From: a virus
Virus record (IMG/VR): IMGVR_UViG_3300045988_174094
Location: 44,932 to 108,931 of that record
Length of the DNA stretch: 64,000 bases
Reading direction: 5' to 3' (one strand)
The position numbers and the translations under genes were made by a program. The notes under the pieces were generated by a model that saw nothing but the letters and a program-made list of their open reading frames with translations, did no database searches and was not told the DNA's origin. How positions within the stretch are numbered: the stretch's first letter is position 1; each line of letters starts with the position of its first letter. Positions 1 to 64,000 of the stretch are shown here, piece after piece.

Positions 1-870
1 AAAATCTGTATAAGGTATTTCCAGATATTCAAATCCGTGTAAAAGTGCTTGAGATTTTTTCCATCTATCAACTTCTTGTTGTTCTTTCAATGTTCTATTG
101 AAAAAAGGTTCTTCTTGATAATGTTGTCTCCCCATATATTCAATCACTAAATTTTCTTGCGGCAGATAAAAATCATATCTTTTTTTCTCTGACCAATCAA
201 AGCTTTTTTCTCTTTCAACTTGTATGTTATTATTCTTGCACCAATCTAAAATTTTACTTTCTCCTTTAGAAATTTTCTTAGAACATTTGGGGCATCCGTA
301 TCCACTTCTAATTTCATGGGGAGTTACTTTCCAGATAAAACCACATTTTTCATGTCGAACAAGAACTTTTATATCGGTTCCTTTATAATCTTCTAATATA
401 GTATAGTCAGTAGGAAAAAGTTTTTGTATTCCAGAAGTCGTCAATTGCTTTCCACCAACGCAGCAACCTTGACAAACGGGATTTTTCAAAAAAGGTTCTA
501 CTTGTTTTTCAGAAACAAGCCCGCAATCTAAACATTTATATTTTATTGTTACTCTTTCACTTTTAGGATTCCATCCAAATTTTATGAAACTAAGATTTTT
601 TGATTTTTCGATTTTTTCTAAAGCTTGTTCTTTTTGTAATTTTCTCTTAGGAGAGCTTCCTCTTGAATACCAACAATTATTACACAGATGCTTCTTTTTC
701 AAAAGATCACCTGCGCTATAAATAGTTTCAGTATGATTACATATTTTACATCTATATGTTGCTGGTGTCTTGGAACGGCTATATTCTAAAATTTCAATTG
801 TTTGACTTTCTTCTGGAAAAACTTTTTTCAAATTTAATAAAAATTGTTCTTTTGTAACTGCACTAGGCAT
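1..870 (-). CDS. intron-encoded nuclease (homing-endonuclease candidate); N-terminus complete, C-terminus runs off the window
   Basis: ATG at 870 lies six nt after AAGGAGG. 290 codons are open to position 1; the ORF is missing from the track because it has no stop in the window. Repeated CxxC pairs are followed by GESKILDW..YDFYLP..IEYMGRQHY, a PD-(D/E)XK/Vsr-like signature. Lies inside terL intron 2. Confidence 0.7.
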   Translation of the reverse strand, partial: MPSAVTKEQFLLNLKKVFPEESQTIEILEYSRSKTPATYRCKICNHTETIYSAGDLLKKKHLCNNCWYSRGSSPKRKLQKEQALEKIEKSKNLSFIKFGWNPKSERVTIKYKCLDCGLVSEKQVEPFLKNPVCQGCCVGGKQLTTSGIQKLFPTDYTILEDYKGTDIKVLVRHEKCGFIWKVTPHEIRSGYGCPKCSKKISKGESKILDWCKNNNIQVEREKSFDWSEKKRYDFYLPQENLVIEYMGRQHYQEEPFFNRTLKEQQEVDRWKKSQALLHGFEYLEIPYTDF

Positions 871-1074
871 TATAGACCTCCTTATTTGGCTGCTGATTAT
901 CCTTTTTTATGGTTTAGGCTCTCACCATGCCACACCCTTTTCTTTTTTTCTACTTTCGTGGCTTTCAATTATTTTGGAGATAATAATTTGTAGCAGAAAA
1001 AGGATTTCGGACGTTCCAGCAATTAGAAAAGTTTATTACCCGTATATTACTATAGGGGAGGGCAACAAATTCGC
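1..1074 (-). mobile_element. group I intron 2 in terL (partial; 3' end outside window; 5' splice site only approximate)
   Basis: On the minus strand it carries CTAATTGCTGGAA (rc of 1014-1026) and GGATAATCAGCAGCC (rc of 888-902). The same core boxes occur in terL intron 1 and the gyrB intron. The exon 2 reading frame closes at TAA 1036-1038. Contains its own RBS and nuclease ORF. Confidence 0.55.
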
Positions 1075-1228
1075 CCCTTCGACAGTAAATAGCGAACCGT
1101 TTTTGAAATATGCTTCACCGACATCTTTTGACAAATTGATGTGAGGCTTACCCATAAAAACTTCAAGTTCTTTTTCAAGAAGCGGCCAAATCTTTAGTAT
1201 CTCAGCTATCTTTTCTTTGAAGATTTTT
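1075..1228 (-). CDS. terL: terminase large subunit, exon 2 (downstream boundary uncertain by about 15 nt)
   Basis: Joined to exon 1 it reads ..APVKTQG-V-KIFKEKIAEILKIWPLLEKELEVFMGKPHINLSKDVGEAYFKNGSLFTVE.., which resembles terminase sequence after the Walker A region. Not in the ORF track because it has no start codon of its own. Confidence 0.6.
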
Positions 1229-1505
1229 CATTTTATTAGCTTATGCTTTCACATAAGATTAGACTATATCTTTTACCATAAAGGTAAGACACCATTTCAT
1301 AATTTACTCCCGTAGGATAGTCGTTGAACCTCTCAAAATGAGTTGGATGCTGATTACCCATTATAAAAATCTTTAGGCTTTCACCGTAGACCATTCCAAA
1401 ACTTGTTTCTGCTTTCGCTCCATAAAAGGCATTTGGACTTTAGGGCTTCCCAGCAATTAGATGTCTGATTTATCTCCTTTTTACAAAGGAGAGGCGCAAA
1501 ATCTT
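1229..1505 (-). mobile_element. ORF-less group I intron 1 in terL (277 nt)
   Basis: 5' exon ends GGCGU and can pair with GCGCC eight nt downstream (P1 with U-G). Core boxes on the minus strand: CTAATTGCTGGG (rc 1450-1461), GGGTAATCAGCATCC (rc 1345-1359), GGTAAAAGATATAGTCT (rc 1261-1277, P7-like as in T4 td-type introns). Ends in G at 1229. Splicing restores the terL frame. Confidence 0.7.
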
Positions 1506-1894
1506 ACGCCTTGTGTTTTGACTGGCGCAATGAGGGAACATTTGTGGCCAGGGATGAAAACGCATTGTAAAAACATTCCTAGAACAGAAAGAAAAGATTT
1601 AGAGGCCGCGCGCGTTGCTGTTATATAAACTTGATTATAACGCATCAGAGACCTCAAGAAGCATCGCTGATACGGAAATAGATCAAATTGGCTATTTTCT
1701 GGCTGGATTGTGTCTAAGTATACGTCAGGGTATACGGTATAAAGTTGCGTCAAATCCGCAAAAAACTTTTCATTACGCAATAAAAAGTCTTCAGTAACTT
1801 CAACACCTTTTTCAAGTAAAATGCCATCTCGATAGATACGATTATCTTGGAGAAAAGGAGAAGTGGGCGGGCGCAATTGAATTACATTACTCAT
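1506..1894 (-). CDS. terL: terminase large subunit, exon 1
   Basis: Contains LFPYQRCFLRSLMRYNQVYITATRAASKSFLSVLG.., a Walker-A-like terminase ATPase N-terminus. The tail of track ORF 1481-1894 (VRFCASPL*) is intron read-through. Confidence 0.8.
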
Positions 1895-2886
1895 ATGCCC
1901 ATCTCTCCTTCTGTTTCAAAATCTTCTTCGTCTTCATCTTTGAAAACTTCTGCTTCGTAGAGGTCTGCGTCGAAATCTTTTTGCTCTGTCTCATAGAAGT
2001 TTTCGCTTTCTTGGACACTTTTGAGAGCTTGGAGACGCGCGGTAATTTCTTCACTTAGACTGCTTTCATTTACATAGAGACGCTGGTTCCAAGCTTGAAT
2101 ATTTTTGATAGTCTCGTCAATAACATCACGTGTCGCGCCATCGTAGAATTTATTTTGATTTCCGCGCTTTTCAAGCCAAAGTGCCAATTCACCAAAGCTA
2201 TCAAAGTCACGCGCGTTCTTTATATTTTTAGGTGTGAACTCAGCGGTTTTGACTAGCTTGTCATAGGTTGCCATAAATTTATCGACGTCTTTGTCTCCAG
2301 CGCGAATGCGGCTATCAATCTCATACGAAACTTTACAAAGTTTTTGAGCTTGGTCAATTTGAAGCGCGCCGACTACATTTTGAGACATCAAAAGTCCTTG
2401 ATAAAGGTTCTCAAGATAATCGAGAGCTTCTTCATCATAGTTCGCGCCCCACCGCGCGCGCAGCTCATCGAAATGCTTCTCCTTCAAAAGCGGAATCTCT
2501 TCTTCCACTAAACCGACTGCCTTTAGTTCTTGATATTGCTTGAAATAAGAGCCCCACCCAAGGCCCTCATAATCTTGCGAAGCAAAAACTTTGGAGTAAG
2601 CTGCCCACACGCTATCAGGAGAATTGAGTTCGCGCAATCTCTCCCATTCTTTTACAATAAATGGAATATCAGCCCATTGGCACAACTTATCAATAAAACC
2701 CCAATCAAAGTCGTGTTCGCGCAACATCGAAGTAACGCATGAATTACAAAGTGGAAGATGGTGGTCGGGATAGAATTCGCTGTGAGTAAAAGCGAAATCC
2801 TCTTCTGGTTGTTCTACCTGACATCGCGCGCACCGTTTTGAGAGAAACGAACGCTTAGGGCGAGGAATTTGAGGAATTACTGGCAT
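1891..2886 (-). CDS. hypothetical protein with N-terminal zinc-ribbon (CARC..CNSC) and acidic C-terminus; possible packaging partner of terL
   Basis: 331-aa ORF whose stop overlaps the terL start. Placing it as a terL partner rests on position only. Confidence 0.75.
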   Translation of the reverse strand: MPVIPQIPRPKRSFLSKRCARCQVEQPEEDFAFTHSEFYPDHHLPLCNSCVTSMLREHDFDWGFIDKLCQWADIPFIVKEWERLRELNSPDSVWAAYSKVFASQDYEGLGWGSYFKQYQELKAVGLVEEEIPLLKEKHFDELRARWGANYDEEALDYLENLYQGLLMSQNVVGALQIDQAQKLCKVSYEIDSRIRAGDKDVDKFMATYDKLVKTAEFTPKNIKNARDFDSFGELALWLEKRGNQNKFYDGATRDVIDETIKNIQAWNQRLYVNESSLSEEITARLQALKSVQESENFYETEQKDFDADLYEAEVFKDEDEEDFETEGEMGI

Positions 2887-3185
2887 TTGGAGGCCGCCTC
2901 CTCTTCAAGGGCCGCGCGCATTTCTTTATTGTCTTTTTCTACGCGGCGCAGCACTTTTATAAGTTCTCGTTTTTGCTTCCGCCCCATTTTCCCGAAAGCA
3001 ACAACTGTATCAATAAAGACATCCTCAAAAGGACGGTGATCGCGCGCTTCCGTAGTCAGCGGAACATTGAGAAGATTGGTAAGCCCCAAAAACTCCTCTA
3101 CTTCCAGCGACGCTGCGCGTGCGACAAACTCGTTTACTAAATCTAGTTTCAATTTTTCCTCCTTTCGCGCAACGCTTTTTCGCAA
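2877..3185 (-). CDS. hypothetical small protein (alternative TTG start at 3152 after AAAGGAGG)
   Basis: 102-aa ORF in a co-directional string. The TTG at 3152 overlaps the TGA of the upstream gene. Confidence 0.65.
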   Translation of the reverse strand: MRKSVARKEEKLKLDLVNEFVARAASLEVEEFLGLTNLLNVPLTTEARDHRPFEDVFIDTVVAFGKMGRKQKRELIKVLRRVEKDNKEMRAALEEEAASKCQ

Positions 3186-4447
3186 GCTTTACAACGGGGT
3201 GAAAAGCCATCTGAAGATTTTGCTTTGCGCATAAAGTAATCTGGAATCCTAAGTAGCGTGCGCGCGCAATCCTTACACGTTTTGAAGTTTTCGGGGAAAA
3301 ATAACTCCGACGTAACTTGGTAGTGCGCGGACGCCGCTGCGGCTATTTTCGGCAATATCTTTTGGCGATAAAGAGTTGAAATATAATTTTCGCCATAGGA
3401 TTTGCCGTATTTTGATGCTATCTTCTCTACAATTTTAGTGTTGGTTTCGTGTGCGACCTTCGCGCGCAATATATCGAGGTAGAGAGGCGAAAGTCGTGCG
3501 AGTTTTTGGTAATAGGTAAAAGTGGAAAAAAGAGCTTGAAGGCCTTCATCAGAGTTTTGGTCGGGCAAAAGCTCAGAATAAAGAGAGATAAAAGAAGCGA
3601 GGTGCGCGGGGTCACGGAAATCAAATGAGTTCGGCGCATTTGGGGGTTCGCGCCAGATAGTTTTGGAGAGAAGCTTTTCTTCGTCTGGGGTTAGAGTACC
3701 TGGAGTTGGAAACTCACCGGAGGAAGGGAAAATTTTTGGAGCCAGTTGAATTGGGAGGTTTCCGAGTGGAAGAATGGGGATATCTGCGTTTAGGAGTGGA
3801 GGAGGCACTGGGTCCTGGACGATAGTAGGGGTGTGGCGTTGGACTAGAGGGGTTGTGTATGTGTCACGCCATGGGTATTGTTCAGAGCGTTTTTCAACTA
3901 GAAGTTTTCGCTTCTTCAAGTAAGCGTATTCGGTTAGGGACTGAGCGTGCGCGCGGATTTCTTCTACTTCCGCTGAAGTAAAGCGTTCGAGGAGCTGACT
4001 ACGAGGGGGTTTCGTCGTTTTTCCGATGAAGTTTTCGTAGAAGCGGGTTTCGAGGTCGAGCGTATCAATTTCGCGCCAAAGGTCTTCAAGGTGCGCGAGC
4101 ACATAGGGAGAAGCGAGAGAGCGAGCTTCTTCACGAGAAAAGACTCGACGCGTTTTTTGAGTTTTTGGGGCGACGTAAGGAGAAGCGAGACGCGCTTCGA
4201 GGAAAGTGGGGTTTTCTCGTAACTCGTCAAGAGACTCGACTTTTTTTTCTTTCTTTTTCCAATAGGTTTCTAATTCGATGGCTTCATCAGAATTCTTATC
4301 TCCCCATAGAACATAGTCGGCCATTAGCTCTAGTTCGGATGAAGTTGGCGTAAACGCCAGGGAATCTAGGTATTTTGTGAGAAAAGTTTGACGCTCTTCT
4401 GCTGTAGGCAAAGAGAAGTCTAGTTGAAGGCGGTTTCGTTTAGGCAT
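3149..4447 (-). CDS. hypothetical protein with C-terminal CxxC..CxxC
   Basis: Long ORF. Start moved to ATG 4447, nine nt after AAGGAG, in frame with track start 4471. Confidence 0.8.
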   Translation of the reverse strand: MPKRNRLQLDFSLPTAEERQTFLTKYLDSLAFTPTSSELELMADYVLWGDKNSDEAIELETYWKKKEKKVESLDELRENPTFLEARLASPYVAPKTQKTRRVFSREEARSLASPYVLAHLEDLWREIDTLDLETRFYENFIGKTTKPPRSQLLERFTSAEVEEIRAHAQSLTEYAYLKKRKLLVEKRSEQYPWRDTYTTPLVQRHTPTIVQDPVPPPLLNADIPILPLGNLPIQLAPKIFPSSGEFPTPGTLTPDEEKLLSKTIWREPPNAPNSFDFRDPAHLASFISLYSELLPDQNSDEGLQALFSTFTYYQKLARLSPLYLDILRAKVAHETNTKIVEKIASKYGKSYGENYISTLYRQKILPKIAAAASAHYQVTSELFFPENFKTCKDCARTLLRIPDYFMRKAKSSDGFSPRCKACEKALRERRKN

Positions 4448-4512
4448 TTCTATTTTCTCCTTTGCGCCCAAAACTTGATTTTGGGTGCATTTTTCGTTCC
4501 TTTCTAATTTAG

Positions 4513-4541
4513 ATTATACGGGAATTTGGGGGCAAAATCAA
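4513..4541 (-). promoter_or_regulatory. class-B promoter (minus strand TTGATT-17-TATAAT)
   Basis: rc reads TTGATTttgcccccaaattcccgTATAAT. Lies upstream of gene 3149-4447. Confidence 0.6.
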
Positions 4542-4810
4542 ATTTCCTCGATGGCGAAGCCAGTTTCTTTGCGAAGCAAGTTTCTAATTTCAGTGAGAAA
4601 AGTTGCGAGGCCCCGAAATGTAACGCGTCATAGAAAAAGTAAAATTACTAAATGTACCCCGGTCTATATTTTGTCATATCAAACGACAAAACCCACCCCA
4701 TTATACGTCATTCTGCGGTTCGTCATTCTGCCCAAGAACCTACTATGTAACGCGACTTCAGTTTGTTAGAATTGACGGAATATTATGTGACAAACTAGTG
4801 AAAAAAGTTG

Positions 4811-4839
4811 TTGACATTGTTAGACGCCTGTGGTAAAAT
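4811..4839 (+). promoter_or_regulatory. early promoter TTGACA-17-TAAAAT with TG extension
   Basis: ttgacattgttagacgcctgtggtaaaat. A TTAGACG half-site (4820-4826) lies in the spacer. Confidence 0.65.
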
Positions 4840-4898
4840 ATGACCGTAAACAAAAACAAAACATCGACAGCGGGACAGACCGCGGAAAGGAAACTAAA

Positions 4899-5399
4899 AT
4901 GACAATTGAAAAGTATGGTTACGCCGACAGTGATTGCGGCCGCAATGGCAAGGCTTTTGAACGTCTCTGCAAAGAAAGATTGCATATGCAGTCTAAAGTG
5001 GCAGCGCCCGGCCGTACAGATATGCGCCGCGCCGCGCAGTGCTATGAAGTAAAAACCGGAGCAGGCGAGCTTGGCAAGTTAGGTGACAAGCTGGTCAAGG
5101 GGTCGCGTTATGTGATTTATTGTCCTGTCATCAATCCCGACAAAGAATTGACGGAACAGAGAGCCTATGTTATGACACGCGACACTTTCCTTGAAGTGCT
5201 TGCAGAGGCTGGGCTACTCCGTGAAAAGACTTCTACCAACGGTGAGCGTAAAGTGACAATTCAAACGTTTTGGAACAATAAGCTGAACGCACCGCACGGC
5301 AAGAAGTATTTCAAGTTACTTGACATTCTGGAGTTTTCTGTATCTGCGGGGCGGGCAATGCCGTTTTCCGATTGGCTGGACAATGGGTGGGCGCTCTAA
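4899..5399 (+). CDS. hypothetical early protein
   Basis: ATG 4899 follows GGAAAGGAAA. In frame with track ORF 4830-5399. Confidence 0.75.
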   Translation: MTIEKYGYADSDCGRNGKAFERLCKERLHMQSKVAAPGRTDMRRAAQCYEVKTGAGELGKLGDKLVKGSRYVIYCPVINPDKELTEQRAYVMTRDTFLEVLAEAGLLREKTSTNGERKVTIQTFWNNKLNAPHGKKYFKLLDILEFSVSAGRAMPFSDWLDNGWAL

Positions 5400-5435
5400 G
5401 CGCCCAGCCCCGTAAAATGAAAGGAGCTATGTGAC

Positions 5436-5672
5436 ATGGAAATGAATTTTAGACTGATTGTGCGCTATTACATGACAAAAGAAGTGACAGACCAGTATTT
5501 TGCAACGTTAGGCGACGCGGATACAGTAGTCACTTATCTTGACAAAGCTATAGAGAACGGCGCGCGTCTCGGCTTTGTCGTACAAGAAAAGGTCGCATCA
5601 GACGACATCGTAACCATAGATGAAAATGGGACTGACATTGGCGAGTGGCGCAACCTAAGATGGATTGTGTAA
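5436..5672 (+). CDS. hypothetical early protein
   Basis: AAAGGAG RBS; 78 aa. Confidence 0.75.
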   Translation: MEMNFRLIVRYYMTKEVTDQYFATLGDADTVVTYLDKAIENGARLGFVVQEKVASDDIVTIDENGTDIGEWRNLRWIV

Positions 5673-5726
5673 CCTAAAATGACATGATGCTGAGCTATCG
5701 GCATGACGGGCAGAAAGGAATATAAA

Positions 5727-5981
5727 ATGAAAAAAACTATTACTTTAGCTGACTTCTGCGACTATGTCGCGTATGCTTATCCCGAATACGTTTATGACGA
5801 TGAAACAGGCGCGGAATGGGTATATGACAATTCTAATTATGAGAACGACGGCTGCGGCCTCTATATCAACTCTGCAACAGGTGAAGTTCTCTTTCCCGAT
5901 GAGATTGAAAAATGGTACGTCAAAGGACTTGAGTTGACAAGAGACCATGAAATCATCGTTTATGTAGGAAAAGACGCGTAA
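5727..5981 (+). CDS. hypothetical early protein (ends ..KDA*)
   Basis: ATG 5727 follows AAAGGAA. The stop codon sits in the terminator loop. Confidence 0.75.
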   Translation: MKKTITLADFCDYVAYAYPEYVYDDETGAEWVYDNSNYENDGCGLYINSATGEVLFPDEIEKWYVKGLELTRDHEIIVYVGKDA

Positions 5982-5994
5982 AGCGTCTTTTCTT
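5970..5994 (+). terminator. intrinsic terminator, stop codon in loop
   Basis: aagacgc-gtaa-gcgtctt followed by a T-run. Confidence 0.7.
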
Positions 5995-6006
5995 ATATCA
6001 ATTGAT

Positions 6007-6021
6007 GTCACTTTACATGAC
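6007..6021. repeat. GTCAy-N5-rTGAC box
   Basis: gtcactttacatgac. Confidence 0.6.
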
Positions 6022-6059
6022 ATCACCCGGTCACGTCTAAAAGCAATGTAGTATGACTT

Positions 6060-6078
6060 TTAGACGTGGCTCGTCTAA
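6060..6078. repeat. TTAGACG-N5-CGTCTAA inverted repeat
   Basis: ttagacgtggctcgtctaa, perfect 7-bp arms. Confidence 0.9.
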
Positions 6079-6093
6079 GTCATCTTATGTGAC
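6079..6093. repeat. GTCAy-N5-rTGAC box
   Basis: gtcatcttatgtgac. Confidence 0.6.
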
Positions 6094-6105
6094 TTTTATT
6101 CATTT

Positions 6106-6124
6106 TTAGACGGAGTTCGTCTAA
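6106..6124. repeat. TTAGACG-N5-CGTCTAA inverted repeat
   Basis: ttagacggagttcgtctaa. An extra half-site lies at 6128-6134. Confidence 0.9.
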
Positions 6125-6156
6125 CTATTAGACGCCATTCTGCCATGTTAGATGAC

Positions 6157-6184
6157 TTGACTTTTCGCTATTATGTGATATAAT
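6157..6184 (+). promoter_or_regulatory. early promoter TTGACT-16-TATAAT (TG-extended)
   Basis: ttgacttttcgctattatgtgatataat. Confidence 0.65.
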
Positions 6185-6261
6185 ATAGGCAAGAACGGCG
6201 GGGAATGAATATTGCCCGAAATTTATTAGAATGTCGTATAACATGGAAGGAGTAATATATC

Positions 6262-6435
6262 ATGATAGTTTTGGTAGAACATAACAACGGCTTCAGGGGC
6301 CAGCATGGTATCAGCGAAGATAACATTGCTACTTTGGATGAACTGCCTTCTCTCATCCAAAGCTACATACAAGCTGGAAGCTGCGTTTATAAGCTGACAA
6401 TTTTGCCAGATCTAGAAGGAAAGAGCTTGACTTAG
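6262..6435 (+). CDS. hypothetical early protein, 57 aa (below ORF-track cutoff)
   Basis: GGAAGGAG RBS about 10 nt upstream. Translates MIVLVEHNNGFRGQHG... The stop lies inside hairpin gagcttgac-tta-gtcagctc. Confidence 0.6.
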   Translation: MIVLVEHNNGFRGQHGISEDNIATLDELPSLIQSYIQAGSCVYKLTILPDLEGKSLT

Positions 6436-6449
6436 TCAGCTCTAACTTC

Positions 6450-6468
6450 TTAGACGTAATTCGTCTAA
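6450..6468. repeat. TTAGACG-N5-CGTCTAA inverted repeat
   Basis: ttagacgtaattcgtctaa. Confidence 0.9.
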
Positions 6469-6477
6469 AAAATTTTC

Positions 6478-6506
6478 TTGACTTTTTCAAAAAATTCTGA
6501 TATAAT
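6478..6506 (+). promoter_or_regulatory. early promoter TTGACT-17-TATAAT
   Basis: Lies nine bp after the inverted repeat. Confidence 0.7.
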
Positions 6507-6529
6507 GTAATCAAAGAAAGGAGAAAACA

Positions 6530-6667
6530 ATGTATACTTACTTTATCCAGAACTTGGAAACCTTTGAATGCTCAATGATTTTTGGGCTAACTTTTGTGGA
6601 TGCAATGCAACGCGCAAATCTTTGTATTGGAGAGTGGATTTGTTATGCACAAGTTTATGAAGACTAA
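6530..6667 (+). CDS. hypothetical early peptide, 45 aa
   Basis: AAAGGAG RBS; MYTYFIQNLETFEC.. Confidence 0.5.
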   Translation: MYTYFIQNLETFECSMIFGLTFVDAMQRANLCIGEWICYAQVYED

Positions 6668-6806
6668 AAAATTTTTTGGAAATTTCTTTGGTGTAATTGG
6701 AATCCTTGTAATTCTTTGGCTTATTTTTTCTTATTTCAATGTAATTTTCGCGCGGCCATTTCTCGCAAATTGGAATATTTTCAAAATTTTTGAAGGGTGT
6801 TTTTGA
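6645..6806 (+). CDS. small membrane protein, 53 aa
   Basis: ATG 6645 follows GGAGAG. One hydrophobic helix, FFGVIGILVILWLIFSYF. Internal start of track ORF 6594-6806. Confidence 0.55.
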   Translation: MHKFMKTKKFFGNFFGVIGILVILWLIFSYFNVIFARPFLANWNIFKIFEGCF

Positions 6807-6807
6807 A

Positions 6808-7038
6808 ATGAAAGTTGAAAATATTACAATCAAAAGACGACAGATTTCTTTTTCAGACAAAGAATTTATTGATATCAGTAATGCGCGGCGTTGGTTGAGA
6901 AAAGCGTTGCAATTTACACAGGACAAAGGATTACAAAGAGCCGTTGATGAATTAGAAAATGTTTTGAACAATATCGAAATTCAAGACAATGGCAAATACT
7001 ACGTTTTTAGCGAAGAAATTTGGAGAGATGACGCATAA
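6808..7038 (+). CDS. hypothetical early protein (ends ..DDA*)
   Basis: ATG 6808 comes directly after the upstream TGA. In frame with track ORF 6790-7038. Confidence 0.7.
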   Translation: MKVENITIKRRQISFSDKEFIDISNARRWLRKALQFTQDKGLQRAVDELENVLNNIEIQDNGKYYVFSEEIWRDDA

Positions 7039-7052
7039 TGCGTCATTTCTCT
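7028..7052 (+). terminator. hairpin terminator with stop in loop (weak T-run)
   Basis: atgacgca-taa-tgcgtcat. Confidence 0.55.
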
Positions 7053-7063
7053 TCCAAAAAATT

Positions 7064-7082
7064 TTAGACGTTTATCGTCTAA
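7064..7082. repeat. TTAGACG-N5-CGTCTAA inverted repeat
   Basis: ttagacgtttatcgtctaa. Confidence 0.9.
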
Positions 7083-7092
7083 ATAAAAATTC

Positions 7093-7121
7093 TTGACAAA
7101 AGAAAAATTCTATGATATAAT
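7093..7121 (+). promoter_or_regulatory. early promoter TTGACA-17-TATAAT (TG-extended)
   Basis: ttgacaaaagaaaaattctatgatataat. Confidence 0.75.
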
Positions 7122-7150
7122 ACAAATACCAAATGAAAGGGGAATAAAAA

Positions 7151-7549
7151 ATGACTACTATCACAAAATATGTTTGCGATCTCTGCGGGCAGGTTTTTGA
7201 CAATGAAATTGAATGCCAGGGACATGAAATTTTAGAAAAAATCGGCGGCCATCTCAACGACGTTATCCTTTTCGATGGGAACAAGCAAGTTCTTTCTTTT
7301 GATACTGTAATTGCTAGTTTTTATGATGAAGTTTGGGGAATTTATATTGAAGATGAGAGCGCAATTCCTTTTGTAGAGGAAATTTTCAGATTCTGTGAAA
7401 TTATCTCTCCATGGAGTAGCGACGGCGGCAGTAATCGAAAAACGACGGGACTTTATCTTTATGATGACGAACATTATCGTTGGTATCTTCCCGCCGATAA
7501 AATCGAAGAACTGAAAAAAGAAATGAAAGAATACGGAGTTGACGCGTAA
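7151..7549 (+). CDS. hypothetical early protein, N-terminal CxxC..CxxH (ends ..VDA*)
   Basis: AAAGGGGA RBS; 132 aa. Confidence 0.8.
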   Translation: MTTITKYVCDLCGQVFDNEIECQGHEILEKIGGHLNDVILFDGNKQVLSFDTVIASFYDEVWGIYIEDESAIPFVEEIFRFCEIISPWSSDGGSNRKTTGLYLYDDEHYRWYLPADKIEELKKEMKEYGVDA

Positions 7550-7567
7550 TGCGTCAACTCTTTTTTT
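7537..7567 (+). terminator. intrinsic terminator, stop in loop
   Basis: gagttgacgc-gtaat-gcgtcaactc followed by T7. Confidence 0.8.
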
Positions 7568-7575
7568 ATATCAAT

Positions 7576-7594
7576 TTAGACGTTTCCCGTCTAA
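7576..7594. repeat. TTAGACG-N5-CGTCTAA inverted repeat
   Basis: ttagacgtttcccgtctaa. Confidence 0.9.
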
Positions 7595-7603
7595 AAGTTT
7601 TTC

Positions 7604-7631
7604 TTGACTTTTTCAGAAAATATGGTATAAT
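7604..7631 (+). promoter_or_regulatory. early promoter TTGACT-16-TATAAT
   Basis: First of a tandem promoter pair. No ORF follows it. Confidence 0.65.
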
Positions 7632-7700
7632 ATAGATAGTTAGAGGAAAGAATTTTAGAAAATTTTACAAAAATAATTTCCAGAAATTTTGAAATTCATC

Positions 7701-7729
7701 TTGACAAGCCGCGTGAAACGTGCTATAAT
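7701..7729 (+). promoter_or_regulatory. early promoter TTGACA-17-TATAAT (TG-extended)
   Basis: ttgacaagccgcgtgaaacgtgctataat. Confidence 0.7.
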
Positions 7730-7735
7730 AATTGC

Positions 7736-7890
7736 GTAATCAAGAGAAGATGGTTGTGGGTGGGTTAGGAAAAATCTTCTTTATTGATACTGTTTCCTCC
7801 TGATGGTTGGAGAAAATAGTACTCCTTTCTTTTGTGTTTTTGTTTTGTTTACATTGAAATGCGCGGGCAACCATCACCGCGCGTTTCTTC
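7736..7890 (+). ncRNA. candidate small non-coding RNA (promoter-to-terminator unit without ORF)
   Basis: No ORF with an RBS lies between the -10 at 7724-7729 and hairpin gcgcgg..ccgcgc plus gtttcttc (7861-7890). The 5' end, GCGTAATCAAGAGA, matches the leader of gene 9249. Internal stem agaagat..atcttct. Confidence 0.4.
7861..7890 (+). terminator. terminator of the ORF-less unit
   Basis: gcgcgg-N10-ccgcgc followed by gtttcttc. Confidence 0.55.
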
Positions 7891-7900
7891 TAGTGGGAAA

Positions 7901-7919
7901 TTAGACGTGGTTCGTCTAA
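7901..7919. repeat. TTAGACG-N5-CGTCTAA inverted repeat
   Basis: ttagacgtggttcgtctaa. Confidence 0.9.
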
Positions 7920-7929
7920 TAAAAAGTTC

Positions 7930-7957
7930 TTGACTTTTCTGAAAAATATGATATAAT
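7930..7957 (+). promoter_or_regulatory. early promoter TTGACT-16-TATAAT
   Basis: ttgacttttctgaaaaatatgatataat. Confidence 0.7.
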
Positions 7958-7991
7958 ATAATTACCAAACAAAAGAAAAGGAGATTCTAAA

Positions 7992-8357
7992 ATGGATTAC
8001 AAAGCAATTGAAGAAATGTACGGCGGTATTCCTGAAAAGACCGAAATGGACAAACTCATTGACTACTTGAAGATTTGCCCACCGGAAAAGTATACTTATT
8101 CAGTCACCGAGTGCTATGGACGTCCTCAAGTCATTTTTATGGACTTTCAGACAGGCGAACGAGTAGCCGATTGCGTTTGCCATAGCGGAAGTTATGGACA
8201 CGAGCGCGGACTGATTGAAGCAATGGGTGCGCCACTTGTCAATGAAGAAGAAGTTGGGGATGATGTCGAAGGATGGCTGAGTGCGGTTGACATTATGTCA
8301 AGAATTTGTGAACTGCCTCCCGATAATATTTTGAAAATCGTAGGGGAGGACGCGTAA
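7992..8357 (+). CDS. hypothetical early protein (ends ..EDA*)
   Basis: AAAAGGAG RBS; 121 aa. Confidence 0.8.
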   Translation: MDYKAIEEMYGGIPEKTEMDKLIDYLKICPPEKYTYSVTECYGRPQVIFMDFQTGERVADCVCHSGSYGHERGLIEAMGAPLVNEEEVGDDVEGWLSAVDIMSRICELPPDNILKIVGEDA

Positions 8358-8371
8358 AGCGTCCTCTTTTT
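8347..8371 (+). terminator. intrinsic terminator, stop in loop
   Basis: gaggacgc-gtaaa-gcgtcctc followed by T5. Confidence 0.75.
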
Positions 8372-8372
8372 A

Positions 8373-8391
8373 TTAGACGTCCATCGTCTAA
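8373..8391. repeat. TTAGACG-N5-CGTCTAA inverted repeat
   Basis: ttagacgtccatcgtctaa. Confidence 0.9.
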
Positions 8392-8407
8392 ACATTTCTC
8401 ACGCGAA

Positions 8408-8422
8408 GTCATCTTATATGAC
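8408..8422. repeat. GTCAy-N5-rTGAC box
   Basis: gtcatcttatatgac. Confidence 0.6.
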
Positions 8423-8441
8423 AAAAATTTCTAAAAAGTTC

Positions 8442-8470
8442 TTGACAAAAAAAGAAAACTATGATATAAT
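8442..8470 (+). promoter_or_regulatory. early promoter TTGACA-17-TATAAT
   Basis: ttgacaaaaaaagaaaactatgatataat. Confidence 0.75.
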
Positions 8471-8499
8471 TTAGATACAAAAAGAAAGGAGTTTTTGAA

Positions 8500-8952
8500 A
8501 TGGAAAAAATTATTAGTTTAGATATGGACGGCACAATTGTAGATTTCTACGGCGTTGAAAATTGGCTTCCGAAAATTCGTGCACATGACGCAAGCCCGTA
8601 CAGAGACGCGCGCGCACTTGTAAATCTTTCAAGGCTTGCGCGACGTTTGAACGCAATCCAGCGCAAGGGATGGAAAATTCGTGTGGTTTCGTGGGGAAGT
8701 AAAGACCGCGACAAAAATTTTCTTGAAGAAGTTCGTCGCGCAAAAATTGAATGGTTAGCGCGTCATTTGAAAAGTGTTCATTTTGATGAAATTTGTATTG
8801 TTCATTATGGAACGCCAAAAAGCAAAGTTGGCACGTTACGCGGCGGTTTTCTTTTTGATGATGAAAAGCCAAATCGTGAAGAATGGACACGCGCGGGAAT
8901 GACGGCATATGACGCGACAGAAATTTTTGACTTCCTTCGTTCGATTAGGTGA
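8500..8952 (+). CDS. HAD-superfamily phosphatase, 5'(3')-deoxyribonucleotidase-like
   Basis: N-terminal DMDGT (HAD motif I) and later FLFDDE. 150 aa. AAAGGAG RBS. Confidence 0.7.
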   Translation: MEKIISLDMDGTIVDFYGVENWLPKIRAHDASPYRDARALVNLSRLARRLNAIQRKGWKIRVVSWGSKDRDKNFLEEVRRAKIEWLARHLKSVHFDEICIVHYGTPKSKVGTLRGGFLFDDEKPNREEWTRAGMTAYDATEIFDFLRSIR

Positions 8953-8981
8953 TGCGTAAAGCGTCACCTTTTTTGTTTTTT
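8948..8981 (+). terminator. intrinsic terminator overlapping the stop codon
   Basis: ggtgatgc-gtaaa-gcgtcacc followed by a long T-run. Confidence 0.8.
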
Positions 8982-8984
8982 GTC

Positions 8985-9003
8985 TTAGACGTAGACCGTC
9001 TAA
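8985..9003. repeat. TTAGACG-N5-CGTCTAA inverted repeat
   Basis: ttagacgtagaccgtctaa. Confidence 0.9.
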
Positions 9004-9019
9004 ATATTTCTCGCGCGAA

Positions 9020-9034
9020 GTCACGTTATGTGAC
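9020..9034. repeat. GTCAy-N5-rTGAC box
   Basis: gtcacgttatgtgac. Confidence 0.6.
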
Positions 9035-9054
9035 AAAATTTCTAAAAATTCTTC

Positions 9055-9083
9055 TTGACTTCTCGCGCAGATTATGGTATAAT
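9055..9083 (+). promoter_or_regulatory. early promoter TTGACT-17-TATAAT (first of tandem pair)
   Basis: A 12-bp stem follows (gtcaagaggga..tttcctcttgac, 9091-9145). Its 3' arm carries the -35 of the second promoter. Confidence 0.65.
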
Positions 9084-9140
9084 CCATAATGTCAAGAGGG
9101 AAAGAAACAAAAAAGAAATTGAAAAAAGTGAAATTTCCTC

Positions 9141-9169
9141 TTGACAAATTCAAAAAACTATGGTATAAT
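9141..9169 (+). promoter_or_regulatory. early promoter TTGACA-17-TATAAT (second of tandem pair)
   Basis: ttgacaaattcaaaaaactatggtataat. Confidence 0.7.
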
Positions 9170-9248
9170 AAAAGCGTAATCAAGAGAGGAAACCTCTTGA
9201 ATATAAAAAATAGGGTGGCGACCGTCGCTAAAATGAAAGGAATCTATT

Positions 9249-9641
9249 ATGACTACTCGTGAATTCTACAATGCTGTCCTGTCCATGGAAAACGTTTCCG
9301 CTGAAATCTCTGAAAAGGCTGCCGCGCTCCTGTCCGCAATGGACAAAAAGAACGCTGAACGTTCCTCTAAGCCGACAAAGGCGCAGAAAGAAAACGAAGC
9401 GCTCCTGCCCATCATGCGCGAAGTCCTCGCAGCTGCCGACCATCCCATCACCGCGTCTGACCTCTTTGACGCAAAGCCGGAGCTGAAGAACGTTCAGAAG
9501 TGTTCCTCTCTGCTCCGTATGCTTGAGAAGTCCGGTGAAGTGACTTCTGTTGAAGTCAAGGTGAAAGGCAAGGGGAAGGTAAAGGGCTATTCCCTCGCGG
9601 ACGCAGAGCCGAGCGACACCGCGCCGAGCGACGCCGAGTAA
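9249..9641 (+). CDS. winged-helix-like DNA-binding protein, paralog of 12546-12914
   Basis: MTTREFYNAVLSMENVSAEI.. aligns by eye with MTKREFLNTIATAENLPAEL.. Codon usage is conspicuously richer in GC than in neighbouring genes. Confidence 0.8.
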   Translation: MTTREFYNAVLSMENVSAEISEKAAALLSAMDKKNAERSSKPTKAQKENEALLPIMREVLAAADHPITASDLFDAKPELKNVQKCSSLLRMLEKSGEVTSVEVKVKGKGKVKGYSLADAEPSDTAPSDAE

Positions 9642-9649
9642 ACGTAACG

Positions 9650-9679
9650 GGACGTCACATAATGTGACGTCCTTTTTTT
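9650..9679 (+). terminator. intrinsic terminator built on a GTCAC..GTGAC box
   Basis: ggacgtcaca-taa-tgtgacgtcc followed by T7. Confidence 0.8.
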
Positions 9680-9688
9680 CTGGGGTAT

Positions 9689-9707
9689 TTAGACGTCCAT
9701 CGTCTAA
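9689..9707. repeat. TTAGACG-N5-CGTCTAA inverted repeat
   Basis: ttagacgtccatcgtctaa. Confidence 0.9.
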
Positions 9708-9724
9708 AACTTTTCCGCGCAGGC

Positions 9725-9739
9725 GTCACTTCACATGAC
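9725..9739. repeat. GTCAy-N5-rTGAC box
   Basis: gtcacttcacatgac. Confidence 0.6.
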
Positions 9740-9767
9740 AAAATCTAAAAAATTTTTCTCTGAATAC

Positions 9768-9796
9768 TTGACTTTTTGAAAAAATTATGGTATAAT
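9768..9796 (+). promoter_or_regulatory. early promoter TTGACT-17-TATAAT
   Basis: ttgactttttgaaaaaattatggtataat. Confidence 0.75.
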
Positions 9797-9831
9797 CTAG
9801 TTACCAAATGAAAGAAAGGAAATCAAAAACT

Positions 9832-10215
9832 ATGGCAAGTAAAATTGAAACTGAAATCCGCGAGGAATTTATGTCTGCCGTGCGCGAACTGTTTGAGGGC
9901 AAGGGTGAGGACGTGTTACAGGTCAAAAGCGGGACTATTTCTATTCCGTGGGTGCGTGGTGATGACGAGGGATATTTGAATATCGCTTTCAGTATTCCGA
10001 AGGGCGAACGGGACAAAGAAAATAAATGTTATATTCCTTATGACGGTTACGAGGAAGCGCAGAACTACGCACAGGAAACCGAAGCAAAGCGCGCAAAGAA
10101 AGCCGAAACCGCAAAGAAGAAAGCCGAAAAAATCGCGCGTGACGAGAAGAACCGCGCCGAGGCAAAGCGCAAGCGCGAAGAACGCGAAAAGGAAAAGGAG
10201 GAGAGTGACGCGTAA
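9832..10215 (+). CDS. hypothetical early protein with K/E/R-rich tail (ends ..SDA*)
   Basis: ATG 9832 follows AAAGAAAGGAAA. In frame with track ORF 9808-10215. Confidence 0.75.
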   Translation: MASKIETEIREEFMSAVRELFEGKGEDVLQVKSGTISIPWVRGDDEGYLNIAFSIPKGERDKENKCYIPYDGYEEAQNYAQETEAKRAKKAETAKKKAEKIARDEKNRAEAKRKREEREKEKEESDA

Positions 10216-10234
10216 AGCGTCACCCTCTTTTTTT
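10201..10234 (+). terminator. intrinsic terminator, stop in loop
   Basis: gagagtgacgc-gtaaa-gcgtcaccctc followed by T7. Confidence 0.8.
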
Positions 10235-10241
10235 CGGAATT

Positions 10242-10260
10242 TTAGACGTAGATCGTCTAA
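10242..10260. repeat. TTAGACG-N5-CGTCTAA inverted repeat
   Basis: ttagacgtagatcgtctaa. Confidence 0.9.
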
Positions 10261-10269
10261 AAATTTCTC

Positions 10270-10298
10270 TTGATAAAATCAAAATCTTATGCTATAAT
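10270..10298 (+). promoter_or_regulatory. early promoter TTGATA-17-TATAAT
   Basis: ttgataaaatcaaaatcttatgctataat. Confidence 0.7.
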
Positions 10299-10344
10299 CT
10301 AATTATCAAATGAAAGAAACACCTAAAAGAAAGGAATCTAAAAA

Positions 10345-10527
10345 ATGAGATATTTTATCAATGAACGAAACGGCGCGATGACGAACACCACCGATAATCA
10401 AGAAGTAGAAAGATTGCTTGCTAATGGATACAAAGAAATTAGTGAAGAAGTTTATACCATGGAATACCGCAAGGCGTATTTCTATGCTATCGGCGATTTT
10501 GACAAGGCTTTTTCTGAGGACACATAA
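10345..10527 (+). CDS. hypothetical early protein, 60 aa
   Basis: AAAGGAA RBS. The stop lies in hairpin gaggacacataacatgtcctc. Confidence 0.7.
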   Translation: MRYFINERNGAMTNTTDNQEVERLLANGYKEISEEVYTMEYRKAYFYAIGDFDKAFSEDT

Positions 10528-10544
10528 CATGTCCTCTTTTTTTC
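10516..10544 (+). terminator. intrinsic terminator, stop in loop
   Basis: gaggaca..tgtcctc followed by T8. Confidence 0.8.
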
Positions 10545-10550
10545 AAGATT

Positions 10551-10569
10551 TTAGACGAAATACGTCTAA
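10551..10569. repeat. TTAGACG-N5-CGTCTAA inverted repeat
   Basis: ttagacgaaatacgtctaa. Confidence 0.9.
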
Positions 10570-10578
10570 AAATTCTTC

Positions 10579-10606
10579 TTGACAAATTATAAAATTATGG
10601 TATAAT
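10579..10606 (+). promoter_or_regulatory. early promoter TTGACA-16-TATAAT
   Basis: ttgacaaattataaaattatggtataat. Confidence 0.7.
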
Positions 10607-10634
10607 ACAAATACTAAAAGAAAGGGGAATGAAA

Positions 10635-10967
10635 ATGAATAAAGAATTTTTGGAAAGTCTCGCTAATTGTTTAGAAAATTTTATTTCTAATGAAGTCGAA
10701 AAACGTTGTAAAAAATTAGAAGACGAAAAAAATGCCGCGGAATGGAATTCACAACGTTATAAAGGATGGCTGCTTTTTCTCATAAAAGATAACTCTATCA
10801 ATCTTGATAAATTATATGAAGAAGCAGAAAGAGAATCCCGTGAATGGGAAGAAAGTGATGCTCATAACGGAGTATTTGGACTGTCAAAAGGGAGACTTGA
10901 AGCAGACGATAGAACATACATGTATAAATGTATCAAAAAATTCAAAGAATCTTATGAGGACGCATAA
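10635..10967 (+). CDS. hypothetical early protein (ends ..EDA*); alternative ATG at 10629
   Basis: AAAGGGGAA RBS; 110 aa. Confidence 0.75.
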   Translation: MNKEFLESLANCLENFISNEVEKRCKKLEDEKNAAEWNSQRYKGWLLFLIKDNSINLDKLYEEAERESREWEESDAHNGVFGLSKGRLEADDRTYMYKCIKKFKESYEDA

Positions 10968-10985
10968 CGCGTCCTCTTCTCATTC
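10956..10985 (+). terminator. hairpin with stop in loop (weak T-run)
   Basis: gaggacgc-ataa-cgcgtcctc. Confidence 0.5.
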
Positions 10986-10993
10986 GTTCTACC

Positions 10994-11012
10994 TTAGACG
11001 AAAAACGTCTAA
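10994..11012. repeat. TTAGACG-N5-CGTCTAA inverted repeat
   Basis: ttagacgaaaaacgtctaa. Confidence 0.9.
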
Positions 11013-11026
11013 ATCCTCTGCCGAGC

Positions 11027-11041
11027 GTCGTCTTACGTGAC
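11027..11041. repeat. GTCAy-N5-rTGAC box (degenerate left arm)
   Basis: gtcgtcttacgtgac. Confidence 0.5.
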
Positions 11042-11052
11042 AAAAAAAGTTC

Positions 11053-11081
11053 TTGACAAAATCCCTTTTCTATGCTATAAT
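11053..11081 (+). promoter_or_regulatory. early promoter TTGACA-17-TATAAT
   Basis: ttgacaaaatcccttttctatgctataat. Confidence 0.75.
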
Positions 11082-11140
11082 ATGGATACGTTGAGAGAGG
11101 ATGAACGACCCCTCAATGAAATATGAAAGGACTTTGAAAA

Positions 11141-11887
11141 ATGAAAATTTGTGTATTCGACACTGAAACGACCAGCCTTGAAAAACCGTATTGTTATAAC
11201 GTCGGCTATCTGATTCTTGATACAGAATCCCGCGCTTGTCTTGTAAAGCGTGAATTTGTCATTGAACAAATTTGGCACAATCTCCCGCTTTTCAATACTG
11301 CGTACTACGCAAACAAGCGTTCTATTTATGTAGGCGCTTTGAGAGCGCGAACTATCCGCATGGAAAAGTTCGGTTATGTGACACAGCAGATGCTCCGTGA
11401 TTTCCGCAATTATGAAGTTGAACGCGCGTTTGCTTACAATTCCGCTTTTGATGAAAAAGTTTTCAATTTCAATTGCGATTGGTTCAAAGTAATAAATCCT
11501 TTTGAAACTGTTCCTATTTCTGATATCCGCGGTTTTGTCCATCATTTTATGATTGATGACACATTCCGCGCATGGTGCGAAGAAAATAATGCTTTTACTG
11601 AAAGCGGGCAGTATTCGACAACTGCCGAAGTATTGACACGTTACATCCGTTCTGACACGTCATTTGTCGAAGACCATACCGCACTTTCTGATAGCGAAAT
11701 CGAAGCAGAAATTTTGTTTACTTGCCTTGACCGTGGCGCAGATTTGAACGGAAACTATCAGGCAAAGCGTTCTATTGAACGTAAAATGACGCGCGAGTTC
11801 ACTATTGACTTGCCGGGTGAAAAAATTATCGTCGAAGGAACGCGCGCGACGTATTACAAGACAAAGAATAAATTCGTGGTGCGTTGA
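11141..11887 (+). CDS. DEDDh 3'-5' exonuclease (DnaQ-like fold)
   Basis: Motifs FDTETT (Exo I), AYNSAFDEKV (Exo II), HTALSDSEIE (Exo III, H-x4-D). Confidence 0.8.
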   Translation: MKICVFDTETTSLEKPYCYNVGYLILDTESRACLVKREFVIEQIWHNLPLFNTAYYANKRSIYVGALRARTIRMEKFGYVTQQMLRDFRNYEVERAFAYNSAFDEKVFNFNCDWFKVINPFETVPISDIRGFVHHFMIDDTFRAWCEENNAFTESGQYSTTAEVLTRYIRSDTSFVEDHTALSDSEIEAEILFTCLDRGADLNGNYQAKRSIERKMTREFTIDLPGEKIIVEGTRATYYKTKNKFVVR

Positions 11888-11900
11888 CACATAAAGAGGA

Positions 11901-11929
11901 AAAGGACACATCATGTGTCCTTTTCTTTT
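11901..11929 (+). terminator. intrinsic terminator
   Basis: aaaggacaca-tca-tgtgtccttt followed by tctttt. Confidence 0.75.
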
Positions 11930-11939
11930 ACGCATCTTT

Positions 11940-11958
11940 TTAGACGTATGACGTCTAA
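11940..11958. repeat. TTAGACG-N5-CGTCTAA inverted repeat (no promoter follows)
   Basis: ttagacgtatgacgtctaa. Confidence 0.9.
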
Positions 11959-12051
11959 TTCATTTTATTGTCAAATTTTCAACTTTCATAACATCAAATG
12001 CCGCGTTACATTACATTTTCCACATTACATTACCAATACTCACCGTCAAGT

Positions 12052-12066
12052 GTCACGTTACGTGAT
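12052..12066. repeat. GTCAy-N5-rTGAC box
   Basis: gtcacgttacgtgat. Confidence 0.55.
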
Positions 12067-12099
12067 TTTTTCTATATTATGTGACATCGCGCGGCCTCT

Positions 12100-12114
12100 A
12101 TCACATTATGTGAT
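12100..12114. repeat. GTCAy-N5-rTGAC box (variant)
   Basis: atcacattatgtgat. Confidence 0.5.
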
Positions 12115-12134
12115 TCTTGATACTGAATTTTGAA

Positions 12135-12200
12135 ATAAGCTGCGTCTGCGCGACTGCGCCCGCTCATAAGCTGCATTTGTGTCAAATTTCATATAAGCTG
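12135..12200 (+). repeat. three direct ATAAGCTG boxes (fourth at 12454-12461)
   Basis: Copies at 12135, 12166 and 12193, spaced 31 and 27 bp. A GC-rich gcgtctgcgcgactgcgcc segment lies between the first two. Confidence 0.6.
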
Positions 12201-12315
12201 GATTTTCAATATTTCGGGCGCGTCAAATCTGTAGAGGTATCAATGGAAATTTCCTCTTAAAAAATAAAACGCATTTTTTGCGACTGTTGAGTTGGAAAAT
12301 TTGACAAAGAAAGAT

Positions 12316-12330
12316 GTCATTTTACATGAC
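12316..12330. repeat. GTCAy-N5-rTGAC box
   Basis: gtcattttacatgac. Confidence 0.6.
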
Positions 12331-12345
12331 AGCGCGCACCAAAAT

Positions 12346-12360
12346 GTCACGTAACGTGAC
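12346..12360. repeat. GTCAy-N5-rTGAC box
   Basis: gtcacgtaacgtgac. Confidence 0.6.
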
Positions 12361-12370
12361 CGGCGCAATT

Positions 12371-12399
12371 TTGAAAAATCAACGAAAATATAGTATAAT
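12371..12399 (+). promoter_or_regulatory. promoter TTGAAA-17-TATAAT
   Basis: ttgaaaaatcaacgaaaatatagtataat. Followed by a ~140-nt leader before gene 12546. Confidence 0.65.
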
Positions 12400-12545
12400 A
12401 TATATAGAAACTGAGGGAAGAAGAAACGAAACCTCCACATAGTGGAACCGCGCATAAGCTGCGACTTACGTTCGATTATCTTCTTCCATTTCTAAAATCG
12501 GGGATATAAACCCATCTATTAGAAAATTGAAAGAAGGATACTAGT

Positions 12546-12914
12546 ATGACTAAGAGAGAATTTCTGAACACTATCGCTACCGCTGAAAACCTGCCCGCTG
12601 AACTGGTTGAATTCGCCGCACACGAGCTGGAAGTAATGAACGCTGCAAACGAGAAGAACCGCGCCAAGGCAGCTGAGAAGCGCGCCACAAAGGACGCAGA
12701 GAAGGAGCCTATTCGTAACGCCATTATGGACGTTATGACGAATGAGCCGCAGACCGCCACTATGCTCATCGAGGCAGCTGGCCTCACCGAAACCGTGAAG
12801 CCTCAGTCTATCCCTTCTCTTCTGAAACCCCTCATCGAGGCAGGAACGCTTGAGAAGGTCGATATGAAGATTCCGGAGAAGAAGGGAACTCAGAAGGGCT
12901 ATAAGCTTTCCTAA
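12546..12914 (+). CDS. winged-helix-like DNA-binding protein, paralog of 9249-9641
   Basis: N-terminus and length match the paralog. GC-rich codons. RBS AAGAAGGA. Confidence 0.8.
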   Translation: MTKREFLNTIATAENLPAELVEFAAHELEVMNAANEKNRAKAAEKRATKDAEKEPIRNAIMDVMTNEPQTATMLIEAAGLTETVKPQSIPSLLKPLIEAGTLEKVDMKIPEKKGTQKGYKLS

Positions 12915-12926
12915 GCTCTCTACCCC

Positions 12927-12965
12927 TAAGCCCTGGCTTATTAGCTGGGGCTTATTCCTTATTCT
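12927..12965 (+). terminator. intrinsic terminator
   Basis: taagccc..gggctta followed by a T-rich tail. Confidence 0.6.
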
Positions 12966-12970
12966 TTGAT

Positions 12971-12985
12971 GTCATGTAACGTGAT
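12971..12985. repeat. GTCAy-N5-rTGAC box
   Basis: gtcatgtaacgtgat. Confidence 0.55.
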
Positions 12986-13022
12986 GTCAAATTTGCTGAC
13001 GCGATATCGTATAAATAATAAT

Positions 13023-13075
13023 TTGAATTTTTGAAATGAATTGAATTTTGAAATGAATTGAATTTTGAAACGAAA
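13023..13075 (+). repeat. tandem repeat, ~17-18 bp unit TTGAATTTT(T)GAAAyGAA x3
   Basis: ttgaatttttgaaatgaa / ttgaattttgaaatgaa / ttgaattttgaaacgaa. Confidence 0.85.
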
Positions 13076-13199
13076 CCTATCTCAACACATCTCAATCCGC
13101 CAATGGCCACAACCATTGATCGCCATCGTCCGGACACGTACTCTACCCCTCCCACGTGGGGAACTGTGCCATCCCTTCTATATATAAGCCATTGCTTCT

Positions 13200-13995
13200 A
13201 AGCCTTTGCGTCTAAGCTTCTCTTTTTTTCCTTTCTTTTGTCTTTTTGTTCCCCCTCTTTTTCTCTTTCTTTTCTACTCCCTTCTATTCTCCCCTTTTTT
13301 CTTCATTTTTCTCCCCTTTTTTCTTCATTTTTCTCCCCTTTTTTTTGGAATTTTTTCTGTTCTCCCCTTTTTTTTGGAATTTTTTCTGTTCTCCCCTTTT
13401 TTTTGGAATTTTTTTTCGTTTACACTTTTTCTACGTTTTTTTCTCTTCCTTCCCTCTATTCTCCCTTTTTCTTTTCTCCAATTTTACTTTTCCCCTCTTA
13501 TTAGTTCTATTGATTACACCCTTTTCTTTTTTCTTCTCTATTTCCTTCGTTTTTTCTTTTTCCCCTCTTTTTATCCTCTTCTTTTGTTTTTTTCTTTTAC
13601 GTCCTTCTATTTATACTCTTCTTTTATTTTTCTTTTTTCTTTCTCTCCTATCTTTTCTTCTTCTATTTCCCCCCTTTTATTACTCCCTCTTATATATATT
13701 CTTTCTCTAATTCTATTATTTACACCTTTCTATATAATTCTTCTTCTAATTTTTTTCTTTTCTCCCCCTTTTATTTTCCCCCTATTATTTTTTCTTCCTC
13801 TATATTTTCTACTTTTCCCTTTTTCTTTTTTCTTTCCTATTTTTTCTTTTTATTTTTATTTTTCTTTTTCTACTTCTTTTTTATTTCTATTCTCTCCTTT
13901 CTTCTATGCTCCCCTTACTTCTAAACCACTTTCTTCTACGAATTATTTCGTAAGCCCTATTTCTTACAAAAATATTCTTATCCGTTTTCTCTAAC
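13200..13995 (+). other. ~0.8 kb polypyrimidine (T/C) tract, non-coding
   Basis: Many 60-nt lines hold only 0-3 purines, and G is nearly absent. All three + frames are stop-free but translate to F/L/S/P strings without RBS. Confidence 0.9.
13289..13420 (+). repeat. tandem repeats inside the CT tract (22-bp unit x2, then 29-bp unit x~2.5)
   Basis: CTCCCC plus T6-8 boxes start at 13289, 13311, 13333, 13362 and 13391. They are separated by cttcattttt or ggaattttttctgtt. Confidence 0.9.
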
Positions 13996-14111
13996 AGATT
14001 TTTTTTATTTCCAGTTATAAGAGGTTTTTCTTTTATTCCTCTCAAAAATTTTGAGTCCTCAAATTTTCTTCCCTCTTTCTAACAGAAGAAAACTTACTAA
14101 AGGAGGCGCGT

Positions 14112-14483
14112 ATGCTTCGTTACCACAAAACATATACCGAAAACCTAGTAGCAAAAGCCCTAGATGAATGGGGCTTTCATTATGTAATGTTCTACACCTT
14201 CAAGGAGTTGCGCTCGGCTCACGGGGCGCCGACTGGTTATTCCTTTGGAATTCTAGACACGAGCTATGTCCCCTATCAGCTACTTCTACTAATTGATATC
14301 CATTACGAGAATGCAAAAGAACATACAAAGAAAAACTATGTGTTGAAAGAGGAATTCGCGCGCGACCATCAGCTAGGATTGGTTATAATAGAAAACGAGG
14401 TCGCGCGCTCTATGAGCTACGCCCAGTTTCGAGATTGGCTAGCAATGGCGATTGAGCAAAAAGAATTTTGCGAAGTAGAGTAA
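14112..14483 (+). CDS. hypothetical protein, possible PD-(D/E)XK-like nuclease fold
   Basis: AAAGGAGG RBS; 123 aa. LLLIDIHYE..K resembles a D..E.K core, but the match is weak. Confidence 0.7.
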   Translation: MLRYHKTYTENLVAKALDEWGFHYVMFYTFKELRSAHGAPTGYSFGILDTSYVPYQLLLLIDIHYENAKEHTKKNYVLKEEFARDHQLGLVIIENEVARSMSYAQFRDWLAMAIEQKEFCEVE

Positions 14484-14488
14484 AAGAA

Positions 14489-14518
14489 GCCAGAGAGCAC
14501 AAACTCTCTGGCCTTTTC
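14489..14518. terminator. bidirectional terminator at the convergence of + and - blocks
   Basis: gccagagag-cacaaa-ctctctggc with T-runs on both strands. Confidence 0.8.
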
Positions 14519-14636
14519 TATTGATATTACGCGAAGCGTTCTGACCCTTTAAGGTCAGACTAGTTGAATTATTATTTTTTCTTCTATTTCACTAATTATT
14601 GTTTCCTAATATTTTATATTATATTACTCAACCCTT

Positions 14637-14790
14637 TTTGACCCGCTTTTGTGTCAAAATGACCCAGCAGCGGGTCGTTTCGCCCCGATTTTATTAGATA
14701 ATTTGGGGCTTTTTGACACGCCTCCGTGTCGTTTTACCCCGCCTTGTGTCAAATTGACACAAAATTGGGTCGTTTTATCCCGCGGGCGGT
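14637..14790. repeat. array of direct and inverted repeats (GTCGTTTyryCCC x3, TTTGACmCGC x2, palindrome TTGTGTCAA-A-TTGACACAA)
   Basis: GTCGTTT copies at 14675, 14728 and 14769. The perfect palindrome is at about 14745-14763. Lies immediately 3' of gene 14775-15098. Confidence 0.75.
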
Positions 14791-15098
14791 TTCTGATAAA
14801 ACACTAGTTTTTCTCCTTCTTGTTTAAGGAAACCTTCATCAAAAAGTTCTTGTATTCCATTTCTAACTCCTTTTCGGCAATCAGTAGTTATACCATACCA
14901 ATTCAAAATAGCTTGTGGAGAAAGTTCTAACTCATATCTCTCCTTATTCTTATTCAGATAAAACCACACACGGATACCCCACAAACTAAGTTTACCTACC
15001 TTTATTGCCGTCTCATTGGTTAAGCGTTGATAAGTATGGACATTATCCATAGGTTCTTTATTGGCTATTACCACCGTCTTTTGGTTCGGAAATTTCAT
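14775..15098 (-). CDS. winged-helix protein resembling the N-terminal domain of initiator-like 47419-48105
   Basis: WFYLNKNKERYELELSPQAI..GVRNGIQELFDEGFL compares with LYLYLASNKDGYLLELSAAAV..AYHTALKDLEEKGYL. Confidence 0.75.
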   Translation of the reverse strand: MKFPNQKTVVIANKEPMDNVHTYQRLTNETAIKVGKLSLWGIRVWFYLNKNKERYELELSPQAILNWYGITTDCRKGVRNGIQELFDEGFLKQEGEKLVFYQKPPAG

Positions 15099-15122
15099 TT
15101 CATCGCACTCCGCACATAAAAA

Positions 15123-15308
15123 TTATTTTTTTCTATCTTTATCTTCAGTCGCTACCTCATCATAAATTTTTCTAAAGGAGGGAGTATCTTCAAAGATATA
15201 AATATTAAATTTAGGATTTTTAGCATCTTTTGCTGTTCTCAAAAAATTACAGCCGCGACGGATTAGTTGGTTCGCGCGCCGAGCAGAGAAAATAATATAT
15301 TCTTCCAT
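15123..15308 (-). CDS. small conserved protein, paralog of C-terminal part of 48109-48429
   Basis: AKNPKFNIYIFEDTP compares with TKNPNWDVWLFERTP. Confidence 0.7.
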   Translation of the reverse strand: MEEYIIFSARRANQLIRRGCNFLRTAKDAKNPKFNIYIFEDTPSFRKIYDEVATEDKDRKK

Positions 15309-15344
15309 TTGATTTTTCTCCTGAATTTGAATTTGATTTAGAAC

Positions 15345-15488
15345 TCAATTGTTCTTTAGATAAAACTCGATAGCGTCTCGCAAGAAATCACTAAGTCGAA
15401 CACCTTTTTCCTCACAATATCTATCAATCTCTTCTTTGACTTCTTTTGTAACATTTGTTCTTACTGGATTATCATATTTGATTTTCAT
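15345..15488 (-). CDS. ribbon-helix-helix (CopG/Arc-like) protein
   Basis: ATG 15488 follows GAGGTGAG. MKIKYDNPVRTNVTKEVKEEIDRYCEEKGVRLSDFLRDAIEFYL. Paralog of 48432-48584. Confidence 0.7.
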   Translation of the reverse strand: MKIKYDNPVRTNVTKEVKEEIDRYCEEKGVRLSDFLRDAIEFYLKNN

Positions 15489-15621
15489 TTTTCTCACCTC
15501 ATATATAAAGTAGCTAATTTCCGCGCGGACTCCAAAAATTTGGGTAAATTTTTTAGCAACGAGCACAAAAGTTAGTTTGACTGACTTTTATGATAAAAAG
15601 AGAGCTAAATTTCTTTAGCTC

Positions 15622-16101
15622 TCAACAAAAGATATCCACCTCTGTCAATCCAACCGACTGAAGCCATTTCTTCCCATGTTTGATAGCATCTCTCAGGACC
15701 TTCTCAGAAACAAAAGACGGCCCAAAAGAATGGGCATCTGTAATACAATAGTTATCCCATCCGTCCTTAAAACCCCAACAAGGGTAAAAATTTCCGGGGC
15801 CACCATTCTCTTCTGAAAAACGCCAAAGAATTCTCTCAAAGGTCTCGTAGTTCGCGCGCCTCGCCATCAATTCCTTATTTGAACAATAATTAGCAATTCC
15901 ATGGTGTAAGTTATCAATACACCGGCTTCGCTCTCCAGTACCACACAGAAGACCATCATCGCCAATAAACCAATAAGCTTCACCTTTTTCTCTTCTGTCA
16001 AAAGGAGATTTTGTTTCCAGTAAAACAGCATTACAAACCTCTTGATACTGTTCCGGTGTCAGCTCAATTTTCTGTCCATTCAGCACAAGATAGTTTTCCA
16101 T
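15622..16101 (-). CDS. hypothetical protein
   Basis: 159-aa ORF in a co-directional string. Confidence 0.75.
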   Translation of the reverse strand: MENYLVLNGQKIELTPEQYQEVCNAVLLETKSPFDRREKGEAYWFIGDDGLLCGTGERSRCIDNLHHGIANYCSNKELMARRANYETFERILWRFSEENGGPGNFYPCWGFKDGWDNYCITDAHSFGPSFVSEKVLRDAIKHGKKWLQSVGLTEVDIFC

Positions 16102-16102
16102 T

Positions 16103-16315
16103 TTACTCTACCTCCAATACTTCCATAAAGCAAACCCAACAATCCCATCGATCAAGAAAATCGTCCCACGTTACTTCCATAGCTTCCTCATCATCATCTT
16201 CGCTTTCCTCAATCAGTTCGCGCGCACATCTCTTAGCGTCAGATTCTTCATAGAAACAACGATAAGTTGGTTCACTTCCATCAAACTGATACTGACCAAT
16301 CAAATAAATCTCCAT
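16103..16315 (-). CDS. hypothetical acidic protein
   Basis: 70-aa ORF tightly packed against its neighbours. Confidence 0.65.
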   Translation of the reverse strand: MEIYLIGQYQFDGSEPTYRCFYEESDAKRCARELIEESEDDDEEAMEVTWDDFLDRWDCWVCFMEVLEVE

Positions 16316-16349
16316 TTTTCTTTCTCTCCTTCTTCAATCAAAAATCAAT

Positions 16350-16619
16350 TCAGTCATACGAATCATATAAACTAAAAAGTCCAACGAAATCATCAACCGA
16401 ATAACCGCAAAAGTTCCAAAGACGGTTAAAACTCTCGATATCATCGCTATCCTTATCATTAATGTCCCAATAGTCAATATACCTAACGCCATAACGCTCA
16501 TAGTGAGGAGATGCCAGCTCTTCAATAAAGTCATCAAAAGATAACGAAACAATCTGGCTTTGTTCTTCCTTTACTACCTCGATGTCATAATCTCTCTTCA
16601 TCACAAGATATCGTGCCAT
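16350..16619 (-). CDS. hypothetical protein
   Basis: 89-aa ORF, preferred over overlapping 16334-16552. Confidence 0.65.
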   Translation of the reverse strand: MARYLVMKRDYDIEVVKEEQSQIVSLSFDDFIEELASPHYERYGVRYIDYWDINDKDSDDIESFNRLWNFCGYSVDDFVGLFSLYDSYD

Positions 16620-16620
16620 T

Positions 16621-16905
16621 CTAAATTACCTCCAAGCTATGAATTTCTCTCCAGCCATTCTTCTCAATAATCTTTGCCCCAATGGTATTCTTCGAATGAA
16701 AATGGAAGAAATAACCAGTGTCAACAAACTTCGTCTCTTCAAGCCACTTCAAAATTTCAACGTCATTACCAATACTAATCACAATTGTATCCTCACCAGA
16801 AAACGCCCTCTCATAACATCTAATCGCTGCTTTGGCCTCGTTAGCTGTCTTAACCCGAACAAAATCAGTCGGCGCGGGACGGATATCATCAATCCAGAGT
16901 CTCAT
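16621..16905 (-). CDS. hypothetical protein
   Basis: 94-aa ORF, abuts neighbouring genes. Confidence 0.7.
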   Translation of the reverse strand: MRLWIDDIRPAPTDFVRVKTANEAKAAIRCYERAFSGEDTIVISIGNDVEILKWLEETKFVDTGYFFHFHSKNTIGAKIIEKNGWREIHSLEVI

Positions 16906-17107
16906 TCGAAGTCCTCCATTCCCTCGATGGTTCTAAAACTTTCGCCCACGCTTCATCATAAGAGCATCTCATTTCAGAAGGCGTCGGTACGTCTTTTTGC
17001 CACTGGCTCCAATAAAAATCCTTCTTTGAATTCTTCTGATTGCACGGAAGCTGAAGCAAACGCCAAAGAAGATAACGAGCTTTTTTGATGTAACGCTTTC
17101 TAGTCAT
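16889..17107 (-). CDS. hypothetical protein
   Basis: 72-aa ORF, first gene after promoter 17144-17172. Confidence 0.6.
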   Translation of the reverse strand: MTRKRYIKKARYLLWRLLQLPCNQKNSKKDFYWSQWQKDVPTPSEMRCSYDEAWAKVLEPSREWRTSNETLD

Positions 17108-17143
17108 ATTATTTCTTCCTTTCTTTTCTCATCTTGTATATAT

Positions 17144-17172
17144 ATTATACCAGATTTCCGGTTATTTTTCAA
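17144..17172 (-). promoter_or_regulatory. class-B promoter (TTGAAA-17-TATAAT + ATATATACAAG)
   Basis: Reverse complement of tatattataccagatttccggttatttttcaa. Confidence 0.65.
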
Positions 17173-17209
17173 ATCTGTCATATAAAATAGAAGTGGAGCT
17201 GAGGTCACT

Positions 17210-17764
17210 TTACGTTTCCTCAGCTCCAAAAATTTCATCCAGTGTTCTCGGCGCATAGTCCATATATGGCATCATACAGCCAGCATTTCTCATCTCACAA
17301 CGAATTCCCCACTCATTCATTCGCGCGCGAACGTCATCACAAATTTTTTCCTCCCATGTATTATGAACATGCCCATAGAGATGATACCAACCATCATAAT
17401 AGTGGTTCTTGAAGGCAAAAATTGGGTAGTGGCAAAGAATTACATGGCGCCCTTCATCCTTTACTTCTGTATAATCTGTGATGCGCGCGAAACACTTGTC
17501 AAAATTTCGGTCTCCAACTCTATCATGGTTTCCGCGCACAAGAAACTTATTGCCTTTTAGTTCTTTGAGAATAGGAATAGCTTCGTCTGCTTTCTTCCAA
17601 AACATATCGCCCAACACATAAACCTGGTCATCTTTATCAACAACCTCATTCCATCTTTTTACCAGCTCTCTGTCCATTTCTTCTATTGATTCAAAGGGAC
17701 GCATATCAAAGCGAATAATGTTAGAATGACCGAAATGAAGGTCACTAATATAACGAATTGCCAT
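17210..17764 (-). CDS. metallophosphoesterase (calcineurin-like)
   Basis: Motifs SDLHFGH, GDMF, GNHD, HYP, GHVH. Confidence 0.8.
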   Translation of the reverse strand: MAIRYISDLHFGHSNIIRFDMRPFESIEEMDRELVKRWNEVVDKDDQVYVLGDMFWKKADEAIPILKELKGNKFLVRGNHDRVGDRNFDKCFARITDYTEVKDEGRHVILCHYPIFAFKNHYYDGWYHLYGHVHNTWEEKICDDVRARMNEWGIRCEMRNAGCMMPYMDYAPRTLDEIFGAEET

Positions 17765-17875
17765 TTACTTATCTCCTTTTGTAACCCAGCCATAGATGGC
17801 CCAAGTCAAATAGAGAATTAGCGTTCCCACTGCGAGAACGCCAACTCCGCAAAGAATAGCTTGCCACCAGTTCAT
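17765..17875 (-). CDS. small membrane protein, 36 aa
   Basis: MNWWQAILCGVGVLAVGTLILYLTWAIYGWVTKGDK. Its ATG shares one base with the upstream TGA. Below the track cutoff. Confidence 0.5.
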   Translation of the reverse strand: MNWWQAILCGVGVLAVGTLILYLTWAIYGWVTKGDK

Positions 17876-18372
17876 CAGTTGTTTGCTCCCTGAGAAATAA
17901 GAGCTTCTCTTGTAAAATCTGCGCCATTATAAGAAGCATAAATGACGCCCTCTGTTTTACTATAAAGGGTAAGGAAAGTATCAACGTTTGTAACAGAGTT
18001 GCCCATCAAGCAAAGAAAATCAAGATTATCACGAGTTTCATTATTCACATCAAACTCATAGAATTCATCAAAAGTAAAATCGCACCAAATAGTGATGAAA
18101 TACGCATCGCCTTCATCAGACCACCAGAAAGAAACATTATCTTCACCAAAACTATCAATGAAAGTTTCTTCCAGTTCAACTAATCCATCTTCACGCGCGG
18201 TTGTTGTTTCTTCTACTTTTGCCTCCGCTTCTGGCTCAGTGGGCGCGGACGTCTCTGGCTCAGAAACAGTTGTCTCCGGCGCAGTCTCAATCGATGGCCG
18301 CGCGCACCCGTAAATCAGAGCCATAATCATCAGCAAACAAATAAAAACACAAATAAACTTTTTCATTTTCAA
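17875..18372 (-). CDS. putative lipoprotein
   Basis: Signal peptide with lipobox, MKMKKFICVFICLLMIMALIYGC. Confidence 0.75.
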   Translation of the reverse strand: MKMKKFICVFICLLMIMALIYGCARPSIETAPETTVSEPETSAPTEPEAEAKVEETTTAREDGLVELEETFIDSFGEDNVSFWWSDEGDAYFITIWCDFTFDEFYEFDVNNETRDNLDFLCLMGNSVTNVDTFLTLYSKTEGVIYASYNGADFTREALISQGANN

Positions 18373-18384
18373 AAATCCTTTCTA

Positions 18385-18522
18385 TTACTTTTCTTTTATT
18401 CTAAAACAATATCCTTCCGGGCCTTGGTCACTTTCCCAGCCATTTTCATCAACCCAAATATCACGAATTGAGTAAATGCAGAAGTCACAGCAGGGAGTAC
18501 AACCTTCTCCGCACAGTGTCAT
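18385..18522 (-). CDS. Cys-rich mini-protein, 45 aa (tentative)
   Basis: MTLCGEGCTPCCDFCIYSIRDIWVDENGWESDQGPEGYCFRIKEK. Weak RBS. Confidence 0.35.
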   Translation of the reverse strand: MTLCGEGCTPCCDFCIYSIRDIWVDENGWESDQGPEGYCFRIKEK

Positions 18523-18609
18523 CTATACCATGGCAATCCTTATAATTACATTCATCGACCTTATAACCAACTTGCATCGGGCATCTCCTGCCCGTACACT
18601 TATCCATAA

Positions 18610-18951
18610 TTATTCTCCTTTCGGCGGCTTTGGCAGAGGCATCCAGTGGGTCACTTCACCATCTTCATATTCGTTTACAAATTCGCTACCCCATCGACCA
18701 TCTTCACACCAACCAATGTCAACTGCTCCCCACCGCAAAGCGATAAGTAAACCTTCTTTTACGTTTTCGGGCAACCTATCCTTTACCGAAATCCACTCCT
18801 GCACCGTTACGTCGTTCATAATAAGGTGGTCAGCGATTCTTTGTACTTGCTCATCGCAGGAAAGCTGCAACGGATTGTCCCATCTTGGCAAATTACCGCA
18901 CCGTGGCAGGTTATCCGTCAGCAGCTCCACCAGCTTTTCTCTAACATCCAT
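18610..18951 (-). CDS. DUF551-like phage protein
   Basis: WISVKDRLPE ... VTHWMPLPKPP, the signature of that family. Confidence 0.7.
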   Translation of the reverse strand: MDVREKLVELLTDNLPRCGNLPRWDNPLQLSCDEQVQRIADHLIMNDVTVQEWISVKDRLPENVKEGLLIALRWGAVDIGWCEDGRWGSEFVNEYEDGEVTHWMPLPKPPKGE

Positions 18952-19277
18952 CAGTTAGCACCTCCGTCCATCTTAGCACCGCAGTTCGGACAATAATGCA
19001 TGGCTTTAGCGATTCTTTCCACAGTAGCGATTCCAGCGACTTCAAAGATATCAGTCCATTCACATTTTGAGCATTTTACATCAAAGTCGTCATTATTAAC
19101 ACCGATAATCCACTGTCCATGCACCACCGGCGCAACATCAGCGGCTGGTAAGTTCTCGGCGTATTCCAATACCGTTTCAATGCCGTTTATAAAATGCCTG
19201 TTGCCGTTCTTTCTATCATAATGATTACGACGGATGGGAAATTCCATCAGTTCTTCTAGTTTGATATATTCAGCCAT
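18951..19277 (-). CDS. hypothetical protein with C-terminal zinc ribbon
   Basis: CSKCEW..HYCPNCGAKM. Confidence 0.7.
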   Translation of the reverse strand: MAEYIKLEELMEFPIRRNHYDRKNGNRHFINGIETVLEYAENLPAADVAPVVHGQWIIGVNNDDFDVKCSKCEWTDIFEVAGIATVERIAKAMHYCPNCGAKMDGGAN

Positions 19278-19311
19278 TATTCTACCTCCTCATATGCCTC
19301 TCTAAGTGTAA

Positions 19312-19509
19312 TTATCGTCTATTCCACTCTTCCAATTCACTTTTGGTAGGCTTACAAACCAGCTCCACAGTATTTGCTGGAATTTCAATCCACAGAACAT
19401 TATCATCATCTTGTGCGCCGAGTGCCTTACAAATTTTACGCCACTGTCTCTTGGAGAAGTCATGATTCTCCAGCGTAATATCCGAATTAGTCTTGAATGA
19501 AACTACCAT
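19312..19509 (-). CDS. hypothetical protein
   Basis: 65-aa ORF, first gene after promoter 19542-19570. Confidence 0.6.
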   Translation of the reverse strand: MVVSFKTNSDITLENHDFSKRQWRKICKALGAQDDDNVLWIEIPANTVELVCKPTKSELEEWNRR

Positions 19510-19541
19510 TTTTTCTTTTCCTTTCCTTATCTTGTATAGAT

Positions 19542-19570
19542 ATTATACCATTTTTATGGCCAAAATTCAA
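19542..19570 (-). promoter_or_regulatory. class-B promoter (TTGAAT-17-TATAAT)
   Basis: Reverse complement of attataccatttttatggccaaaattcaa. Confidence 0.6.
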
Positions 19571-19600
19571 ATTTGTAACGTAAAAAAGACCTGTGAGAGC

Positions 19601-20005
19601 TTAGTCCCACAGGTAGAAGTAATATTCAGAGAAAAGGCGGAAAAATCTATTCTTGGCATGTTCGCGCGCACGATAGTCAACTCCATCTCTCATCTCACTA
19701 AGAGCAAGAGACATCTGGTCAATAATATTGTTCCATGTCTCCTCATTTTTTTGATTATCTTCTTCATCGATAAGATAAGGAACGCCAGAATGATTATTGC
19801 GAAAGTGGGTAAGAAGTTCGCTCATTACCTGACGATGCCACTCAAACATTTCAAATCTAGCCTGCGGGCAATATCCATGTCGAAGAAGAAAAATAAGCCT
19901 TCTAAACCAAATATATAGGTCTTTGAAGAAAACTAATGGGCGCCAACTAGTAAAAAGCGCCCAAGTTAGATGTGTAATGGGCTTCCCCATCAGGTCATCT
20001 CCCAA
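19601..20005 (-). CDS. hypothetical protein
   Basis: 134-aa ORF. Confidence 0.7.
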   Translation of the reverse strand: MGDDLMGKPITHLTWALFTSWRPLVFFKDLYIWFRRLIFLLRHGYCPQARFEMFEWHRQVMSELLTHFRNNHSGVPYLIDEEDNQKNEETWNNIIDQMSLALSEMRDGVDYRAREHAKNRFFRLFSEYYFYLWD

Positions 20006-20439
20006 TAGATATAGTTTTCAGGATCAATCTTAGGGTCGTCCGGATTAGCGTATTTCGCCATATCAATAAAATCCAAAAGGAATTCAAAGAAATTTGCACT
20101 GCGCGTGCAGTAGTCCATATCACACTTTTCCTCATCAATCATGTCATCGAGTTCAGTAATCAGACTATATTTTTCATCCATAGAATTCGTCCAGCTACCA
20201 ATTTCTTCCTGTCGTTTCTGATACTTACGAATCATTTCTTTATGCTCACGTGCGCGATTGTTTCTCTCAGTAGCCATCTGGCTCAGTTCCTCTTCATGAA
20301 GCGCTCGTTTATTGCTAAAGTTACTGCTTCCGAACTGGATGTTCAAAGCTTCGCCAACCATAGTACGGCCACCAAAAGAAGCAATCGGATAAAACTCTTC
20401 GTTAGTTGTCTTCATATAAAAGGTATAATCAATGCTCAT
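19990..20439 (-). CDS. hypothetical protein
   Basis: 149-aa ORF. Confidence 0.7.
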   Translation of the reverse strand: MSIDYTFYMKTTNEEFYPIASFGGRTMVGEALNIQFGSSNFSNKRALHEEELSQMATERNNRAREHKEMIRKYQKRQEEIGSWTNSMDEKYSLITELDDMIDEEKCDMDYCTRSANFFEFLLDFIDMAKYANPDDPKIDPENYIYWEMT

Positions 20440-20440
20440 A

Positions 20441-20692
20441 TTAGTCCTCCTTTGTTAGCCAAGCCTCTTCTTCTTCATTCGTTACATCATAAATGGGAGT
20501 ATCCATATCGTCAGTGTATTCGAGTGTGACGCTTTGAATTTCGTCGGCGCCATAATACTCTTCAATCTGGGCAATAGCTTCCTTAGAAGAAGGGCCAGAA
20601 GCTACTCCATTGAGAGTCTTTTCCTTATAAGTAGACTTGCCGCTATCGAGTGGATCTTCCCACCATCCAAGAACAACTTTGAAACGAACCAT
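20441..20692 (-). CDS. hypothetical protein
   Basis: ATG 20692 follows GGGAGGAG. In frame with track ORF 20441-20713. Confidence 0.7.
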   Translation of the reverse strand: MVRFKVVLGWWEDPLDSGKSTYKEKTLNGVASGPSSKEAIAQIEEYYGADEIQSVTLEYTDDMDTPIYDVTNEEEEAWLTKED

Positions 20693-20693
20693 T

Positions 20694-20939
20694 TTATTTC
20701 TCCTCCCATTCATGTTTCACGAGCCAATATACTCTCTGACCACTACCGTTATTAGAACAAGCAGCTTCTCCACGCGCCATCATTGCGCGCAGTACACCAG
20801 AAACTTGCGCCGGAGTTACCTCAATTCTGAATTTGCGCATTGCCATCGCGCTAATCGACTTAGAAGATTGACAACTACTTTCCTCAAGAATCTTTTTGAC
20901 TACCTCTTTTGTCTCCATTACATTGCCTCCACAAACCAA
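20694..20939 (-). CDS. small winged-helix-like protein (paralog of next gene)
   Basis: ..VTPAQVSGVLRAMMARGEA..GQRVYWL. Confidence 0.65.
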   Translation of the reverse strand: MVCGGNVMETKEVVKKILEESSCQSSKSISAMAMRKFRIEVTPAQVSGVLRAMMARGEAACSNNGSGQRVYWLVKHEWEEK

Positions 20940-21172
20940 TAACGCATACGGCCGTCCTTACCTTTCTCCTTACGAATCGTTCCCAAATCGCAAAGAGAAC
21001 TAAGACATCGCGCGAGCTTCTGCGGAGTGACTGATACTAGCTGGATATTAGTCGTGCGCAGTTCTTCGCATGTCATTGCGCGCTTCTCTTCGGAAAGAGT
21101 AAGCATCGCCTCGATTGTCCATCTCTGTGTATCCTCCACAGAATACTTCGACGTTCTACGATATCCAGCCAT
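20918..21172 (-). CDS. small winged-helix-like protein
   Basis: ..VTPQKLARCLSSLCDLGTIRKEKGKDGRMRYWF. Confidence 0.65.
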   Translation of the reverse strand: MAGYRRTSKYSVEDTQRWTIEAMLTLSEEKRAMTCEELRTTNIQLVSVTPQKLARCLSSLCDLGTIRKEKGKDGRMRYWFVEAM

Positions 21173-21206
21173 AGTATCAATCCTTTCTTATCTCATTTTC
21201 TAATAA

Positions 21207-21235
21207 AATTATACCATAATTTTACTAGAATTTCA
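21207..21235 (-). promoter_or_regulatory. class-B promoter (TTGAAA-17-TATAAT)
   Basis: Reverse complement of attataccataattttactagaatttcaa. Confidence 0.6.
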
Positions 21236-21237
21236 AA

Positions 21238-21486
21238 TTATTCGCAATCCTCGTCTCTACCATTCACCATATCTTCCATTTCATCATGCCACTCAAGAGT
21301 AATGCCGAATTCGGGTTTCTCGTGGTCATACTCAATTACAAAAATACCGACGCCAATATCATCCCAGTACGCCTTTACTTGATAGTCTGCATCCGTGAAC
21401 ATACGAATAGCATTGCCAATGGCGGTATTGAAGTCTTCCTTTGTTTTGAACTTGTTGCGATCAAGAACGAAAGTATTAGGCTTCAT
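21238..21486 (-). CDS. hypothetical protein
   Basis: ATG 21486 follows AAAGGGGAA. In frame with track ORF 21238-21534. Confidence 0.7.
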   Translation of the reverse strand: MKPNTFVLDRNKFKTKEDFNTAIGNAIRMFTDADYQVKAYWDDIGVGIFVIEYDHEKPEFGITLEWHDEMEDMVNGRDEDCE

Positions 21487-21487
21487 A

Positions 21488-21694
21488 TCAAATTCCCCTT
21501 TCAATTGTATCAATTTGATGATAGAGTGCACCAATCAGTTCTTTGTGCGCGATCGACACTTCTCGCATTGTATGCAACTCCTCTTCTTGATGGCGCAGTC
21601 TAGTAAGAGCTTCACGCGCGATTCTCTGAATATCAGTGTCCGGAACATTATTGATAATTTTATCAAGGTCCGCGCAAATTTCCTTAGTTGTCAT
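21488..21694 (-). CDS. hypothetical protein, 68 aa
   Basis: Internal ATG of track ORF 21488-21838 (MTTKEICADL..), preceded by AAAGGAGA. Confidence 0.6.
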   Translation of the reverse strand: MTTKEICADLDKIINNVPDTDIQRIAREALTRLRHQEEELHTMREVSIAHKELIGALYHQIDTIERGI

Positions 21695-21860
21695 CGCTCT
21701 TATCTCCTTTCCAGCAAGCAAAAATATAAACACCAAGCATCGTGAACTCAACAATGTAAATAAGCCAATGTGGATAATTATTGATAGTTGCCCACGCATT
21801 CCAACCAAAAATCGCGCCAAGATACCCAAGAATTCCAAAAATCAACATCTTCAACTTCAT
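21684..21860 (-). CDS. two-helix membrane protein, 58 aa
   Basis: MKLKMLIFGILGYLGAIFGWNAW..YIVEFTMLGVYIFACW. ATGA overlap with the upstream gene. Not in the track. Confidence 0.55.
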   Translation of the reverse strand: MKLKMLIFGILGYLGAIFGWNAWATINNYPHWLIYIVEFTMLGVYIFACWKGDKSDDN

Positions 21861-22108
21861 TTCTCCTCCTCTTCTTCAGAAAGCTCAATAAACTTTAGAC
21901 ATATATCAAGCCATTTATCAAAATTTCTTACGCTGTATGTTTGAATAATACGAGAGGTTATTGGGTCAATCTTCAAAGAACCACTTCGGATATCCCATCT
22001 AAGAATCATTACAACAGTACAGCTCTCAACTAGATTATTAGGAAACCACTGAACAATTTCCCACTTATGATCTTCTGTTTTTCTTAGTTCATAATTCTTG
22101 TATCTCAT
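21857..22108 (-). CDS. hypothetical protein
   Basis: 83-aa ORF. Confidence 0.65.
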   Translation of the reverse strand: MRYKNYELRKTEDHKWEIVQWFPNNLVESCTVVMILRWDIRSGSLKIDPITSRIIQTYSVRNFDKWLDICLKFIELSEEEEEK

Positions 22109-22114
22109 CTTATC

Positions 22115-22375
22115 TTATTGTTCCTTTACTTCACAAAGCAGCTGGAACAGATAATCCGCCACGTCTTCCCGACAAATTACATATTTTCCCTGTTCAAGGA
22201 GGTCGCGCACGATGCTAATCTCCTCTTCATATGCTTCAATAGTATCGGCAGGTGTCCATTTGTGGTCACGGATTTTTTGACAATACTCACGGAAGCAAAT
22301 TCCCTTCGGGGTAATCGTTGCATTCTTCATCTTCACATACTCCAGTTTCTGAGAAATTTTCTTGAAGATACTCAT
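22115..22375 (-). CDS. hypothetical protein
   Basis: 86-aa ORF, first gene after promoter 22403-22431. Confidence 0.7.
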   Translation of the reverse strand: MSIFKKISQKLEYVKMKNATITPKGICFREYCQKIRDHKWTPADTIEAYEEEISIVRDLLEQGKYVICREDVADYLFQLLCEVKEQ

Positions 22376-22402
22376 CGTTTTCCTCCTTCATTTTCTATAA
22401 AT

Positions 22403-22431
22403 ATTATATCAGATTTTTGGTCGTTTTTCAA
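22403..22431 (-). promoter_or_regulatory. class-B promoter (TTGAAA-17-TATAAT + ATTTATAGAAA)
   Basis: Reverse complement of attatatcagatttttggtcgtttttcaa. Confidence 0.65.
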
Positions 22432-22500
22432 ATTAGTCAAGTTACTAGATAGGAATCCCGCTTACTATAGTAGAGATATTATTTTTAAGAGGTGAAATAT

Positions 22501-22890
22501 ATGTCAAAGCAAGATGTTATAGACTATGTGATGGAAACGCCACATAATACTAATAGAGCAGTATTAGAGGGCTTAGTAGATACAGCGGTTGAAGAGAGTC
22601 AAGTTCAAGCAGATTGGGATCAGAATGACCCAACTGCTAAGGATTATATCAAAAACAAACCCACAATCGACACTGCTCTTTCCTCCACTTCTGAAAATGC
22701 AGTCCAGAATAAAGTGATCAAAATGGCGATTGATGAGGTACAGAATACGGTTAAGGAATATATTGGCAGTAAAGTTTCAGACAAAGAACTAATCCTCTTC
22801 TCTTCCACTGAAAACTCCACAAAAAAATTCAAAATAACCGTAAATGACTCCGGCACCATCTCCGCCAAAGAAGTCACAGAGGGTGCATAA
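22501..22890 (+). CDS. tail-fibre/fibre-associated protein
   Basis: ATG 22501 follows AAGAGG. The motif QADWDQNDPTAKDYIKNKP is common at phage fibre N-termini. Confidence 0.7.
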   Translation: MSKQDVIDYVMETPHNTNRAVLEGLVDTAVEESQVQADWDQNDPTAKDYIKNKPTIDTALSSTSENAVQNKVIKMAIDEVQNTVKEYIGSKVSDKELILFSSTENSTKKFKITVNDSGTISAKEVTEGA

Positions 22891-22986
22891 CTCTTAGCTG
22901 ATAAAATAACTGAATAATGTCAAGCCTCACAGATAATTTTCTACTTCCAAAAGAGAGAAATTATCTGTGAGGTGATTTTATCTAAA

Positions 22987-23460
22987 ATGGCACTTACAAA
23001 ACGAACATACGTCTCACGCGAGACAGCAATAACCGCGCAAAATCTCAACGAGATTCAAGACGCAATTATCGGACTAGAGAACACTCAAATACCGACTTCT
23101 CTAAAAAATCCCTACCCTATAAAAATAACCCAAGGCGCGGCTACTACAACCTATGATGGTAGTGAAGAAAAAACAATCACTGTACCTACAACAACCGACG
23201 TCAATGCAAATACAGCAGCGCGCCACTCTCACTCTAATAAATCTATCCTTGACCAAATAACAAAAGTTCCAACGGACTATACTCTCCCAACAGCATCTGC
23301 CTCTGTTCTAGGAGGAGTAAAACCAGTTGAAAAAACTAGCGCAATGACACAATCTGTTGGAGTAGACGCAAACGGTCTACTCTATACCGCGCCCGGTTCC
23401 TCTAGTGGAGGCGGCGCGACAATTACAATAAAAACTTGGACGAAGGCTGATGCGACATAA
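22987..23460 (+). CDS. tail-fibre protein
   Basis: ATG 22987 follows GAGGTGA. TAQNLNEIQDAIIGLE, and LKNP..TQGAATTTYDGS, which is shared with 28190-28798. Confidence 0.7.
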   Translation: MALTKRTYVSRETAITAQNLNEIQDAIIGLENTQIPTSLKNPYPIKITQGAATTTYDGSEEKTITVPTTTDVNANTAARHSHSNKSILDQITKVPTDYTLPTASASVLGGVKPVEKTSAMTQSVGVDANGLLYTAPGSSSGGGATITIKTWTKADAT

Positions 23461-23494
23461 TGACAACTCAAACTTCTTCTACCGAGGAAAACGA

Positions 23495-23759
23495 ATGAAA
23501 AAAAGACCAATTTTTCTCCATTATCCAAGACATTTATTCTTTCTATCTTTGGATAGAGTGCGTAGCAAACGAAACCCACCTAAATCTCTATGATACTCCA
23601 ATAGAGGAATTCGCAGATCAAATGGTGCGCCGGGTCGCTGAAAATTTTCCTGACACAGAACACGTAATTGAGCTAATCTTCCATTGGTTTTGGGTTGATT
23701 ATTGCTGTGCAGAAAAAATGGAAGAGCTATGGAACAAAATAAACCCCGAAGACAACTAA
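23495..23759 (+). pseudogene. small gene interrupted by a frame shift in an A7 run just after its ATG (or slippage/sequencing error)
   Basis: ATG 23495 plus AAAAAAA. With six A's the frame reads MKKDQFFSIIQDIYSFYLWIECVANETHL...ELWNKINPEDN* ending at 23759. As given, the frame stops after 32 codons. Confidence 0.5.
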
Positions 23760-23776
23760 AGTCTTCGGGGCTTTTC
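23744..23776. terminator. bidirectional terminator
   Basis: ccccgaagac-N7-gtcttcgggg with flanking T/A runs, between convergent genes. Confidence 0.8.
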
Positions 23777-23781
23777 TATAT

Positions 23782-24549
23782 TTACTTTAGAAGGAAGTTC
23801 CAGGAGTTCGCGCCGATGATGCCATCAACGCCAAGATTATGCTCTCTTTGCATCCTCTTTACGCCCTCTTCCATCTTCGCGCCAAATAGGTTATCCCAAG
23901 CAGGAATTGTATATGGATAATATCCCTTTTCCTTCATTAGAACCATCGCGGCGTGAACAGACTTATTGCTGCTGCCTTTCTTTAGGACTGGTAGTTCCAC
24001 GTTTACTTTTTCCTCCTTTACTGGTGTTGGGGTCGGATTAGAAGTCTCTGGTTCATATTTCGGTCGAATAATCATCATAATACAAGACTTGGGGCGAGTT
24101 CTAATTTGAACTTCGCCACCGTTTGAATTACTAGTAACTGAAGTATTGCCTTCAATCGTTTGATAAGAACCGTCGTCATTATGGGAAATAATAAGCCCAA
24201 CGTGGTCAGGTTGCGCATTAGCATTCCAGTCAAAAAGAACGATATCGCCACATTGGCCGCAATCTCGACCGACTTGGAGCTTTTGTTGCTGACCCCATGA
24301 TTGGATAGCGAAGCAACTGGCAGTTTTCTTTCCATAATAGAAAAGACTAGAAGCTCCAGCCATTCGGAAAATGTCCCAAACAAACGTAGCGCACCAAGGG
24401 AATGAGCAGCCCCACAGGCCATCATATACTTCGCGGCCATAGTAGTGAGTATTGAAGATTACGTTGTTGGAATTTGCGGGAGACTCTTTTGTTCCGACGT
24501 AAGTTTTTGCGAGTTTTATAATGTCACTAGCTTTTGCCAAGTTTTTCAC
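23782..24549 (-). CDS. endolysin: N-terminal CHAP domain + C-terminal peptidoglycan-binding domain
   Basis: CHAP-like WCATFVWD..GDIVLFDW..PDHVGLII..EGN. C-terminal GVDGIIGANSW is PG_binding_1-like. Confidence 0.8.
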   Translation of the reverse strand: MKNLAKASDIIKLAKTYVGTKESPANSNNVIFNTHYYGREVYDGLWGCSFPWCATFVWDIFRMAGASSLFYYGKKTASCFAIQSWGQQQKLQVGRDCGQCGDIVLFDWNANAQPDHVGLIISHNDDGSYQTIEGNTSVTSNSNGGEVQIRTRPKSCIMMIIRPKYEPETSNPTPTPVKEEKVNVELPVLKKGSSNKSVHAAMVLMKEKGYYPYTIPAWDNLFGAKMEEGVKRMQREHNLGVDGIIGANSWNFLLK

Positions 24550-24578
24550 ACTCCTTTCTTCTTTTATTTTCTATAGAT

Positions 24579-24607
24579 AGTATAGCATGGTTTTGAGAAT
24601 TTTTCAA
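24579..24607 (-). promoter_or_regulatory. class-B promoter (TTGAAA-17-TATACT)
   Basis: Reverse complement of agtatagcatggttttgagaatttttcaa. Confidence 0.55.
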
Positions 24608-25002
24608 ATTTTCTGGATTTCTTTTGTCTCCCAATTAGCCGCAGGCTCTTCTTTGAACCAAGGACTAATCCTCTTCCAGCTATAAGAGTATGGGAGCAAA
24701 GTATCATCATCAGGGTGTTGAATAATATTTGGAAACACAGTCAGCATTGGAATATGGTGAGTTCGAAAGTATTCAGTTATCATCAAATCATCATGTGGAA
24801 GAAGTTTCTCATTAGTTTGAGTATCTATCCAATCAAAACATGGTTTTATGAATTTCCTAGGAAGAATTATGCCTGGGCCATGAAGATAATTTGTACGGTA
24901 ATATGGCGACGTCTGCCCGGACCGGATCGCGATATACCGCCGTATCCCGTCGGTGTACCGCATCCCCTCCTCGATCCACATTCCCGGTTCAAAATAGATC
25001 AT
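24604..25002 (-). CDS. hypothetical protein
   Basis: 132-aa ORF. GC content rises toward its 5' end. Confidence 0.65.
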   Translation of the reverse strand: MIYFEPGMWIEEGMRYTDGIRRYIAIRSGQTSPYYRTNYLHGPGIILPRKFIKPCFDWIDTQTNEKLLPHDDLMITEYFRTHHIPMLTVFPNIIQHPDDDTLLPYSYSWKRISPWFKEEPAANWETKEIQKI

Positions 25003-25013
25003 GCTTGGCCCTC

Positions 25014-26138
25014 CTATCTTGTTATGATCCCAGATGGGTCCGTAAATGTTCCTTCTGCTACCTCTACAATAGGCGTATCAATTTTGTATGTTGCGATCGG
25101 CAGCCATGTTCCATCTTGCCCATTATCGATAAAGTCTCTCCCACGCAGTACCAGTTTGTCCTCGAAAACGTCGACCTGATATCCTTCTGAGTCCGCATAG
25201 ATCGTCGTAAGCGCTCCGCTCTGGATATCCCGCGGGACAGATAGTGACGGGATATGCACGGACTTGTACCCATCTGCGGCAGAATAATTTGCTTTCTTGT
25301 CGATTTCCTGTAGATAAAATTTCAGATGGGAGTGCCCGTGAAACCATACAACGTTTTTGTAGTGCTTCATGAGCGCCTCAAAGCAGTTCGCTTGCTTTTG
25401 GGTCGCCTCGGTGTCCCCCCTCCAGAAATTCGACTTGTAGTAGCCTCCGGCATTCCCGACTCCACCCCACGGAAATATGTGCTGGAACACGATGCAGCGT
25501 TTTCCGCGATTAGCTTCTAGCGTCTCGTACAGCCACTGCAATTCCGCGGCAGAAAACTGCTCACCTGGCAAGAAGTCTTTCGCGGTCTGGTTATAGCACG
25601 CGTAATTCCCAACCATTACAAAGACATCCTGCACAGTATCACTGTATGTCTTTCCAGTGTGCGAAAAATCATTTTCTTTCAGTTCGCCGTCCATCCCGAT
25701 ACCGTAGGAGTAGTACAACGGCTTCCCAGTATACTGCTGGATATAGCTGTCGACCACTGCTGCATTGATGGTCTCGTGATTCCCTGCGATCGCATACACG
25801 GGCTTTGTCGGAGCGTTTGCGTCAATGATGTTCTTGTACTGGCCCATTTGGCTTGCGGTCCCGTAGTCTGTTAGGTCCCCGCAGATACATGTAAATTTGA
25901 TGTCGTTGGCCTCCGCGAATTGCAAAGTCCGTTGGAAATCCTCCGCTGCTGTGTCATATGTGATATGCACGTCCGACAGAGCGAGGAAACTGTACTGCCG
26001 CCCGCTGGTTGGATATTTCATCCTCTGCGGGAGTTTTGACGCAGCGGTCTCCATTCCAAATTTATTCAGTAACCGCAGCCCTATTGCACCTGGTGGGGCT
26101 ATGTTTTCCGAGATAAACCCTTTATACGCATATGCCAT
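25014..26138 (-). CDS. metallophosphoesterase-domain protein in the fibre module
   Basis: ATG 26138 follows GGAGG. Motifs LSDVH, GDLTDYG, GNHE, GHSH. Confidence 0.75.
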   Translation of the reverse strand: MAYAYKGFISENIAPPGAIGLRLLNKFGMETAASKLPQRMKYPTSGRQYSFLALSDVHITYDTAAEDFQRTLQFAEANDIKFTCICGDLTDYGTASQMGQYKNIIDANAPTKPVYAIAGNHETINAAVVDSYIQQYTGKPLYYSYGIGMDGELKENDFSHTGKTYSDTVQDVFVMVGNYACYNQTAKDFLPGEQFSAAELQWLYETLEANRGKRCIVFQHIFPWGGVGNAGGYYKSNFWRGDTEATQKQANCFEALMKHYKNVVWFHGHSHLKFYLQEIDKKANYSAADGYKSVHIPSLSVPRDIQSGALTTIYADSEGYQVDVFEDKLVLRGRDFIDNGQDGTWLPIATYKIDTPIVEVAEGTFTDPSGIITR

Positions 26139-26139
26139 A

Positions 26140-27153
26140 CTATACCTCCGCGATCGGTTCGATATCTGCCATCGTCCCGTTGGTACTTGCATACACGACC
26201 GTCCCACTGCTTGGCATTTCCAGAGCGTTTGCCTGCGTGACGTAAGGGCTTCCCAACTGCTCCAGCACGATCTCGGCGATTGCCTCCTTGTCAGCCTGCG
26301 TCAGCGCTGCTTGCGCATATGTGATCCCGGTATCTACCCATGCGTTTGTAACGACCTCGGATGTCTCATTTGGGTTTTGATTGAGATAGATTTCGATTCC
26401 GTCCAGATTGGCCTCCGTCGCTACTGCTGGAGAATTGCTCCCCACAACCACAAGCATATTAAAGCGAATATACTTGATGTTGGAGTAAAAACTCAGCCTT
26501 TCCTCTGACGACGCGTCCATAGCTGTTGTCTCCGCATATCCCACCTTGAATTTTTTGTATGCGCCGTCATCGATCATGTTGACACTATTCAAGGTTGCTG
26601 GCGGAATGCTCATGTCATACCCCCCAAGGCACGCTTTACTTGCGTCGTAATAATATATTTTAGTATACAGAGGCCAACCTTCCGACGCTTTCAGATTCCA
26701 ACCCTTAAACCATAACCAGAACGGATCTGTGCTTAGATTCACCGGAATGTAGTCCGAAATTGCCATGCCGTTCTGGCCGCTCGTTGCAACACCATCTGAC
26801 TTGAGTCTCATATTGAGCTGTACGTTGGACTTAGAAAAAACATTTTCCGCGGTTTGCTGCTGCTCTGTAGATTGCTGATATGCCCACAGATGCCCGTTTT
26901 CCCCGATGTATACCTTGCTAGTATCTGTCATATCCGAAGTGCTCGCAGCAAATGCCGGAGCTGCCGCAAGCACTGCACTCCCCGTCCTAAGCTTTGTCGG
27001 AACGCCGTTCTCGTCAACTTGCACGATTTTGACCAGTTTCCCTGCGGATGCACCAGTGATGCCAAGGCCTATATCTGTACCAGTCTCCACCTGCACCGCC
27101 TTGCCCCCATACGTCGCAAACTTTCCGTCCTTGACCAGCACCTTAACCGCCAT
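26140..27153 (-). CDS. tail-fibre/receptor-binding candidate (GC-rich)
   Basis: 337-aa ORF abutting other fibre genes. No recognisable motif. Confidence 0.7.
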   Translation of the reverse strand: MAVKVLVKDGKFATYGGKAVQVETGTDIGLGITGASAGKLVKIVQVDENGVPTKLRTGSAVLAAAPAFAASTSDMTDTSKVYIGENGHLWAYQQSTEQQQTAENVFSKSNVQLNMRLKSDGVATSGQNGMAISDYIPVNLSTDPFWLWFKGWNLKASEGWPLYTKIYYYDASKACLGGYDMSIPPATLNSVNMIDDGAYKKFKVGYAETTAMDASSEERLSFYSNIKYIRFNMLVVVGSNSPAVATEANLDGIEIYLNQNPNETSEVVTNAWVDTGITYAQAALTQADKEAIAEIVLEQLGSPYVTQANALEMPSSGTVVYASTNGTMADIEPIAEV

Positions 27154-27694
27154 CGCTTACCACCTCGACGTAGAGTCCCACCAGCTCGCTCAGCGCGTGG
27201 TAGACCGGATTCCCAGTATCTCTTGTGCCCCGGTACAGCACGCCGCCCTGCGTGTAATACTTTCCTGCGTAGAGCTCCATGTTCCCCTCGTAGGGGATCG
27301 GGTCGTACTTTGTCCCGTCGTGCTCCTCGTCGATGCGGGCGTACAGGCTCTCCGTGCCCGCTGCGCCCGGCACCCACGTAGACTGTGACGTGTGCGCTTG
27401 CAGCACCTTGTAGAGCTTGCCGCCGGATACCAGCTTGTCTCCCGCCGCGTAGTCCTTGCCGCTCTCCCATGCAGGGTAAAAAGCAATCATCCGCAGCGCT
27501 GTCTGATCGTCCACCACCAGCGTGTTGATCTGCTGTTTGATAAGCATTGCACCGACCTCACCAACTGTAAGAGGTCTATTCTTCTCTGCTGCTTCGTAGC
27601 AGAGCCGCACCTCCTCCATCTCCGCGATTTCTTCCGCCGTCATGTCGCGGATCACGCCGTTTTCGTAAATTCTCACATTACATCCCCTCCTCAA
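27143..27694 (-). CDS. fibre-associated protein with CBM5/12-like carbohydrate-binding motif
   Basis: AWESGKDYAAGDKLVSGGKLYKVLQAHTSQSTWVPG. Probable GTG start a few codons inside the ORF. Confidence 0.65.
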   Translation of the reverse strand: MRRGCNVRIYENGVIRDMTAEEIAEMEEVRLCYEAAEKNRPLTVGEVGAMLIKQQINTLVVDDQTALRMIAFYPAWESGKDYAAGDKLVSGGKLYKVLQAHTSQSTWVPGAAGTESLYARIDEEHDGTKYDPIPYEGNMELYAGKYYTQGGVLYRGTRDTGNPVYHALSELVGLYVEVVSDGG

Positions 27695-28200
27695 TACATG
27701 ACCTGGACATCAAACTCAACATCCTTTGTGACTTGACCACTTGATTCAATCTTAACCGACTTAATTTGATTAAATAGCTTTAATGTTTGTCCATATCCAA
27801 TGATGGTAACAGAACTTTTAGTAAGATTGCCCAAATAATGAAGGTCTTCTTTGTTTATTGTCATCATCGTTGCAGGGAAATTGATTCTGTCTTCATTGTC
27901 TCGTTTAAAGTAACTTACGACAAGCTTTCCATTCTCCACAGTTAACAAAAGTCTCAAGTATCCAGCAGTGTTTCGAGCGAAGGTACCCAAGCTAAACACA
28001 TAGTCTCCGTTTACAGTCAAGGTTGCGGTCAGGTCCGCATCTATTGACGATACCGCAAGCGGACTGTATATAAACACTCCTTTAACTTGATGATCCGACA
28101 ATTTTTCCCCGTTTGGTGACATGGTGAAATCGAAAACATTCAACCCACCTTCCGGGACAATCACTTTATCCCATGTGTGCCACGACGCCTCAGCCGCCAC
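27691..28200 (-). CDS. hypothetical structural protein (AT-rich, unlike its neighbours)
   Basis: 169-aa ORF with overlapping stop and start to its neighbours. Confidence 0.7.
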   Translation of the reverse strand: MAAEASWHTWDKVIVPEGGLNVFDFTMSPNGEKLSDHQVKGVFIYSPLAVSSIDADLTATLTVNGDYVFSLGTFARNTAGYLRLLLTVENGKLVVSYFKRDNEDRINFPATMMTINKEDLHYLGNLTKSSVTIIGYGQTLKLFNQIKSVKIESSGQVTKDVEFDVQVMY

Positions 28201-28798
28201 CTGCGCCTACCACCTGATACACGCCCCGGTAGTCGTTCGTCGAAAGTCCGTATATCGCGAGGCCTTCGTTGACCAACGATACCTGATTGAGCTGGCTTAC
28301 TACCCCGTTTGTGATCACAAGCATATCGTTAACTGCGATCCAGGCATCCTGTATCGTCACGGTGCCTGTACACAGCTCCATGCTGCCGCCGGAGCCGAAG
28401 CACATCCATACCACGCCGTTTTCCGGTAAATCCGCCGCCGGAATGCCGATGTAGCCGCTCACGGCGCTCATCGCCTTGAGTGCTCCGCCGGAGCCGGAGC
28501 CGGAAGAGCCAGACCCGCCCGCCGGAATGTTTATCGTCAGCGCCGCAGAGCCGTCATAAGTCCCCGTCGCCGCGCCCGTAAACGTCAGAGCATTCGGATT
28601 TTTCAGCGCCGTCGGAAAGTCTGCAAGCGTGAACTCAATCCCATCAGCTATGACCTTTCCCGCGATCTCCGTCTTGTCAGCCTCGGTTAGTTCAGGTCCA
28701 GAATAATCCTCCAAGACATTTACGTCATTCGCGCCGAGACTCCCCTTCGCTTTTATCTTTTCATAAACTTCTCTATTTGGAAATTTATTTATTACCAA
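28190..28798 (-). CDS. tail-fibre protein (GC-rich, Gly/Ser linker)
   Basis: LKNPNALTFTGAATGTYDGSAALTINIP and GGSGSSGSGSGG. Confidence 0.7.
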   Translation of the reverse strand: MVINKFPNREVYEKIKAKGSLGANDVNVLEDYSGPELTEADKTEIAGKVIADGIEFTLADFPTALKNPNALTFTGAATGTYDGSAALTINIPAGGSGSSGSGSGGALKAMSAVSGYIGIPAADLPENGVVWMCFGSGGSMELCTGTVTIQDAWIAVNDMLVITNGVVSQLNQVSLVNEGLAIYGLSTNDYRGVYQVVGAGGG

Positions 28799-28846
28799 AT
28801 TAGAGGGCGTAATTGAAGTAGAAATTTTTCTCGCCTCCTTTTGAAC

Positions 28847-29596
28847 TTATGTTGAGATTGCTAACCAATCAAATTTTCTCGTTACCACACTAGAAAAACC
28901 ACTTTCAAGAATAGCAGTAAAACCTGTAGCACTAATATTATCTTTTAGTATCACAATATTTTTATCATTGAACACTTGGCTCACAATAACCTTCGGTACA
29001 GAAGAAAATGCAGTTGGAAAAGTTACAGTGACAGTAGAATTAGAGCCAGAAGTTTTAGTCGTAATACTTGCAGTGCCATATTGAATTCCTAGGTTTTTCT
29101 GCGCGCCACTCTTAGAAGTAGCACCAGTGCCTCCTCTTATAATAGGCAAAGTTCCAAACTTAGGTGAACCTGAGCCATCATAATATAATGCGCCAGCTTC
29201 GTTTGGAATTTGTCCAAGAGAACTTCCATTAGGAGAATAAACTATCTGGCCTTGAGTCCAAGAACTCCTACCAGTTCCACCTTTGTTTATTCTCAAAATT
29301 CCAGAAGTCCCACTAACCAAATCAGTCAGTGGGGTAAACCATTCCGAAGCTCCCTTCCTCTTTATTTTCATAAAGTAAATTTCTTCTTGCGCGCTATCAT
29401 CAAACCAAATCATATCTTTATCGCCAGTTGGTTCACTGCCTGAGATAAAAATTTGCGCAGGCGCGTTGATCGGCACTATTTGATTATTTTTCCTATAATA
29501 GAGCAAAAAATTTTTTGTATCTACGCCAAGACCATACTCTGGCAAATTTGAAATACCTGGCGCGCCATTACCATGAGGTAAAATAATTTGATTCAT
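28847..29596 (-). CDS. tail-fibre protein
   Basis: Two GGTG(R/A)(S/T) boxes (NKGGTGRSSW, RGGTGATSKSGAQKNLG), typical of phage fibres. Confidence 0.75.
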   Translation of the reverse strand: MNQIILPHGNGAPGISNLPEYGLGVDTKNFLLYYRKNNQIVPINAPAQIFISGSEPTGDKDMIWFDDSAQEEIYFMKIKRKGASEWFTPLTDLVSGTSGILRINKGGTGRSSWTQGQIVYSPNGSSLGQIPNEAGALYYDGSGSPKFGTLPIIRGGTGATSKSGAQKNLGIQYGTASITTKTSGSNSTVTVTFPTAFSSVPKVIVSQVFNDKNIVILKDNISATGFTAILESGFSSVVTRKFDWLAIST

Positions 29597-29605
29597 TACC
29601 CCTCC

Positions 29606-30160
29606 TTATGGAGAAGAAAAATAAACATTATCAATAGAACAAATTGGTGTTCCAAAAGGATGATAATAACTCGTTCTAAAGAACATTACTCCTTCAATCT
29701 TTCCTTCTCCCATCACATATTCAATTATATTATACTGCGTAGGAAGCGGGCTAGCATAATCAACATACGGCGCAACCGCCATGGTATTGATATCATGCGC
29801 AATATCCCAAATTGAACGGCCAGTATACTCTGACAAATTTAGAATGGCAGAACAAACATAAACCTGACAATCCCAGGAAGTCGCGCCCGCTTCACAAAAC
29901 AGTAATTTTGCTAGAATTTCAATTTCATTTTCTTCTTTCTCTATTTCTTCCCCACTTTTTGGCATTTCGCCATTAGCAGGAACGCTTGGAATTTGGAATG
30001 CGTCCAGAATAACTTTATTTGAAATTTTTAGTAGTTCACATTGTGTAATTGCTATTTGCGCGCGTGCCGTTGTCTCAATCTTTTTGAGGCAGTGCGCGCT
30101 GGCGTTAGAGAAGAGAAGAAAAGAAAGTATCAAAGCAATAATCACTTTTCTTACTTTCAT
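29606..30160 (-). CDS. secreted SleB-like cell-wall hydrolase
   Basis: Signal peptide MKVRKVIIALILSFLLFSNASA. AKLLFCEAG..QVYVCSAILNL resembles the Hydrolase_2 family. Confidence 0.6.
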   Translation of the reverse strand: MKVRKVIIALILSFLLFSNASAHCLKKIETTARAQIAITQCELLKISNKVILDAFQIPSVPANGEMPKSGEEIEKEENEIEILAKLLFCEAGATSWDCQVYVCSAILNLSEYTGRSIWDIAHDINTMAVAPYVDYASPLPTQYNIIEYVMGEGKIEGVMFFRTSYYHPFGTPICSIDNVYFSSP

Positions 30161-30231
30161 TTTTCCTCCTTTTCGACGAAATCAATAGAACCTTATTCTA
30201 AAGTGGGTTTTTCTTTAGTGTTCTCTAAAAA

Positions 30232-30888
30232 TTAGAAACCAGAAAAATCTATAATAACCGCGCGGCCGTTATCAAAACCGTAATTTCCAGAATGAAGGTC
30301 GTTGATATGAAATTTATTACAAAAACAATAAAGCTTATCAATGTCTTCAAGGTCATTTGTTTCTTCAAACATCGCGCGCAAAGAACTCTGGGTGGTTAGA
30401 TTAGAAGCCTCTTCATAAACGGCGTCATCAAATTCATCATCGGTATCATACTCGTAGCGACTTTCTTCCATCTGTCGGGCAGTCCAATCATAGAAGTTAT
30501 CACTAACATCACCCTCGCAGCAATAAACTTTTTTCTGAATATAAACTGGAATATTTGAAATTTCAGCAAAGAAAAAAGTGGGAGCAAAAAATCTCTCGAG
30601 TCCAGCCTCACAGGCAGCTTTGTAATTAGCGGCCTCAATTGCGCAAAAATCTTTTCTTTTCCCGTTGAGAATGGGAATTTTCAAAACCCAATCACCTAAT
30701 TTATCGCTTTCAATGACGATTTTTGTATAGCCATGAGCCATTTCAAAATGAGTATAGTTCTCTACCTCGTAAAACCAACAACTAATATCACTAGCACCGT
30801 CAAAAACATAGTCATAAATGTTACCATAATCAGTATCTTCAATAAGCTCATCAATAATAGAGGCAACCAGTTCAAAAGAAGGCTTCAT
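30232..30888 (-). CDS. hypothetical protein with kinase-like catalytic-loop motif
   Basis: C-terminal INDLHSGNYGFDNGRAVIIDFSGF resembles HxDLHxGN..IDF of APH and protein-kinase folds. Confidence 0.6.
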   Translation of the reverse strand: MKPSFELVASIIDELIEDTDYGNIYDYVFDGASDISCWFYEVENYTHFEMAHGYTKIVIESDKLGDWVLKIPILNGKRKDFCAIEAANYKAACEAGLERFFAPTFFFAEISNIPVYIQKKVYCCEGDVSDNFYDWTARQMEESRYEYDTDDEFDDAVYEEASNLTTQSSLRAMFEETNDLEDIDKLYCFCNKFHINDLHSGNYGFDNGRAVIIDFSGF

Positions 30889-30920
30889 GATATTCTCTTT
30901 CCTTTCTACTTTCTATAAAT

Positions 30921-30949
30921 AGAATATCATAAATTTTTTTGATTTTCAA
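30921..30949 (-). promoter_or_regulatory. class-B-like promoter (TTGAAA-17-TATTCT, weak -10)
   Basis: Reverse complement of agaatatcataaatttttttgattttcaa. Confidence 0.4.
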
Positions 30950-30950
30950 A

Positions 30951-32633
30951 TTATTGGCCGAGTGTGGTGATGAAAGAGCGGAATTCTCGGAAGAAACGAA
31001 CCGAAATTCGTGTGTTTTGAAGAGCTTGCTCGCGCTGGAAACTCCATGCTTCACTAGAAGTTGCCCTCTTTCTGGCCTGCCATTCCAGTTGCTCTGAATA
31101 AGTTTTAAATTCAATTTCAGGTGTCATAATAGCGACCTTCACAAAATCAGAAGGCTCACTTTCTGCTTGCTCGACTGCGTTAGCAAACATCGTCAAAAAG
31201 ACAGAAAGGGGTATCAATATATTACCTAAATTCATTATATGAATAGCACGAGCTCCTGCTTTCCCTCTAAAATCACCAATCGTTTTATAATCATCAAAAA
31301 GCATTATGGCAATATCCTCTGCGATAATTTCTGCTAAACGGTCCCGCGTTCCTTCGGTATCCATTATAGCTCCGCCAATTGTATTGACCAATAAACCAGT
31401 AAAAGTGCGTGCGTTCTTATTTACATTGCGCGTAACATCATAAAATGATTGAGCGGACAATGCCGATCCGGCAGAAAAACCAAATTGCTCACGAAATCTC
31501 TGATTCAAAGTATAATTTTTATCACTAGAATAAATTATAAAACCTTTATCTGCATTTTGCGTCAATTCTCCAAGACGTCGAATTCTTTCTATATTGTCTG
31601 CACGCGATGAATCAGAAATCTCCATAATGTCATCAAGCCATTCATCGATGATAGAAGGAGCAAGACCAATTGTCATAATATTATCTGCTTTCATATTACC
31701 AATCTTACCAGTATGAATGGTTCTAGCCATCCCACCATTGGCTTCTATTCTGTCTCCAACCATGTTGAAAACCATTTTCTCAATAGCTTCTAAGGTTAGT
31801 CCTCCGCGCGAAGCTGATTGAATTTCAACTGGCTTTTTAGCAGAATTTTTTAGTTTCTTTTCTATTTGTTTCTTTGTTATGTGTCCTTCACCTTTGATTT
31901 GCTCTGTAATACTGTCACTTAGCTTGTCTAGTTGATAAATTGAACGAATTCTTTCGATGATTTCATTTCTATATCTTGGAAGAGTCCTAATCGCGTCAAG
32001 CAATTCTTGGTAAGCTTTATTATATTTATTGTCTTCGCGCATATCCTTCATCTCAGCTCGCGCGGACAACATTCTCTCTATCGCTTCAATTGTTATATTA
32101 TCAATTCTTTTATTGACTTCTTTTTTCAAAGCATCTTCCAATGTAATTTTTCCTCGCGCGAACGTGTCACAAGTCGCTAAATAAATGTCCTCCCACTGTT
32201 CATTCCAAACTTGGAGAAAATAGGTTGGAAAGAAAGATACAACGCTTTTCATACCGCCCTTAGAAAGTTCCAAAGTTCGGACATTCCTATTATATACATC
32301 TTTTATATTCAAAACACTATTCAATGCCTCAATCAGCGACTTTACATCATTTTGGTCTTGAAGATTTATATGAAGGTCTTGCCCAAAGACCTCGCGCAAA
32401 AGAGCTAATTCCTTTTCCTTTTCTGCCTCAGCAATGCGCCGATAAGGTTCAACATTTTTTGAGATTTCTCTTATTTGATTCAAATGGCGATTGAAACTAT
32501 CTTCTGCCATTCCCTTCAAAACTGCTAGTGTAGGGCGCGCGGGATCTGTCCCAAGATAATTGTAAAAAACATCCATTTGAGAAAACATCTTTGACCTATC
32601 ATATTTTTTCCAATAGACAGATTGATATGCCAT
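30951..32633 (-). CDS. hypothetical large protein (560 aa)
   Basis: Long ORF with no motif recognised by eye. Confidence 0.8.
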   Translation of the reverse strand: MAYQSVYWKKYDRSKMFSQMDVFYNYLGTDPARPTLAVLKGMAEDSFNRHLNQIREISKNVEPYRRIAEAEKEKELALLREVFGQDLHINLQDQNDVKSLIEALNSVLNIKDVYNRNVRTLELSKGGMKSVVSFFPTYFLQVWNEQWEDIYLATCDTFARGKITLEDALKKEVNKRIDNITIEAIERMLSARAEMKDMREDNKYNKAYQELLDAIRTLPRYRNEIIERIRSIYQLDKLSDSITEQIKGEGHITKKQIEKKLKNSAKKPVEIQSASRGGLTLEAIEKMVFNMVGDRIEANGGMARTIHTGKIGNMKADNIMTIGLAPSIIDEWLDDIMEISDSSRADNIERIRRLGELTQNADKGFIIYSSDKNYTLNQRFREQFGFSAGSALSAQSFYDVTRNVNKNARTFTGLLVNTIGGAIMDTEGTRDRLAEIIAEDIAIMLFDDYKTIGDFRGKAGARAIHIMNLGNILIPLSVFLTMFANAVEQAESEPSDFVKVAIMTPEIEFKTYSEQLEWQARKRATSSEAWSFQREQALQNTRISVRFFREFRSFITTLGQ

Positions 32634-32726
32634 TTATCTCACTCCATAAAATAAGGAGAGGACTCACGCCCTCTCCCTACGATATATGAAAACAGCGCCG
32701 CAGGAAGTTCGGTACTGGTTTTTCAA

Positions 32727-33545
32727 TTATATAAGGTCAGCTAGTCTCGCTACCTCTGAACGTTCTGTAATTGGAGAATATATCATTTCAAATAGTGGAT
32801 TACCAGCTAAAGCATCAATGGTTGCGCGCAAACCATTATCTCCTTCATACATTCTTCTATCCACTTGACGGTAATCACCATTATACCAAATTTCGCTATT
32901 TTCCCCGATGCGAGAAATGATCAATCGAGCAACTTCTCTTGTAATATTTTGTGCTTCACTAACATATACAAGAGCGTTAGTAAAAGAACGACCTCTAATA
33001 TGAGGAAGTGGAACTAGTTCAATTTGTCCGTTTTGACACATTTGTTCAACAGTTTCACGCCCGCCAAATTTATCCCAAAGCGGAGCTAAGGTCCAGCTTA
33101 ACTTAGAGAATTCATCTCCTTTCAAATAGCCAATATCTGGAATATCTCCTAATGAAACATTTGGACGAATATAAACGAGCTTTTCAAAAATGCCTTTTTC
33201 GATTAAAGAGAGAGCCTGCGCGGACATTAAGAAGTCTTTACCTCCACCATAGACAGATGTAAAAACTTTTACTGGTGCTTTTCTATCATTCAACATATGT
33301 ATCGCGCATTCTTGATATGGATTGCGCGGTTTAATAGTGCCACAGAAATCATTTTTGATTGTAAGAAACGGAACTCTTTCTAAATGTCCCGCGCGCCAGA
33401 AGAACTTATCCACAATCTTACCGGTTTCATCACGAAGAAAAGCATATTGATTCTCCAATAAGTTGAGAATTGGAAAATCTCCTTGATAAAATTGAGCTAA
33501 TTCTTCTTGGGTAAGCGAGACTTCTCTAATTCCTGTATAGTCCAT
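32727..33545 (-). CDS. phoH: PhoH-like protein (P-loop degenerate)
   Basis: PLPHIRGRSFTNALVYVSEAQNITREVARLIISRIGENSEIWYNGDYRQVD matches the PhoH C-terminal signature. The Walker A position reads YGGGKD. Confidence 0.7.
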   Translation of the reverse strand: MDYTGIREVSLTQEELAQFYQGDFPILNLLENQYAFLRDETGKIVDKFFWRAGHLERVPFLTIKNDFCGTIKPRNPYQECAIHMLNDRKAPVKVFTSVYGGGKDFLMSAQALSLIEKGIFEKLVYIRPNVSLGDIPDIGYLKGDEFSKLSWTLAPLWDKFGGRETVEQMCQNGQIELVPLPHIRGRSFTNALVYVSEAQNITREVARLIISRIGENSEIWYNGDYRQVDRRMYEGDNGLRATIDALAGNPLFEMIYSPITERSEVARLADLI

Positions 33546-33555
33546 TTAGACCTCC

Positions 33556-34194
33556 TCAGATTAGTTCATCAATAGAAGAAATAATACCGTCATATACACC
33601 ACGCTCAATACCTTCGCGCGCGGATACATACCAATCGCTCTTCATCTTTTCATCTACTTCTTCTTTTGTAAATGAAGTTCTATCGAGAATAACCTGAGAA
33701 AGACGAGAAACCTGTTCATCATATTCTTTCATAAAATTAGCAATCTGATCATAAGTTCCCTGAATGCCGGAACAACTTCCTTGGTGGAAGAGAAGAGAGA
33801 CATCACTGCTCAAAGCATATCTCTTATGACACATTAGAAGTATCATCGCAGCAGCACTATAAGCGCACGAAATATTGATACCAATAACAGGAGTTTTTGA
33901 AAGACGAATAATATTGCCAATGGCAGTAAAAACATCAAGTTCTCCACCGGGACTAAAAATGAGAAGACGAATAGGCTTTCGCGCAGAAACCTCAATTTCC
34001 TTATCTTCACGGTTCCACTTCAAAATATAATGAATAATATTCAAGGAACAGCTATCAATTCCATCTGTTACCCAAAGTAATCGTTCTTCCAAATCATTGT
34101 AGAACGACAGGAGATTATCGTCGGGAAGTAAATAATTCGCGCTTTCTGGAATTTGGACTAGTGGTAGTAGTCCGAGATCTTCATTTTTCTTCAT
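33556..34194 (-). CDS. clpP: ClpP-family serine protease
   Basis: IFSPGGELDVFTAIGN..ISCAYSAAAMILL..LLFHQGS, S14-family motifs. Confidence 0.75.
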   Translation of the reverse strand: MKKNEDLGLLPLVQIPESANYLLPDDNLLSFYNDLEERLLWVTDGIDSCSLNIIHYILKWNREDKEIEVSARKPIRLLIFSPGGELDVFTAIGNIIRLSKTPVIGINISCAYSAAAMILLMCHKRYALSSDVSLLFHQGSCSGIQGTYDQIANFMKEYDEQVSRLSQVILDRTSFTKEEVDEKMKSDWYVSAREGIERGVYDGIISSIDELI

Positions 34195-34266
34195 TCTATT
34201 CTCCTTTTCTGGGATATATTTTCCTTTCTATCTCTAAGTAGTCGCGCGCAAAATAACCTTGATAAA

Positions 34267-34467
34267 TTAGCACCAAATAAAGAATTCTGTGTGGCTTCCA
34301 ACATCAATCCAAGTCTCATTGATATCATTCGTCCACTCTCTTGTATAAGGGGCTTTATAGTTATGCTCCTCTAAAAACTTGTAAACCAGTTGATAAGCAC
34401 TTTTCTTAGTGCTAGGGTGACCAATGGGCCGCCTCGGCTCATGTCCATTGTCAAAGTAAAGCGTCAT
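34267..34467 (-). CDS. hypothetical protein, 66 aa
   Basis: ATG 34467 follows AAAGGAGAA. In frame with track ORF 34267-34548. Confidence 0.65.
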   Translation of the reverse strand: MTLYFDNGHEPRRPIGHPSTKKSAYQLVYKFLEEHNYKAPYTREWTNDINETWIDVGSHTEFFIWC

Positions 34468-34532
34468 TTGTTTTCTCCTTTCTATTTCTATTTTGATAAA
34501 AAGAAAGCGCCCAGTCAAGGGCGCCGTTCCTA

Positions 34533-34823
34533 TTACATCCAACTCCAAAGAAAATCGAAAAGATTATCAGAAGAAATGGAGGTATGAAAAGTTCCGTAAT
34601 CATTACAGAATTTCTCAAGAGCTTCTGTATACGCCTTTCGTGCGTCTACGTAAGTCTTTCGCAGTTCATCAATTTCCTGCGCGCGAGCTTTGCGCTCGTC
34701 TGCACGCTTCTGTTCTGCCACTCTTTTCTCTTCTCGTTTTGCAATAACCTTCTTTTCAGCCTCTTCAAGGTCATCCATGCTATCATAGAGTTTGTTTGTA
34801 ATATCGCTATAAAATCTTGCCAT
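34533..34823 (-). CDS. hypothetical coiled-coil protein
   Basis: 96-aa ORF with GGAGAGGA RBS. Confidence 0.7.
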   Translation of the reverse strand: MARFYSDITNKLYDSMDDLEEAEKKVIAKREEKRVAEQKRADERKARAQEIDELRKTYVDARKAYTEALEKFCNDYGTFHTSISSDNLFDFLWSWM

Positions 34824-34859
34824 AATAGTTCCTCTCCTATCATTTCAAAATTTTGACGT

Positions 34860-35692
34860 TCCTTTCCGTCAAAAGGGATTTGTTCCCTGAAAATAAAATA
34901 TCTATGGGTTCTTCAACCTACCGAAAACTAACTTCAAGTATATTCAGTCAAGAGCACCATGGGGCTGAGCATACGCAGCGTCCCGCGCATACTTCCCATA
35001 GTCGCACCTTCGTGCGCGTAGTCTCTTCTGGATTGATTACCAGAACCTTTCACCAGCCATTCAGCAAGTTCTTGATTTTTATTATCAATAATCATTATTG
35101 TGCTTGTCTTTGGCTACTCAGAGGCCACATACACGTCTTATACACGAATTTCTTCGCTTCACAACAAACTGGCTTGTGGTTATTTCCTAATCAAATGATT
35201 TACCCACAGTCACCAACTAAGGGAGATTAGGATTCAGCTTTCAATTATCTTGAAAGCCTCTATTACGCCAGCGACGCGCGTCCTACCTTTACTCGCGTTA
35301 GTCTCGATGCCGCCTCTTAGGGTTGGGAGTCCATCCTCTATGGCACGCAACTCACGTCACGCGCGCCGGTCAGTATCCACAAGTATCCTTGTTCGTTGTC
35401 TGCCGCCCTTTCCAAGACGCCTCGACATTCCTAGTCACAGAATGTTTGTCATCGAGTTCTAAGATATTTTATTTTCAAGGAACAAATAGAGAATTTAGCG
35501 TTACCCAACATCTACCACGTGGAGGTATTCTCTTTTAGATGTCTTGCGCACGAACGAGTTGCACGTTGTCTCCAGATAATGAGTCTGGCGTCCTACTGTT
35601 AGACGACCTGCGCAGTATTTAGGTCATTTATCCTATAACTCCCACGACCAAGGATGCACTTTTGGTAGCATTTCCACCAGTCTAAAACTGGT
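34860..35692 (-). ncRNA. element B: ~830-nt ORF-free, GC-enriched candidate structured RNA downstream of tRNA(CAA)
   Basis: No RBS-linked ORF on either strand. The central part (35230-35460) is much richer in GC than the flanks. Shares boxes GAGTAGCCAAAGA (rc 35107-35119) and TAGTTGGT (rc 35212-35219) with element A. Confidence 0.35.
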
Positions 35693-35769
35693 TGGTAGCA
35701 CTGGTGGAATTCGAATCCACACTTTACGGATTTTGAATCCGCTATCTCTGCCAATTGGATTACAGTGCC
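35693..35769 (-). tRNA. tRNA with anticodon CAA (Leu by anticodon) but short 5-nt variable loop; CCA encoded
   Basis: rc reads GGCACTG-TA-ATCC..AGAT-A-GCGGA-TTCAAAA-TCCGT-AAAGT-GTGGA-TTCGAAT-TCCAC-CAGTGCT-A-CCA. Confidence 0.75.
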
Positions 35770-36164
35770 ATATACAAGCCTTTTGTTTCACATAGGAGGT
35801 AAAAGGCTCCAAAGACCCAGCATGAGTTTTATAGGTAAGCCCACGCATCGAAACTTCTGAACGTCACGCCATGTCAGATAGCGCCTATCTATTTATATTG
35901 CGCCGTAGGAACTGCGCGAGATGGTTTTTGAACTTCAGAACCACGAAACTGATTTGACTAACAAATTCCTTTTCTCCAATGGCGGCTCCCTAGTTTATCT
36001 TGGCTACTCCGAAGGTCGCGACTCCTTCGCCGTCGTTGTTTCATCAGACATCTCTACTGCCTGAAGACTTGTCTGTCTCGAAATTTTGGATATTACATTG
36101 GCCACTGTAATACCACTATTAGTCTCCCTCTGTGTTTATGCAGGCTTGGGACTGCTTACCAACT
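35770..36164 (-). ncRNA. element A: ~395-nt ORF-free spacer between two tRNAs, candidate structured RNA
   Basis: GC-enriched. Hairpin cgaagg-agtcgcga-ccttcg is followed by GAGTAGCCAAGA (rc 35998-36009). Confidence 0.3.
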
Positions 36165-36237
36165 ACCCGAAGGCCGGATTTGAACCGGAAGCTCCGCTTT
36201 ATCAATGCGGTATTCTAACCAGTTGAACTACATCGGA
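36165..36237 (-). tRNA. tRNA-Ile (anticodon GAT), several stem mismatches
   Basis: rc reads TCCGATG-TA-GTTC-AACTGGTTA-GAAT-A-CCGCA-TTGATAA-AGCGG-AGCT-TCCGG-TTCAAAT-CCGGC-CTTCGGG-T. Mismatches at 6:67, 31:39 and 49:65. Confidence 0.6.
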
Positions 36238-36324
36238 TAGTTTTCAAGTAAGCCACATTAGGACTTTCCGAGAGAGGAACTGGTAGAAAGGAAAAGACCA
36301 GTTCCTCTCTCATCTTGTATAAAT

Positions 36325-36353
36325 ATTATACCAAAATTTTAGGAATTTTTCAA
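36325..36353 (-). promoter_or_regulatory. class-B promoter driving tRNA-Ile(GAT)
   Basis: rc reads TTGAAA-17-TATAAT followed by ATTTATACAAG. The transcript begins with a 15-bp hairpin, gagagaggaactggt..accagttcctctctc. Confidence 0.65.
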
Positions 36354-36514
36354 ATTTCGTTTTCTTCTTTTTCTCGATTCTTATGTTTGATTTTGCGCGA
36401 ATATGGTTTTCGAGAAGGAAAAACTTGGCACTTTTTACGAAGTGCTGTCCACTTCTCAAGTTGTTCGGGAGACATTTTCTTTACTTCGGGCTTCCACGCG
36501 GTTTCAGTTTCCAT
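36350..36514 (-). CDS. small basic protein, 54 aa
   Basis: METETAWKPEVKKMSPEQLEKWTALRKKCQVFPSRKPYSRKIKHKNREKEENEI. GAGGGAAA RBS. Below the track cutoff. Confidence 0.5.
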   Translation of the reverse strand: METETAWKPEVKKMSPEQLEKWTALRKKCQVFPSRKPYSRKIKHKNREKEENEI

Positions 36515-36540
36515 TTTCGTTTCCCTCACTTTCTGTAAAT

Positions 36541-36569
36541 ATTATATCAAAAAATCAGAAAAATTTCAA
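36541..36569 (-). promoter_or_regulatory. class-B promoter
   Basis: rc reads TTGAAA-17-TATAAT followed by ATTTACAGAAA. Confidence 0.6.
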
Positions 36570-36649
36570 ACATTTACGAGAAGAAATTTTCAAATGTCCG
36601 GCTATTACGGGTCGCCCAAAGGTGGACAAGCTATTGATTCCAAATAAAA

Positions 36650-36725
36650 TGGTGCGCTTGGGGCAATTCGAATGCCCGACCCATTGCTTAAAAGGCAATT
36701 GCTACTACCACTGAGCTACAAGCGC
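36650..36725 (-). tRNA. tRNA-Lys (anticodon TTT), CCA encoded
   Basis: rc reads GCGCTTG-TA-GCTC..TAGC-A-ATTGC-CTTTTAA-GCAAT-GGGTC-GGGCA-TTCGAAT-TGCCC-CAAGCGC-A-CCA. Confidence 0.85.
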
Positions 36726-37068
36726 ATATAAAACCAGCTCAGCTTTATCTCGCCATTAACGACTGCTAGTGCGCCGGATACTATATACTCGTATCTTTAC
36801 CACTTCTAAAACAACTTACTAATCACGAGCAGCGATGATTAGTAATAAAAAATATTTAGGCAAGTTCGCTACGCTTACCCCGTGGAAGATCCACGCACGA
36901 TTTTCCCTGACACAGATTACCCTATCATATTAGCACCCCGATAGGTTCTCTCACTATATATCGTGTTCTTCCCCTTTCATTTTCTGCTTCGAAAGCCAAT
37001 CGCTTGCTCTCTACTCCAAGACTTCGGGCGGGAGATGGGGCGGTAGTTTAATGACTTGCCGAGGTCGA
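36726..37068 (-). ncRNA. element C: ~340-nt ORF-free spacer between tRNAs, candidate structured RNA
   Basis: GC-enriched. Contains GGAGTAGAGAGCAAGC (rc 37002-37017) and hairpins such as gtggatcttccac. Confidence 0.3.
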
Positions 37069-37144
37069 TGGTCCGGATGTCAAGATTTGAACTTGCATCT
37101 AGCGATTATAAGTCACTGGCTCTGACCAATTGAGCTACATCCGG
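37069..37144 (-). tRNA. tRNA-Ile (anticodon TAT, reads AUA), CCA encoded
   Basis: rc reads CCGGATG-TA-GCTC-AATTGGTCA-GAGC-C-AGTGA-CTTATAA-TCGCT-AGAT-GCAAG-TTCAAAT-CTTGA-CATCCGG-A-CCA. Confidence 0.75.
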
Positions 37145-37471
37145 ATAAAAGTGGAGATTTTCTTTCGGTGGCCTCCTACGAGGTAGACCCCTAGGCAATC
37201 TGTGGAAATCTCCTAACCCTCGACAAAAGCTCCATCATACTACCGAAATTGCCCCGGAAATATGACATCATAGCTTGGCCTAAGCGTCTTGCGCTTAACC
37301 CTATAATCGGTTTCTAGCTACGGGATAGCCAACTCCCGCCCACCTCTTTGCTTCCTCAAAGTGTAGCTAATACTTTGTCTTGATTGCTCGGTTTTTATAA
37401 AGCTGGTAAGCCTTCCCAACTGAGGCCACTTCGGACATTTACGGTAAGTTTCCGTCGTGCGCCTAAATAGC
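37145..37471 (-). ncRNA. element D: ~325-nt ORF-poor leader upstream of tRNA-Ile(TAT), candidate structured RNA
   Basis: Track ORF 37318-37572 lacks an RBS and overlaps the better-supported mini-gene. The sequence is GC-enriched. Confidence 0.25.
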
Positions 37472-37606
37472 TCAATAAGAGCTAGATAATAGCTTTCTAA
37501 GTCTTCGCTTGAGCTTTGCGAGAATTGGCGCGTTATCTCCGCGCTGTTCAAGAAGATGGATGCGATTTTCAAGAATTGATACTTCTGTCTTCCAATGATA
37601 AGTCAT
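37472..37606 (-). CDS. small coiled-coil protein, 44 aa
   Basis: MTYHWKTEVSILENRIHLLEQRGDNAPILAKLKRRLRKLLSSSY. RBS GAAAGGAAAAAG. First gene after promoter 37641-37669. Confidence 0.45.
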   Translation of the reverse strand: MTYHWKTEVSILENRIHLLEQRGDNAPILAKLKRRLRKLLSSSY

Positions 37607-37640
37607 TTCTTTTTCCTTTCCTCAACCATTTTGTATAAAT

Positions 37641-37669
37641 ATTATACTCGAAATTTAGCTATTTTTCAA
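37641..37669 (-). promoter_or_regulatory. class-B promoter at head of the tRNA island
   Basis: rc reads TTGAAA-17-TATAAT followed by ATTTATACAAA. Confidence 0.65.
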
Positions 37670-38572
37670 ATCTCGAAAACTTAGAGTATTCAATGTAATC
37701 TGATACATCAGCCAGTCATTATAACCAGGTAGTCTATAAAGTTGATTGAAAACCTCCTGCGACAGGCTTCTGTAAATCTTTGTAAAGTGCGTCGACACAT
37801 GCCAATCAAGGCCAAAATAAAATTCATCATTTACTGTAGTTTCAATCAAAGGTTCAAGCTTGTTATCAAAATAGCTCTCAACCATCGAAAGAATTACGAA
37901 GAAATCCTTCTCAGGCACTGGTTGGTTGAAGATTCTAAAAGAAGCATCCTTAATATCATCACAGAAAAGACAATGATGGCAATTCTTCAGAAAAGAAGAG
38001 TAATAGACCTCTTCACATCCAGAAGAACTGAAAATTCCGACGCAATTCTCAATACTATCAACTCGCGCGCACTTCTGACTTTTCTTCACATGCGATGCTT
38101 TATAAATTTCTTTTGAACTTTGAATGTCCATTCCAGTATCAACTAAACTACTATTCACAATATATTCTGACTTTAGAACGCCATCACTTCCCTCAACTGT
38201 AGCACTAGAAGCGACATAATTACTATTTCTAATATCACTACAATTGTCAATGTTTCCACTTAGATAAATGTGGTCAGAATGAATAACTTTTTCACTTTCT
38301 TCTACATCATAACTTTCATAGACGCTAGAAGAACTATCAATATTCAAAACTTCACAGTATTTTTCTTTTTCTTTGGTAGTCCAAGGTAGCATTCGGTAGC
38401 CCCAGTATAATGCCTCAAGCCATGGACTATAGTTACCAGCAATTGCTTCGGGGCCAATTTCTTCAAGAAAATCTAGTGCTTCAACACCATTTGGAAATCT
38501 TCCAACAAATTCTTGAATTTTCTCTTCGCGCGCGCTATATTTTCGTAGCAACTCAACTGTTAGATACATCAA
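37655..38572 (-). CDS. hypothetical protein with Ser/Asn-rich repetitive middle region
   Basis: 305-aa ORF. Confidence 0.75.
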   Translation of the reverse strand: MMYLTVELLRKYSAREEKIQEFVGRFPNGVEALDFLEEIGPEAIAGNYSPWLEALYWGYRMLPWTTKEKEKYCEVLNIDSSSSVYESYDVEESEKVIHSDHIYLSGNIDNCSDIRNSNYVASSATVEGSDGVLKSEYIVNSSLVDTGMDIQSSKEIYKASHVKKSQKCARVDSIENCVGIFSSSGCEEVYYSSFLKNCHHCLFCDDIKDASFRIFNQPVPEKDFFVILSMVESYFDNKLEPLIETTVNDEFYFGLDWHVSTHFTKIYRSLSQEVFNQLYRLPGYNDWLMYQITLNTLSFRDLKNS

Positions 38573-38924
38573 AATTCTCCTTTATGATTGACCCATCAAT
38601 TCTTTTTTCTAAACTGTATGGCTTCGCGCGCATATCCATAATCAATTCCATCCGCTTATTCAAAAGCTTTACCATCTGAAGGACTTCGGGCGTTTTTCTA
38701 AAATAAGCGCGAGGATAACGTTCACCTTTGCCCATAATCTTTGCTTCGAGGACGTCGCGCGCAAACCTCAAGAAGTCTGCATAATCTAATCCAAGAACCC
38801 GCGCAGCCATCATTGAATAAGAGCCTCTAATTCCATTTGGAAAAGGCATCTTCTCAATATTGGTATAAAGCATACAGTAAGTAGGAAGATAGGGACTTTC
38901 CTCAAGATAAAAATACTTCTCCAT
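38553..38924 (-). CDS. hypothetical protein
   Basis: ATG 38924 shares one base with the upstream TAA. In frame with track ORF 38553-38945. Confidence 0.7.
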   Translation of the reverse strand: MEKYFYLEESPYLPTYCMLYTNIEKMPFPNGIRGSYSMMAARVLGLDYADFLRFARDVLEAKIMGKGERYPRAYFRKTPEVLQMVKLLNKRMELIMDMRAKPYSLEKRIDGSIIKENFDVSNS

Positions 38925-39214
38925 TATAACGCCATCTCCTTCCAAAGCTCTTCAATGCGCGCGGCCTCTTCTACCATATATTCACAGAATGAAGCCCAAT
39001 CCTCTTTTTGAACAAAAATCATTGGGTCAAACTTAGGCAAAGGTCTATCAAATTTTTCTACTTTGACTGTCTCTGTTGGCTGATACCCTGTAATTATATA
39101 CTTCTTTACTGTAGAGGCAGAAAAACCAGTCTGCCGAGCAGTTTCTGCATAAGTTCGACATTTATAATAAACATCATTAATATGAATTATATCCTCTTGT
39201 GTTACACGAGCCAT
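38924..39214 (-). CDS. helix-turn-helix protein (possible transcription regulator)
   Basis: YAETARQTGFSASTVKKYI is a classic HTH. Confidence 0.7.
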   Translation of the reverse strand: MARVTQEDIIHINDVYYKCRTYAETARQTGFSASTVKKYIITGYQPTETVKVEKFDRPLPKFDPMIFVQKEDWASFCEYMVEEAARIEELWKEMAL

Positions 39215-39243
39215 TCTTTCTGCCTCCTTTATTTTCTATAAAT

Positions 39244-39272
39244 ATTATATCAAAATTTTTCAAAAGTTTCAA
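39244..39272 (-). promoter_or_regulatory. class-B promoter
   Basis: rc reads TTGAAA-17-TATAAT followed by ATTTATAGAAA. Confidence 0.65.
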
Positions 39273-39339
39273 ATTTATGGATTATGGTATATGTGCGACC
39301 TCTTTTCTTTAGAAATATTTCTGAATGGAGGAATGAAGT

Positions 39340-39621
39340 ATGGAAATGCTAACTCTTATTATTGCTCTTTCCACTATTATGTGGTTCATAATTGAAAAAT
39401 TTCATCCAATCTGGAAAAACTTTACCTATGGCAAGTATATTACAATGGCTGTTTCCGCAGTATTTGCTTTTGCTCTCGTCTTCTCCTTCAATCTTGACCT
39501 TATTCTCGCCTGTGGTCTTGTTGAAGTGACAACTATTGCTGGCAAAATTATTACTAGCCTAGTTCTAATGTCAGGTTCCAGCGCAGTGGCTGAAATCATT
39601 GAGCGCGTAAAAGGTAAGTAA
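39340..39621 (+). CDS. putative holin (three hydrophobic segments)
   Basis: GGAGGAA RBS. MLTLIIALSTIMWFII..ITMAVSAVFAFALVF..ITSLVLMSGSSAVAEII. Lone + strand gene ending at a bidirectional terminator. Confidence 0.6.
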   Translation: MEMLTLIIALSTIMWFIIEKFHPIWKNFTYGKYITMAVSAVFAFALVFSFNLDLILACGLVEVTTIAGKIITSLVLMSGSSAVAEIIERVKGK

Positions 39622-39623
39622 AT

Positions 39624-39660
39624 AAAAAAGGACACGTCTTTCGATGTGTCCTTTCTTTTT
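39624..39660. terminator. bidirectional terminator
   Basis: aaaggacac-N10-gtgtccttt with A-run and T-run flanks. Confidence 0.75.
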
Positions 39661-40117
39661 ATTCCCTCAAATCTTTGTCATTATTAACAATTGGCCAAGT
39701 TTTCATTTCATTATATATGTCTTCAATGAAACTATTACCACCTTGGTCGTGATAATCATGAAATAGCTTATTCAAAAGCTCGTGGCTATGTTGAAGCATT
39801 TTCTTATGTGGAAGATAACGATAATAAATTTTTACTATTTCCGCGCGCATCATATCATTAGAAGAATGAATAAGACAATTCAATTTTCTATCTTGCTCAC
39901 TGTCTCTTTCTTTTAGTTCCAAAAGCATTGGCTCAATTACTTCTTTGATAGTCTCTTTGAGCTGCTTTTTATTTTCTTCTTCCTTTTGTTTTTGACGCTC
40001 TTTTCGACGTTTACTGAACCATTCCTTATCTCCACAAAATTTTACAACAACTTGCCACACTAAATAAATTAGAACAAGGAACCCGCCAATTGCACTGGCA
40101 ATACTAGAAAAATTCAA
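39659..40117 (-). CDS. membrane-anchored coiled-coil protein
   Basis: N-terminal helix IASAIGGFLVLIYLVWQVVV followed by a K/E-rich region. Confidence 0.7.
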   Translation of the reverse strand: MNFSSIASAIGGFLVLIYLVWQVVVKFCGDKEWFSKRRKERQKQKEEENKKQLKETIKEVIEPMLLELKERDSEQDRKLNCLIHSSNDMMRAEIVKIYYRYLPHKKMLQHSHELLNKLFHDYHDQGGNSFIEDIYNEMKTWPIVNNDKDLRE

Positions 40118-40161
40118 TTAGAACTCCTCCCGATTACTTCTTCCCGAAGAGAAGTCGAAAA

Positions 40162-40581
40162 TTATTTAGATTCCTTCATTCTTTTGCGATATTCTCGATA
40201 GATGTCGTCATTATGATATTTTGAATGGACAAGAAACTTCTCTTGAAATAAGTCCTCTATACAATTGAGATTATCCATTTCCCAATAAGGAATTCGATAA
40301 AGAGGTATCTTATGCGCAAGACAGTAAGAATTTTTTATACGGTCACGCTCTTGTGCTTTTGTAAAGTCACTTCGCTTTTTGTGGAAAAATTTTGTATACT
40401 CAAAGTGCTGGAATCCGTCTAATTCACAACAGACCTCTTTTTGAGGGAAATAGAAATCAAAACGAAGATAGCCGTGCTTGAGGTCTTTGAAAGTCTTTTC
40501 TCTTATAAAAGGAACGCGCGCATCTGTAAGGATACGCGCGATTTTTTCTTCAAATTTACTCAACCAAAAATTGTCTCCCAC
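40162..40581 (-). CDS. PD-(D/E)XK-type endonuclease-like protein (free-standing)
   Basis: LRFDFYFPQKEVCCELDGFQHF.. matches the YDFYLP..IEYMGRQHY core of the terL intron ORF. Confidence 0.65.
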   Translation of the reverse strand: MGDNFWLSKFEEKIARILTDARVPFIREKTFKDLKHGYLRFDFYFPQKEVCCELDGFQHFEYTKFFHKKRSDFTKAQERDRIKNSYCLAHKIPLYRIPYWEMDNLNCIEDLFQEKFLVHSKYHNDDIYREYRKRMKESK

Positions 40582-41654
40582 TGGCAGTCACGCGGGACTT
40601 TATCCAAACGCCAACTAACGAATTTTGGATGACGAAGACCTTGCGTTTCACGCATAACTTCCATCGCAGTAATTTCTGCGACCTTCCCAATATAGTCCTT
40701 CCAATTCAACAAAATTTCATCATCTAAGCCGCTCAAATTACCAATCTGAACCGGTTTTCCATCCTTATACGCACCAATCTTTAGACTACCAGCACCACGC
40801 ATATAATACATTTTTGTGACGGGTTCAATTGTATCACCCTCAAAATATTCCTTATAATAGTCTCCGCACATAAGTTCATGCGTAACAGTATTTTGCCAAT
40901 ACTGCCAGTTTTCGATTTCTTTCCCAGAATAAAGACGGGTCGGAGGATTCCCACCATAGATAAAGACATCAAGTGTTTCTTGAAGTTCTTTCTTCAGTTT
41001 AAGAGTCTTCCGCGCGCTGCGTTTACCTGGTTGTGGTTTAGAGTCACGTCGAGTAATAACAACACCTTCTCCACCTTCAGCCAAAATTTCTTGATATTTC
41101 TGCCACAACTCAGCGCCTTCATAGTATTGAGCAAACTCAACATAATCTGACTTAGGAAGGTTCTGAATCATTGTAAAACGCTCTTCTGCTGTCTTATTCA
41201 AATAGCTTTCTCCGTCATAAGCCCAAATATCAAAAACATAATAGTGAAGTTTTTCTCCTGCTTCTTGGCGCGCGATTGCCTTAGGCGCAAGGCAACCCAT
41301 GATTGTCGTAGTATTATAGGAACCCTCATTCTTTGGGAAATAGACTTCGCCAAGTAGACAAGTTCCTCGCGGAAGAGCTTCAAAGAATGGCTTCAAATGA
41401 GGAACCCAATCAACCTTATTTAGATATCCTCCCTTTACGGACTTAGACCGACCCTGTAAACGAAGTTCACCATCTTCAGAAATTATGGCGCGATAGTATG
41501 CTCCATCCATCTTACGCGCCCCAAGATAATCTCCAGAATAGACCATGTTGATTGCTTCTCGTTTCTTTCTTTCAGGCGTATAGGAAGAAGTAAAACTCCA
41601 ATACTTCTCAGCTTCAAGATTTTCAAAGTCAATTTTATCAATTACAAAACTCAT
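40560..41654 (-). CDS. ATP-dependent DNA ligase
   Basis: ATG 41654 (ATGA overlap). Motif I ARKMDG, motif III LLGEVYF, motif IV EGVVITR, motif V LKLKK. Confidence 0.8.
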   Translation of the reverse strand: MSFVIDKIDFENLEAEKYWSFTSSYTPERKKREAINMVYSGDYLGARKMDGAYYRAIISEDGELRLQGRSKSVKGGYLNKVDWVPHLKPFFEALPRGTCLLGEVYFPKNEGSYNTTTIMGCLAPKAIARQEAGEKLHYYVFDIWAYDGESYLNKTAEERFTMIQNLPKSDYVEFAQYYEGAELWQKYQEILAEGGEGVVITRRDSKPQPGKRSARKTLKLKKELQETLDVFIYGGNPPTRLYSGKEIENWQYWQNTVTHELMCGDYYKEYFEGDTIEPVTKMYYMRGAGSLKIGAYKDGKPVQIGNLSGLDDEILLNWKDYIGKVAEITAMEVMRETQGLRHPKFVSWRLDKVPRDCQWETIFG

Positions 41655-41917
41655 TTCAGAAGCTCCTCCTTCGTATAAGCCCAAGTCTGTCCATAATCTT
41701 TTCTCAAATAGGTATTATAATCAGGGCCAGGCCATCCCCAGACAAATAAAAATTCTTCAGAAGCTACTTCTGGATTAGCAGGCCATTCAATTTCTTTTGT
41801 CTTAATTTCAATAATTTGGTCTTCGGGCGTTCGATAATGCTTCAAATTATAAACAGGGCGGCCATACATATAACCATAAATATATTCATGGCTCATAACA
41901 TCTTCTCTAAAACTCAT
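41651..41917 (-). CDS. hypothetical protein
   Basis: 88-aa ORF, first gene after promoter 41944-41972. Confidence 0.7.
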   Translation of the reverse strand: MSFREDVMSHEYIYGYMYGRPVYNLKHYRTPEDQIIEIKTKEIEWPANPEVASEEFLFVWGWPGPDYNTYLRKDYGQTWAYTKEELLK

Positions 41918-41943
41918 TTCAAAAGTTCTCTTCTTTTTCTTTT

Positions 41944-41972
41944 ATTATATAATAAAATAGAATAAAAATCAA
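41944..41972 (-). promoter_or_regulatory. class-B promoter (TTGATT-17-TATAAT)
   Basis: Reverse complement of attatataataaaatagaataaaaatcaa. Confidence 0.55.
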
Positions 41973-42199
41973 ATTTCTATTCCTAATTCCTTCATTTGCC
42001 CTTTGACGCATCGTGCGAAGGAATCCGCACAAGCTGGGCAAAGCTCAATTATCTTATAGCGTAAATAAGAACCAAACTCACCAATAAGCTTTCCATTTAC
42101 ATAAGTGCCCTCTTTTTGATAAAAAGGAATTTGAATATACCAAATATCTTTTTCTTCCTTGATATCCTTTTTACACAAATCACAGATAAATTTCTTCAT
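41969..42199 (-). CDS. zinc-ribbon protein, 76 aa
   Basis: MKKFICDLCKK...ELCPACADSF. Internal start of track ORF 41969-42238. Confidence 0.65.
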   Translation of the reverse strand: MKKFICDLCKKDIKEEKDIWYIQIPFYQKEGTYVNGKLIGEFGSYLRYKIIELCPACADSFARCVKGQMKELGIEI

Positions 42200-42431
42200 T
42201 ATTGTTCCACTCCCACCTTGTTTTATCGTCAACATCAATTACAAAATATTCTTTGTCAATCTGGTCAATTCGGAGTTGATGAATTCCATAGGTATTAAGT
42301 TCAGGTAAAAAGTATGCTAAATCTTCAATATTAAGACAAACATCGCCTTCTATTAGTTGACCATAAATATCATCATTTACTCTTTTTCTTTCTTCATAAT
42401 AATCTTTATATTCATTACTCATATTACCCAA
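42180..42431 (-). CDS. hypothetical protein
   Basis: 83-aa ORF. Confidence 0.65.
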   Translation of the reverse strand: MGNMSNEYKDYYEERKRVNDDIYGQLIEGDVCLNIEDLAYFLPELNTYGIHQLRIDQIDKEYFVIDVDDKTRWEWNNNEEIYL

Positions 42432-43350
42432 CCCTCATATTCAACTGTTTTTGCGTCCCATAAAGCTCAATATAAAATTTTTCTCTTTCTGTTTGCTTTT
42501 CGCGCGCAACCTCTTCCAAAATTTCAAAAGTATAGTTTTGAATTCCATGAGAAGCCATATGTACATGAAGAGTTGAACGAGCAACTTTCTCCATACCAAG
42601 CGCGGTTTGGACGTGTGATTGCCAACGTGTTCCAAAATCAGTCGTTTTCCCAATATAAGATTCACCAGTTGGAATATAGGTAATCTTGTAAATACCACCA
42701 ACTGCGCGACCACCTGTTACTCGCTTTATCATTTCCTTCGTCGCGCGCGAAACCATTGTATCCCACATTAGTTTTGGAACTATTTCACGATGCCGAAGCT
42801 TTGGTGCCAAACTTTTCAAGACTTCTATATCTTCGATTTCTTCTGGTAAAAGACAAATGCGATAGAAATCCTCTTTTTCCTCAACTTCACGCTCGCGCCG
42901 GATCGCTTCATTCACCGCTTGACGTTTTGCTTGAAATTGAGAAAGTTCGCACTTCACCTTTTCAAGTTCTAATTCATAATCTCTTTTATCTTGGTCAATT
43001 TGCGCTTTATCTATGATGAGCTGATTTTGAAGTTGCTGGAGTTTTTGTAAACGGAGTTCTTGGATTTCTTCTTCAATTGAAGATTTTCTATTCACTTGAA
43101 AAGTTTCTTGCTTAGCAATAATTTCATTCAATTGCTGAAGTCGCTCATTTCTCTTTTTGTGATTATCTTCATAAACTTTTTGTTCTGCCACATCCAAATC
43201 TTTCCAAAAATTTTCAGCATCTTTTTTATTCTTTTCTTTTAGTTGCTCAATTTCATAATTTTTTTGCTTTATTTTCTTTTTTTGTCCAATGAAAAGAATT
43301 AGGAAAACAACAGCAGAAACCATAAAAAGTAGTGCTGATATTTTTTCCAT
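42424..43350 (-). CDS. membrane-anchored coiled-coil protein with C-terminal GIY-YIG/T5orf172-like nuclease domain
   Basis: ATG 43350 follows GGGAG. TM helix ISALLFMVSAVVFLILFIG, about 150 aa of coiled coil, then GGIYKITYIPTGESYIGKTTDFGTRWQSH. Confidence 0.75.
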   Translation of the reverse strand: MEKISALLFMVSAVVFLILFIGQKKKIKQKNYEIEQLKEKNKKDAENFWKDLDVAEQKVYEDNHKKRNERLQQLNEIIAKQETFQVNRKSSIEEEIQELRLQKLQQLQNQLIIDKAQIDQDKRDYELELEKVKCELSQFQAKRQAVNEAIRREREVEEKEDFYRICLLPEEIEDIEVLKSLAPKLRHREIVPKLMWDTMVSRATKEMIKRVTGGRAVGGIYKITYIPTGESYIGKTTDFGTRWQSHVQTALGMEKVARSTLHVHMASHGIQNYTFEILEEVAREKQTEREKFYIELYGTQKQLNMRVG

Positions 43351-43352
43351 AT

Positions 43353-44408
43353 TTACTCCCAACTCATCACTGAGTTTCTTCGAGGTTTCTTTTTTACGAC
43401 TGGTTTAGTAAACCAAATTAGGCGATCACGCGCGCGAGTCGCCGCAACATAAGAAATACAGACTTCTTCTTCGTTCCACATTCGGCTATCATAGACAGCT
43501 ACATAGCGTGTCTCAAGTCCTTTGCTTGAGTGAATGGTAAGAACCTTCACAGTATCTGCTTTCATCTTCTCGCTTAGCTCATCTTTTGACAGGTCACCTT
43601 GCTTGAATGTATCACATGGAATTCCAGCATCAGTCAACTTATCAAAAATATCATCTACTTCCGCATTTGTGCGCGCGAGCACCATCCAATCGCCATAATT
43701 GGAAGTAGACTTGATTTCATCAACAAGATACTTGATAGAAAAAGGAACTTCAATGACCCTCCCGCGCACTCCACGCATCGGAATAGATAAATCACTCATT
43801 TTATTTTTTCTAATAATATCCCGCGCAAAATCAAGAATGTCACTACCATTACGATAGTTTTCATCCATTGAGTATATCGTCGCACCGAGTTTTTCCGCCC
43901 ATTCCATCAATAGGTCTGGCCGGCTGCCATTCCAACGATAGATACACTGGCGCAAGTCATAGACAACAAAATATTCAGCACTTTTTATAATAGAAAAAAT
44001 AAAGTCAAACTGGTCTTTATTGCTATCTTGCGCCTCATCCAAAAGACAAATATCAAGAGAAGGAAAAGCATTTGGATGTTGAAGAGCTAGCTTGAATAGG
44101 TCATCAAAACGTTCATCAGCAAGATACTTTCCTGCCTCTGTAACACCCGCGCGCAGTAGACATCTTGCGCAATAGGAGTGAATGGTTCCAATCCAAATTA
44201 CGTCACTATTTTCAACATTCAATCTACTGCGAATTTCCGCCGCAGCCATGTTTGTAAAGGTAAAAGCGACCAGCTTCTTCGCGCACGAAATAGATTGACG
44301 GATTTTCTCGGTTAGTAATCTCGTTTTCCCGCTACTTGCACAAGATTGAACAAATACAACAGACGCTGACGAAGCCAAAATTTCTTCTTGTGTTTTGCTT
44401 AGCTCCAA
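43353..44408 (-). CDS. UvrD/Rep-like superfamily-1 DNA helicase
   Basis: CASSGKT (Walker A), LLDEAQD, NYRNGSDIL, TIHSSKGLE, YVAATRARDRL. Confidence 0.85.
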   Translation of the reverse strand: MELSKTQEEILASSASVVFVQSCASSGKTRLLTEKIRQSISCAKKLVAFTFTNMAAAEIRSRLNVENSDVIWIGTIHSYCARCLLRAGVTEAGKYLADERFDDLFKLALQHPNAFPSLDICLLDEAQDSNKDQFDFIFSIIKSAEYFVVYDLRQCIYRWNGSRPDLLMEWAEKLGATIYSMDENYRNGSDILDFARDIIRKNKMSDLSIPMRGVRGRVIEVPFSIKYLVDEIKSTSNYGDWMVLARTNAEVDDIFDKLTDAGIPCDTFKQGDLSKDELSEKMKADTVKVLTIHSSKGLETRYVAVYDSRMWNEEEVCISYVAATRARDRLIWFTKPVVKKKPRRNSVMSWE

Positions 44409-44432
44409 ATTCTCTCACTTCCTTTTTCTTTT

Positions 44433-44461
44433 ATTATATCAAAAAGAAGGGAAGAATTCAA
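44433..44461 (-). promoter_or_regulatory. class-B promoter (TTGAAT-17-TATAAT)
   Basis: Reverse complement of attatatcaaaaagaagggaagaattcaa. Confidence 0.55.
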
Positions 44462-44736
44462 ATTTCTTCCCTTTTAGCATCTAGCCACATTTCAATCAGC
44501 TCTTCATCTGTCAAATCTGCCACTCCGTATGGACACTCATCCACTTCAAACTCACATGGTGCAAACGACTGATCGCAGTCGTGACCCTCCAAGCGTCCTA
44601 TAATTGGAGGACATTTCTTACAATATTCCTTATCCAACCACTGAAGCCATGGTGCGTTCTCAACTAGTTCAAAACCGGCGAGCCATCTCACAAAATCCTT
44701 CTCAGAAAAATTTTTCAAAAATTCTCGATTAGTCAA
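44458..44736 (-). CDS. hypothetical Cys-rich protein
   Basis: 92-aa ORF. Confidence 0.7.
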   Translation of the reverse strand: MTNREFLKNFSEKDFVRWLAGFELVENAPWLQWLDKEYCKKCPPIIGRLEGHDCDQSFAPCEFEVDECPYGVADLTDEELIEMWLDAKREEI

Positions 44737-45332
44737 AAATTTAGCTCCTTTTCTACTTCAATAACTTCACCACTATCTTTTACATGAAAAGTAACCCAAT
44801 GCCTGAATGTCAAATCTTCATCCTCAATAAATTTCAAAGCTTCAAAAGCCAAATCTTTCAGAGAACCATTATTCTCAATTTCAATATCGTATTTGTAATC
44901 AAGAATCTCTGCATCAGCATGATTTGAAACTTCTTCACATTCAGCGCTGTCCCGCCTTACAAGAATCGTCCTCGCGTTCAGCCGTTCAACAATTTTTTTT
45001 ATTTCCTCTGGTTCACGACACATAATAAAAATTGCGCATCTTTTACTATCAATTCCGTAATAATCCCAGTCCTCTGTTGTTTCATATACTTTTTTCTGGA
45101 TATCTTTAAAGGGAATATCGTTCCATTCGGTCAAAAGGTCCTTCAAGTCACTGAGAAATTTACGCGCGCGAGGTGTCTTTTCTCCATTCCATCCAAATGC
45201 ACTGGCCGCAATTGTTTTTATATAATCAACAGTAGAATAAACTCTTACATATCCTTCTCCCATAAATTTGGCGACCATCGAACAAAAGGTATCCTTGCCA
45301 GAGCGAGGAGCACCATTTACAACATAAATCAT
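44733..45332 (-). CDS. P-loop kinase, dNMP-kinase-like
   Basis: VVNGAPRSGKDTF P-loop, typical of phage deoxynucleotide monophosphate kinases. Confidence 0.65.
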   Translation of the reverse strand: MIYVVNGAPRSGKDTFCSMVAKFMGEGYVRVYSTVDYIKTIAASAFGWNGEKTPRARKFLSDLKDLLTEWNDIPFKDIQKKVYETTEDWDYYGIDSKRCAIFIMCREPEEIKKIVERLNARTILVRRDSAECEEVSNHADAEILDYKYDIEIENNGSLKDLAFEALKFIEDEDLTFRHWVTFHVKDSGEVIEVEKELNF

Positions 45333-46294
45333 TTTTTATCCTCCATTATATAGTTAGTGATAAAATCAACGAAACGTAATTTGTAGAAGTATACCACATC
45401 ATTATCATATATGCACGCAGCCTTCACGTTATTGACAAAATAGGGCCAGTTGTTTCCGTCTTTTAGAAAATCTTGAATAAATGAATTCTGTTTTAGAGAA
45501 AGAAGTTCATCTAAATAAGAATAGTCATCAACCTTACGATAGACTTGCTCCATCATAGCATTGTAAATATTGATGAGAGTCTGACATAAAACTGGTGCAG
45601 GAATGTCTCCTCTAATCTCATAAATTTTTTTCAAGCCCTTTACCTGACCATAGATGTATTGACCATTACTGCGTTGGAAAAAAGTTCCTTTGTCTTGACG
45701 AGTAAGCGAATTTGGGTTTGAGCGCCAAATATAAAAGTATTCGTCTACTTTATACATCTTATCAGTACAGTTACAAGCTACTAAATTGAAATAACTGTCT
45801 TCATTGAGTCGAAGTTCAGGGAGAAAACGGATATTATTTTTTCTCAAATAATCAAGACGATATACTTTGGCATGTAGCCATGTACAAGGAATTTTATCTA
45901 CTGGGAGAGGATGCCCTGGCCCAAAATTCTCTTCATGTATAAATGAGCCACAAACTACATCAGCGTTATTTCGCTTTGCTTCGCGATAAAGTTGTTCAAC
46001 TGCACGAGGTTGGAGGATGTCATCACTATCACAAAACATAATGTAGTCACTCTGGGTTTCATTGTCAATAATTGTTTGACGCGCGACGCCTGGTCCGCTA
46101 TTTCCAGGAGTAGAAATTAGACGAATATGAAGCCCGCGCGCACGATATGTCTCAATAATATCGCTATAATCTTCTCCGTCACAGTCTTGACACAAAGTAA
46201 CTAGGAACATTTTGCGCGTTTGAGCTACTAAAGCATCAAGGCAATAGGGAAGAGTGTCGCGTGCTTTATAGACAGGAATACCTATAGTAATCAT
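45329..46294 (-). CDS. family-2 glycosyltransferase
   Basis: ITIGIPVYKARDTL..QDCDGED..FCDSDD (DxD). Confidence 0.8.
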   Translation of the reverse strand: MITIGIPVYKARDTLPYCLDALVAQTRKMFLVTLCQDCDGEDYSDIIETYRARGLHIRLISTPGNSGPGVARQTIIDNETQSDYIMFCDSDDILQPRAVEQLYREAKRNNADVVCGSFIHEENFGPGHPLPVDKIPCTWLHAKVYRLDYLRKNNIRFLPELRLNEDSYFNLVACNCTDKMYKVDEYFYIWRSNPNSLTRQDKGTFFQRSNGQYIYGQVKGLKKIYEIRGDIPAPVLCQTLINIYNAMMEQVYRKVDDYSYLDELLSLKQNSFIQDFLKDGNNWPYFVNNVKAACIYDNDVVYFYKLRFVDFITNYIMEDKK

Positions 46295-46755
46295 ACTTTT
46301 CCCTCCTTTGCTTTTACAGCAAGTCTATCTACATAATCATTCCAATCTTTTTCGCCAGAATGACCCTTTACCTTCTCAAAAGAAAAACGTGGATTTTCAA
46401 AATAAGGAATGAGACGTTCCCAAAGTTCACGATTTGCAACTGGTTCTTTCTTTGAGTTGCGCCAACCGTTAGTTTGCCACTTTTTATACCACTTTTGAGT
46501 AATACAATTGATAATATAGGCGCTATCACTATAAATGGTAGCGGTGTCCTCTATGGGGGTGTAAGCATCGAAGAAGCTACAAGCTCCAAAAACAGCAGAA
46601 AGTTCACAAATATTATTAGTAGCATTTTCTACAGGCATAGCATATTCATATTTGAGTGTGTCTTCATTATCAATAATAATAAAAGCAAAACCTCCGACAG
46701 CATTTTCTTTCCCATTGCCAGAACACGCGCCATCCGTGTAAATTGAATAATTCAT
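46291..46755 (-). CDS. rnhA: ribonuclease HI
   Basis: ATG 46755 follows AAGGAG. YTDGACSGNG..TNNICELSAV..IYSDSAY..KVKGHSGEKDWNDYVDRLA. Confidence 0.85.
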   Translation of the reverse strand: MNYSIYTDGACSGNGKENAVGGFAFIIIDNEDTLKYEYAMPVENATNNICELSAVFGACSFFDAYTPIEDTATIYSDSAYIINCITQKWYKKWQTNGWRNSKKEPVANRELWERLIPYFENPRFSFEKVKGHSGEKDWNDYVDRLAVKAKEGKV

Positions 46756-47111
46756 TGAGCGTAATACTCCTTCCAAATTTCTTCATATGAGATACCTTCA
46801 AATCCCATCTTAGTAAAATCAAGAAATTCTTGAATATTGATGCCATCTTCAGCTGCACGAACTGACTGCACGCAACGAATACGTTTCGGCGCGAAAATTT
46901 TTCTATACCATGGCATCTCTAGTTTTAGTGTAATTTTCTCATGTTCATAATTATTAGAAGCAATGGCCGCCATTTCAAACATAAAAAGATGAATAATATT
47001 ATGAGGATGAAAATTTTTGAGGATAATTTCGTTGTTATGTCTGCGCGCGAGGCTAATTAGATTGATAATCGCACGCGAGATGATTGTATCGTAAATTTCA
47101 TATTTTGTCAT
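46752..47111 (-). CDS. hypothetical protein
   Basis: 119-aa ORF; its stop overlaps the RNase H start. Confidence 0.7.
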   Translation of the reverse strand: MTKYEIYDTIISRAIINLISLARRHNNEIILKNFHPHNIIHLFMFEMAAIASNNYEHEKITLKLEMPWYRKIFAPKRIRCVQSVRAAEDGINIQEFLDFTKMGFEGISYEEIWKEYYAQ

Positions 47112-47122
47112 ATTTTTTCTCC

Positions 47123-47356
47123 TTAGAGCAAAGATTTGCCTAGAAAATCAAGCGGTTCTCCATTTTTACATTTATCAATGCGCTCTTGCCATTTTTCGAT
47201 GAGCAAGTAGCAATGCGCAGTATCTTTGTCGGGGTCGCGCTTTGTGCGACGATTTTTTGCTTTATTGTTTGCATTTTTTTGAATACGCTTTTGAAGGTAA
47301 CGAATCTGGCCTTCGTAACCTTTGATTAGCTGTTCGCGCTTTTCAATATCTTCCAT
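47123..47356 (-). CDS. hypothetical basic protein, 77 aa
   Basis: ATG 47356 follows AAAGGAG. In frame with track ORF 47123-47392. Confidence 0.65.
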   Translation of the reverse strand: MEDIEKREQLIKGYEGQIRYLQKRIQKNANNKAKNRRTKRDPDKDTAHCYLLIEKWQERIDKCKNGEPLDFLGKSLL

Positions 47357-47418
47357 TTTAGCTCCTTTCGAGTTCATATTACGGCACATCATGATGCTAT
47401 GCCGGCTAGAATAAAATT

Positions 47419-48105
47419 CTAATTCAAAATTTTATCAACCACATATTCCGCTTGTATCGCAGTCAATCCAAAAATCGAAGTAGAAGAAAGCACTTCAATC
47501 TGTTTCTCGCGCGCGAGACCATAAAAATTAGGGATATAGGTGTCAATCCATCCTTCCCCCTTGAGGAGTGCGCCATCCTTTCCGAACAATCCTTCCAATT
47601 TTTCCTTTTCGATATCTGTAATATCTGTTTTATTTATTTTATTTATATTATCTATTTCTATATCGCGCCCGCGAACTTCTAAGTTCGCATTTGCGGAGTA
47701 GGGAGTTCGCGTTTGCGGAGTAGGGAGTTCGCATTTGCGAACCTCTAAGTTCGTGTTTGCGGAGTTCGCAATTGCGGAGTTCGTATTTGCGAACTTCGGC
47801 GAAGGTGAAAAAGCATAGGTGTTTCCTTGCTCTTTCTTCAAATATCCTTTTTCTTCCAAATCTTTGAGAGCAGTATGGTACGCGGTTTTCTTTATTCCGA
47901 TTTCTCGCTCGACTGCCGCGGCGCTAAGCTCTAATAAATATCCATCTTTATTTGAAGCCAAGTATAAATACAAACCAAATACAGTTGGCCTCATAGACTG
48001 AAAAGCCTTTTTCCATTGTTCATCACCAATTTGAAGAAATCTACTTTGATATTTGTCTTTTTCTATTCTAATAATTTTTTGATTTGGAACACTCACAGTC
48101 TTCAC
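47419..48105 (-). CDS. replication-initiator-like winged-helix protein with internal iterons
   Basis: N-terminal wHTH (GIKKTAYHTALKDLEEKGYL). The repetitive middle, ANTNSAIANSANTNLEVR.., is encoded by the DNA repeats at 47668-47797. Confidence 0.7.
   Translation of the reverse strand: MKTVSVPNQKIIRIEKDKYQSRFLQIGDEQWKKAFQSMRPTVFGLYLYLASNKDGYLLELSAAAVEREIGIKKTAYHTALKDLEEKGYLKKEQGNTYAFSPSPKFANTNSAIANSANTNLEVRKCELPTPQTRTPYSANANLEVRGRDIEIDNINKINKTDITDIEKEKLEGLFGKDGALLKGEGWIDTYIPNFYGLAREKQIEVLSSTSIFGLTAIQAEYVVDKILN
47668..47797. repeat. iteron array: six-plus copies of AGTTCGyrTTTGCGrA, some forming GTTCGCA-TT-TGCGAAC palindromes
   Basis: gcgaacttctaagttcgcatttgcggagtagggagttcgcgtttgcggagtagggagttcgcatttgcgaacc..gttcgtgtttgcggagttcgcaattgcggagttcgtatttgcgaac. 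Confidence 0.85.
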
Positions 48106-48108
48106 TCC

Positions 48109-48429
48109 TTACTTCTTGCGGTGAGAATACTCAGACTGCGCGCGTTCAATATCTGGCGTCCGTTCAAAAAGCCAAACATCCCAATTTGGATTTTTTGTGT
48201 TAGGACGAGTTCCAATAATTTGGAAGCCCTTTTTAGTTAGAAAGTTTGAAAGGCCGATGCTATAACATTCAAAGACTTTTTCTTTTTCTTTTTTTTGCTT
48301 TTCTGATTTTTCAAAAGCATTATCAAGAAGATCAAAGGCAAAGCCCATAGCATAGTCATCTCCAAAACGCTCTCGAACTTCATCCATTCTCAAATATTCT
48401 TTTTTATCAATCAAAAGATAGTCTTTCAT
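48109..48429 (-). CDS. hypothetical protein (C-terminal part paralogous to 15123-15308)
   Basis: ATG 48429 follows GAGGAG. Confidence 0.7.
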   Translation of the reverse strand: MKDYLLIDKKEYLRMDEVRERFGDDYAMGFAFDLLDNAFEKSEKQKKEKEKVFECYSIGLSNFLTKKGFQIIGTRPNTKNPNWDVWLFERTPDIERAQSEYSHRKK

Positions 48430-48431
48430 GT

Positions 48432-48584
48432 TCACTCCTCTTCTGTCGGGTGATTTTTCATATACTCGCGCGCGGCTACTCTCAAAAAATAACTAATCTT
48501 CATATCATTTTCTTCACAATATTCGCGAATTCGTGTGTCTAACTCTGCATCAAGCATAAAACGAATTATCATATCTTTTTTCAC
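48432..48584 (-). CDS. ribbon-helix-helix protein, 50 aa
   Basis: VKKDMIIRFMLDAELDTRIREYCEENDMKISYFLRVAAREYMKNHP. GTG 48584 follows AAGGTG. Not in the track. Paralog of 15345-15488. Confidence 0.55.
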   Translation of the reverse strand: MKKDMIIRFMLDAELDTRIREYCEENDMKISYFLRVAAREYMKNHPTEEE

Positions 48585-48614
48585 ATTTTCACCTTCTTTC
48601 TAGTTTCTATCTAT

Positions 48615-48643
48615 ATTATAGTCCTTTTTCAGGCTTTTTTCAA
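48615..48643 (-). promoter_or_regulatory. class-B promoter
   Basis: rc reads TTGAAA-17-TATAAT followed by ATAGATAGAAA. Confidence 0.6.
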
Positions 48644-48729
48644 ATTTTTTCAAATAGAAATTTGATTTTTGAATGAATTTAGATTACGCGCAGGCGCGAC
48701 GCGCGCATTTATAATGAATATAGGATAAT

Positions 48730-48758
48730 TTGATTTTTTCTCTAAAATATGGTATACT
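48730..48758 (+). promoter_or_regulatory. promoter TTGATT-17-TATACT (TG-extended) of the replication block
   Basis: ttgattttttctctaaaatatggtatact. Confidence 0.65.
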
Positions 48759-48787
48759 AAAAGAAAATGGATAGAAAGGAGATTCAG

Positions 48788-48964
48788 ATGAAAAAGTTTA
48801 CTACACTTGAAGAAGTGAAAGAAAAATATCCCCTAGACCTGATTGTTTTTTCAAATACAAAACCGCCGTTAGGAATTGTTGGATATTTCTGTGATGGCGA
48901 ATTCTATTACCCAATGTATCACGATAGATTTGAAGGATATCAAATTTTGGAGGAAGACAAATGA
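48788..48964 (+). CDS. hypothetical small protein
   Basis: ATG 48788 follows GAAAGGAG. Its stop overlaps the gyrB ATG. Confidence 0.65.
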   Translation: MKKFTTLEEVKEKYPLDLIVFSNTKPPLGIVGYFCDGEFYYPMYHDRFEGYQILEEDK

Positions 48965-49299
48965 GTTATGACGCTAATTCGATAGAAACACTTTCATTCC
49001 GTGACGCAATACGCTCGCGCGCGGCCATGTATATGGGTAGTGAAGACAATCAAGGTGTTCTTCAATGTATCCGTGAAATTATTACGAATTCCATAGACGA
49101 AGCGACTATGGGCTATGGCAATGAAATTGAAGTTACTCTTTCTAAAGATAATCGAGTTACAATTCGTGATAATGGACGCGGTGCGCCGTTTGGTAAACGC
49201 GAAGATGGAACAGAAGCACTTGAGGCTATTTACACAATGCCACACTCTGGTGGCAAATTCTCTGATAAAGTTTATCAGAACGTAGCCGGATTGAACGGT
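48961..49299 (+). CDS. gyrB: type IIA topoisomerase ATPase subunit (GyrB/ParE-like), exon 1
   Basis: GHKL motifs EIITNSIDEA, DNGRGAP, HSGGKF..AGLNG. The frame stops one codon after GLNG. Confidence 0.85.
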
Positions 49300-50171
49300 T
49301 AACACCATAGCCGTTCTAAAAACTCTTAAATTGCTGGAAAATCCAAATTGGATAATCAGCAGCGAAGTGTCTAATTCATAATATTATAGAAAAAGGTGAT
49401 ATTATGAAAGAATTAGTTCTCAAATGTGGTGCAGTAGTCTTATTAGATGACGAAGACTATGAAAGGATTCCTAAAACAGGCTGGTATTTATCTAAAAAGG
49501 AATGTCATAATCCAAATACGGACTATGCTCAACATGATAAATATGGAAAAATGCACAGGTGGATTTTAGGAATATTGCCAAATGAAAAGCCAAAATTAGT
49601 TGTTGACCACATCAACAGAAATGGCTTAGATAATAGAAAAGAAAATTTACGACTTATTACAACATCTTTAAACAAGAGAAATCAAAGTACAACAAAGAAT
49701 AATTGCGTAAATTTTTCAGGTATTGGACTGGAAATAAACAAAAAATATCGTACTTATCGGTTTAGAGTCAGGTGGAGTGAAGGAGAACCAATTATCGATA
49801 AAAGAGATAATAAGCCAAGGGCAAAGCAAAAAACAAAGAATTTTTTCTTTAATCTTAATGACCTTGACTCTATAAAATCTGCTCTTAAGAAAGCTATTTT
49901 ATTTCGAGTTCAAAAAATGAGAGACAATAATTATGAATTAGACGAACGTTCAACGACTATCGAACGAATGATTTTAGAAAATGAAGATATTGATATTGAA
50001 AAGATATTAAATATCAATCTTTCTAAAATTATATCAAGTAGAGTAGAAGCAAGCGCTTCAAAAAAGGAGTCCCCCCCAATAAGGGGTGAAGATATAGTCT
50101 GTTCTCTATGGAAACATAGAGCTGCGCGTCATGGCGCGGGTATAGTGTAGCGAGCTATACTGAACATAAAG
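49300..50171 (+). mobile_element. group I intron (872 nt) with HNH endonuclease ORF
   Basis: P1 is AACGGU paired with GCCGUU nine nt downstream (U-G at the splice site). Core boxes AAATTGCTGG and GGATAATCAGCAGC (49328-49365) and GAAGATATAGTCT (50088-50100). Ends in G at 50171. Splicing gives GLNG-IGAKGTAL. Confidence 0.8.
49404..50150 (+). CDS. HNH homing endonuclease
   Basis: HRWILG..VVDHINRNGLDNRKENLRLITTSLN. Own RBS AAAGGTGA. The 3' end of the ORF runs into the intron core. Confidence 0.85.
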   Translation: MKELVLKCGAVVLLDDEDYERIPKTGWYLSKKECHNPNTDYAQHDKYGKMHRWILGILPNEKPKLVVDHINRNGLDNRKENLRLITTSLNKRNQSTTKNNCVNFSGIGLEINKKYRTYRFRVRWSEGEPIIDKRDNKPRAKQKTKNFFFNLNDLDSIKSALKKAILFRVQKMRDNNYELDERSTTIERMILENEDIDIEKILNINLSKIISSRVEASASKKESPPIRGEDIVCSLWKHRAARHGAGIV

Positions 50172-51704
50172 ATTGGGGCGAAAGGCACTGCACTCACTAG
50201 TGATATCTTTGAAGTGTGGAGCACTCGTGATGGACAAGTGGCTTATCTCCATCTAGAAAAAGGTATCAAAGAAAGTTTTACAATTTCTCCCACTGATTCA
50301 AAATATCATGGAACAATTGTTTCCTTCATTCCATCTCAAGAAGTATATCATCTTGAGCCAATTTCAATAAAATTTGAAGATATCAAAAAAATGTGCCGTG
50401 ATTGGTCATATCTTTATCCTCAAATTATTTTTATTCTCAATAATGATTTGACAGGTGAAAAAATAGAGTACCAATCTAAAAATGGTTTACTTGATTTTCT
50501 CAAAAATAGTGGTGCGAAAACGATTCACAAAACTCCACTTCATATTGTTCTAAAAGAAGAACAAATTGAGGCTGAAATCGTAATGGAATGGACAGATAGT
50601 CGTGCTGAAACTTCTTTTACTTTTACGAATGGACTTGAAAATTCAAATGGTGGGACATCTCTAACTGGTGTAAAAACAGCTTTGACAAACTTCTTCAAGA
50701 AGAAAATCAAAGGAGAGGGTTCTCCTGACACTTTACGCAAAGGTTTACTTTATGCCGTCAGTTGTAAAGTGCCGAACCCCTCTTTTGCCAATCAAACCAA
50801 GACGAAGGTAAATACGCCTGAGCTTAGGGGTCTTTGCCAGCGCGCGACCACCCAAATGCTTGAAGATTTTGAGCGAAAACATTCTGATGAATTTCAGAAA
50901 ATTTTGGACTTACTTTTGAAAGAAGTAAAAGCCGACGCTGCTGCGGAACGTGCGCGTCGCCAAGTCTTAGAAACAGAAAAAGAAATCAACAACGAAAAGA
51001 AAAAACGGGCAATCCTTGCCGATAAGCTGAAAGACTGCCAAATTCATGGGCCAGAGAACGGCTCAATTCTAGCCATAACGGAGGGAGATAGTGCTCTTGG
51101 CGCACTCGCTCAAGGTCGGCCCATCGATCGAGTAGCTCTTCTCCCCATCCGAGGTAAAATCATTTCTGCTTTGAAGCATGACCAAGAAAAAATTCTACAG
51201 AATGAGGAAGTCAAAGCAATTTTTTCTGCGCTAGGCTGCGGCTTCTTCAACAATTATAACTCGAAAAAGCTTCGTTATCAATACGTTGCTTGCGCTTCTG
51301 ACGCTGACGTTGATGGTGCATCCATTTCAAATCTAATTACAACGCTTTTCTTCTATATGTGTCCTCAGTTTATAAAAGAAGGGCGTTTGTTTAGAATGAA
51401 AATGCCCCTTTTTGTTTTACGATATAAAGATAAGACCCTTTATGCGTTTAGTGAAGAAGAAAGAGATATGCTTCTAAAGAAAAATGGAAAGCCGAAAGAA
51501 ATTAGTCGTAAAAAAGGTATTGGTGAGAATACGCCTCAAGAAACAAAAGAAAGTGTTTTTGGCGCCCAGCGCAGGTGGGAACGCGTTCAAATTGGAGACT
51601 TTGAAAGATATTCAGAAATGATGAATATGCTGATGGGACCAAACGTAGAAGAAAGAAAGCAATTTATTATGAAAAATGTTGATTTTTCAAATATTTGTGA
51701 ATAA
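50172..51704 (+). CDS. gyrB: type IIA topoisomerase subunit B, exon 2 (transducer + TOPRIM)
   Basis: Starts IGAKGTALTS. TOPRIM motifs ITEGDSALGALAQGR and SDADVDGASI. Confidence 0.85.
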   Translation: MGAKGTALTSDIFEVWSTRDGQVAYLHLEKGIKESFTISPTDSKYHGTIVSFIPSQEVYHLEPISIKFEDIKKMCRDWSYLYPQIIFILNNDLTGEKIEYQSKNGLLDFLKNSGAKTIHKTPLHIVLKEEQIEAEIVMEWTDSRAETSFTFTNGLENSNGGTSLTGVKTALTNFFKKKIKGEGSPDTLRKGLLYAVSCKVPNPSFANQTKTKVNTPELRGLCQRATTQMLEDFERKHSDEFQKILDLLLKEVKADAAAERARRQVLETEKEINNEKKKRAILADKLKDCQIHGPENGSILAITEGDSALGALAQGRPIDRVALLPIRGKIISALKHDQEKILQNEEVKAIFSALGCGFFNNYNSKKLRYQYVACASDADVDGASISNLITTLFFYMCPQFIKEGRLFRMKMPLFVLRYKDKTLYAFSEEERDMLLKKNGKPKEISRKKGIGENTPQETKESVFGAQRRWERVQIGDFERYSEMMNMLMGPNVEERKQFIMKNVDFSNICE

Positions 51705-51715
51705 GGAGGATTATA

Positions 51716-54076
51716 GTGGAAGATTTTATTGATAGAGATGCACAAGAAGTCTTTGAGGAAGATTTCCTCGATTTTGCTGGCTATAACCTCCAACGCCGCG
51801 CCCTACCTGACGCGCGCGATGGCTGTAAGTGGGGCGCGCGAAAGCTTCTTCATGCGCAATATCTCGCAAAGCTCACTTATGATAAGCCTTTCAAAAAGGC
51901 AGCAAAGTCAGTCGCGCAGGCTACTAGCTTTAGTTATACACATGGCCCGGCCTCTGCATATGGCACACTTATTCGTATGGCTAAACCTTTTGCTTATCGA
52001 GTTCCTCTCCAAGAAGCTAATGGCAACTATGGTACTTTGATGAACCCGAATGACCACTCTGCTGACCGTTATGTTGAACTGCGCGGGTCTGAAATTGCAT
52101 ATCAACTTTTGAAAGACTTGGAAAAAGGAATTATTGATGAATGGGAAGACACTTATGATATGGAAGGAAAATTCCCAAAAGTACTTCCCGCGAAAGGTTT
52201 TTGGAATGGCGTCAATGGTTGTATTTCGATTGGCAGTGGTATGTCAAGTAGTTTGCCACCACTTAATCTTAGAGAAACCAATGAAGCAATGATAAAGCTT
52301 CTTTGGAACCCCAATATTCCAGATGATGAAATTCTTTGTTATCCAGACTTTCCAACAGGCGCGACACTTCTAAATAAAGATGAAGTTAGAAAAAGCCTTT
52401 TGGCTGGAAATGGTCCTGCGTGTAAAGTGCGCGCGAGCATTGAATGGGAACCAAAAGATAGATGTTTTATTGTTAGAGAAATGCCGTATTCAACTTTTAC
52501 AAATACTATCTGTAAGGAGCTTGCAAACCTAATTGAAGAAGATGAAAGCTGCGGCATTCGTGATTTTGCTGACTATACTGGTGAGCGCGCAGACTTGAGA
52601 ATTTTCCTCTCAAAAGGCGCTTCCCCTGAGAAAGTTTTGAAATATCTTTATAAGAATACTTCTCTTGAAACTTTCTTTGCCATCAATATGACCGTCCTTG
52701 ATAAGGGCCTCTATCCTGTTGTGATGGGGCAGCGTGCGCTATTCCAATCGCATCTTGACCACGAGAAAACTGTTTATATAAATTGTTTTCAGTTTGACCG
52801 TCGGAAAATTCGTGCGCGACTTCATATCCTTGAAGCACTTATCAAAGCAATTTCAATGATCGATGAAGTAGTCAAAACTATCAAGCAAGCTGCGGATACA
52901 AAAAATGCATCAATTGGGCTTCAGCGCCTGTTATGTATTGATGAAACGCAAGCAAAAGCAATTCTTGACCTAAAGCTCTCTCGTCTCACCCATCTTGATG
53001 TTTCTAAGTTGATGAGTGAAAAAGCCGAGCTAGAGAAAGAACTCGCGCGCATTGAAGCTATTCTTGCCGATGAGAATCTTTTGAAGAAAGAGATTGAAAA
53101 GGGGCTGCGTGAAGTAGCTGAAAAATTTGGTGATGCGCGCCGGACAAAAATTTTGAATATTTCCAATGAAGAAGAAACGGTCGAGCGGAAGCAGTTGGCT
53201 CTTTCTTTTACGAATGAGGGCGCAGTTTTCGTGAATGAAACATCTACTCTCTATTCTCAACGGCGAAATGGCGTTGGCCAAAAATTCAAACTCGATAAAG
53301 GCGAATATGTAGTTGACACGCTTGTTGGAGAAACCACAGATGGAATTCTTTTCTTTACAGATAAGGGGCGTTTTTACTCTACAAAAATGGGTAATTTCTC
53401 TATTGGAGAAAAGCAATACCTAAACAGCCTTGTACCATTCCAGCCCGATGAACAAGTGCGCGCAAGCGTTATTATCTCGAAAGAACAACAAGCCTCTAAC
53501 ATCGTATTCATTACAAAGAATGGAATTTTGAAGAAATCTTCTTTGTCTGAGTATAACCTAAAAAGAGGTAATGGTGCGCAGGCAATAAAACTCGACGAAA
53601 ATGATACAATTGTCTCTGTTTTGATTTTAAGAGATGAAAATATTGGAATCTTGTCTCATTCTGGCAACTTTATTATGATTTCCACTTCTGATATCCGTCC
53701 GATTGGACGAGTCGCGCGCGGCGTTGTAGGAATGAAGCTCAATGAAGGAGACTGTGTTGTTTCCGCGCGAGTTATTCCAAAAGAGACTAAAGAGATTTTA
53801 TCAATTTCTGAAGATGGTTCAGCAAAACGAACTTCAATTGGAGAATTTGGGCTGACCGGCCGCGCAACAAAAGGAAAATCAATTCAGCAATCAGATAAAC
53901 TTTGTGATTTCTTACCGCTAATTGATGATAAAGAAGTTTTGGTAGTCTCTAATGTTTCTCAAATTCGGCTAAAGATAAATGAAATTCCTTTATTATCGCG
54001 CGCAGCAATGGGTGTGAAGGTAATGAAATTGAAAGATAAAGAAAAAATTCAGAATTTAGTTGGATTGAATTCTTGA
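51716..54076 (+). CDS. gyrA: type IIA topoisomerase subunit A (GyrA/ParC-like)
   Basis: GTG start follows AAGGAGG. LPDARDGCKWGARKLL, and active-site region SADRYVELRG (compare AAMRYTE). Confidence 0.85.
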   Translation: MEDFIDRDAQEVFEEDFLDFAGYNLQRRALPDARDGCKWGARKLLHAQYLAKLTYDKPFKKAAKSVAQATSFSYTHGPASAYGTLIRMAKPFAYRVPLQEANGNYGTLMNPNDHSADRYVELRGSEIAYQLLKDLEKGIIDEWEDTYDMEGKFPKVLPAKGFWNGVNGCISIGSGMSSSLPPLNLRETNEAMIKLLWNPNIPDDEILCYPDFPTGATLLNKDEVRKSLLAGNGPACKVRASIEWEPKDRCFIVREMPYSTFTNTICKELANLIEEDESCGIRDFADYTGERADLRIFLSKGASPEKVLKYLYKNTSLETFFAINMTVLDKGLYPVVMGQRALFQSHLDHEKTVYINCFQFDRRKIRARLHILEALIKAISMIDEVVKTIKQAADTKNASIGLQRLLCIDETQAKAILDLKLSRLTHLDVSKLMSEKAELEKELARIEAILADENLLKKEIEKGLREVAEKFGDARRTKILNISNEEETVERKQLALSFTNEGAVFVNETSTLYSQRRNGVGQKFKLDKGEYVVDTLVGETTDGILFFTDKGRFYSTKMGNFSIGEKQYLNSLVPFQPDEQVRASVIISKEQQASNIVFITKNGILKKSSLSEYNLKRGNGAQAIKLDENDTIVSVLILRDENIGILSHSGNFIMISTSDIRPIGRVARGVVGMKLNEGDCVVSARVIPKETKEILSISEDGSAKRTSIGEFGLTGRATKGKSIQQSDKLCDFLPLIDDKEVLVVSNVSQIRLKINEIPLLSRAAMGVKVMKLKDKEKIQNLVGLNS

Positions 54077-54101
54077 TTTTCTTTTGAATTTTGAGTATAA
54101 T
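54073..54101 (+). promoter_or_regulatory. promoter TTGATT-17-TATAAT
   Basis: ttgattttcttttgaattttgagtataat, overlapping the gyrA stop. Confidence 0.6.
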
Positions 54102-54201
54102 ATTATTACAAAGTGAGTTGAGAGACAACTTATTTGATATGGAATAAATGAGACACCGTCTCGTTTATAATAAAATATTTTATAATAAAAAGGAGTAAAA
54201 A

Positions 54202-54456
54202 ATGCAACTAACAGCTAAGTCCAATGAGGTTTTTGAGTATCTAAAGAATAATGGCGGTAAAGTGTCTATCGAGGAGCTAGCTAACGCTACTGGTCGCTCT
54301 GCCCGTTCTATCGGCGCGAACGTTCTCGACCTTACTAAGAAGGGTCTTGTCGTTCGTGAGAAGAAAGAGGTTGAGGGCGCCGAGAAGCCCGTCGCATATG
54401 CTATTCTAACTGACGCTGGCAAGACTTTTGTCCCTTCTGACGACGACGCAGAGTAA
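54202..54456 (+). CDS. small winged-helix DNA-binding protein (GC-rich codons, related to C-terminal parts of 9249 and 12546)
   Basis: VSIEELANATGRSARSIGANVLDLTKKGLVVRE. Confidence 0.75.
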   Translation: MQLTAKSNEVFEYLKNNGGKVSIEELANATGRSARSIGANVLDLTKKGLVVREKKEVEGAEKPVAYAILTDAGKTFVPSDDDAE

Positions 54457-54470
54457 ATTGAATTCATATA

Positions 54471-54499
54471 GGCGAGGCTATTATTGGCCTCGCCATTTG
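54471..54499 (+). terminator. hairpin terminator (short T-run)
   Basis: ggcgaggc-N8-gcctcgcc followed by atttg. Confidence 0.55.
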
Positions 54500-54542
54500 A
54501 AGAGCCTAATATAATAATAATTGAAAAGGAGAAAAAAAATAA

Positions 54543-55463
54543 ATGCTAAAGCAAGCTGAAAATAGAGGTAAGATTGAAGGTATTCTACTAGAGACAAATC
54601 TAAAATATGGCTCTTTTGAGAAGAATGGACAGAAGATTGATACTGTCGGCGGTGAGATTACTGTTGAAGTCGACAAGGAAGTCAACGGTGCACCTGCCAC
54701 TTATCAGATTCCAGTTTCTCTTTATGCTCAGAAGTATAAGAAGGATGGGAAGACCCTAAATCCCGCTTACACGAGTATTGAGACTGTGATGAAGGAGTAT
54801 AAGTCTGTTGCCGCCGTTGGCAGAGAAGAGGCTGATCGTGTTCGTATCACTGGCGCGACTCTTAAGATGAATGAATTCTACGCGCAGGATGGTCGTTTTG
54901 TTTCTACCCCACGTATTCAGGCTTCTTTCGTAAATAAGGCGACTGGCGAATTCAAGCCATCCTGTGAGTTTACTATTATGTTTGCTATTTCTAGTATCAA
55001 GCCGATGGTTGATGAGCAGGGTGTTGAACTTGACCCCAAGAAGCTTGAGATTACTGCTATTGTTCCGCAGTATGGCGGCAAGGTCGATATTATGAAGCTT
55101 CATGCTACCAATCCCAACGTCGTTGCAGCAATTGAGCAGTATTGGGAGACCGATAAGACTTTTAAGGCAACAGTTCGTCTCAACTTCTCCTCTACAACTG
55201 AGAAGATTATTGAGCAGATTGGCTTTGGTGAGCCGCAGGAGCGTATGAAGACCACTTCTGTGAAGGAGCTGGTTGTAATTGCTGGTTCTCAGGAGCCGTT
55301 TGAGGGTGATGCCGCATATGATATGGATGACCTTGTCCAGGCAATGCGCGAACGCAAGGCTCGTCTTGACCAGATGAAGGCAGATGCAGGCAAGAAGAGT
55401 GCTCATAAGGCTCCCGCGCAAACTAGTTCCCTTTCTAATGTTGGAGCCGACCTAGGCTTCTAA
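54543..55463 (+). CDS. putative ssDNA-binding protein
   Basis: The call rests on position, just before the recombinase-like ATPase, and on the C-terminal ..ADLGF tail, which recalls the SSB tip. No firm motif. Confidence 0.7.
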   Translation: MLKQAENRGKIEGILLETNLKYGSFEKNGQKIDTVGGEITVEVDKEVNGAPATYQIPVSLYAQKYKKDGKTLNPAYTSIETVMKEYKSVAAVGREEADRVRITGATLKMNEFYAQDGRFVSTPRIQASFVNKATGEFKPSCEFTIMFAISSIKPMVDEQGVELDPKKLEITAIVPQYGGKVDIMKLHATNPNVVAAIEQYWETDKTFKATVRLNFSSTTEKIIEQIGFGEPQERMKTTSVKELVVIAGSQEPFEGDAAYDMDDLVQAMRERKARLDQMKADAGKKSAHKAPAQTSSLSNVGADLGF

Positions 55464-55475
55464 TTTTAGGGGGTA

Positions 55476-55565
55476 ATGGGAATGGGTATTGATATTCTTT
55501 CTTTACAGCCGAACGTTATTTCGAGAGACCTTCGTGGCAAGTATTTGCTCTTGGCAGGCGCGCCT
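55476..55565 (+). CDS. Sak4-like (AAA_24) ATPase, exon 1
   Basis: AGGGGG RBS. MGMGIDILSLQPNVISRDLRGKYLLLAGAP, breaking off inside the Walker A motif. Confidence 0.65.
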
Positions 55566-55817
55566 TCGACCATAATCTGGGGCGGTTGATTGGTAACAAT
55601 CAATAGAGAAACGCGGAGAAAAACTGGAAAGCTGAGATGCTAATCAGAGGTGAAGGACTGACAAAGTCAGTTCAGCCGCAACGCATAGATGGTGAAAAGA
55701 TATAATCCATCCAAGAGGCCGCGTCCCCGCACAATGGCGGGTGGAAAGATATGCTGAACTTATACGAAATGAAGTATAAGAAGTAAAGGATAAAAAGCCT
55801 TTACGATAACAATTTTG
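55566..55817 (+). mobile_element. ORF-less group I intron (252 nt) inside the P-loop codons
   Basis: P1 is CGCCU paired with GGGCG (U-G). Boxes GCTAATCAGAGG and AAGATATAATCC. Ends in G at 55817. Splicing creates GAPKIGKT, which is GxxxxGKT. Confidence 0.7.
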
Positions 55818-56720
55818 AAGATAGGTAAAACGGAATTTTGTTGCCAAAGCGACAAAGCTCTAATCATAGCCACGGAGATTGGAACCAACGCTCAAGGCAA
55901 CGCAATGGTTCAACCAATTACCACTTGGAGCGAGTGGAAACTTGTTCTTCGACAGCTTGAAAAGCCACAGGCGAAGGAACTATATCAGACAATTTGTATT
56001 GACACTGTCGGCATATTGTTTGATTTATGCGAACAATTTATTTGCGCGCAGAATGGAGTATCTAAGATCGGAGACGTGCCCTTCGGCGGGGGATATGCTC
56101 AACTGTCGAAAGAATTTGAAAATTCCCTCCGCAAAATTACTATGATGCGGTATGGCCTTCTTATGACGTGTCACTTGAAAGAGACTTATGATGAAGAAGG
56201 TAAACTTATTAGCGCAAAACCTGACCTCAATAATCGTTGTCTAAAAATCGTCAATAGTCTTGTCGACGTCATTGCAATTATCACTCAAACATGGAATGAA
56301 AAGGGCGAGAGCGAACGCTGGATTCAAACTCGTTCTACTCCAACAGTTACAGCAGGAAGCCGCTTCCGTTTCTTAGCTCCACGTATCCCCTTTGGGTTCC
56401 ATGAGTTTGAAACAGCTCTGGCTAAAGCAATTGATATGGAGGAGCAAAATGGTGCACGCGTTGTCGATAACGCTCCAATTATCACTAATGAAAAGCATGA
56501 TTTCAACGCTACCATGAGTGAGGCTCGTGAAATTTGGACTTCACTTGTAAATAAGGCACAAACGGACGAGGATAAGACGGATATTGTTCGCACGATGTCA
56601 AAGAAGGTTGAGATGATTTTTGGCCGAAAGATAAAACTCTCAGAAGTTACTGAAGACCAAGTTGATTTGTTATATCTTGCACTTCTTGACCTGCGCGACC
56701 TGCGTGATAGCATGAACTAA
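55818..56720 (+). CDS. Sak4-like (AAA_24) ATPase, exon 2
   Basis: KIGKTEF.., Walker B ICIDTV. Overall resembles phage Sak4/AAA_24 recombination ATPases. Confidence 0.8.
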   Translation, partial: KIGKTEFCCQSDKALIIATEIGTNAQGNAMVQPITTWSEWKLVLRQLEKPQAKELYQTICIDTVGILFDLCEQFICAQNGVSKIGDVPFGGGYAQLSKEFENSLRKITMMRYGLLMTCHLKETYDEEGKLISAKPDLNNRCLKIVNSLVDVIAIITQTWNEKGESERWIQTRSTPTVTAGSRFRFLAPRIPFGFHEFETALAKAIDMEEQNGARVVDNAPIITNEKHDFNATMSEAREIWTSLVNKAQTDEDKTDIVRTMSKKVEMIFGRKIKLSEVTEDQVDLLYLALLDLRDLRDSMN

Positions 56721-56732
56721 ATAGATATATGT

Positions 56733-56776
56733 TCAGAGGCATAGTGTAAGACTATGCCTCTGAATTTGTATTTTTA
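56733..56776 (+). terminator. intrinsic terminator
   Basis: ttcagaggcatagt-gtaag-actatgcctctgaa followed by a T-rich tail. Confidence 0.75.
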
Positions 56777-56794
56777 CGAAATTTATGATATAAT
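56766..56794 (+). promoter_or_regulatory. promoter TTGTAT-17-TATAAT
   Basis: ttgtatttttacgaaatttatgatataat. Confidence 0.55.
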
Positions 56795-56825
56795 ATTAGA
56801 AAGGAAAAGAATTGGAGTTGATAGA

Positions 56826-57365
56826 GTGAAACACGAAGTCAAATGCCGACTATGTGGGCAATATTTTGATGCTCAACTTGATGGGTTAGACACTGTCTAT
56901 GTGATGCCCGCAAAGAATTATTATTATCATAAAACCTGTTATGACAATTGGAAGAAAGCGAATCTAAATGAGGACGATCAATGGCGCGACCGTATTTATG
57001 ACTATCTCGCGCACGACCTAAAAATCAAATATGATTTTTTCAAATGCGAAGCCTTCTTCAAAAGTTTTATCAAATCAGAGAAAAAAGGAACATATAAAGG
57101 ATGTTATTTTGCTTTGAAATATTTTTATGAAATTCAAGGTGGAGATAGGGAGAAAAGCTATGGCGGCCTTGGAATTATTCCATATGTTTATGCCAAATCT
57201 ACCGAATACTGGTCGCGCAAAGAACAAGAAAATCGCGGCATCGTTGCTTCTATTGAAGAAGAAATCAAAAAACGTGAAGAGCTCCGCGCGAAAGCTCCTC
57301 TCCGTAAAGTCAAAAAAGAAAAGACTCAAGCAAGACCAAAGTGGAACTTGGAGGACATTGAATGA
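56826..57365 (+). CDS. zinc-finger protein (possible helicase-associated factor)
   Basis: GTG 56826 follows GGAG. CRLCGQ..HKTC. The track start at 56754 lies inside the terminator and promoter. Confidence 0.7.
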   Translation: MKHEVKCRLCGQYFDAQLDGLDTVYVMPAKNYYYHKTCYDNWKKANLNEDDQWRDRIYDYLAHDLKIKYDFFKCEAFFKSFIKSEKKGTYKGCYFALKYFYEIQGGDREKSYGGLGIIPYVYAKSTEYWSRKEQENRGIVASIEEEIKKREELRAKAPLRKVKKEKTQARPKWNLEDIE

Positions 57366-58924
57366 CAGATAAAAATACAGTGCTGCAAGTTCTCGGCGCG
57401 CTTATGGCAAAGCCCCAATATCTTAGCCATACAGACAAATATATACTAACTCCGGATGACTTTCAAACAAAACTTGATAAATATATTTTTGCTGCAATTG
57501 ACGGTCTTTACCGAAATGGCGCGACACGTATTGCTCCTATTGATATTGAAGGTTATCTAAAAAATAATGCGTCCGCGCGCGTTACTTTTGAAACGGCTCA
57601 TGGTATCGAATACCTCCAAGATGCGCAATATTATACAGATGAAGATAACTTTCTTCTTTATTATCGCCGTCTAAAAAAGATTAGCTTATTGAATTCTCTT
57701 CAAAAAATGGGCGTTGACACAAGTGAGTTTTTTATTGAAGATGAAACAAAGCAAGAAGCATTTGAAGTCAACAAGAACTTTGAAGAATTAACAATTGAAA
57801 AAATCCTTCAAAAGGTCAAGTCTAAAATTCTAAAGCTAGAACAAAATTATAGCGAAAATGATGAAATACAGTCGTGGAACCTAGAAGAAGAAGTAGATGA
57901 TGTGATTGATAGCTTCGGAGCTCCAGAAGGAATTGGTCTTCCAGTAAACGGAGATATTTTTTCTCATATCATAAATGGCGCGGAACTTGGTGCGCTAACT
58001 ATCCGTAGTAGTGGAAGTGGCGGAGGTAAGAGTGCGCAGGCTGTAGCTGATGCTTGTCGATTAGCATTTCCTTTTTATTATGATGACTATAAAAGAAAAT
58101 GGGTTAGAGTAGGTAATACAGAGCCAGTTCTCTTTATAATGACAGAACAAAAACCAGAACAAATTATCCAAATGGTTCTAGGATATTTGACCGGAATTGA
58201 AAGAAGTAGATTCCGTTATGGAGATTTTTCAAAAGACGAATTAGAGAGAATAGAGACTGCGCGCAAGATTATCAAGCATTATAAGACATTGAAGTTGATG
58301 AGAATTCCTGACCCATCAATTGAACAAATCAAGAATATAGTGCGCGAACAGGTAATTCTTTATGGAAGTCGATATGTATTTTATGATTATATCTTTATTT
58401 CTCCAAAACTGCTTGAAGAATTTCGTGGGCACTCATTACGTAATGATGAGCTGCTACTCCTCATGGCCACAGCGCTCAAAGACCTTGCAATTGAACAAAA
58501 CGTCTGTGTCTTTACTTCAACTCAAGTCAATGCAAAAGCTGATGATAATACTGATATACGAAACGAAGCTTCTCTTGCTGGTGGTCGAGCAACCATCAAC
58601 AAAGCAGACAATGGTGTAATCTGTGCGCGACCAACAAAAGACGAAATTGAAATTCTCAACCAAGATGGAGTTCTTGACCAAGGTATTATTCCAGATATGG
58701 TAACAGACGTTTTCAAAGTTCGTTCTGGTCGATGGACACAGGTTAGAATTTGGAGCCAATTCAATGCTGGCACGCTTCGTAAACGCGACCTTTTTGCGAC
58801 AGATCGTTATATGCGACCTATACCAGAACTCACAGAGGATGAGGCGCGCAGCCTCGTAAATTGGGAACTTTCAAAAGAAGATGAAGAGTTCTTAGAAGAA
58901 ATCAACAAGAAAGGAAAGAACTGA
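57362..58924 (+). CDS. dnaB: DnaB-family replicative helicase
   Basis: N-terminal VLGALMAKPQYL..DFQTKLDKYIFAAI and Walker A SGSGGGKS. Confidence 0.8.
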   Translation: MTDKNTVLQVLGALMAKPQYLSHTDKYILTPDDFQTKLDKYIFAAIDGLYRNGATRIAPIDIEGYLKNNASARVTFETAHGIEYLQDAQYYTDEDNFLLYYRRLKKISLLNSLQKMGVDTSEFFIEDETKQEAFEVNKNFEELTIEKILQKVKSKILKLEQNYSENDEIQSWNLEEEVDDVIDSFGAPEGIGLPVNGDIFSHIINGAELGALTIRSSGSGGGKSAQAVADACRLAFPFYYDDYKRKWVRVGNTEPVLFIMTEQKPEQIIQMVLGYLTGIERSRFRYGDFSKDELERIETARKIIKHYKTLKLMRIPDPSIEQIKNIVREQVILYGSRYVFYDYIFISPKLLEEFRGHSLRNDELLLLMATALKDLAIEQNVCVFTSTQVNAKADDNTDIRNEASLAGGRATINKADNGVICARPTKDEIEILNQDGVLDQGIIPDMVTDVFKVRSGRWTQVRIWSQFNAGTLRKRDLFATDRYMRPIPELTEDEARSLVNWELSKEDEEFLEEINKKGKN

Positions 58925-59979
58925 TGGCAATCAATTATAAAGAAATAATTGAGAGTCTTGAGCCAGAGGACATTGAAAAAATTTTAGATAAGTTAGACGT
59001 CCCTTGGATTGATAAAGGAGACTTTTTGCTTTGTAAAACAGCTTGTCACAACCTAAATGTAGACGAGGCTTCTTGGAAACTTTATTACTATAAGAATACT
59101 CATCTTTTTTATTGCTATAGCTCGTGCGGTGCAATGTCAATATTTCAATTTGTTGAACATTGGTATGAGACGCGTGAAGTAGTCTTTGATTGGTATCAAG
59201 ATATTTATAGTTTTATCCAAAGCTATAACCAATCTTACTTTGCCGAGGAAAAAGAACTAAAAACAAAATATAAAAGTAATAAAGATAAGTATGTAGGACA
59301 AAAACTTCGGCGTGAGCTTCCAGAATTTTCTTCTAAGGTTCTTGAAACTTTTCAACATTATTATCCAGTTGAATGGTTGGAAGAAGGAATCACGGAACAA
59401 ACAATGGATAAGTATGAGATACTTTATTCACCAACTCAAAATAAAATTATTATTCCTCATTTTGATGTAAATGGAAGATTAGTTGGAATTAGAGGGCGCG
59501 CGCTCGATGAATGGGAAGTTGAAAATGTTGGTAAATATATGCCAATTCAGGTAGAAAATACTTGGTATTCTCATCCTCTCTCTTTCAATTTATATGGACT
59601 TTTTCAGAATAGGAAAAATATTGAAGAAAGAGGCGTTTGCTATGTATTTGAAGCGGAAAAATCTGTACTTCTTTCTGAAAATTTTTCTACACCGAATTGT
59701 GCGGTGGCCATTTGTGGTAGTCAGTTCAATAAATACCAAGTTGACCTTTTGATGCGGTTCGCGCGCCCAAGAGAAATTATTCTTTGTTTGGATAACGAAG
59801 AAAAAGAAGGAAGCACAGAATATTTTGAAAAACTTTGGAAGATTTGTAATAAATATAAAAATTATTGTAGATTTTCTTTTGTTTATGATAGAAAAAATAT
59901 AACAAAAAAGAAAGATAGCCCAGCTGATGAAGGAGAAGAAGTCTTTCGCCAGCTGATAAAGGAGAGAGTAAAAGTGTAA
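58924..59979 (+). CDS. dnaG: DNA primase (zinc-binding + TOPRIM)
   Basis: CKTACHN..CYSSCG zinc site, then VFEAEKSVL and LDNEE TOPRIM motifs. Confidence 0.8.
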   Translation: MAINYKEIIESLEPEDIEKILDKLDVPWIDKGDFLLCKTACHNLNVDEASWKLYYYKNTHLFYCYSSCGAMSIFQFVEHWYETREVVFDWYQDIYSFIQSYNQSYFAEEKELKTKYKSNKDKYVGQKLRRELPEFSSKVLETFQHYYPVEWLEEGITEQTMDKYEILYSPTQNKIIIPHFDVNGRLVGIRGRALDEWEVENVGKYMPIQVENTWYSHPLSFNLYGLFQNRKNIEERGVCYVFEAEKSVLLSENFSTPNCAVAICGSQFNKYQVDLLMRFARPREIILCLDNEEKEGSTEYFEKLWKICNKYKNYCRFSFVYDRKNITKKKDSPADEGEEVFRQLIKERVKV

Positions 59980-60359
59980 TGAGATATCGACTAAAAAATC
60001 CAGAAATAAAAGAAAATTTTGGAGAAAACCTCCTTCGCGCGAGAGGAGTCCAAGACATTCAAGAGTTTTGTCATCCAGACGAAAATTGCCTTCAAAGCTG
60101 GCGCGACTTAGAAAATATTGAAAGAGCAGTGAAAGCGATAGAGCTAACAATCAATGATGTACGTCCATATGCACTAATTGCTGATTGCGACGTTGATGGC
60201 GCAACATCATCTGCCATTATCTATCAATATTTGAAAAGGCTAAATCCAAAAAAAGAAATTCAATACTTTATTCATTCTGGAAAACAGCATGGCTTTTCTG
60301 ATTTGATGGAACAGTTAGAAGATAAAGATTGGAGTATAATTATTGCGCCAGATGCAGGT
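59979..60359 (+). CDS. DHH-family (RecJ-like) phosphoesterase/exonuclease, exon 1
   Basis: ADCDVDG (DHH motif I) .. IIAPDAG, then the frame stops. Confidence 0.8.
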
Positions 60360-61324
60360 AGAATTACTGCCTAAAAATAGCTTTGCCCTTTCGTAAAGGG
60401 GGTCATTTGATAAAATGGCTAACGGGGAAGCCTAAACCAGAAAAGGCATGGTAATCCCGTTGGAAAAGAAAGATAAGTGGTTATTTTATAAAGGAGGAAG
60501 GTAAATATGCCAGAAATATATAAAATAACTAACTTGATAAATCAAAAAATATATATAGGATATACAAAACATACCGCGCAATATCGTTTTCAGCAGCATT
60601 GGCAAGGTAGAAATGAAAAAGATGGCAGCTTATTGCATAAAGCTCTAAAAAAATTTGGAAAAAATAATTTTTCTGTTGAAACTGTCGAGCGTATCTCTGA
60701 AGATGAGTGGGCAGAAAAGGAACAGTATTATATTGAATTTTATAATTCTTTAGTCCCAAATGGCTATAATATTATTCCTGGTGGAAACAAGCCACCTCTT
60801 AAAGATAGAGAAAAAAATCCTAAAGCTAAATTGACAAACGAAAAAATTCTTGAACTGTATTCGGATTTGGAAAGTTATGATTTAGATATGGGACAAATAG
60901 CTGTAAAATATGGTATTTCACAAAGCCAAGTTGAAAAAATAAATAGCGGTGCTTTTTGGAGGCAAGAAGAACGAGACTATCCTATCAGGAAACTCAAGCG
61001 AGATCAATATATTATTTCTTGTATTATTGAAGATTTGAAATTTGGAAAAACTCAAGATTATATTGAAGAAAAATATCAAATCAAGTCAAGAACAAGATTA
61101 TATAATATAAATATGGGGAAAGTTGGGAGAAAATTATTTCCCCAAGATTTCTATCCGATCCAACCAGGTATAATAAATCGTATACCACTTTATCTTTCTA
61201 AACCTGTAGAGACTATCCCCGCAATTGGGGAGTAAGGATATTATTTACACATATCCTGAAATGGCTATTCATATTTTTATATGTAAAAGATAGTCCAAAC
61301 TCGGAGGAAACTCCGAGGTATTTG
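60360..61324 (+). mobile_element. group I intron (965 nt) with GIY-YIG endonuclease ORF
   Basis: P1 is AGGU paired with GCCU. Boxes AATGGCTAACGGGGAAGCCTAAACC, GGTAATCCCGTTGG and AAAAGATAGTCC (61285-61296). Ends in G at 61324. Splicing gives PDAG-SNDGEY. Confidence 0.75.
60507..61235 (+). CDS. GIY-YIG homing endonuclease (I-TevI/Seg-like)
   Basis: IYKITNLINQKIYIGYT..RFQQH..NGYNIIPGG. RBS AAAGGAGG. Confidence 0.85.
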   Translation: MPEIYKITNLINQKIYIGYTKHTAQYRFQQHWQGRNEKDGSLLHKALKKFGKNNFSVETVERISEDEWAEKEQYYIEFYNSLVPNGYNIIPGGNKPPLKDREKNPKAKLTNEKILELYSDLESYDLDMGQIAVKYGISQSQVEKINSGAFWRQEERDYPIRKLKRDQYIISCIIEDLKFGKTQDYIEEKYQIKSRTRLYNINMGKVGRKLFPQDFYPIQPGIINRIPLYLSKPVETIPAIGE

Positions 61325-62191
61325 AGTAATGACGGCGAATATATTTCCCGTTTTAGTTGTCCGGTATTGTGCGTGGACCACCATATCAAGGAAGAGAATA
61401 CAATTATTCCTTCAAATATGATTTTAGTAAATAATCAAACTTCACCTAATTATAAGAATAAAGATTTGTGTGGAGCTGGTGTCACTTGGCAGTTGTGTCG
61501 CGCGCTTGACTACTTTTTTATAAAAGACCTTGCTTGGGAATATATTGATTTATGTGCTTTAGGCATTGTCGCAGATATGATGTCAATGTTAGAGGTTGAA
61601 AATCAATATCTCGTTCAAACTGGCTTCAAAAATATCAAGAATAAAATGTTTAAGACTTTGCTTGAGAAGCAAGATTATTCAATGGGCGGGAAGATTACTC
61701 CAACCACAGTTGCTTTCTATATTGTGCCGCTAATCAATGCTATGATTAGAGTTGGGTCAATGGATGAGAAAGAACGCTTATATCTATCCTTCGTGATGCC
61801 AGAAGTAATGGTTGATTGTCATAAGCGAGGAGCGAAAGGCACAAAAGAACGTCTTTGTGTTGAGAGCACGCGCGAATGCGTGAATGCTAAGTCTCACCAA
61901 GATAAAATGAAAGAGCAAATGGTTGAAAAACTTGAAGCCAAAATTTTCAAAAAAGACTTATTATCCAACCAAGTTCTCTTCATTCGGCTAGATGACGATG
62001 ATGTATTTCCCGCAGAACTGAATGGACTTATAGCAATGAGCATCGCATCGAAGTATAAACGGCCTACAATCGTAGCTCGTCTCAATGATGAAGGATATAT
62101 CCGGGGTAGTGCTCGCGCGCCGGGCCACATTGAATTGTCTTCTTTTAAAGACTTTCTAAATCAAACAAATTTATTTGAATATACGTTGGGT
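61325..62191 (+). CDS. DHH-family exonuclease, exon 2
   Basis: CVDHH (DHH motif III) ... ends ..EYTLG just before the GH of the DHHA1 motif. Confidence 0.8.
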
Positions 62192-63144
62192 TAGTAATAT
62201 GGCCCGTAACATCTTTTCCGCCTCATCAGCGGGGTTATTTTAGAATGGCTAACGAGGAAACCTCAGCATGTAATGGTGGTGGTAATCTCGTGGGAAACTT
62301 GACTTAGAAAAAAGAAGAAAAAGGAGGTGAAAGATAGTGAAAAAAGCAATTTATAAAATAGAAAACAAAATAAATCATAAGATTTATATTGGGCAATCTA
62401 TTCATCCTGAATATCGTTTTTTAGAACATTCAAGAGGGAATAATGAAAAAAATAGTCCAATTCATAGAGCCTTCAGGAAGTATGGAAAAGAGAACTTCTC
62501 TCTTGAAATATTAGGTTGGTTTGAAGATTATAATGAAAAAGAAAAGGAGTATATTATTAAATATAATTCAAGAGTGCCGAATGGATATAATGTCCAACCT
62601 GGAGGGAATGAGCCTCCAGTCCTAAAAGCAGAAAACAATTATAACACAAAAATTACTAGAGAATTAGCTGATATAGTTATTCAAGATATATTAGATTGGA
62701 GAATTCCAAGAAAAACAATTGTAAAAACAAGAGGTATCACTTCAGATATTTTTCGTCATATCAACGAAGGTAATTCTTGGAGAAAAGAAGAACTGATTTA
62801 TCCTCTTCGTCCTTCAGAAAAAGAATTAGATGAATACCGAGCTTTATATGTACAATGGCTTTGCTGTAACTCTGATATCCCTCTAAATCACATTGGAGCA
62901 AAGGTTGGATGGAATAGGTCTTCTGCCAAAATGATAAATCAAGGGAATAACCATTTTGATGAGCGACTAAAATATCCTATTCGGAACAATCGAGATTATA
63001 ATAAAAAAATTCTAAGTCAAGAAACCTGTATCGACTATCTCCACTTTGGAGAGTAAGGCAACTATTGATACGTTGCTTGAAATGGATGTTCATAGAAATT
63101 CTATGTAAAAAATAGTCAGGTCCTTTAGAAATAAAGGATAACCG
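62192..63144 (+). mobile_element. group I intron (953 nt) with GIY-YIG endonuclease ORF, paralog of the previous intron
   Basis: P1 is UGGGU paired with GCCCG. Boxes AATGGCTAACGAGGAAACC, GGTAATCTCGTGGG and AAAAAATAGTCAGG. Ends in G at 63144. Splicing gives TLG-HDSAFG. Confidence 0.75.
62337..63056 (+). CDS. GIY-YIG homing endonuclease
   Basis: GTG start follows AAAGGAGG. IYKIENKINHKIYIGQS..RFLEH..NGYNVQPGG. Confidence 0.85.
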   Translation: MKKAIYKIENKINHKIYIGQSIHPEYRFLEHSRGNNEKNSPIHRAFRKYGKENFSLEILGWFEDYNEKEKEYIIKYNSRVPNGYNVQPGGNEPPVLKAENNYNTKITRELADIVIQDILDWRIPRKTIVKTRGITSDIFRHINEGNSWRKEELIYPLRPSEKELDEYRALYVQWLCCNSDIPLNHIGAKVGWNRSSAKMINQGNNHFDERLKYPIRNNRDYNKKILSQETCIDYLHFGE

Positions 63145-63615
63145 CATGATAGTGCTTTTGGTATTAGCCTTTTAGATAAAAACCTATCAAAATTTCATGA
63201 AATCGCCAATGAAGAGCTCTCAAAAATTGATTTCGGCGAAAATTACTATGACGTAGATTTTGTGATGCGCGCCGACTACCCAAAAATTGGTGAAGCCATT
63301 GAAGAGCTTTGCGCGATCGAACAGGTTTATGGGCAACAAAATGAAGAACCAGTTATGGCAATCACCAATTTGAATGTGTCTCAGAACGATGTAAAAATTA
63401 TTGGAAAAAATTTAGATACTTTACGAATTGAGAAGAATGGAATTACCTATGTAAAGTTCCGCGCGAAAGATTTGATTAGAGAGCTAAAAGACTTTCCAGG
63501 TGATATGGATATTACTTTAGTTGGCAAGCCAAATCTTAACATTTGGGGAGGCAAAATAACCCCTCAAATTTTTATAACCGATTTGGAGATTGAAGATAGT
63601 AGATTTGCTTTTTAG
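63145..63615 (+). CDS. DHH-family exonuclease, exon 3 (DHHA1 end)
   Basis: Starts HDSAFGISL (GHxxAxG once spliced). In frame with track ORF 63262-63615. Confidence 0.75.
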   Translation, partial: HDSAFGISLLDKNLSKFHEIANEELSKIDFGENYYDVDFVMRADYPKIGEAIEELCAIEQVYGQQNEEPVMAITNLNVSQNDVKIIGKNLDTLRIEKNGITYVKFRAKDLIRELKDFPGDMDITLVGKPNLNIWGGKITPQIFITDLEIEDSRFAF

Positions 63616-63664
63616 AGAAATTTGTGATATAATAAAATAAGAAAATTGGAAAGGAAATTTTCTT

Positions 63665-64000
63665 ATGGATTTATCAAAAATTACTTCTGTCTCAGAATTG
63701 AGACAAATTATTGCAGAATGTGAAAAAAGAATTTCAGAATTAAATCCTTATGGAAACTTAAAAAGTTTATCCAATAAAGCCTTTGGTGAAGAATGGAGCG
63801 AGCCGTATATTCTTAGCCAGGTTCCAGCTCTGAGAAAAGATAACTCCGCTGGTCATGATATGTTTTCTGAAAAATATGGTAGAGTAGAGGTCAAATCTGC
63901 TCGGCTGCCGCTGAAAACAATTACTTATAATCAATGCCATCCATATAGAGGTATGATATGGGAAAAATCGCAAATGATAAATATTATACTGAAGATAGTA
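63665..64000 (+). CDS. PD-(D/E)XK-like nuclease candidate, 3' end outside window
   Basis: ATG 63665 follows AAAGGAAA. 112 codons are open to the window edge. GHDMF..YGRVEVKSAR resembles a D..E-x-K core. Confidence 0.55.
   Translation, partial: MDLSKITSVSELRQIIAECEKRISELNPYGNLKSLSNKAFGEEWSEPYILSQVPALRKDNSAGHDMFSEKYGRVEVKSARLPLKTITYNQCHPYRGMIWEKSQMINIILKIV

Follow-up and report, generated by a model that had tools for sequence, protein, structure and literature searches.

Between its tRNA genes, a 64,000-nt stretch of viral DNA (IMG/VR record IMGVR_UViG_3300045988_174094, positions 44,932 to 108,931; referred to as the window) carries long spacers almost devoid of open reading frames, and it was not evident what these spacers specify. 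A reading of the sequence alone had proposed structured RNAs, either members of a known large class or something new. Both parts of this proposal hold. The known classes ROOL and drum are present, and three further modules, designated A-rest, C-core, and D_rest, lack a match in Rfam while each possesses covariation-supported helices. The island is also more composite than had been supposed. According to the explanation we favor, and which we regard as likely on the whole, these 2.8 kb belong to a large phage of the human gut, probably with a host among the Bacillota, and form an island of RNA genes in which three near-identical putative promoters yield polycistronic precursors with tRNAs alternating with structured non-coding RNAs.

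The arguments originally offered for structured RNAs are weaker than the conclusion they were meant to support. The spacers are indeed richer in GC than their immediate flanks (44-48% versus 36% in the promoter and mini-gene stretches), but the enrichment is modest: the window has a mean GC content of 39.6% with a standard deviation of 5.7% (350-nt windows), and 10-15% of the windows elsewhere are at or above the values of the spacers. Sequence boxes believed to be shared among spacers look like chance occurrences. TAGTTGGT is found three times in the window, 1.2 times being expected, and this was matched in 12 out of 100 shuffles; the relatives of spacer A do not keep its GAGTAGCC box, the majority having GGAGGAGCCGAG. 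Folded singly, A, C, and D gave energies no different from those of shuffled sequences (z = -1.0, +0.5, and -1.1, respectively).

More informative were the searches for known RNAs. The four spacers had been labelled B (34860-35692), A (35770-36164), C (36726-37068), and D (37145-37471). Spacer B proved to contain a fifth tRNA, tRNA-Met, a probable theta ribozyme and a full-length ROOL RNA, and spacer D the unclassified module D_rest and a drum RNA. The initial 43 nt of spacer A form the 3' half of a twister ribozyme; the remainder is A-rest, which occurs in two allele types (type 1 and type 2) of about 60% identity. The Rfam search recommended in the sequence-only reading detected ROOL with 285.5 bits (threshold 99.1, E = 2e-64, model positions 1-574 of 574) and drum with 55.4 bits (threshold 43, full model 1-112); the scores are 272-286 bits for ROOL in nine relatives and 53-57 bits for drum across all relatives. 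The GOLLD model, also suggested, gave no match at E <= 10 in the region 34500-37900. A hammerhead ribozyme, defined by the conserved core CUGAUGA...GAAA and three stems, was considered for spacer A on account of a CUGAUGA motif and rejected, as there was no Rfam match at E <= 10 and the motif is not kept in type-2 alleles.

ARAGORN confirmed the four minus-strand tRNAs at the positions proposed, but four was an undercount (Table 1). The T loop of the additional tRNA-Met is atypical and ARAGORN missed this gene in the window, although in relatives it predicts tRNA-Met(CAT) at the corresponding position; the Rfam tRNA model recognized it above the threshold of 29 bits. Hidden tRNAs, for which a search had been advised, are represented by tRNA-Met in spacer B, whereas no tRNA-like remnants were found in A, C, and D by the Rfam search at E <= 10. 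The 76-nt allele of tRNA-Ile(UAU) is missing in the ten closest relatives, which contain a 95-nt tRNA-Ile(UAU) instead.

Table 1 Predicted and detected features of the RNA-gene island (positions refer to the window)
Feature	Position	Strand	Remarks
Putative promoter 1	37641..37669	-	TTGAAA-17-TATAAT; 11/12 consensus matches
Mini-gene 2	37472..37606	-	44 aa; RBS-linked ORF
D_rest	37277..37471	-	~195-nt module; ~165-nt conserved core
drum RNA (RF02958)	37149..37276	-	Rfam covariance model
tRNA-Ile(UAU)	37069..37144	-	ARAGORN; Rfam 60.5 bits; encoded CCA (37071-37069)
Spacer C	36726..37068	-	Conserved core ~37067-36844; 3' part variable
tRNA-Lys(UUU)	36650..36725	-	ARAGORN; Rfam 62.8 bits
Putative promoter 2	36541..36569	-	11/12 consensus matches; TG extension
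Mini-gene 1	36350..36514	-	54 aa from ATG
Putative promoter 3	36325..36353	-	11/12 consensus matches; TG extension; overlaps end of mini-gene 1
Leader hairpin	36271..36310	-	14 bp; 5' end of transcript
Predicted type-P1 twister with tRNA-Ile(GAU) in stem P3	36121..36265	-	Rfam (3' half) and covariation
Twister P1	36265-36262/36124-36121	-	
Twister predicted cleavage site	between U36260 and A36259	-	
Twister P2	36257-36254/36134-36131	-	
Twister P3	36251-36248/36159-36156	-	4 bp
Twister acceptor-extension helix	36242-36238/36165-36161	-	5 bp
tRNA-Ile(GAU)	36164..36238	-	ARAGORN; nested in twister P3
Twister P4	36155-36140	-	Loop UCCCAAGC
Twister GAGGG	36130-36126	-	
A-rest	35770..36120	-	~350 nt (type-2 alleles ~420 nt)
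tRNA-Leu(CAA)	35693..35769	-	ARAGORN; Rfam 57.6 bits
tRNA-Leu/tRNA-Met spacer	35614..35692	-	79 nt; kept in 5 relatives
tRNA-Met(CAU)	35545..35613	-	Rfam 43.7 bits; CCA-less
Probable theta ribozyme	35488..35543	-	Minimal, P4-less HDV-like; G1 = 35543
ROOL RNA (RF03087)	34887..35480	-	Rfam covariance model; full length
Two hairpins with short U runs after ROOL	34851..34885	-	From sequence

Three near-identical matches to the sigma70-type consensus end at 37641, 36541, and 36325, where promoters had been placed, their activity being predicted only. These matches share the strand of the tRNAs and spacers, which supports the co-transcription assumed earlier. Promoter 1 would serve mini-gene 2, D_rest, drum, tRNA-Ile(UAU), C, and tRNA-Lys, and promoter 3 the twister with tRNA-Ile, A, tRNA-Leu, tRNA-Met, theta, and ROOL. 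The leader hairpin shows two compensatory pairs in type-2 alleles (CTGGT/ACCAG to CAGGA/TCCTG). The hairpins beyond ROOL could possibly constitute the end of the transcription unit; a terminator scan reported the second of them on the plus strand only. Both short RBS-linked ORFs described before are contained in the ORF list. Mini-gene 1 is kept in relatives and mini-gene 2 shows 92-98% nucleotide identity there; a family search gave no match for either.

Two self-cleaving ribozymes, which had escaped notice, are predicted in the island, a twister at tRNA-Ile(GAU) and a theta (HDV-like) ribozyme after tRNA-Met. The 3' half of the twister matches every conserved nucleotide of the Rfam twister-P1 consensus, and a 5' half, UAA-UGUG-GC, is located upstream of tRNA-Ile(GAU). 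Since the two halves flank the tRNA, it is placed inside stem P3. The 5' half reads UAAUGUGGC, compared to UAAUGUAGC or UAAUGCAGC in 20 ordinary viral twisters. Twisters are characterized by about ten nucleotides in L1 and L4 conserved to more than 97% and by the U-A cleavage dinucleotide, all of which were detected here (UAA, GC, GUCCCAAGCC, UAAA, and GAGGG). In the GCC motif, U occupies the third position, a change compensated by its partner in P3. No essential stem is lacking, and P1, P2, and P4 are 100% paired in 14 distinct sequences. Among these, compensatory changes affect three of four pairs in P1, one of four in P4, and one of three in one pseudoknot; P2 is invariant. P1 is AGUC/GACU in type-1 and AUGGAUU/AAUCCAU in type-2 alleles, P4 shifts from GCAG/CUGC to GCGG/CCGC, and of the two pseudoknots (T1 and T2, connecting L4 to L1) CCC:GGG becomes UCC:GGA in type 2, GC:GC being invariant. 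For the whole structure of 47 pairs (twister, extension, and cloverleaf), 11 pairs with double changes were counted versus 2.7 in shuffles (0/500), and pairing dropped from 94% to 33-40% once partners were slid. Essentially all of this covariation stems from a single divergent lineage with two type-2 sequences, and few independent events are therefore represented. The minimum free energy fold of one allele (L004) yields P1, P2, P3, and the cloverleaf.

The twister scored 29.2 bits, below the Rfam threshold of 67.2, and cmscan pushed the 5' half into the T arm of the tRNA. We would attribute the low score to the 100-nt insert; a twister with a 92-nt non-tRNA insert in P3 (L055) scores similarly low with 33.2 bits. 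Because the distal portion of P3 is the tRNA itself, folding of twister and tRNA is probably coupled. The 5-bp helix, in which the tRNA leader pairs with the discriminator and trailer, might impede RNase P or RNase Z, and in one lineage (L007) the nested tRNA has lost the T arm while the twister is still present. The nested tRNA may therefore not always work as a tRNA.

Theta ribozymes are minimal HDV-like ribozymes that adjoin the 3' end of tRNAs in gut phages (Kienbeck et al. 2024, PMC10879173). Their cleavage site is expected within +/-5 nt of the tRNA 3' end, and the G1 predicted here follows the discriminator of tRNA-Met (35545) by 2 nt. The nested double-pseudoknot fold can be formed, with P1 (GACAUCU/AGAUGUU, 7 bp including a G1-U wobble), P1.1 (possible pairing of the GG behind P1 with the CC in L3), P2 (AGAGAA/UUCUCU, 6 bp), and P3 (ACC/GGU, 3 bp, with L3 UCCACGU). 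C35498, the first residue of J4/2, is the predicted catalytic nucleotide, and GCUAAA aligns to GCUAAG of the Rfam consensus. The full HDV-F-prausnitzii model, with P4 deleted, gave 23.8 bits against a threshold of 44, a shortfall arguably caused by the missing P4. Our own descriptor recovers all helices, yet produces about three chance matches per shuffled window. The same element follows tRNA-Met in L003, L006, L007, and L042, and among the five near-identical copies one G-U to G-C change was observed. Taken together, the element is probably a theta self-cleaving ribozyme. Certain RNA ligases and CCA-adding enzymes were reported to be enriched in theta-carrying phages; neither a CCA-adding enzyme nor a DRB0094-type RNA ligase nor a suppressor tRNA was found in the window, and the lack of the two enzymes counts against the preferred reading.

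From this arrangement a processing scheme can be proposed. Host RNase P and RNase Z would cut the precursors at each tRNA, the tRNAs acting as punctuation, and the two ribozymes would supply additional cuts. Twister cleavage would sever the leader hairpin from the precursor of tRNA-Ile, A-RNA, tRNA-Leu, tRNA-Met, and ROOL and would also remove read-through from upstream promoters. Cleavage by theta at G35543 would trim the 3' trailer of tRNA-Met and leave a ribozyme-ROOL molecule with a 5'-OH, thereby defining the 5' end of ROOL. A more far-reaching version, tentative and on balance rather unlikely, regards the twister as a natural allosteric ribozyme gated or modulated by its tRNA domain, and A-rest, C-core, and D_rest as three new ncRNA classes working with ROOL. 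Cleavage would then occur only if the tRNA domain is correctly folded, or be modulated by host factors engaging this domain, such as RNase P, RNase Z, the synthetase, or modification enzymes. If true, whether the downstream A RNA and the ROOL nanocage RNA are released, and how stable they are, would be coupled to the state of host tRNA maturation.

The opposite view takes the twister and the HDV-like element for inactive relics or purely structural scaffolds and assigns all processing to host RNases; it appears unlikely. Folds would then be kept without cleavage, the twister merely presenting or stabilizing a tRNA-like domain. Both elements do score under their Rfam thresholds, P1 of type-1 alleles comprises just 4 bp, the GCC motif carries the U, and persistence of the twister next to the degraded tRNA of L007 indicates that the pair does not serve tRNA processing alone. 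However, the catalytic core is expected to be lost first in relics, and no twister nucleotide of known essential role is missing from any of the 14 sequences, namely the A following the scissile bond, the G in GAGGG, the loop UCCCAAGC, and UAAA. In addition, the active-site pseudoknot is maintained through compensatory change, and the change from GCC to GCU is offset in P3.

A-rest, C-core, and D_rest gave no Rfam match at E <= 10. Their structures were predicted from alignments of 7-9 related sequences, divergent homologs included, and these alignments were also used for the pair counts. By this measure, double changes exceeded those in shuffled alignments in all three modules (0/500 each), as had been demanded of structured RNAs: 21 of 68 pairs in A-rest (9.0 +/- 2.1 in shuffles), 8 of 45 in C-core (2.9 +/- 1.1), and 8 of 43 in D_rest (2.4 +/- 1.1). 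Pairing amounted to 95%, 97.5%, and 96%, and fell to 35-44%, 29-47%, and 36-51%, respectively, when partners were slid. Many pairs are G-U and would turn into A-C mismatches if the opposite strand were read, which places the RNAs on the tRNA strand. A-rest, which continues from the 3' end of the twister up to tRNA-Leu, was seen only in this phage clade, and D_rest has a divergent homolog in L034/L044. Spacer C is missing from the ten nearest relatives, but eight further phage contigs (82-219 kb) contain C-core, the tRNAs found there always being on its strand. On these sequence comparisons, the three modules are candidates for new RNA motifs.

The modules might instead be leaders or trailers that serve only the stability, processing order, or folding of neighboring tRNAs. 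We give this a small chance. The modules have no known function and always adjoin tRNAs of the same strand, and A-rest occurs only between one and the same tRNA pair; C-core, in contrast, is located beside different tRNAs in unrelated phages, once without a tRNA upstream, and contains unpaired blocks of 10-25 nt that are nearly invariant. Such conservation and lengths of 200-400 nt far exceed the needs of a tRNA leader, and equivalent positions in the array are held by ROOL and drum, which are independent RNA classes.

The island is a cassette mosaic carried by phages of the human gut, whose hosts are probably Bacillota; the gut origin is taken from record names, and DnaB shows affinity to Bacillota phages at about 30% identity. 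Cassettes are swapped among close relatives with breakpoints at tRNAs, and this shuffling among phages suggests that ROOL, drum, A-rest, C-core, and D_rest are independently useful. Homing endonuclease genes are located near the island. Such mosaicism, the neighboring endonuclease genes and the unremarkable folding energies would also fit spacers that have no function and derive from decayed tRNAs, scars of recombination, or leftover mobile elements, with structure as a by-product. This is very improbable, considering that compensatory substitutions exceed both shuffled and slid controls in all three modules, that C-core is about 85-95% identical across phages otherwise without detectable DNA similarity to the window, that two spacers contain bona fide ROOL and drum, and that the Rfam search at E <= 10 detected no tRNA remnants in A, C, and D. 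That the spacers encode small proteins overlooked by ORF criteria is hardly credible: besides the two genuine mini-genes, the only minus-strand ORF of at least 30 aa wholly inside a spacer is a 33-aa GTG ORF in A, discounted because 2-nt and 5-nt indels break its frame in relatives, and the spacers have no RBS-linked ORFs, indels of 1, 2, and 5 nt among close relatives break every frame, and substitutions are compensatory and concentrated at paired positions.

Compared to known systems, the preferred reading of an island of alternating tRNAs and structured RNAs adds further members to the established classes ROOL, drum, and theta, the last with the reservation made above. ROOL is known from phages near tRNA islands (Weinberg et al. 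2017, PMC5737381; Kretsch et al. 2025, PMC12286853) and forms an octameric nanocage according to cryo-EM (Kretsch et al. 2025). The RNA described here is no different, with its full-length model match and its location in a phage tRNA island beyond tRNA-Met. It starts 7 nt downstream of theta, and no paper linking ROOL to an HDV-like ribozyme directly 5' of it was found in a literature search. The drum RNA has the terminal stem followed by a short U run typical of its class (RF02958; Weinberg et al. 2017), which is reportedly associated with a particular protein family, but a tRNA gene follows 4 nt downstream rather than the transcript end. The theta element resembles published ones (PMC10879173) in its P4-less fold, the catalytic C in J4/2, the site 2 nt from the end of a CCA-less tRNA, and its carrier, a gut phage of the Caudoviricetes type, but unlike these it is located directly upstream of ROOL. 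The twister shares P1, P2, P4, both pseudoknots, the U-A dinucleotide, and the conserved L1 and L4 nucleotides with known twisters (RF03160; review PMC5408937). Their P3 is optional and normally a short hairpin (8-92 nt in the 20 other viral twisters), whereas here it is replaced by a complete tRNA of 73-75 nt, joined via a covarying 5-bp extension of the acceptor stem. A tRNA inside a twister stem was not described in the literature searched, and the arrangement is a new form of twister, with cleavage predicted. GOLLD, which carries tRNAs in its linker region (PMC12286853), is an earlier case of a tRNA placed inside a bigger structured RNA of phages, likewise close to tRNA islands; there the host of the tRNA is an 800-nt cage-forming RNA, here a catalytic core of 70 nt.

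The sequence-only reading had placed four minus-strand tRNAs in the island (34860-37471) and had proposed that the spacers between them, designated D, C, A and B, are structured RNAs of a known or a new class. All four tRNAs were recovered by ARAGORN, and a permissive Rfam search of 34500-37900 revealed a fifth, whose homologous site in relatives is called as tRNA-Met(CAT) by ARAGORN. The proposal on the spacers is supported as well: full-length ROOL RNA and drum RNA were detected, and the remaining parts show covariation. No further Rfam matches were obtained by the permissive search in spacers A and C and in the upstream half of D.

RNA features of the island, which lies on the minus strand
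Feature	Position	Search	Score
tRNA-Leu-CAA	35769-35693	ARAGORN	
tRNA-Ile-GAU	36238-36164	ARAGORN	
tRNA-Lys-UUU	36725-36650	ARAGORN	
tRNA-Ile-UAU	37144-37069	ARAGORN	
Fifth tRNA	35613-35545	Rfam, permissive	43.7 bits
ROOL RNA (RF03087), full-length	35480-34887	Rfam, curated threshold 99.1	285.5 bits, E = 2e-64
drum RNA (RF02958)	37276-37149	Rfam, curated threshold 43	55.4 bits
twister-P1 (RF03160), sub-threshold	36185-36122	Rfam, permissive	29.2 bits
HDV-F-prausnitzii, sub-threshold	35543-35487	Rfam, permissive	23.8 bits
A-rest, unclassified part of spacer A	36120-35770		
C-core, unclassified part of spacer C	about 37067-36844		
D_rest, unclassified part of spacer D	37471-37277		

The initial observation proved largely correct. 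The three promoters are located where they had been placed (37641, 36541 and 36325), and each agrees with the consensus at 11 of 12 positions. A conserved ORF is absent from the spacers, in which relatives carry indels of 1, 2 and 5 nt. The suggested GC enrichment is real relative to the promoter and mini-gene stretches (44-48% versus 36%) and to the window (39.6%), but it is not distinctive, 10-15% of other 350-nt windows being equally GC-rich. The sequence boxes thought to be shared between spacers, GAGTAGCCAA(A)GA and TAGTTGGT, are not conserved and are attributed to chance. Folding-energy Z-scores of A, C, and D were uninformative. A hammerhead ribozyme in spacer A, suggested by the motif CUGAUGA, was dismissed; Rfam gave zero matches and the motif is not conserved in the second (type-2) of the two allele types of this region.

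BLAST searches of GenBank phages in near and distant modes revealed no similarity at the DNA level except for tRNA-sized matches, and relatives were therefore drawn from IMG/VR and metagenomes. Ten IMG/VR relatives (9-121 kb) were retrieved via the flanking 305-aa and ClpP-like proteins, and further metagenome contigs, several labelled human gut, were added by pattern scans; all carry L-numbers here. A single GC-rich Methylobacterium match from the genome scan and the metagenome matches L045 and L048 were discarded as chance. With about 30% identity, the DnaB-like helicase resembles its counterparts in phages that infect Bacillus, Staphylococcus, Enterococcus, and Lactobacillus. Mapping window segments onto the relatives revealed a mosaic. 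Segments that recur, with 85-99% identity, are spacer A, D_rest, ROOL, drum, and the mini-genes. All ten relatives lack the 76-nt tRNA-Ile(UAU) and spacer C, and carry in their place tRNAs for Asn, Gly, and Ser, a 95-nt tRNA-Ile(UAU), and other long spacers. Spacer C is present instead in unrelated phage contigs. The 95-nt allele, found in L001-L010 (e.g. L001:11428-11522), has a long extra arm or insert, and tRNA-like genes with 2-nt anticodons were called by ARAGORN in relatives (e.g. L004:2496-2566). In the second phage clade, L031 contains Rfam tRNA matches of 100-124 nt with large insertions or introns (9924-10023, 12343-12460, and 12469-12592, minus strand), and in L031 and L032 a CCA-bearing tRNA 3' end precedes spacer C, a full tRNA being uncalled there. 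An HNH-type homing endonuclease gene (40162-40581, minus strand) and a GIY-YIG endonuclease gene (42424-43362, minus strand) are situated 3-6 kb upstream of the mosaic island, on either side of the genes for a UvrD-like helicase and a DNA ligase (40560-41684); these endonucleases could contribute to cassette shuffling.

The most surprising element of the island surrounds tRNA-Ile(GAU). In the cmscan alignment, the 3' half of the twister matches the consensus perfectly (GCAG-UCCCAAGC-CUGC, AUAAA, CACA, GAGGG), and the 5' half was placed in the T arm of the tRNA with many non-canonical pairs. Reading of the sequence revealed the missing 5' half upstream of the tRNA, AGUC-C-UAA-UGUG-GC-UUAC. It supplies P1 (AGUC/GACU), the predicted cleavage site (U^AA), P2 (UGUG/CACA), the second pseudoknot (GC), and P3 (UUAC/GUAA). 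The strands of P3 enclose a 5-bp extension of the acceptor stem (AACUA/UAGUU) and the entire cloverleaf. The features that define twisters (PMC5408937) are all present here, namely the essential stems P1, P2, and P4, a pair of pseudoknots, some ten invariant nucleotides, and a U-A dinucleotide as cleavage site; P3 is dispensable in the family. A permuted twister of type P3/P5, whose 5' half would be located downstream in spacer A, was rejected; that region has no complementary P2 strand, and the 5' half precedes the tRNA. Judged by its sequence, this twister with its nested tRNA extends a known class by a new variant.

Comparison of 14 distinct sequences (alignment A4) revealed that the twister helices are 100% paired in all of them. 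In the two type-2 alleles (L004, L034), P1 is replaced by AUGGAUU/AAUCCAU, three of four shared pairs being compensatory, P4 is GCGG/CCGC instead of GCAG/CUGC, and the active-site pseudoknot is UCC:GGA instead of CCC:GGG. Covariation is also seen in the acceptor-extension helix (AACU/AGUU, AGCC/GGCU, AAUC/GGUU). For the complete structure of 47 pairs, double changes were counted in 11 pairs compared to 2.7 +/- 1.4 in shuffled alignments (0/500 shuffles), and pairing dropped from 94% to 33-40% if the partners were slid by 1-3 columns. For the L004 allele, the MFE fold equals the centroid and recovers P1, P2, the helix of P3, extension, and acceptor stem, and all three arms (z = -2.5).

The nested tRNA changes in evolution as tRNAs do. 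Most copies have the anticodon GAU, but L040 and L043 have GGU (Thr-like), and L007 has lost the T arm. The anticodon loop of L039 (10550-10710) is aberrant, with 6 nt that include UCA. The identity of the nested tRNA therefore differs between close phages. Twenty other viral twisters found in IMG/VR have the same core pattern and an identifiable 5' half, located 8-92 nt upstream, and none of them encloses a tRNA; the twister of L055, with a non-tRNA insert of 92 nt, is likewise under-scored by Rfam (33 bits). In the largest relative island, that of L008, no ribozyme beyond the same twister was detected. The pattern GTCCCAAGCC...TAAA-CCGTT-GAGGG is common to about 20 small IMG/VR contigs (L066-L096), in which a UAA-P2-GC half is absent from the 400 nt upstream; this element may be a permuted (type P3/P5) twister or an unrelated conserved element.

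A second candidate ribozyme directly follows tRNA-Met (discriminator 35545), with the sequence G35543-ACAUCU / AAAAGAGAAU / ACC / UCCACGU / GGU / AGAUGUU / GGGUAACG-C35498-UAA / AUUCUCU. Predicted helices are P1 (7 bp including a G1-U wobble), P2 (6 bp), P3 (3 bp), and a vestigial P4; GG could pair as P1.1 with L3 cytosines, and the GCUAA motif holds the predicted catalytic C. The same element is located 3' of tRNA-Met in L003, L006, L007, and L042, with one change of G-U to G-C. Theta ribozymes, minimal HDV-like ribozymes of gut Caudoviricetes, reside within +/-5 nt of tRNA 3' ends (PMC10879173), and the element agrees with them in its predicted HDV-like fold, its gut-phage setting, and its location next to a tRNA. 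The HDV-like descriptor is loose, yielding about three chance matches per shuffled window, and a match starting on the right strand within 5 nt of any of the five tRNA ends has, by rough estimate, a chance of about 0.001. By sequence, ROOL and drum each add a member to a known class, and so does theta as a candidate ribozyme. The theta element ends 7 nt before ROOL, so that cleavage would leave a 5'-OH theta remnant on ROOL. Among the papers searched, no link between ROOL and HDV-like ribozymes was found.

Two other descriptor matches were treated as false, one at the T arm of tRNA-Gly in relatives and one at 40615-40549 (minus strand), which covers the last part of the ligase ORF and the first part of the HNH endonuclease ORF and is a probable false match within coding sequence. 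The latter element is conserved and recurs with variation in L001, L005, L009, and L039 at about 7257-7309, with P1 GYUGGCG/UGCCAGU and a covarying P3 (GUC/GAC, GUU/GAU). An RNA-repair ligase was also considered; 40560-41684 encodes an ATP-dependent DNA ligase and not a DRB0094 RNA ligase. A CCA-adding enzyme was found in none of the 28 ORFs checked.

Three modules, A-rest, C-core, and D_rest, are candidate new RNA motifs. Their structures were predicted from the same alignments of 7-9 related sequences that were used for counting, and the shuffle control ignores phylogeny. A-rest occurs as two allele types about 60% identical (nhmmer E = 2e-8) with alternative 3' ends. Of 68 pairs predicted by RNAalifold, 21 keep pairing via double changes compared to 9.0 +/- 2.1 after shuffling (0/500), and 95% of cells are paired versus 35-44% with slid partners. 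In one hairpin, GCGUGGG/CUCAUGC, GUAAAC/GUUUAC, and GUAAGU/GCUUAC surround a conserved ACCYAUAAA loop. A-rest was detected in the phage clade of the window only. C-core is common to eight other contigs of 82-219 kb, in which the tRNAs detected are always on the same strand. It contains long invariant blocks, e.g. CCCGYCCGAAGUCUUGGAGUAGA, GAAGCAGAAAAUGAAA, and GCGUAGCGAAC, and 45 pairs (97.5% paired), eight with double changes compared to 2.9 +/- 1.1 (0/500). For D_rest, including the divergent L034 copy, the values are 8 of 43 pairs versus 2.4 +/- 1.1 (0/500), with 96% of cells paired. Many G-U pairs are formed on the tRNA strand in all three modules; the opposite strand would give A-C mismatches. 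Complementarity between the 3' end of spacer C (GCUGAGCUGG) and the D-arm region of the next tRNA, tRNA-Lys (GCUCAGUGG; 36743-36677, minus strand), is probably a coincidence, because in L031 this C sequence is followed by another tRNA. On L101, a 165-kb phage contig with a C-core copy in its tRNA island, RAGATH-33 (7457-7569, plus strand, 138 bits) and RAGATH-18 (1595-1667, plus strand, 73 bits) were detected in the same island.

Elsewhere in the window, a group I catalytic intron was detected at 1240-1515 (minus strand; RF00028, 65.9 bits, threshold 50). The intron extends into the end of a 137-aa ORF (1481-1894) and is located downstream of a 331-aa ORF. A block at 24901-28800, in which GC reaches 62% (window mean 39.6%), has overlapping ORFs in both orientations as well as a metallophosphoesterase gene (25014-26207), and may be a horizontally acquired module.

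The sequence analysis shows the RNA identities and folds, their location on one strand, and promoters that match the consensus; a working model of the island can be proposed. Three transcription units would produce precursors in which tRNAs punctuate non-coding RNAs, and RNase P and RNase Z would cut the pieces free. The twister would sever a covarying 14-bp leader hairpin (36310-36271) together with upstream read-through, its P3 coupling the folding of twister and tRNA. Theta would trim tRNA-Met and fix the 5' end of ROOL.

ROOL forms a giant RNA-only cage (PMC12286853). In this island, a predicted self-cleaving ribozyme that would also trim a tRNA appears to determine where ROOL starts; such a cut would define ROOL transcript boundaries and tie ROOL production to tRNA processing. 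The three covariation-supported RNAs, one of about 350 nt and one common to very different gut phages, are candidate new RNA classes of the human gut virome. For annotation, ribozymes with large inserts appear to be missed at standard Rfam thresholds. Twisters are known by thousands, and their biological roles are still termed speculative (PMC5408937). A twister that encloses a tRNA and heads a tRNA/ncRNA operon suggests a concrete, testable role in transcript processing and would be a natural counterpart to engineered twister-aptamer switches. No description of a tRNA inside a twister was found in the literature searched; the nearest precedent is GOLLD, which carries tRNAs in its linker.
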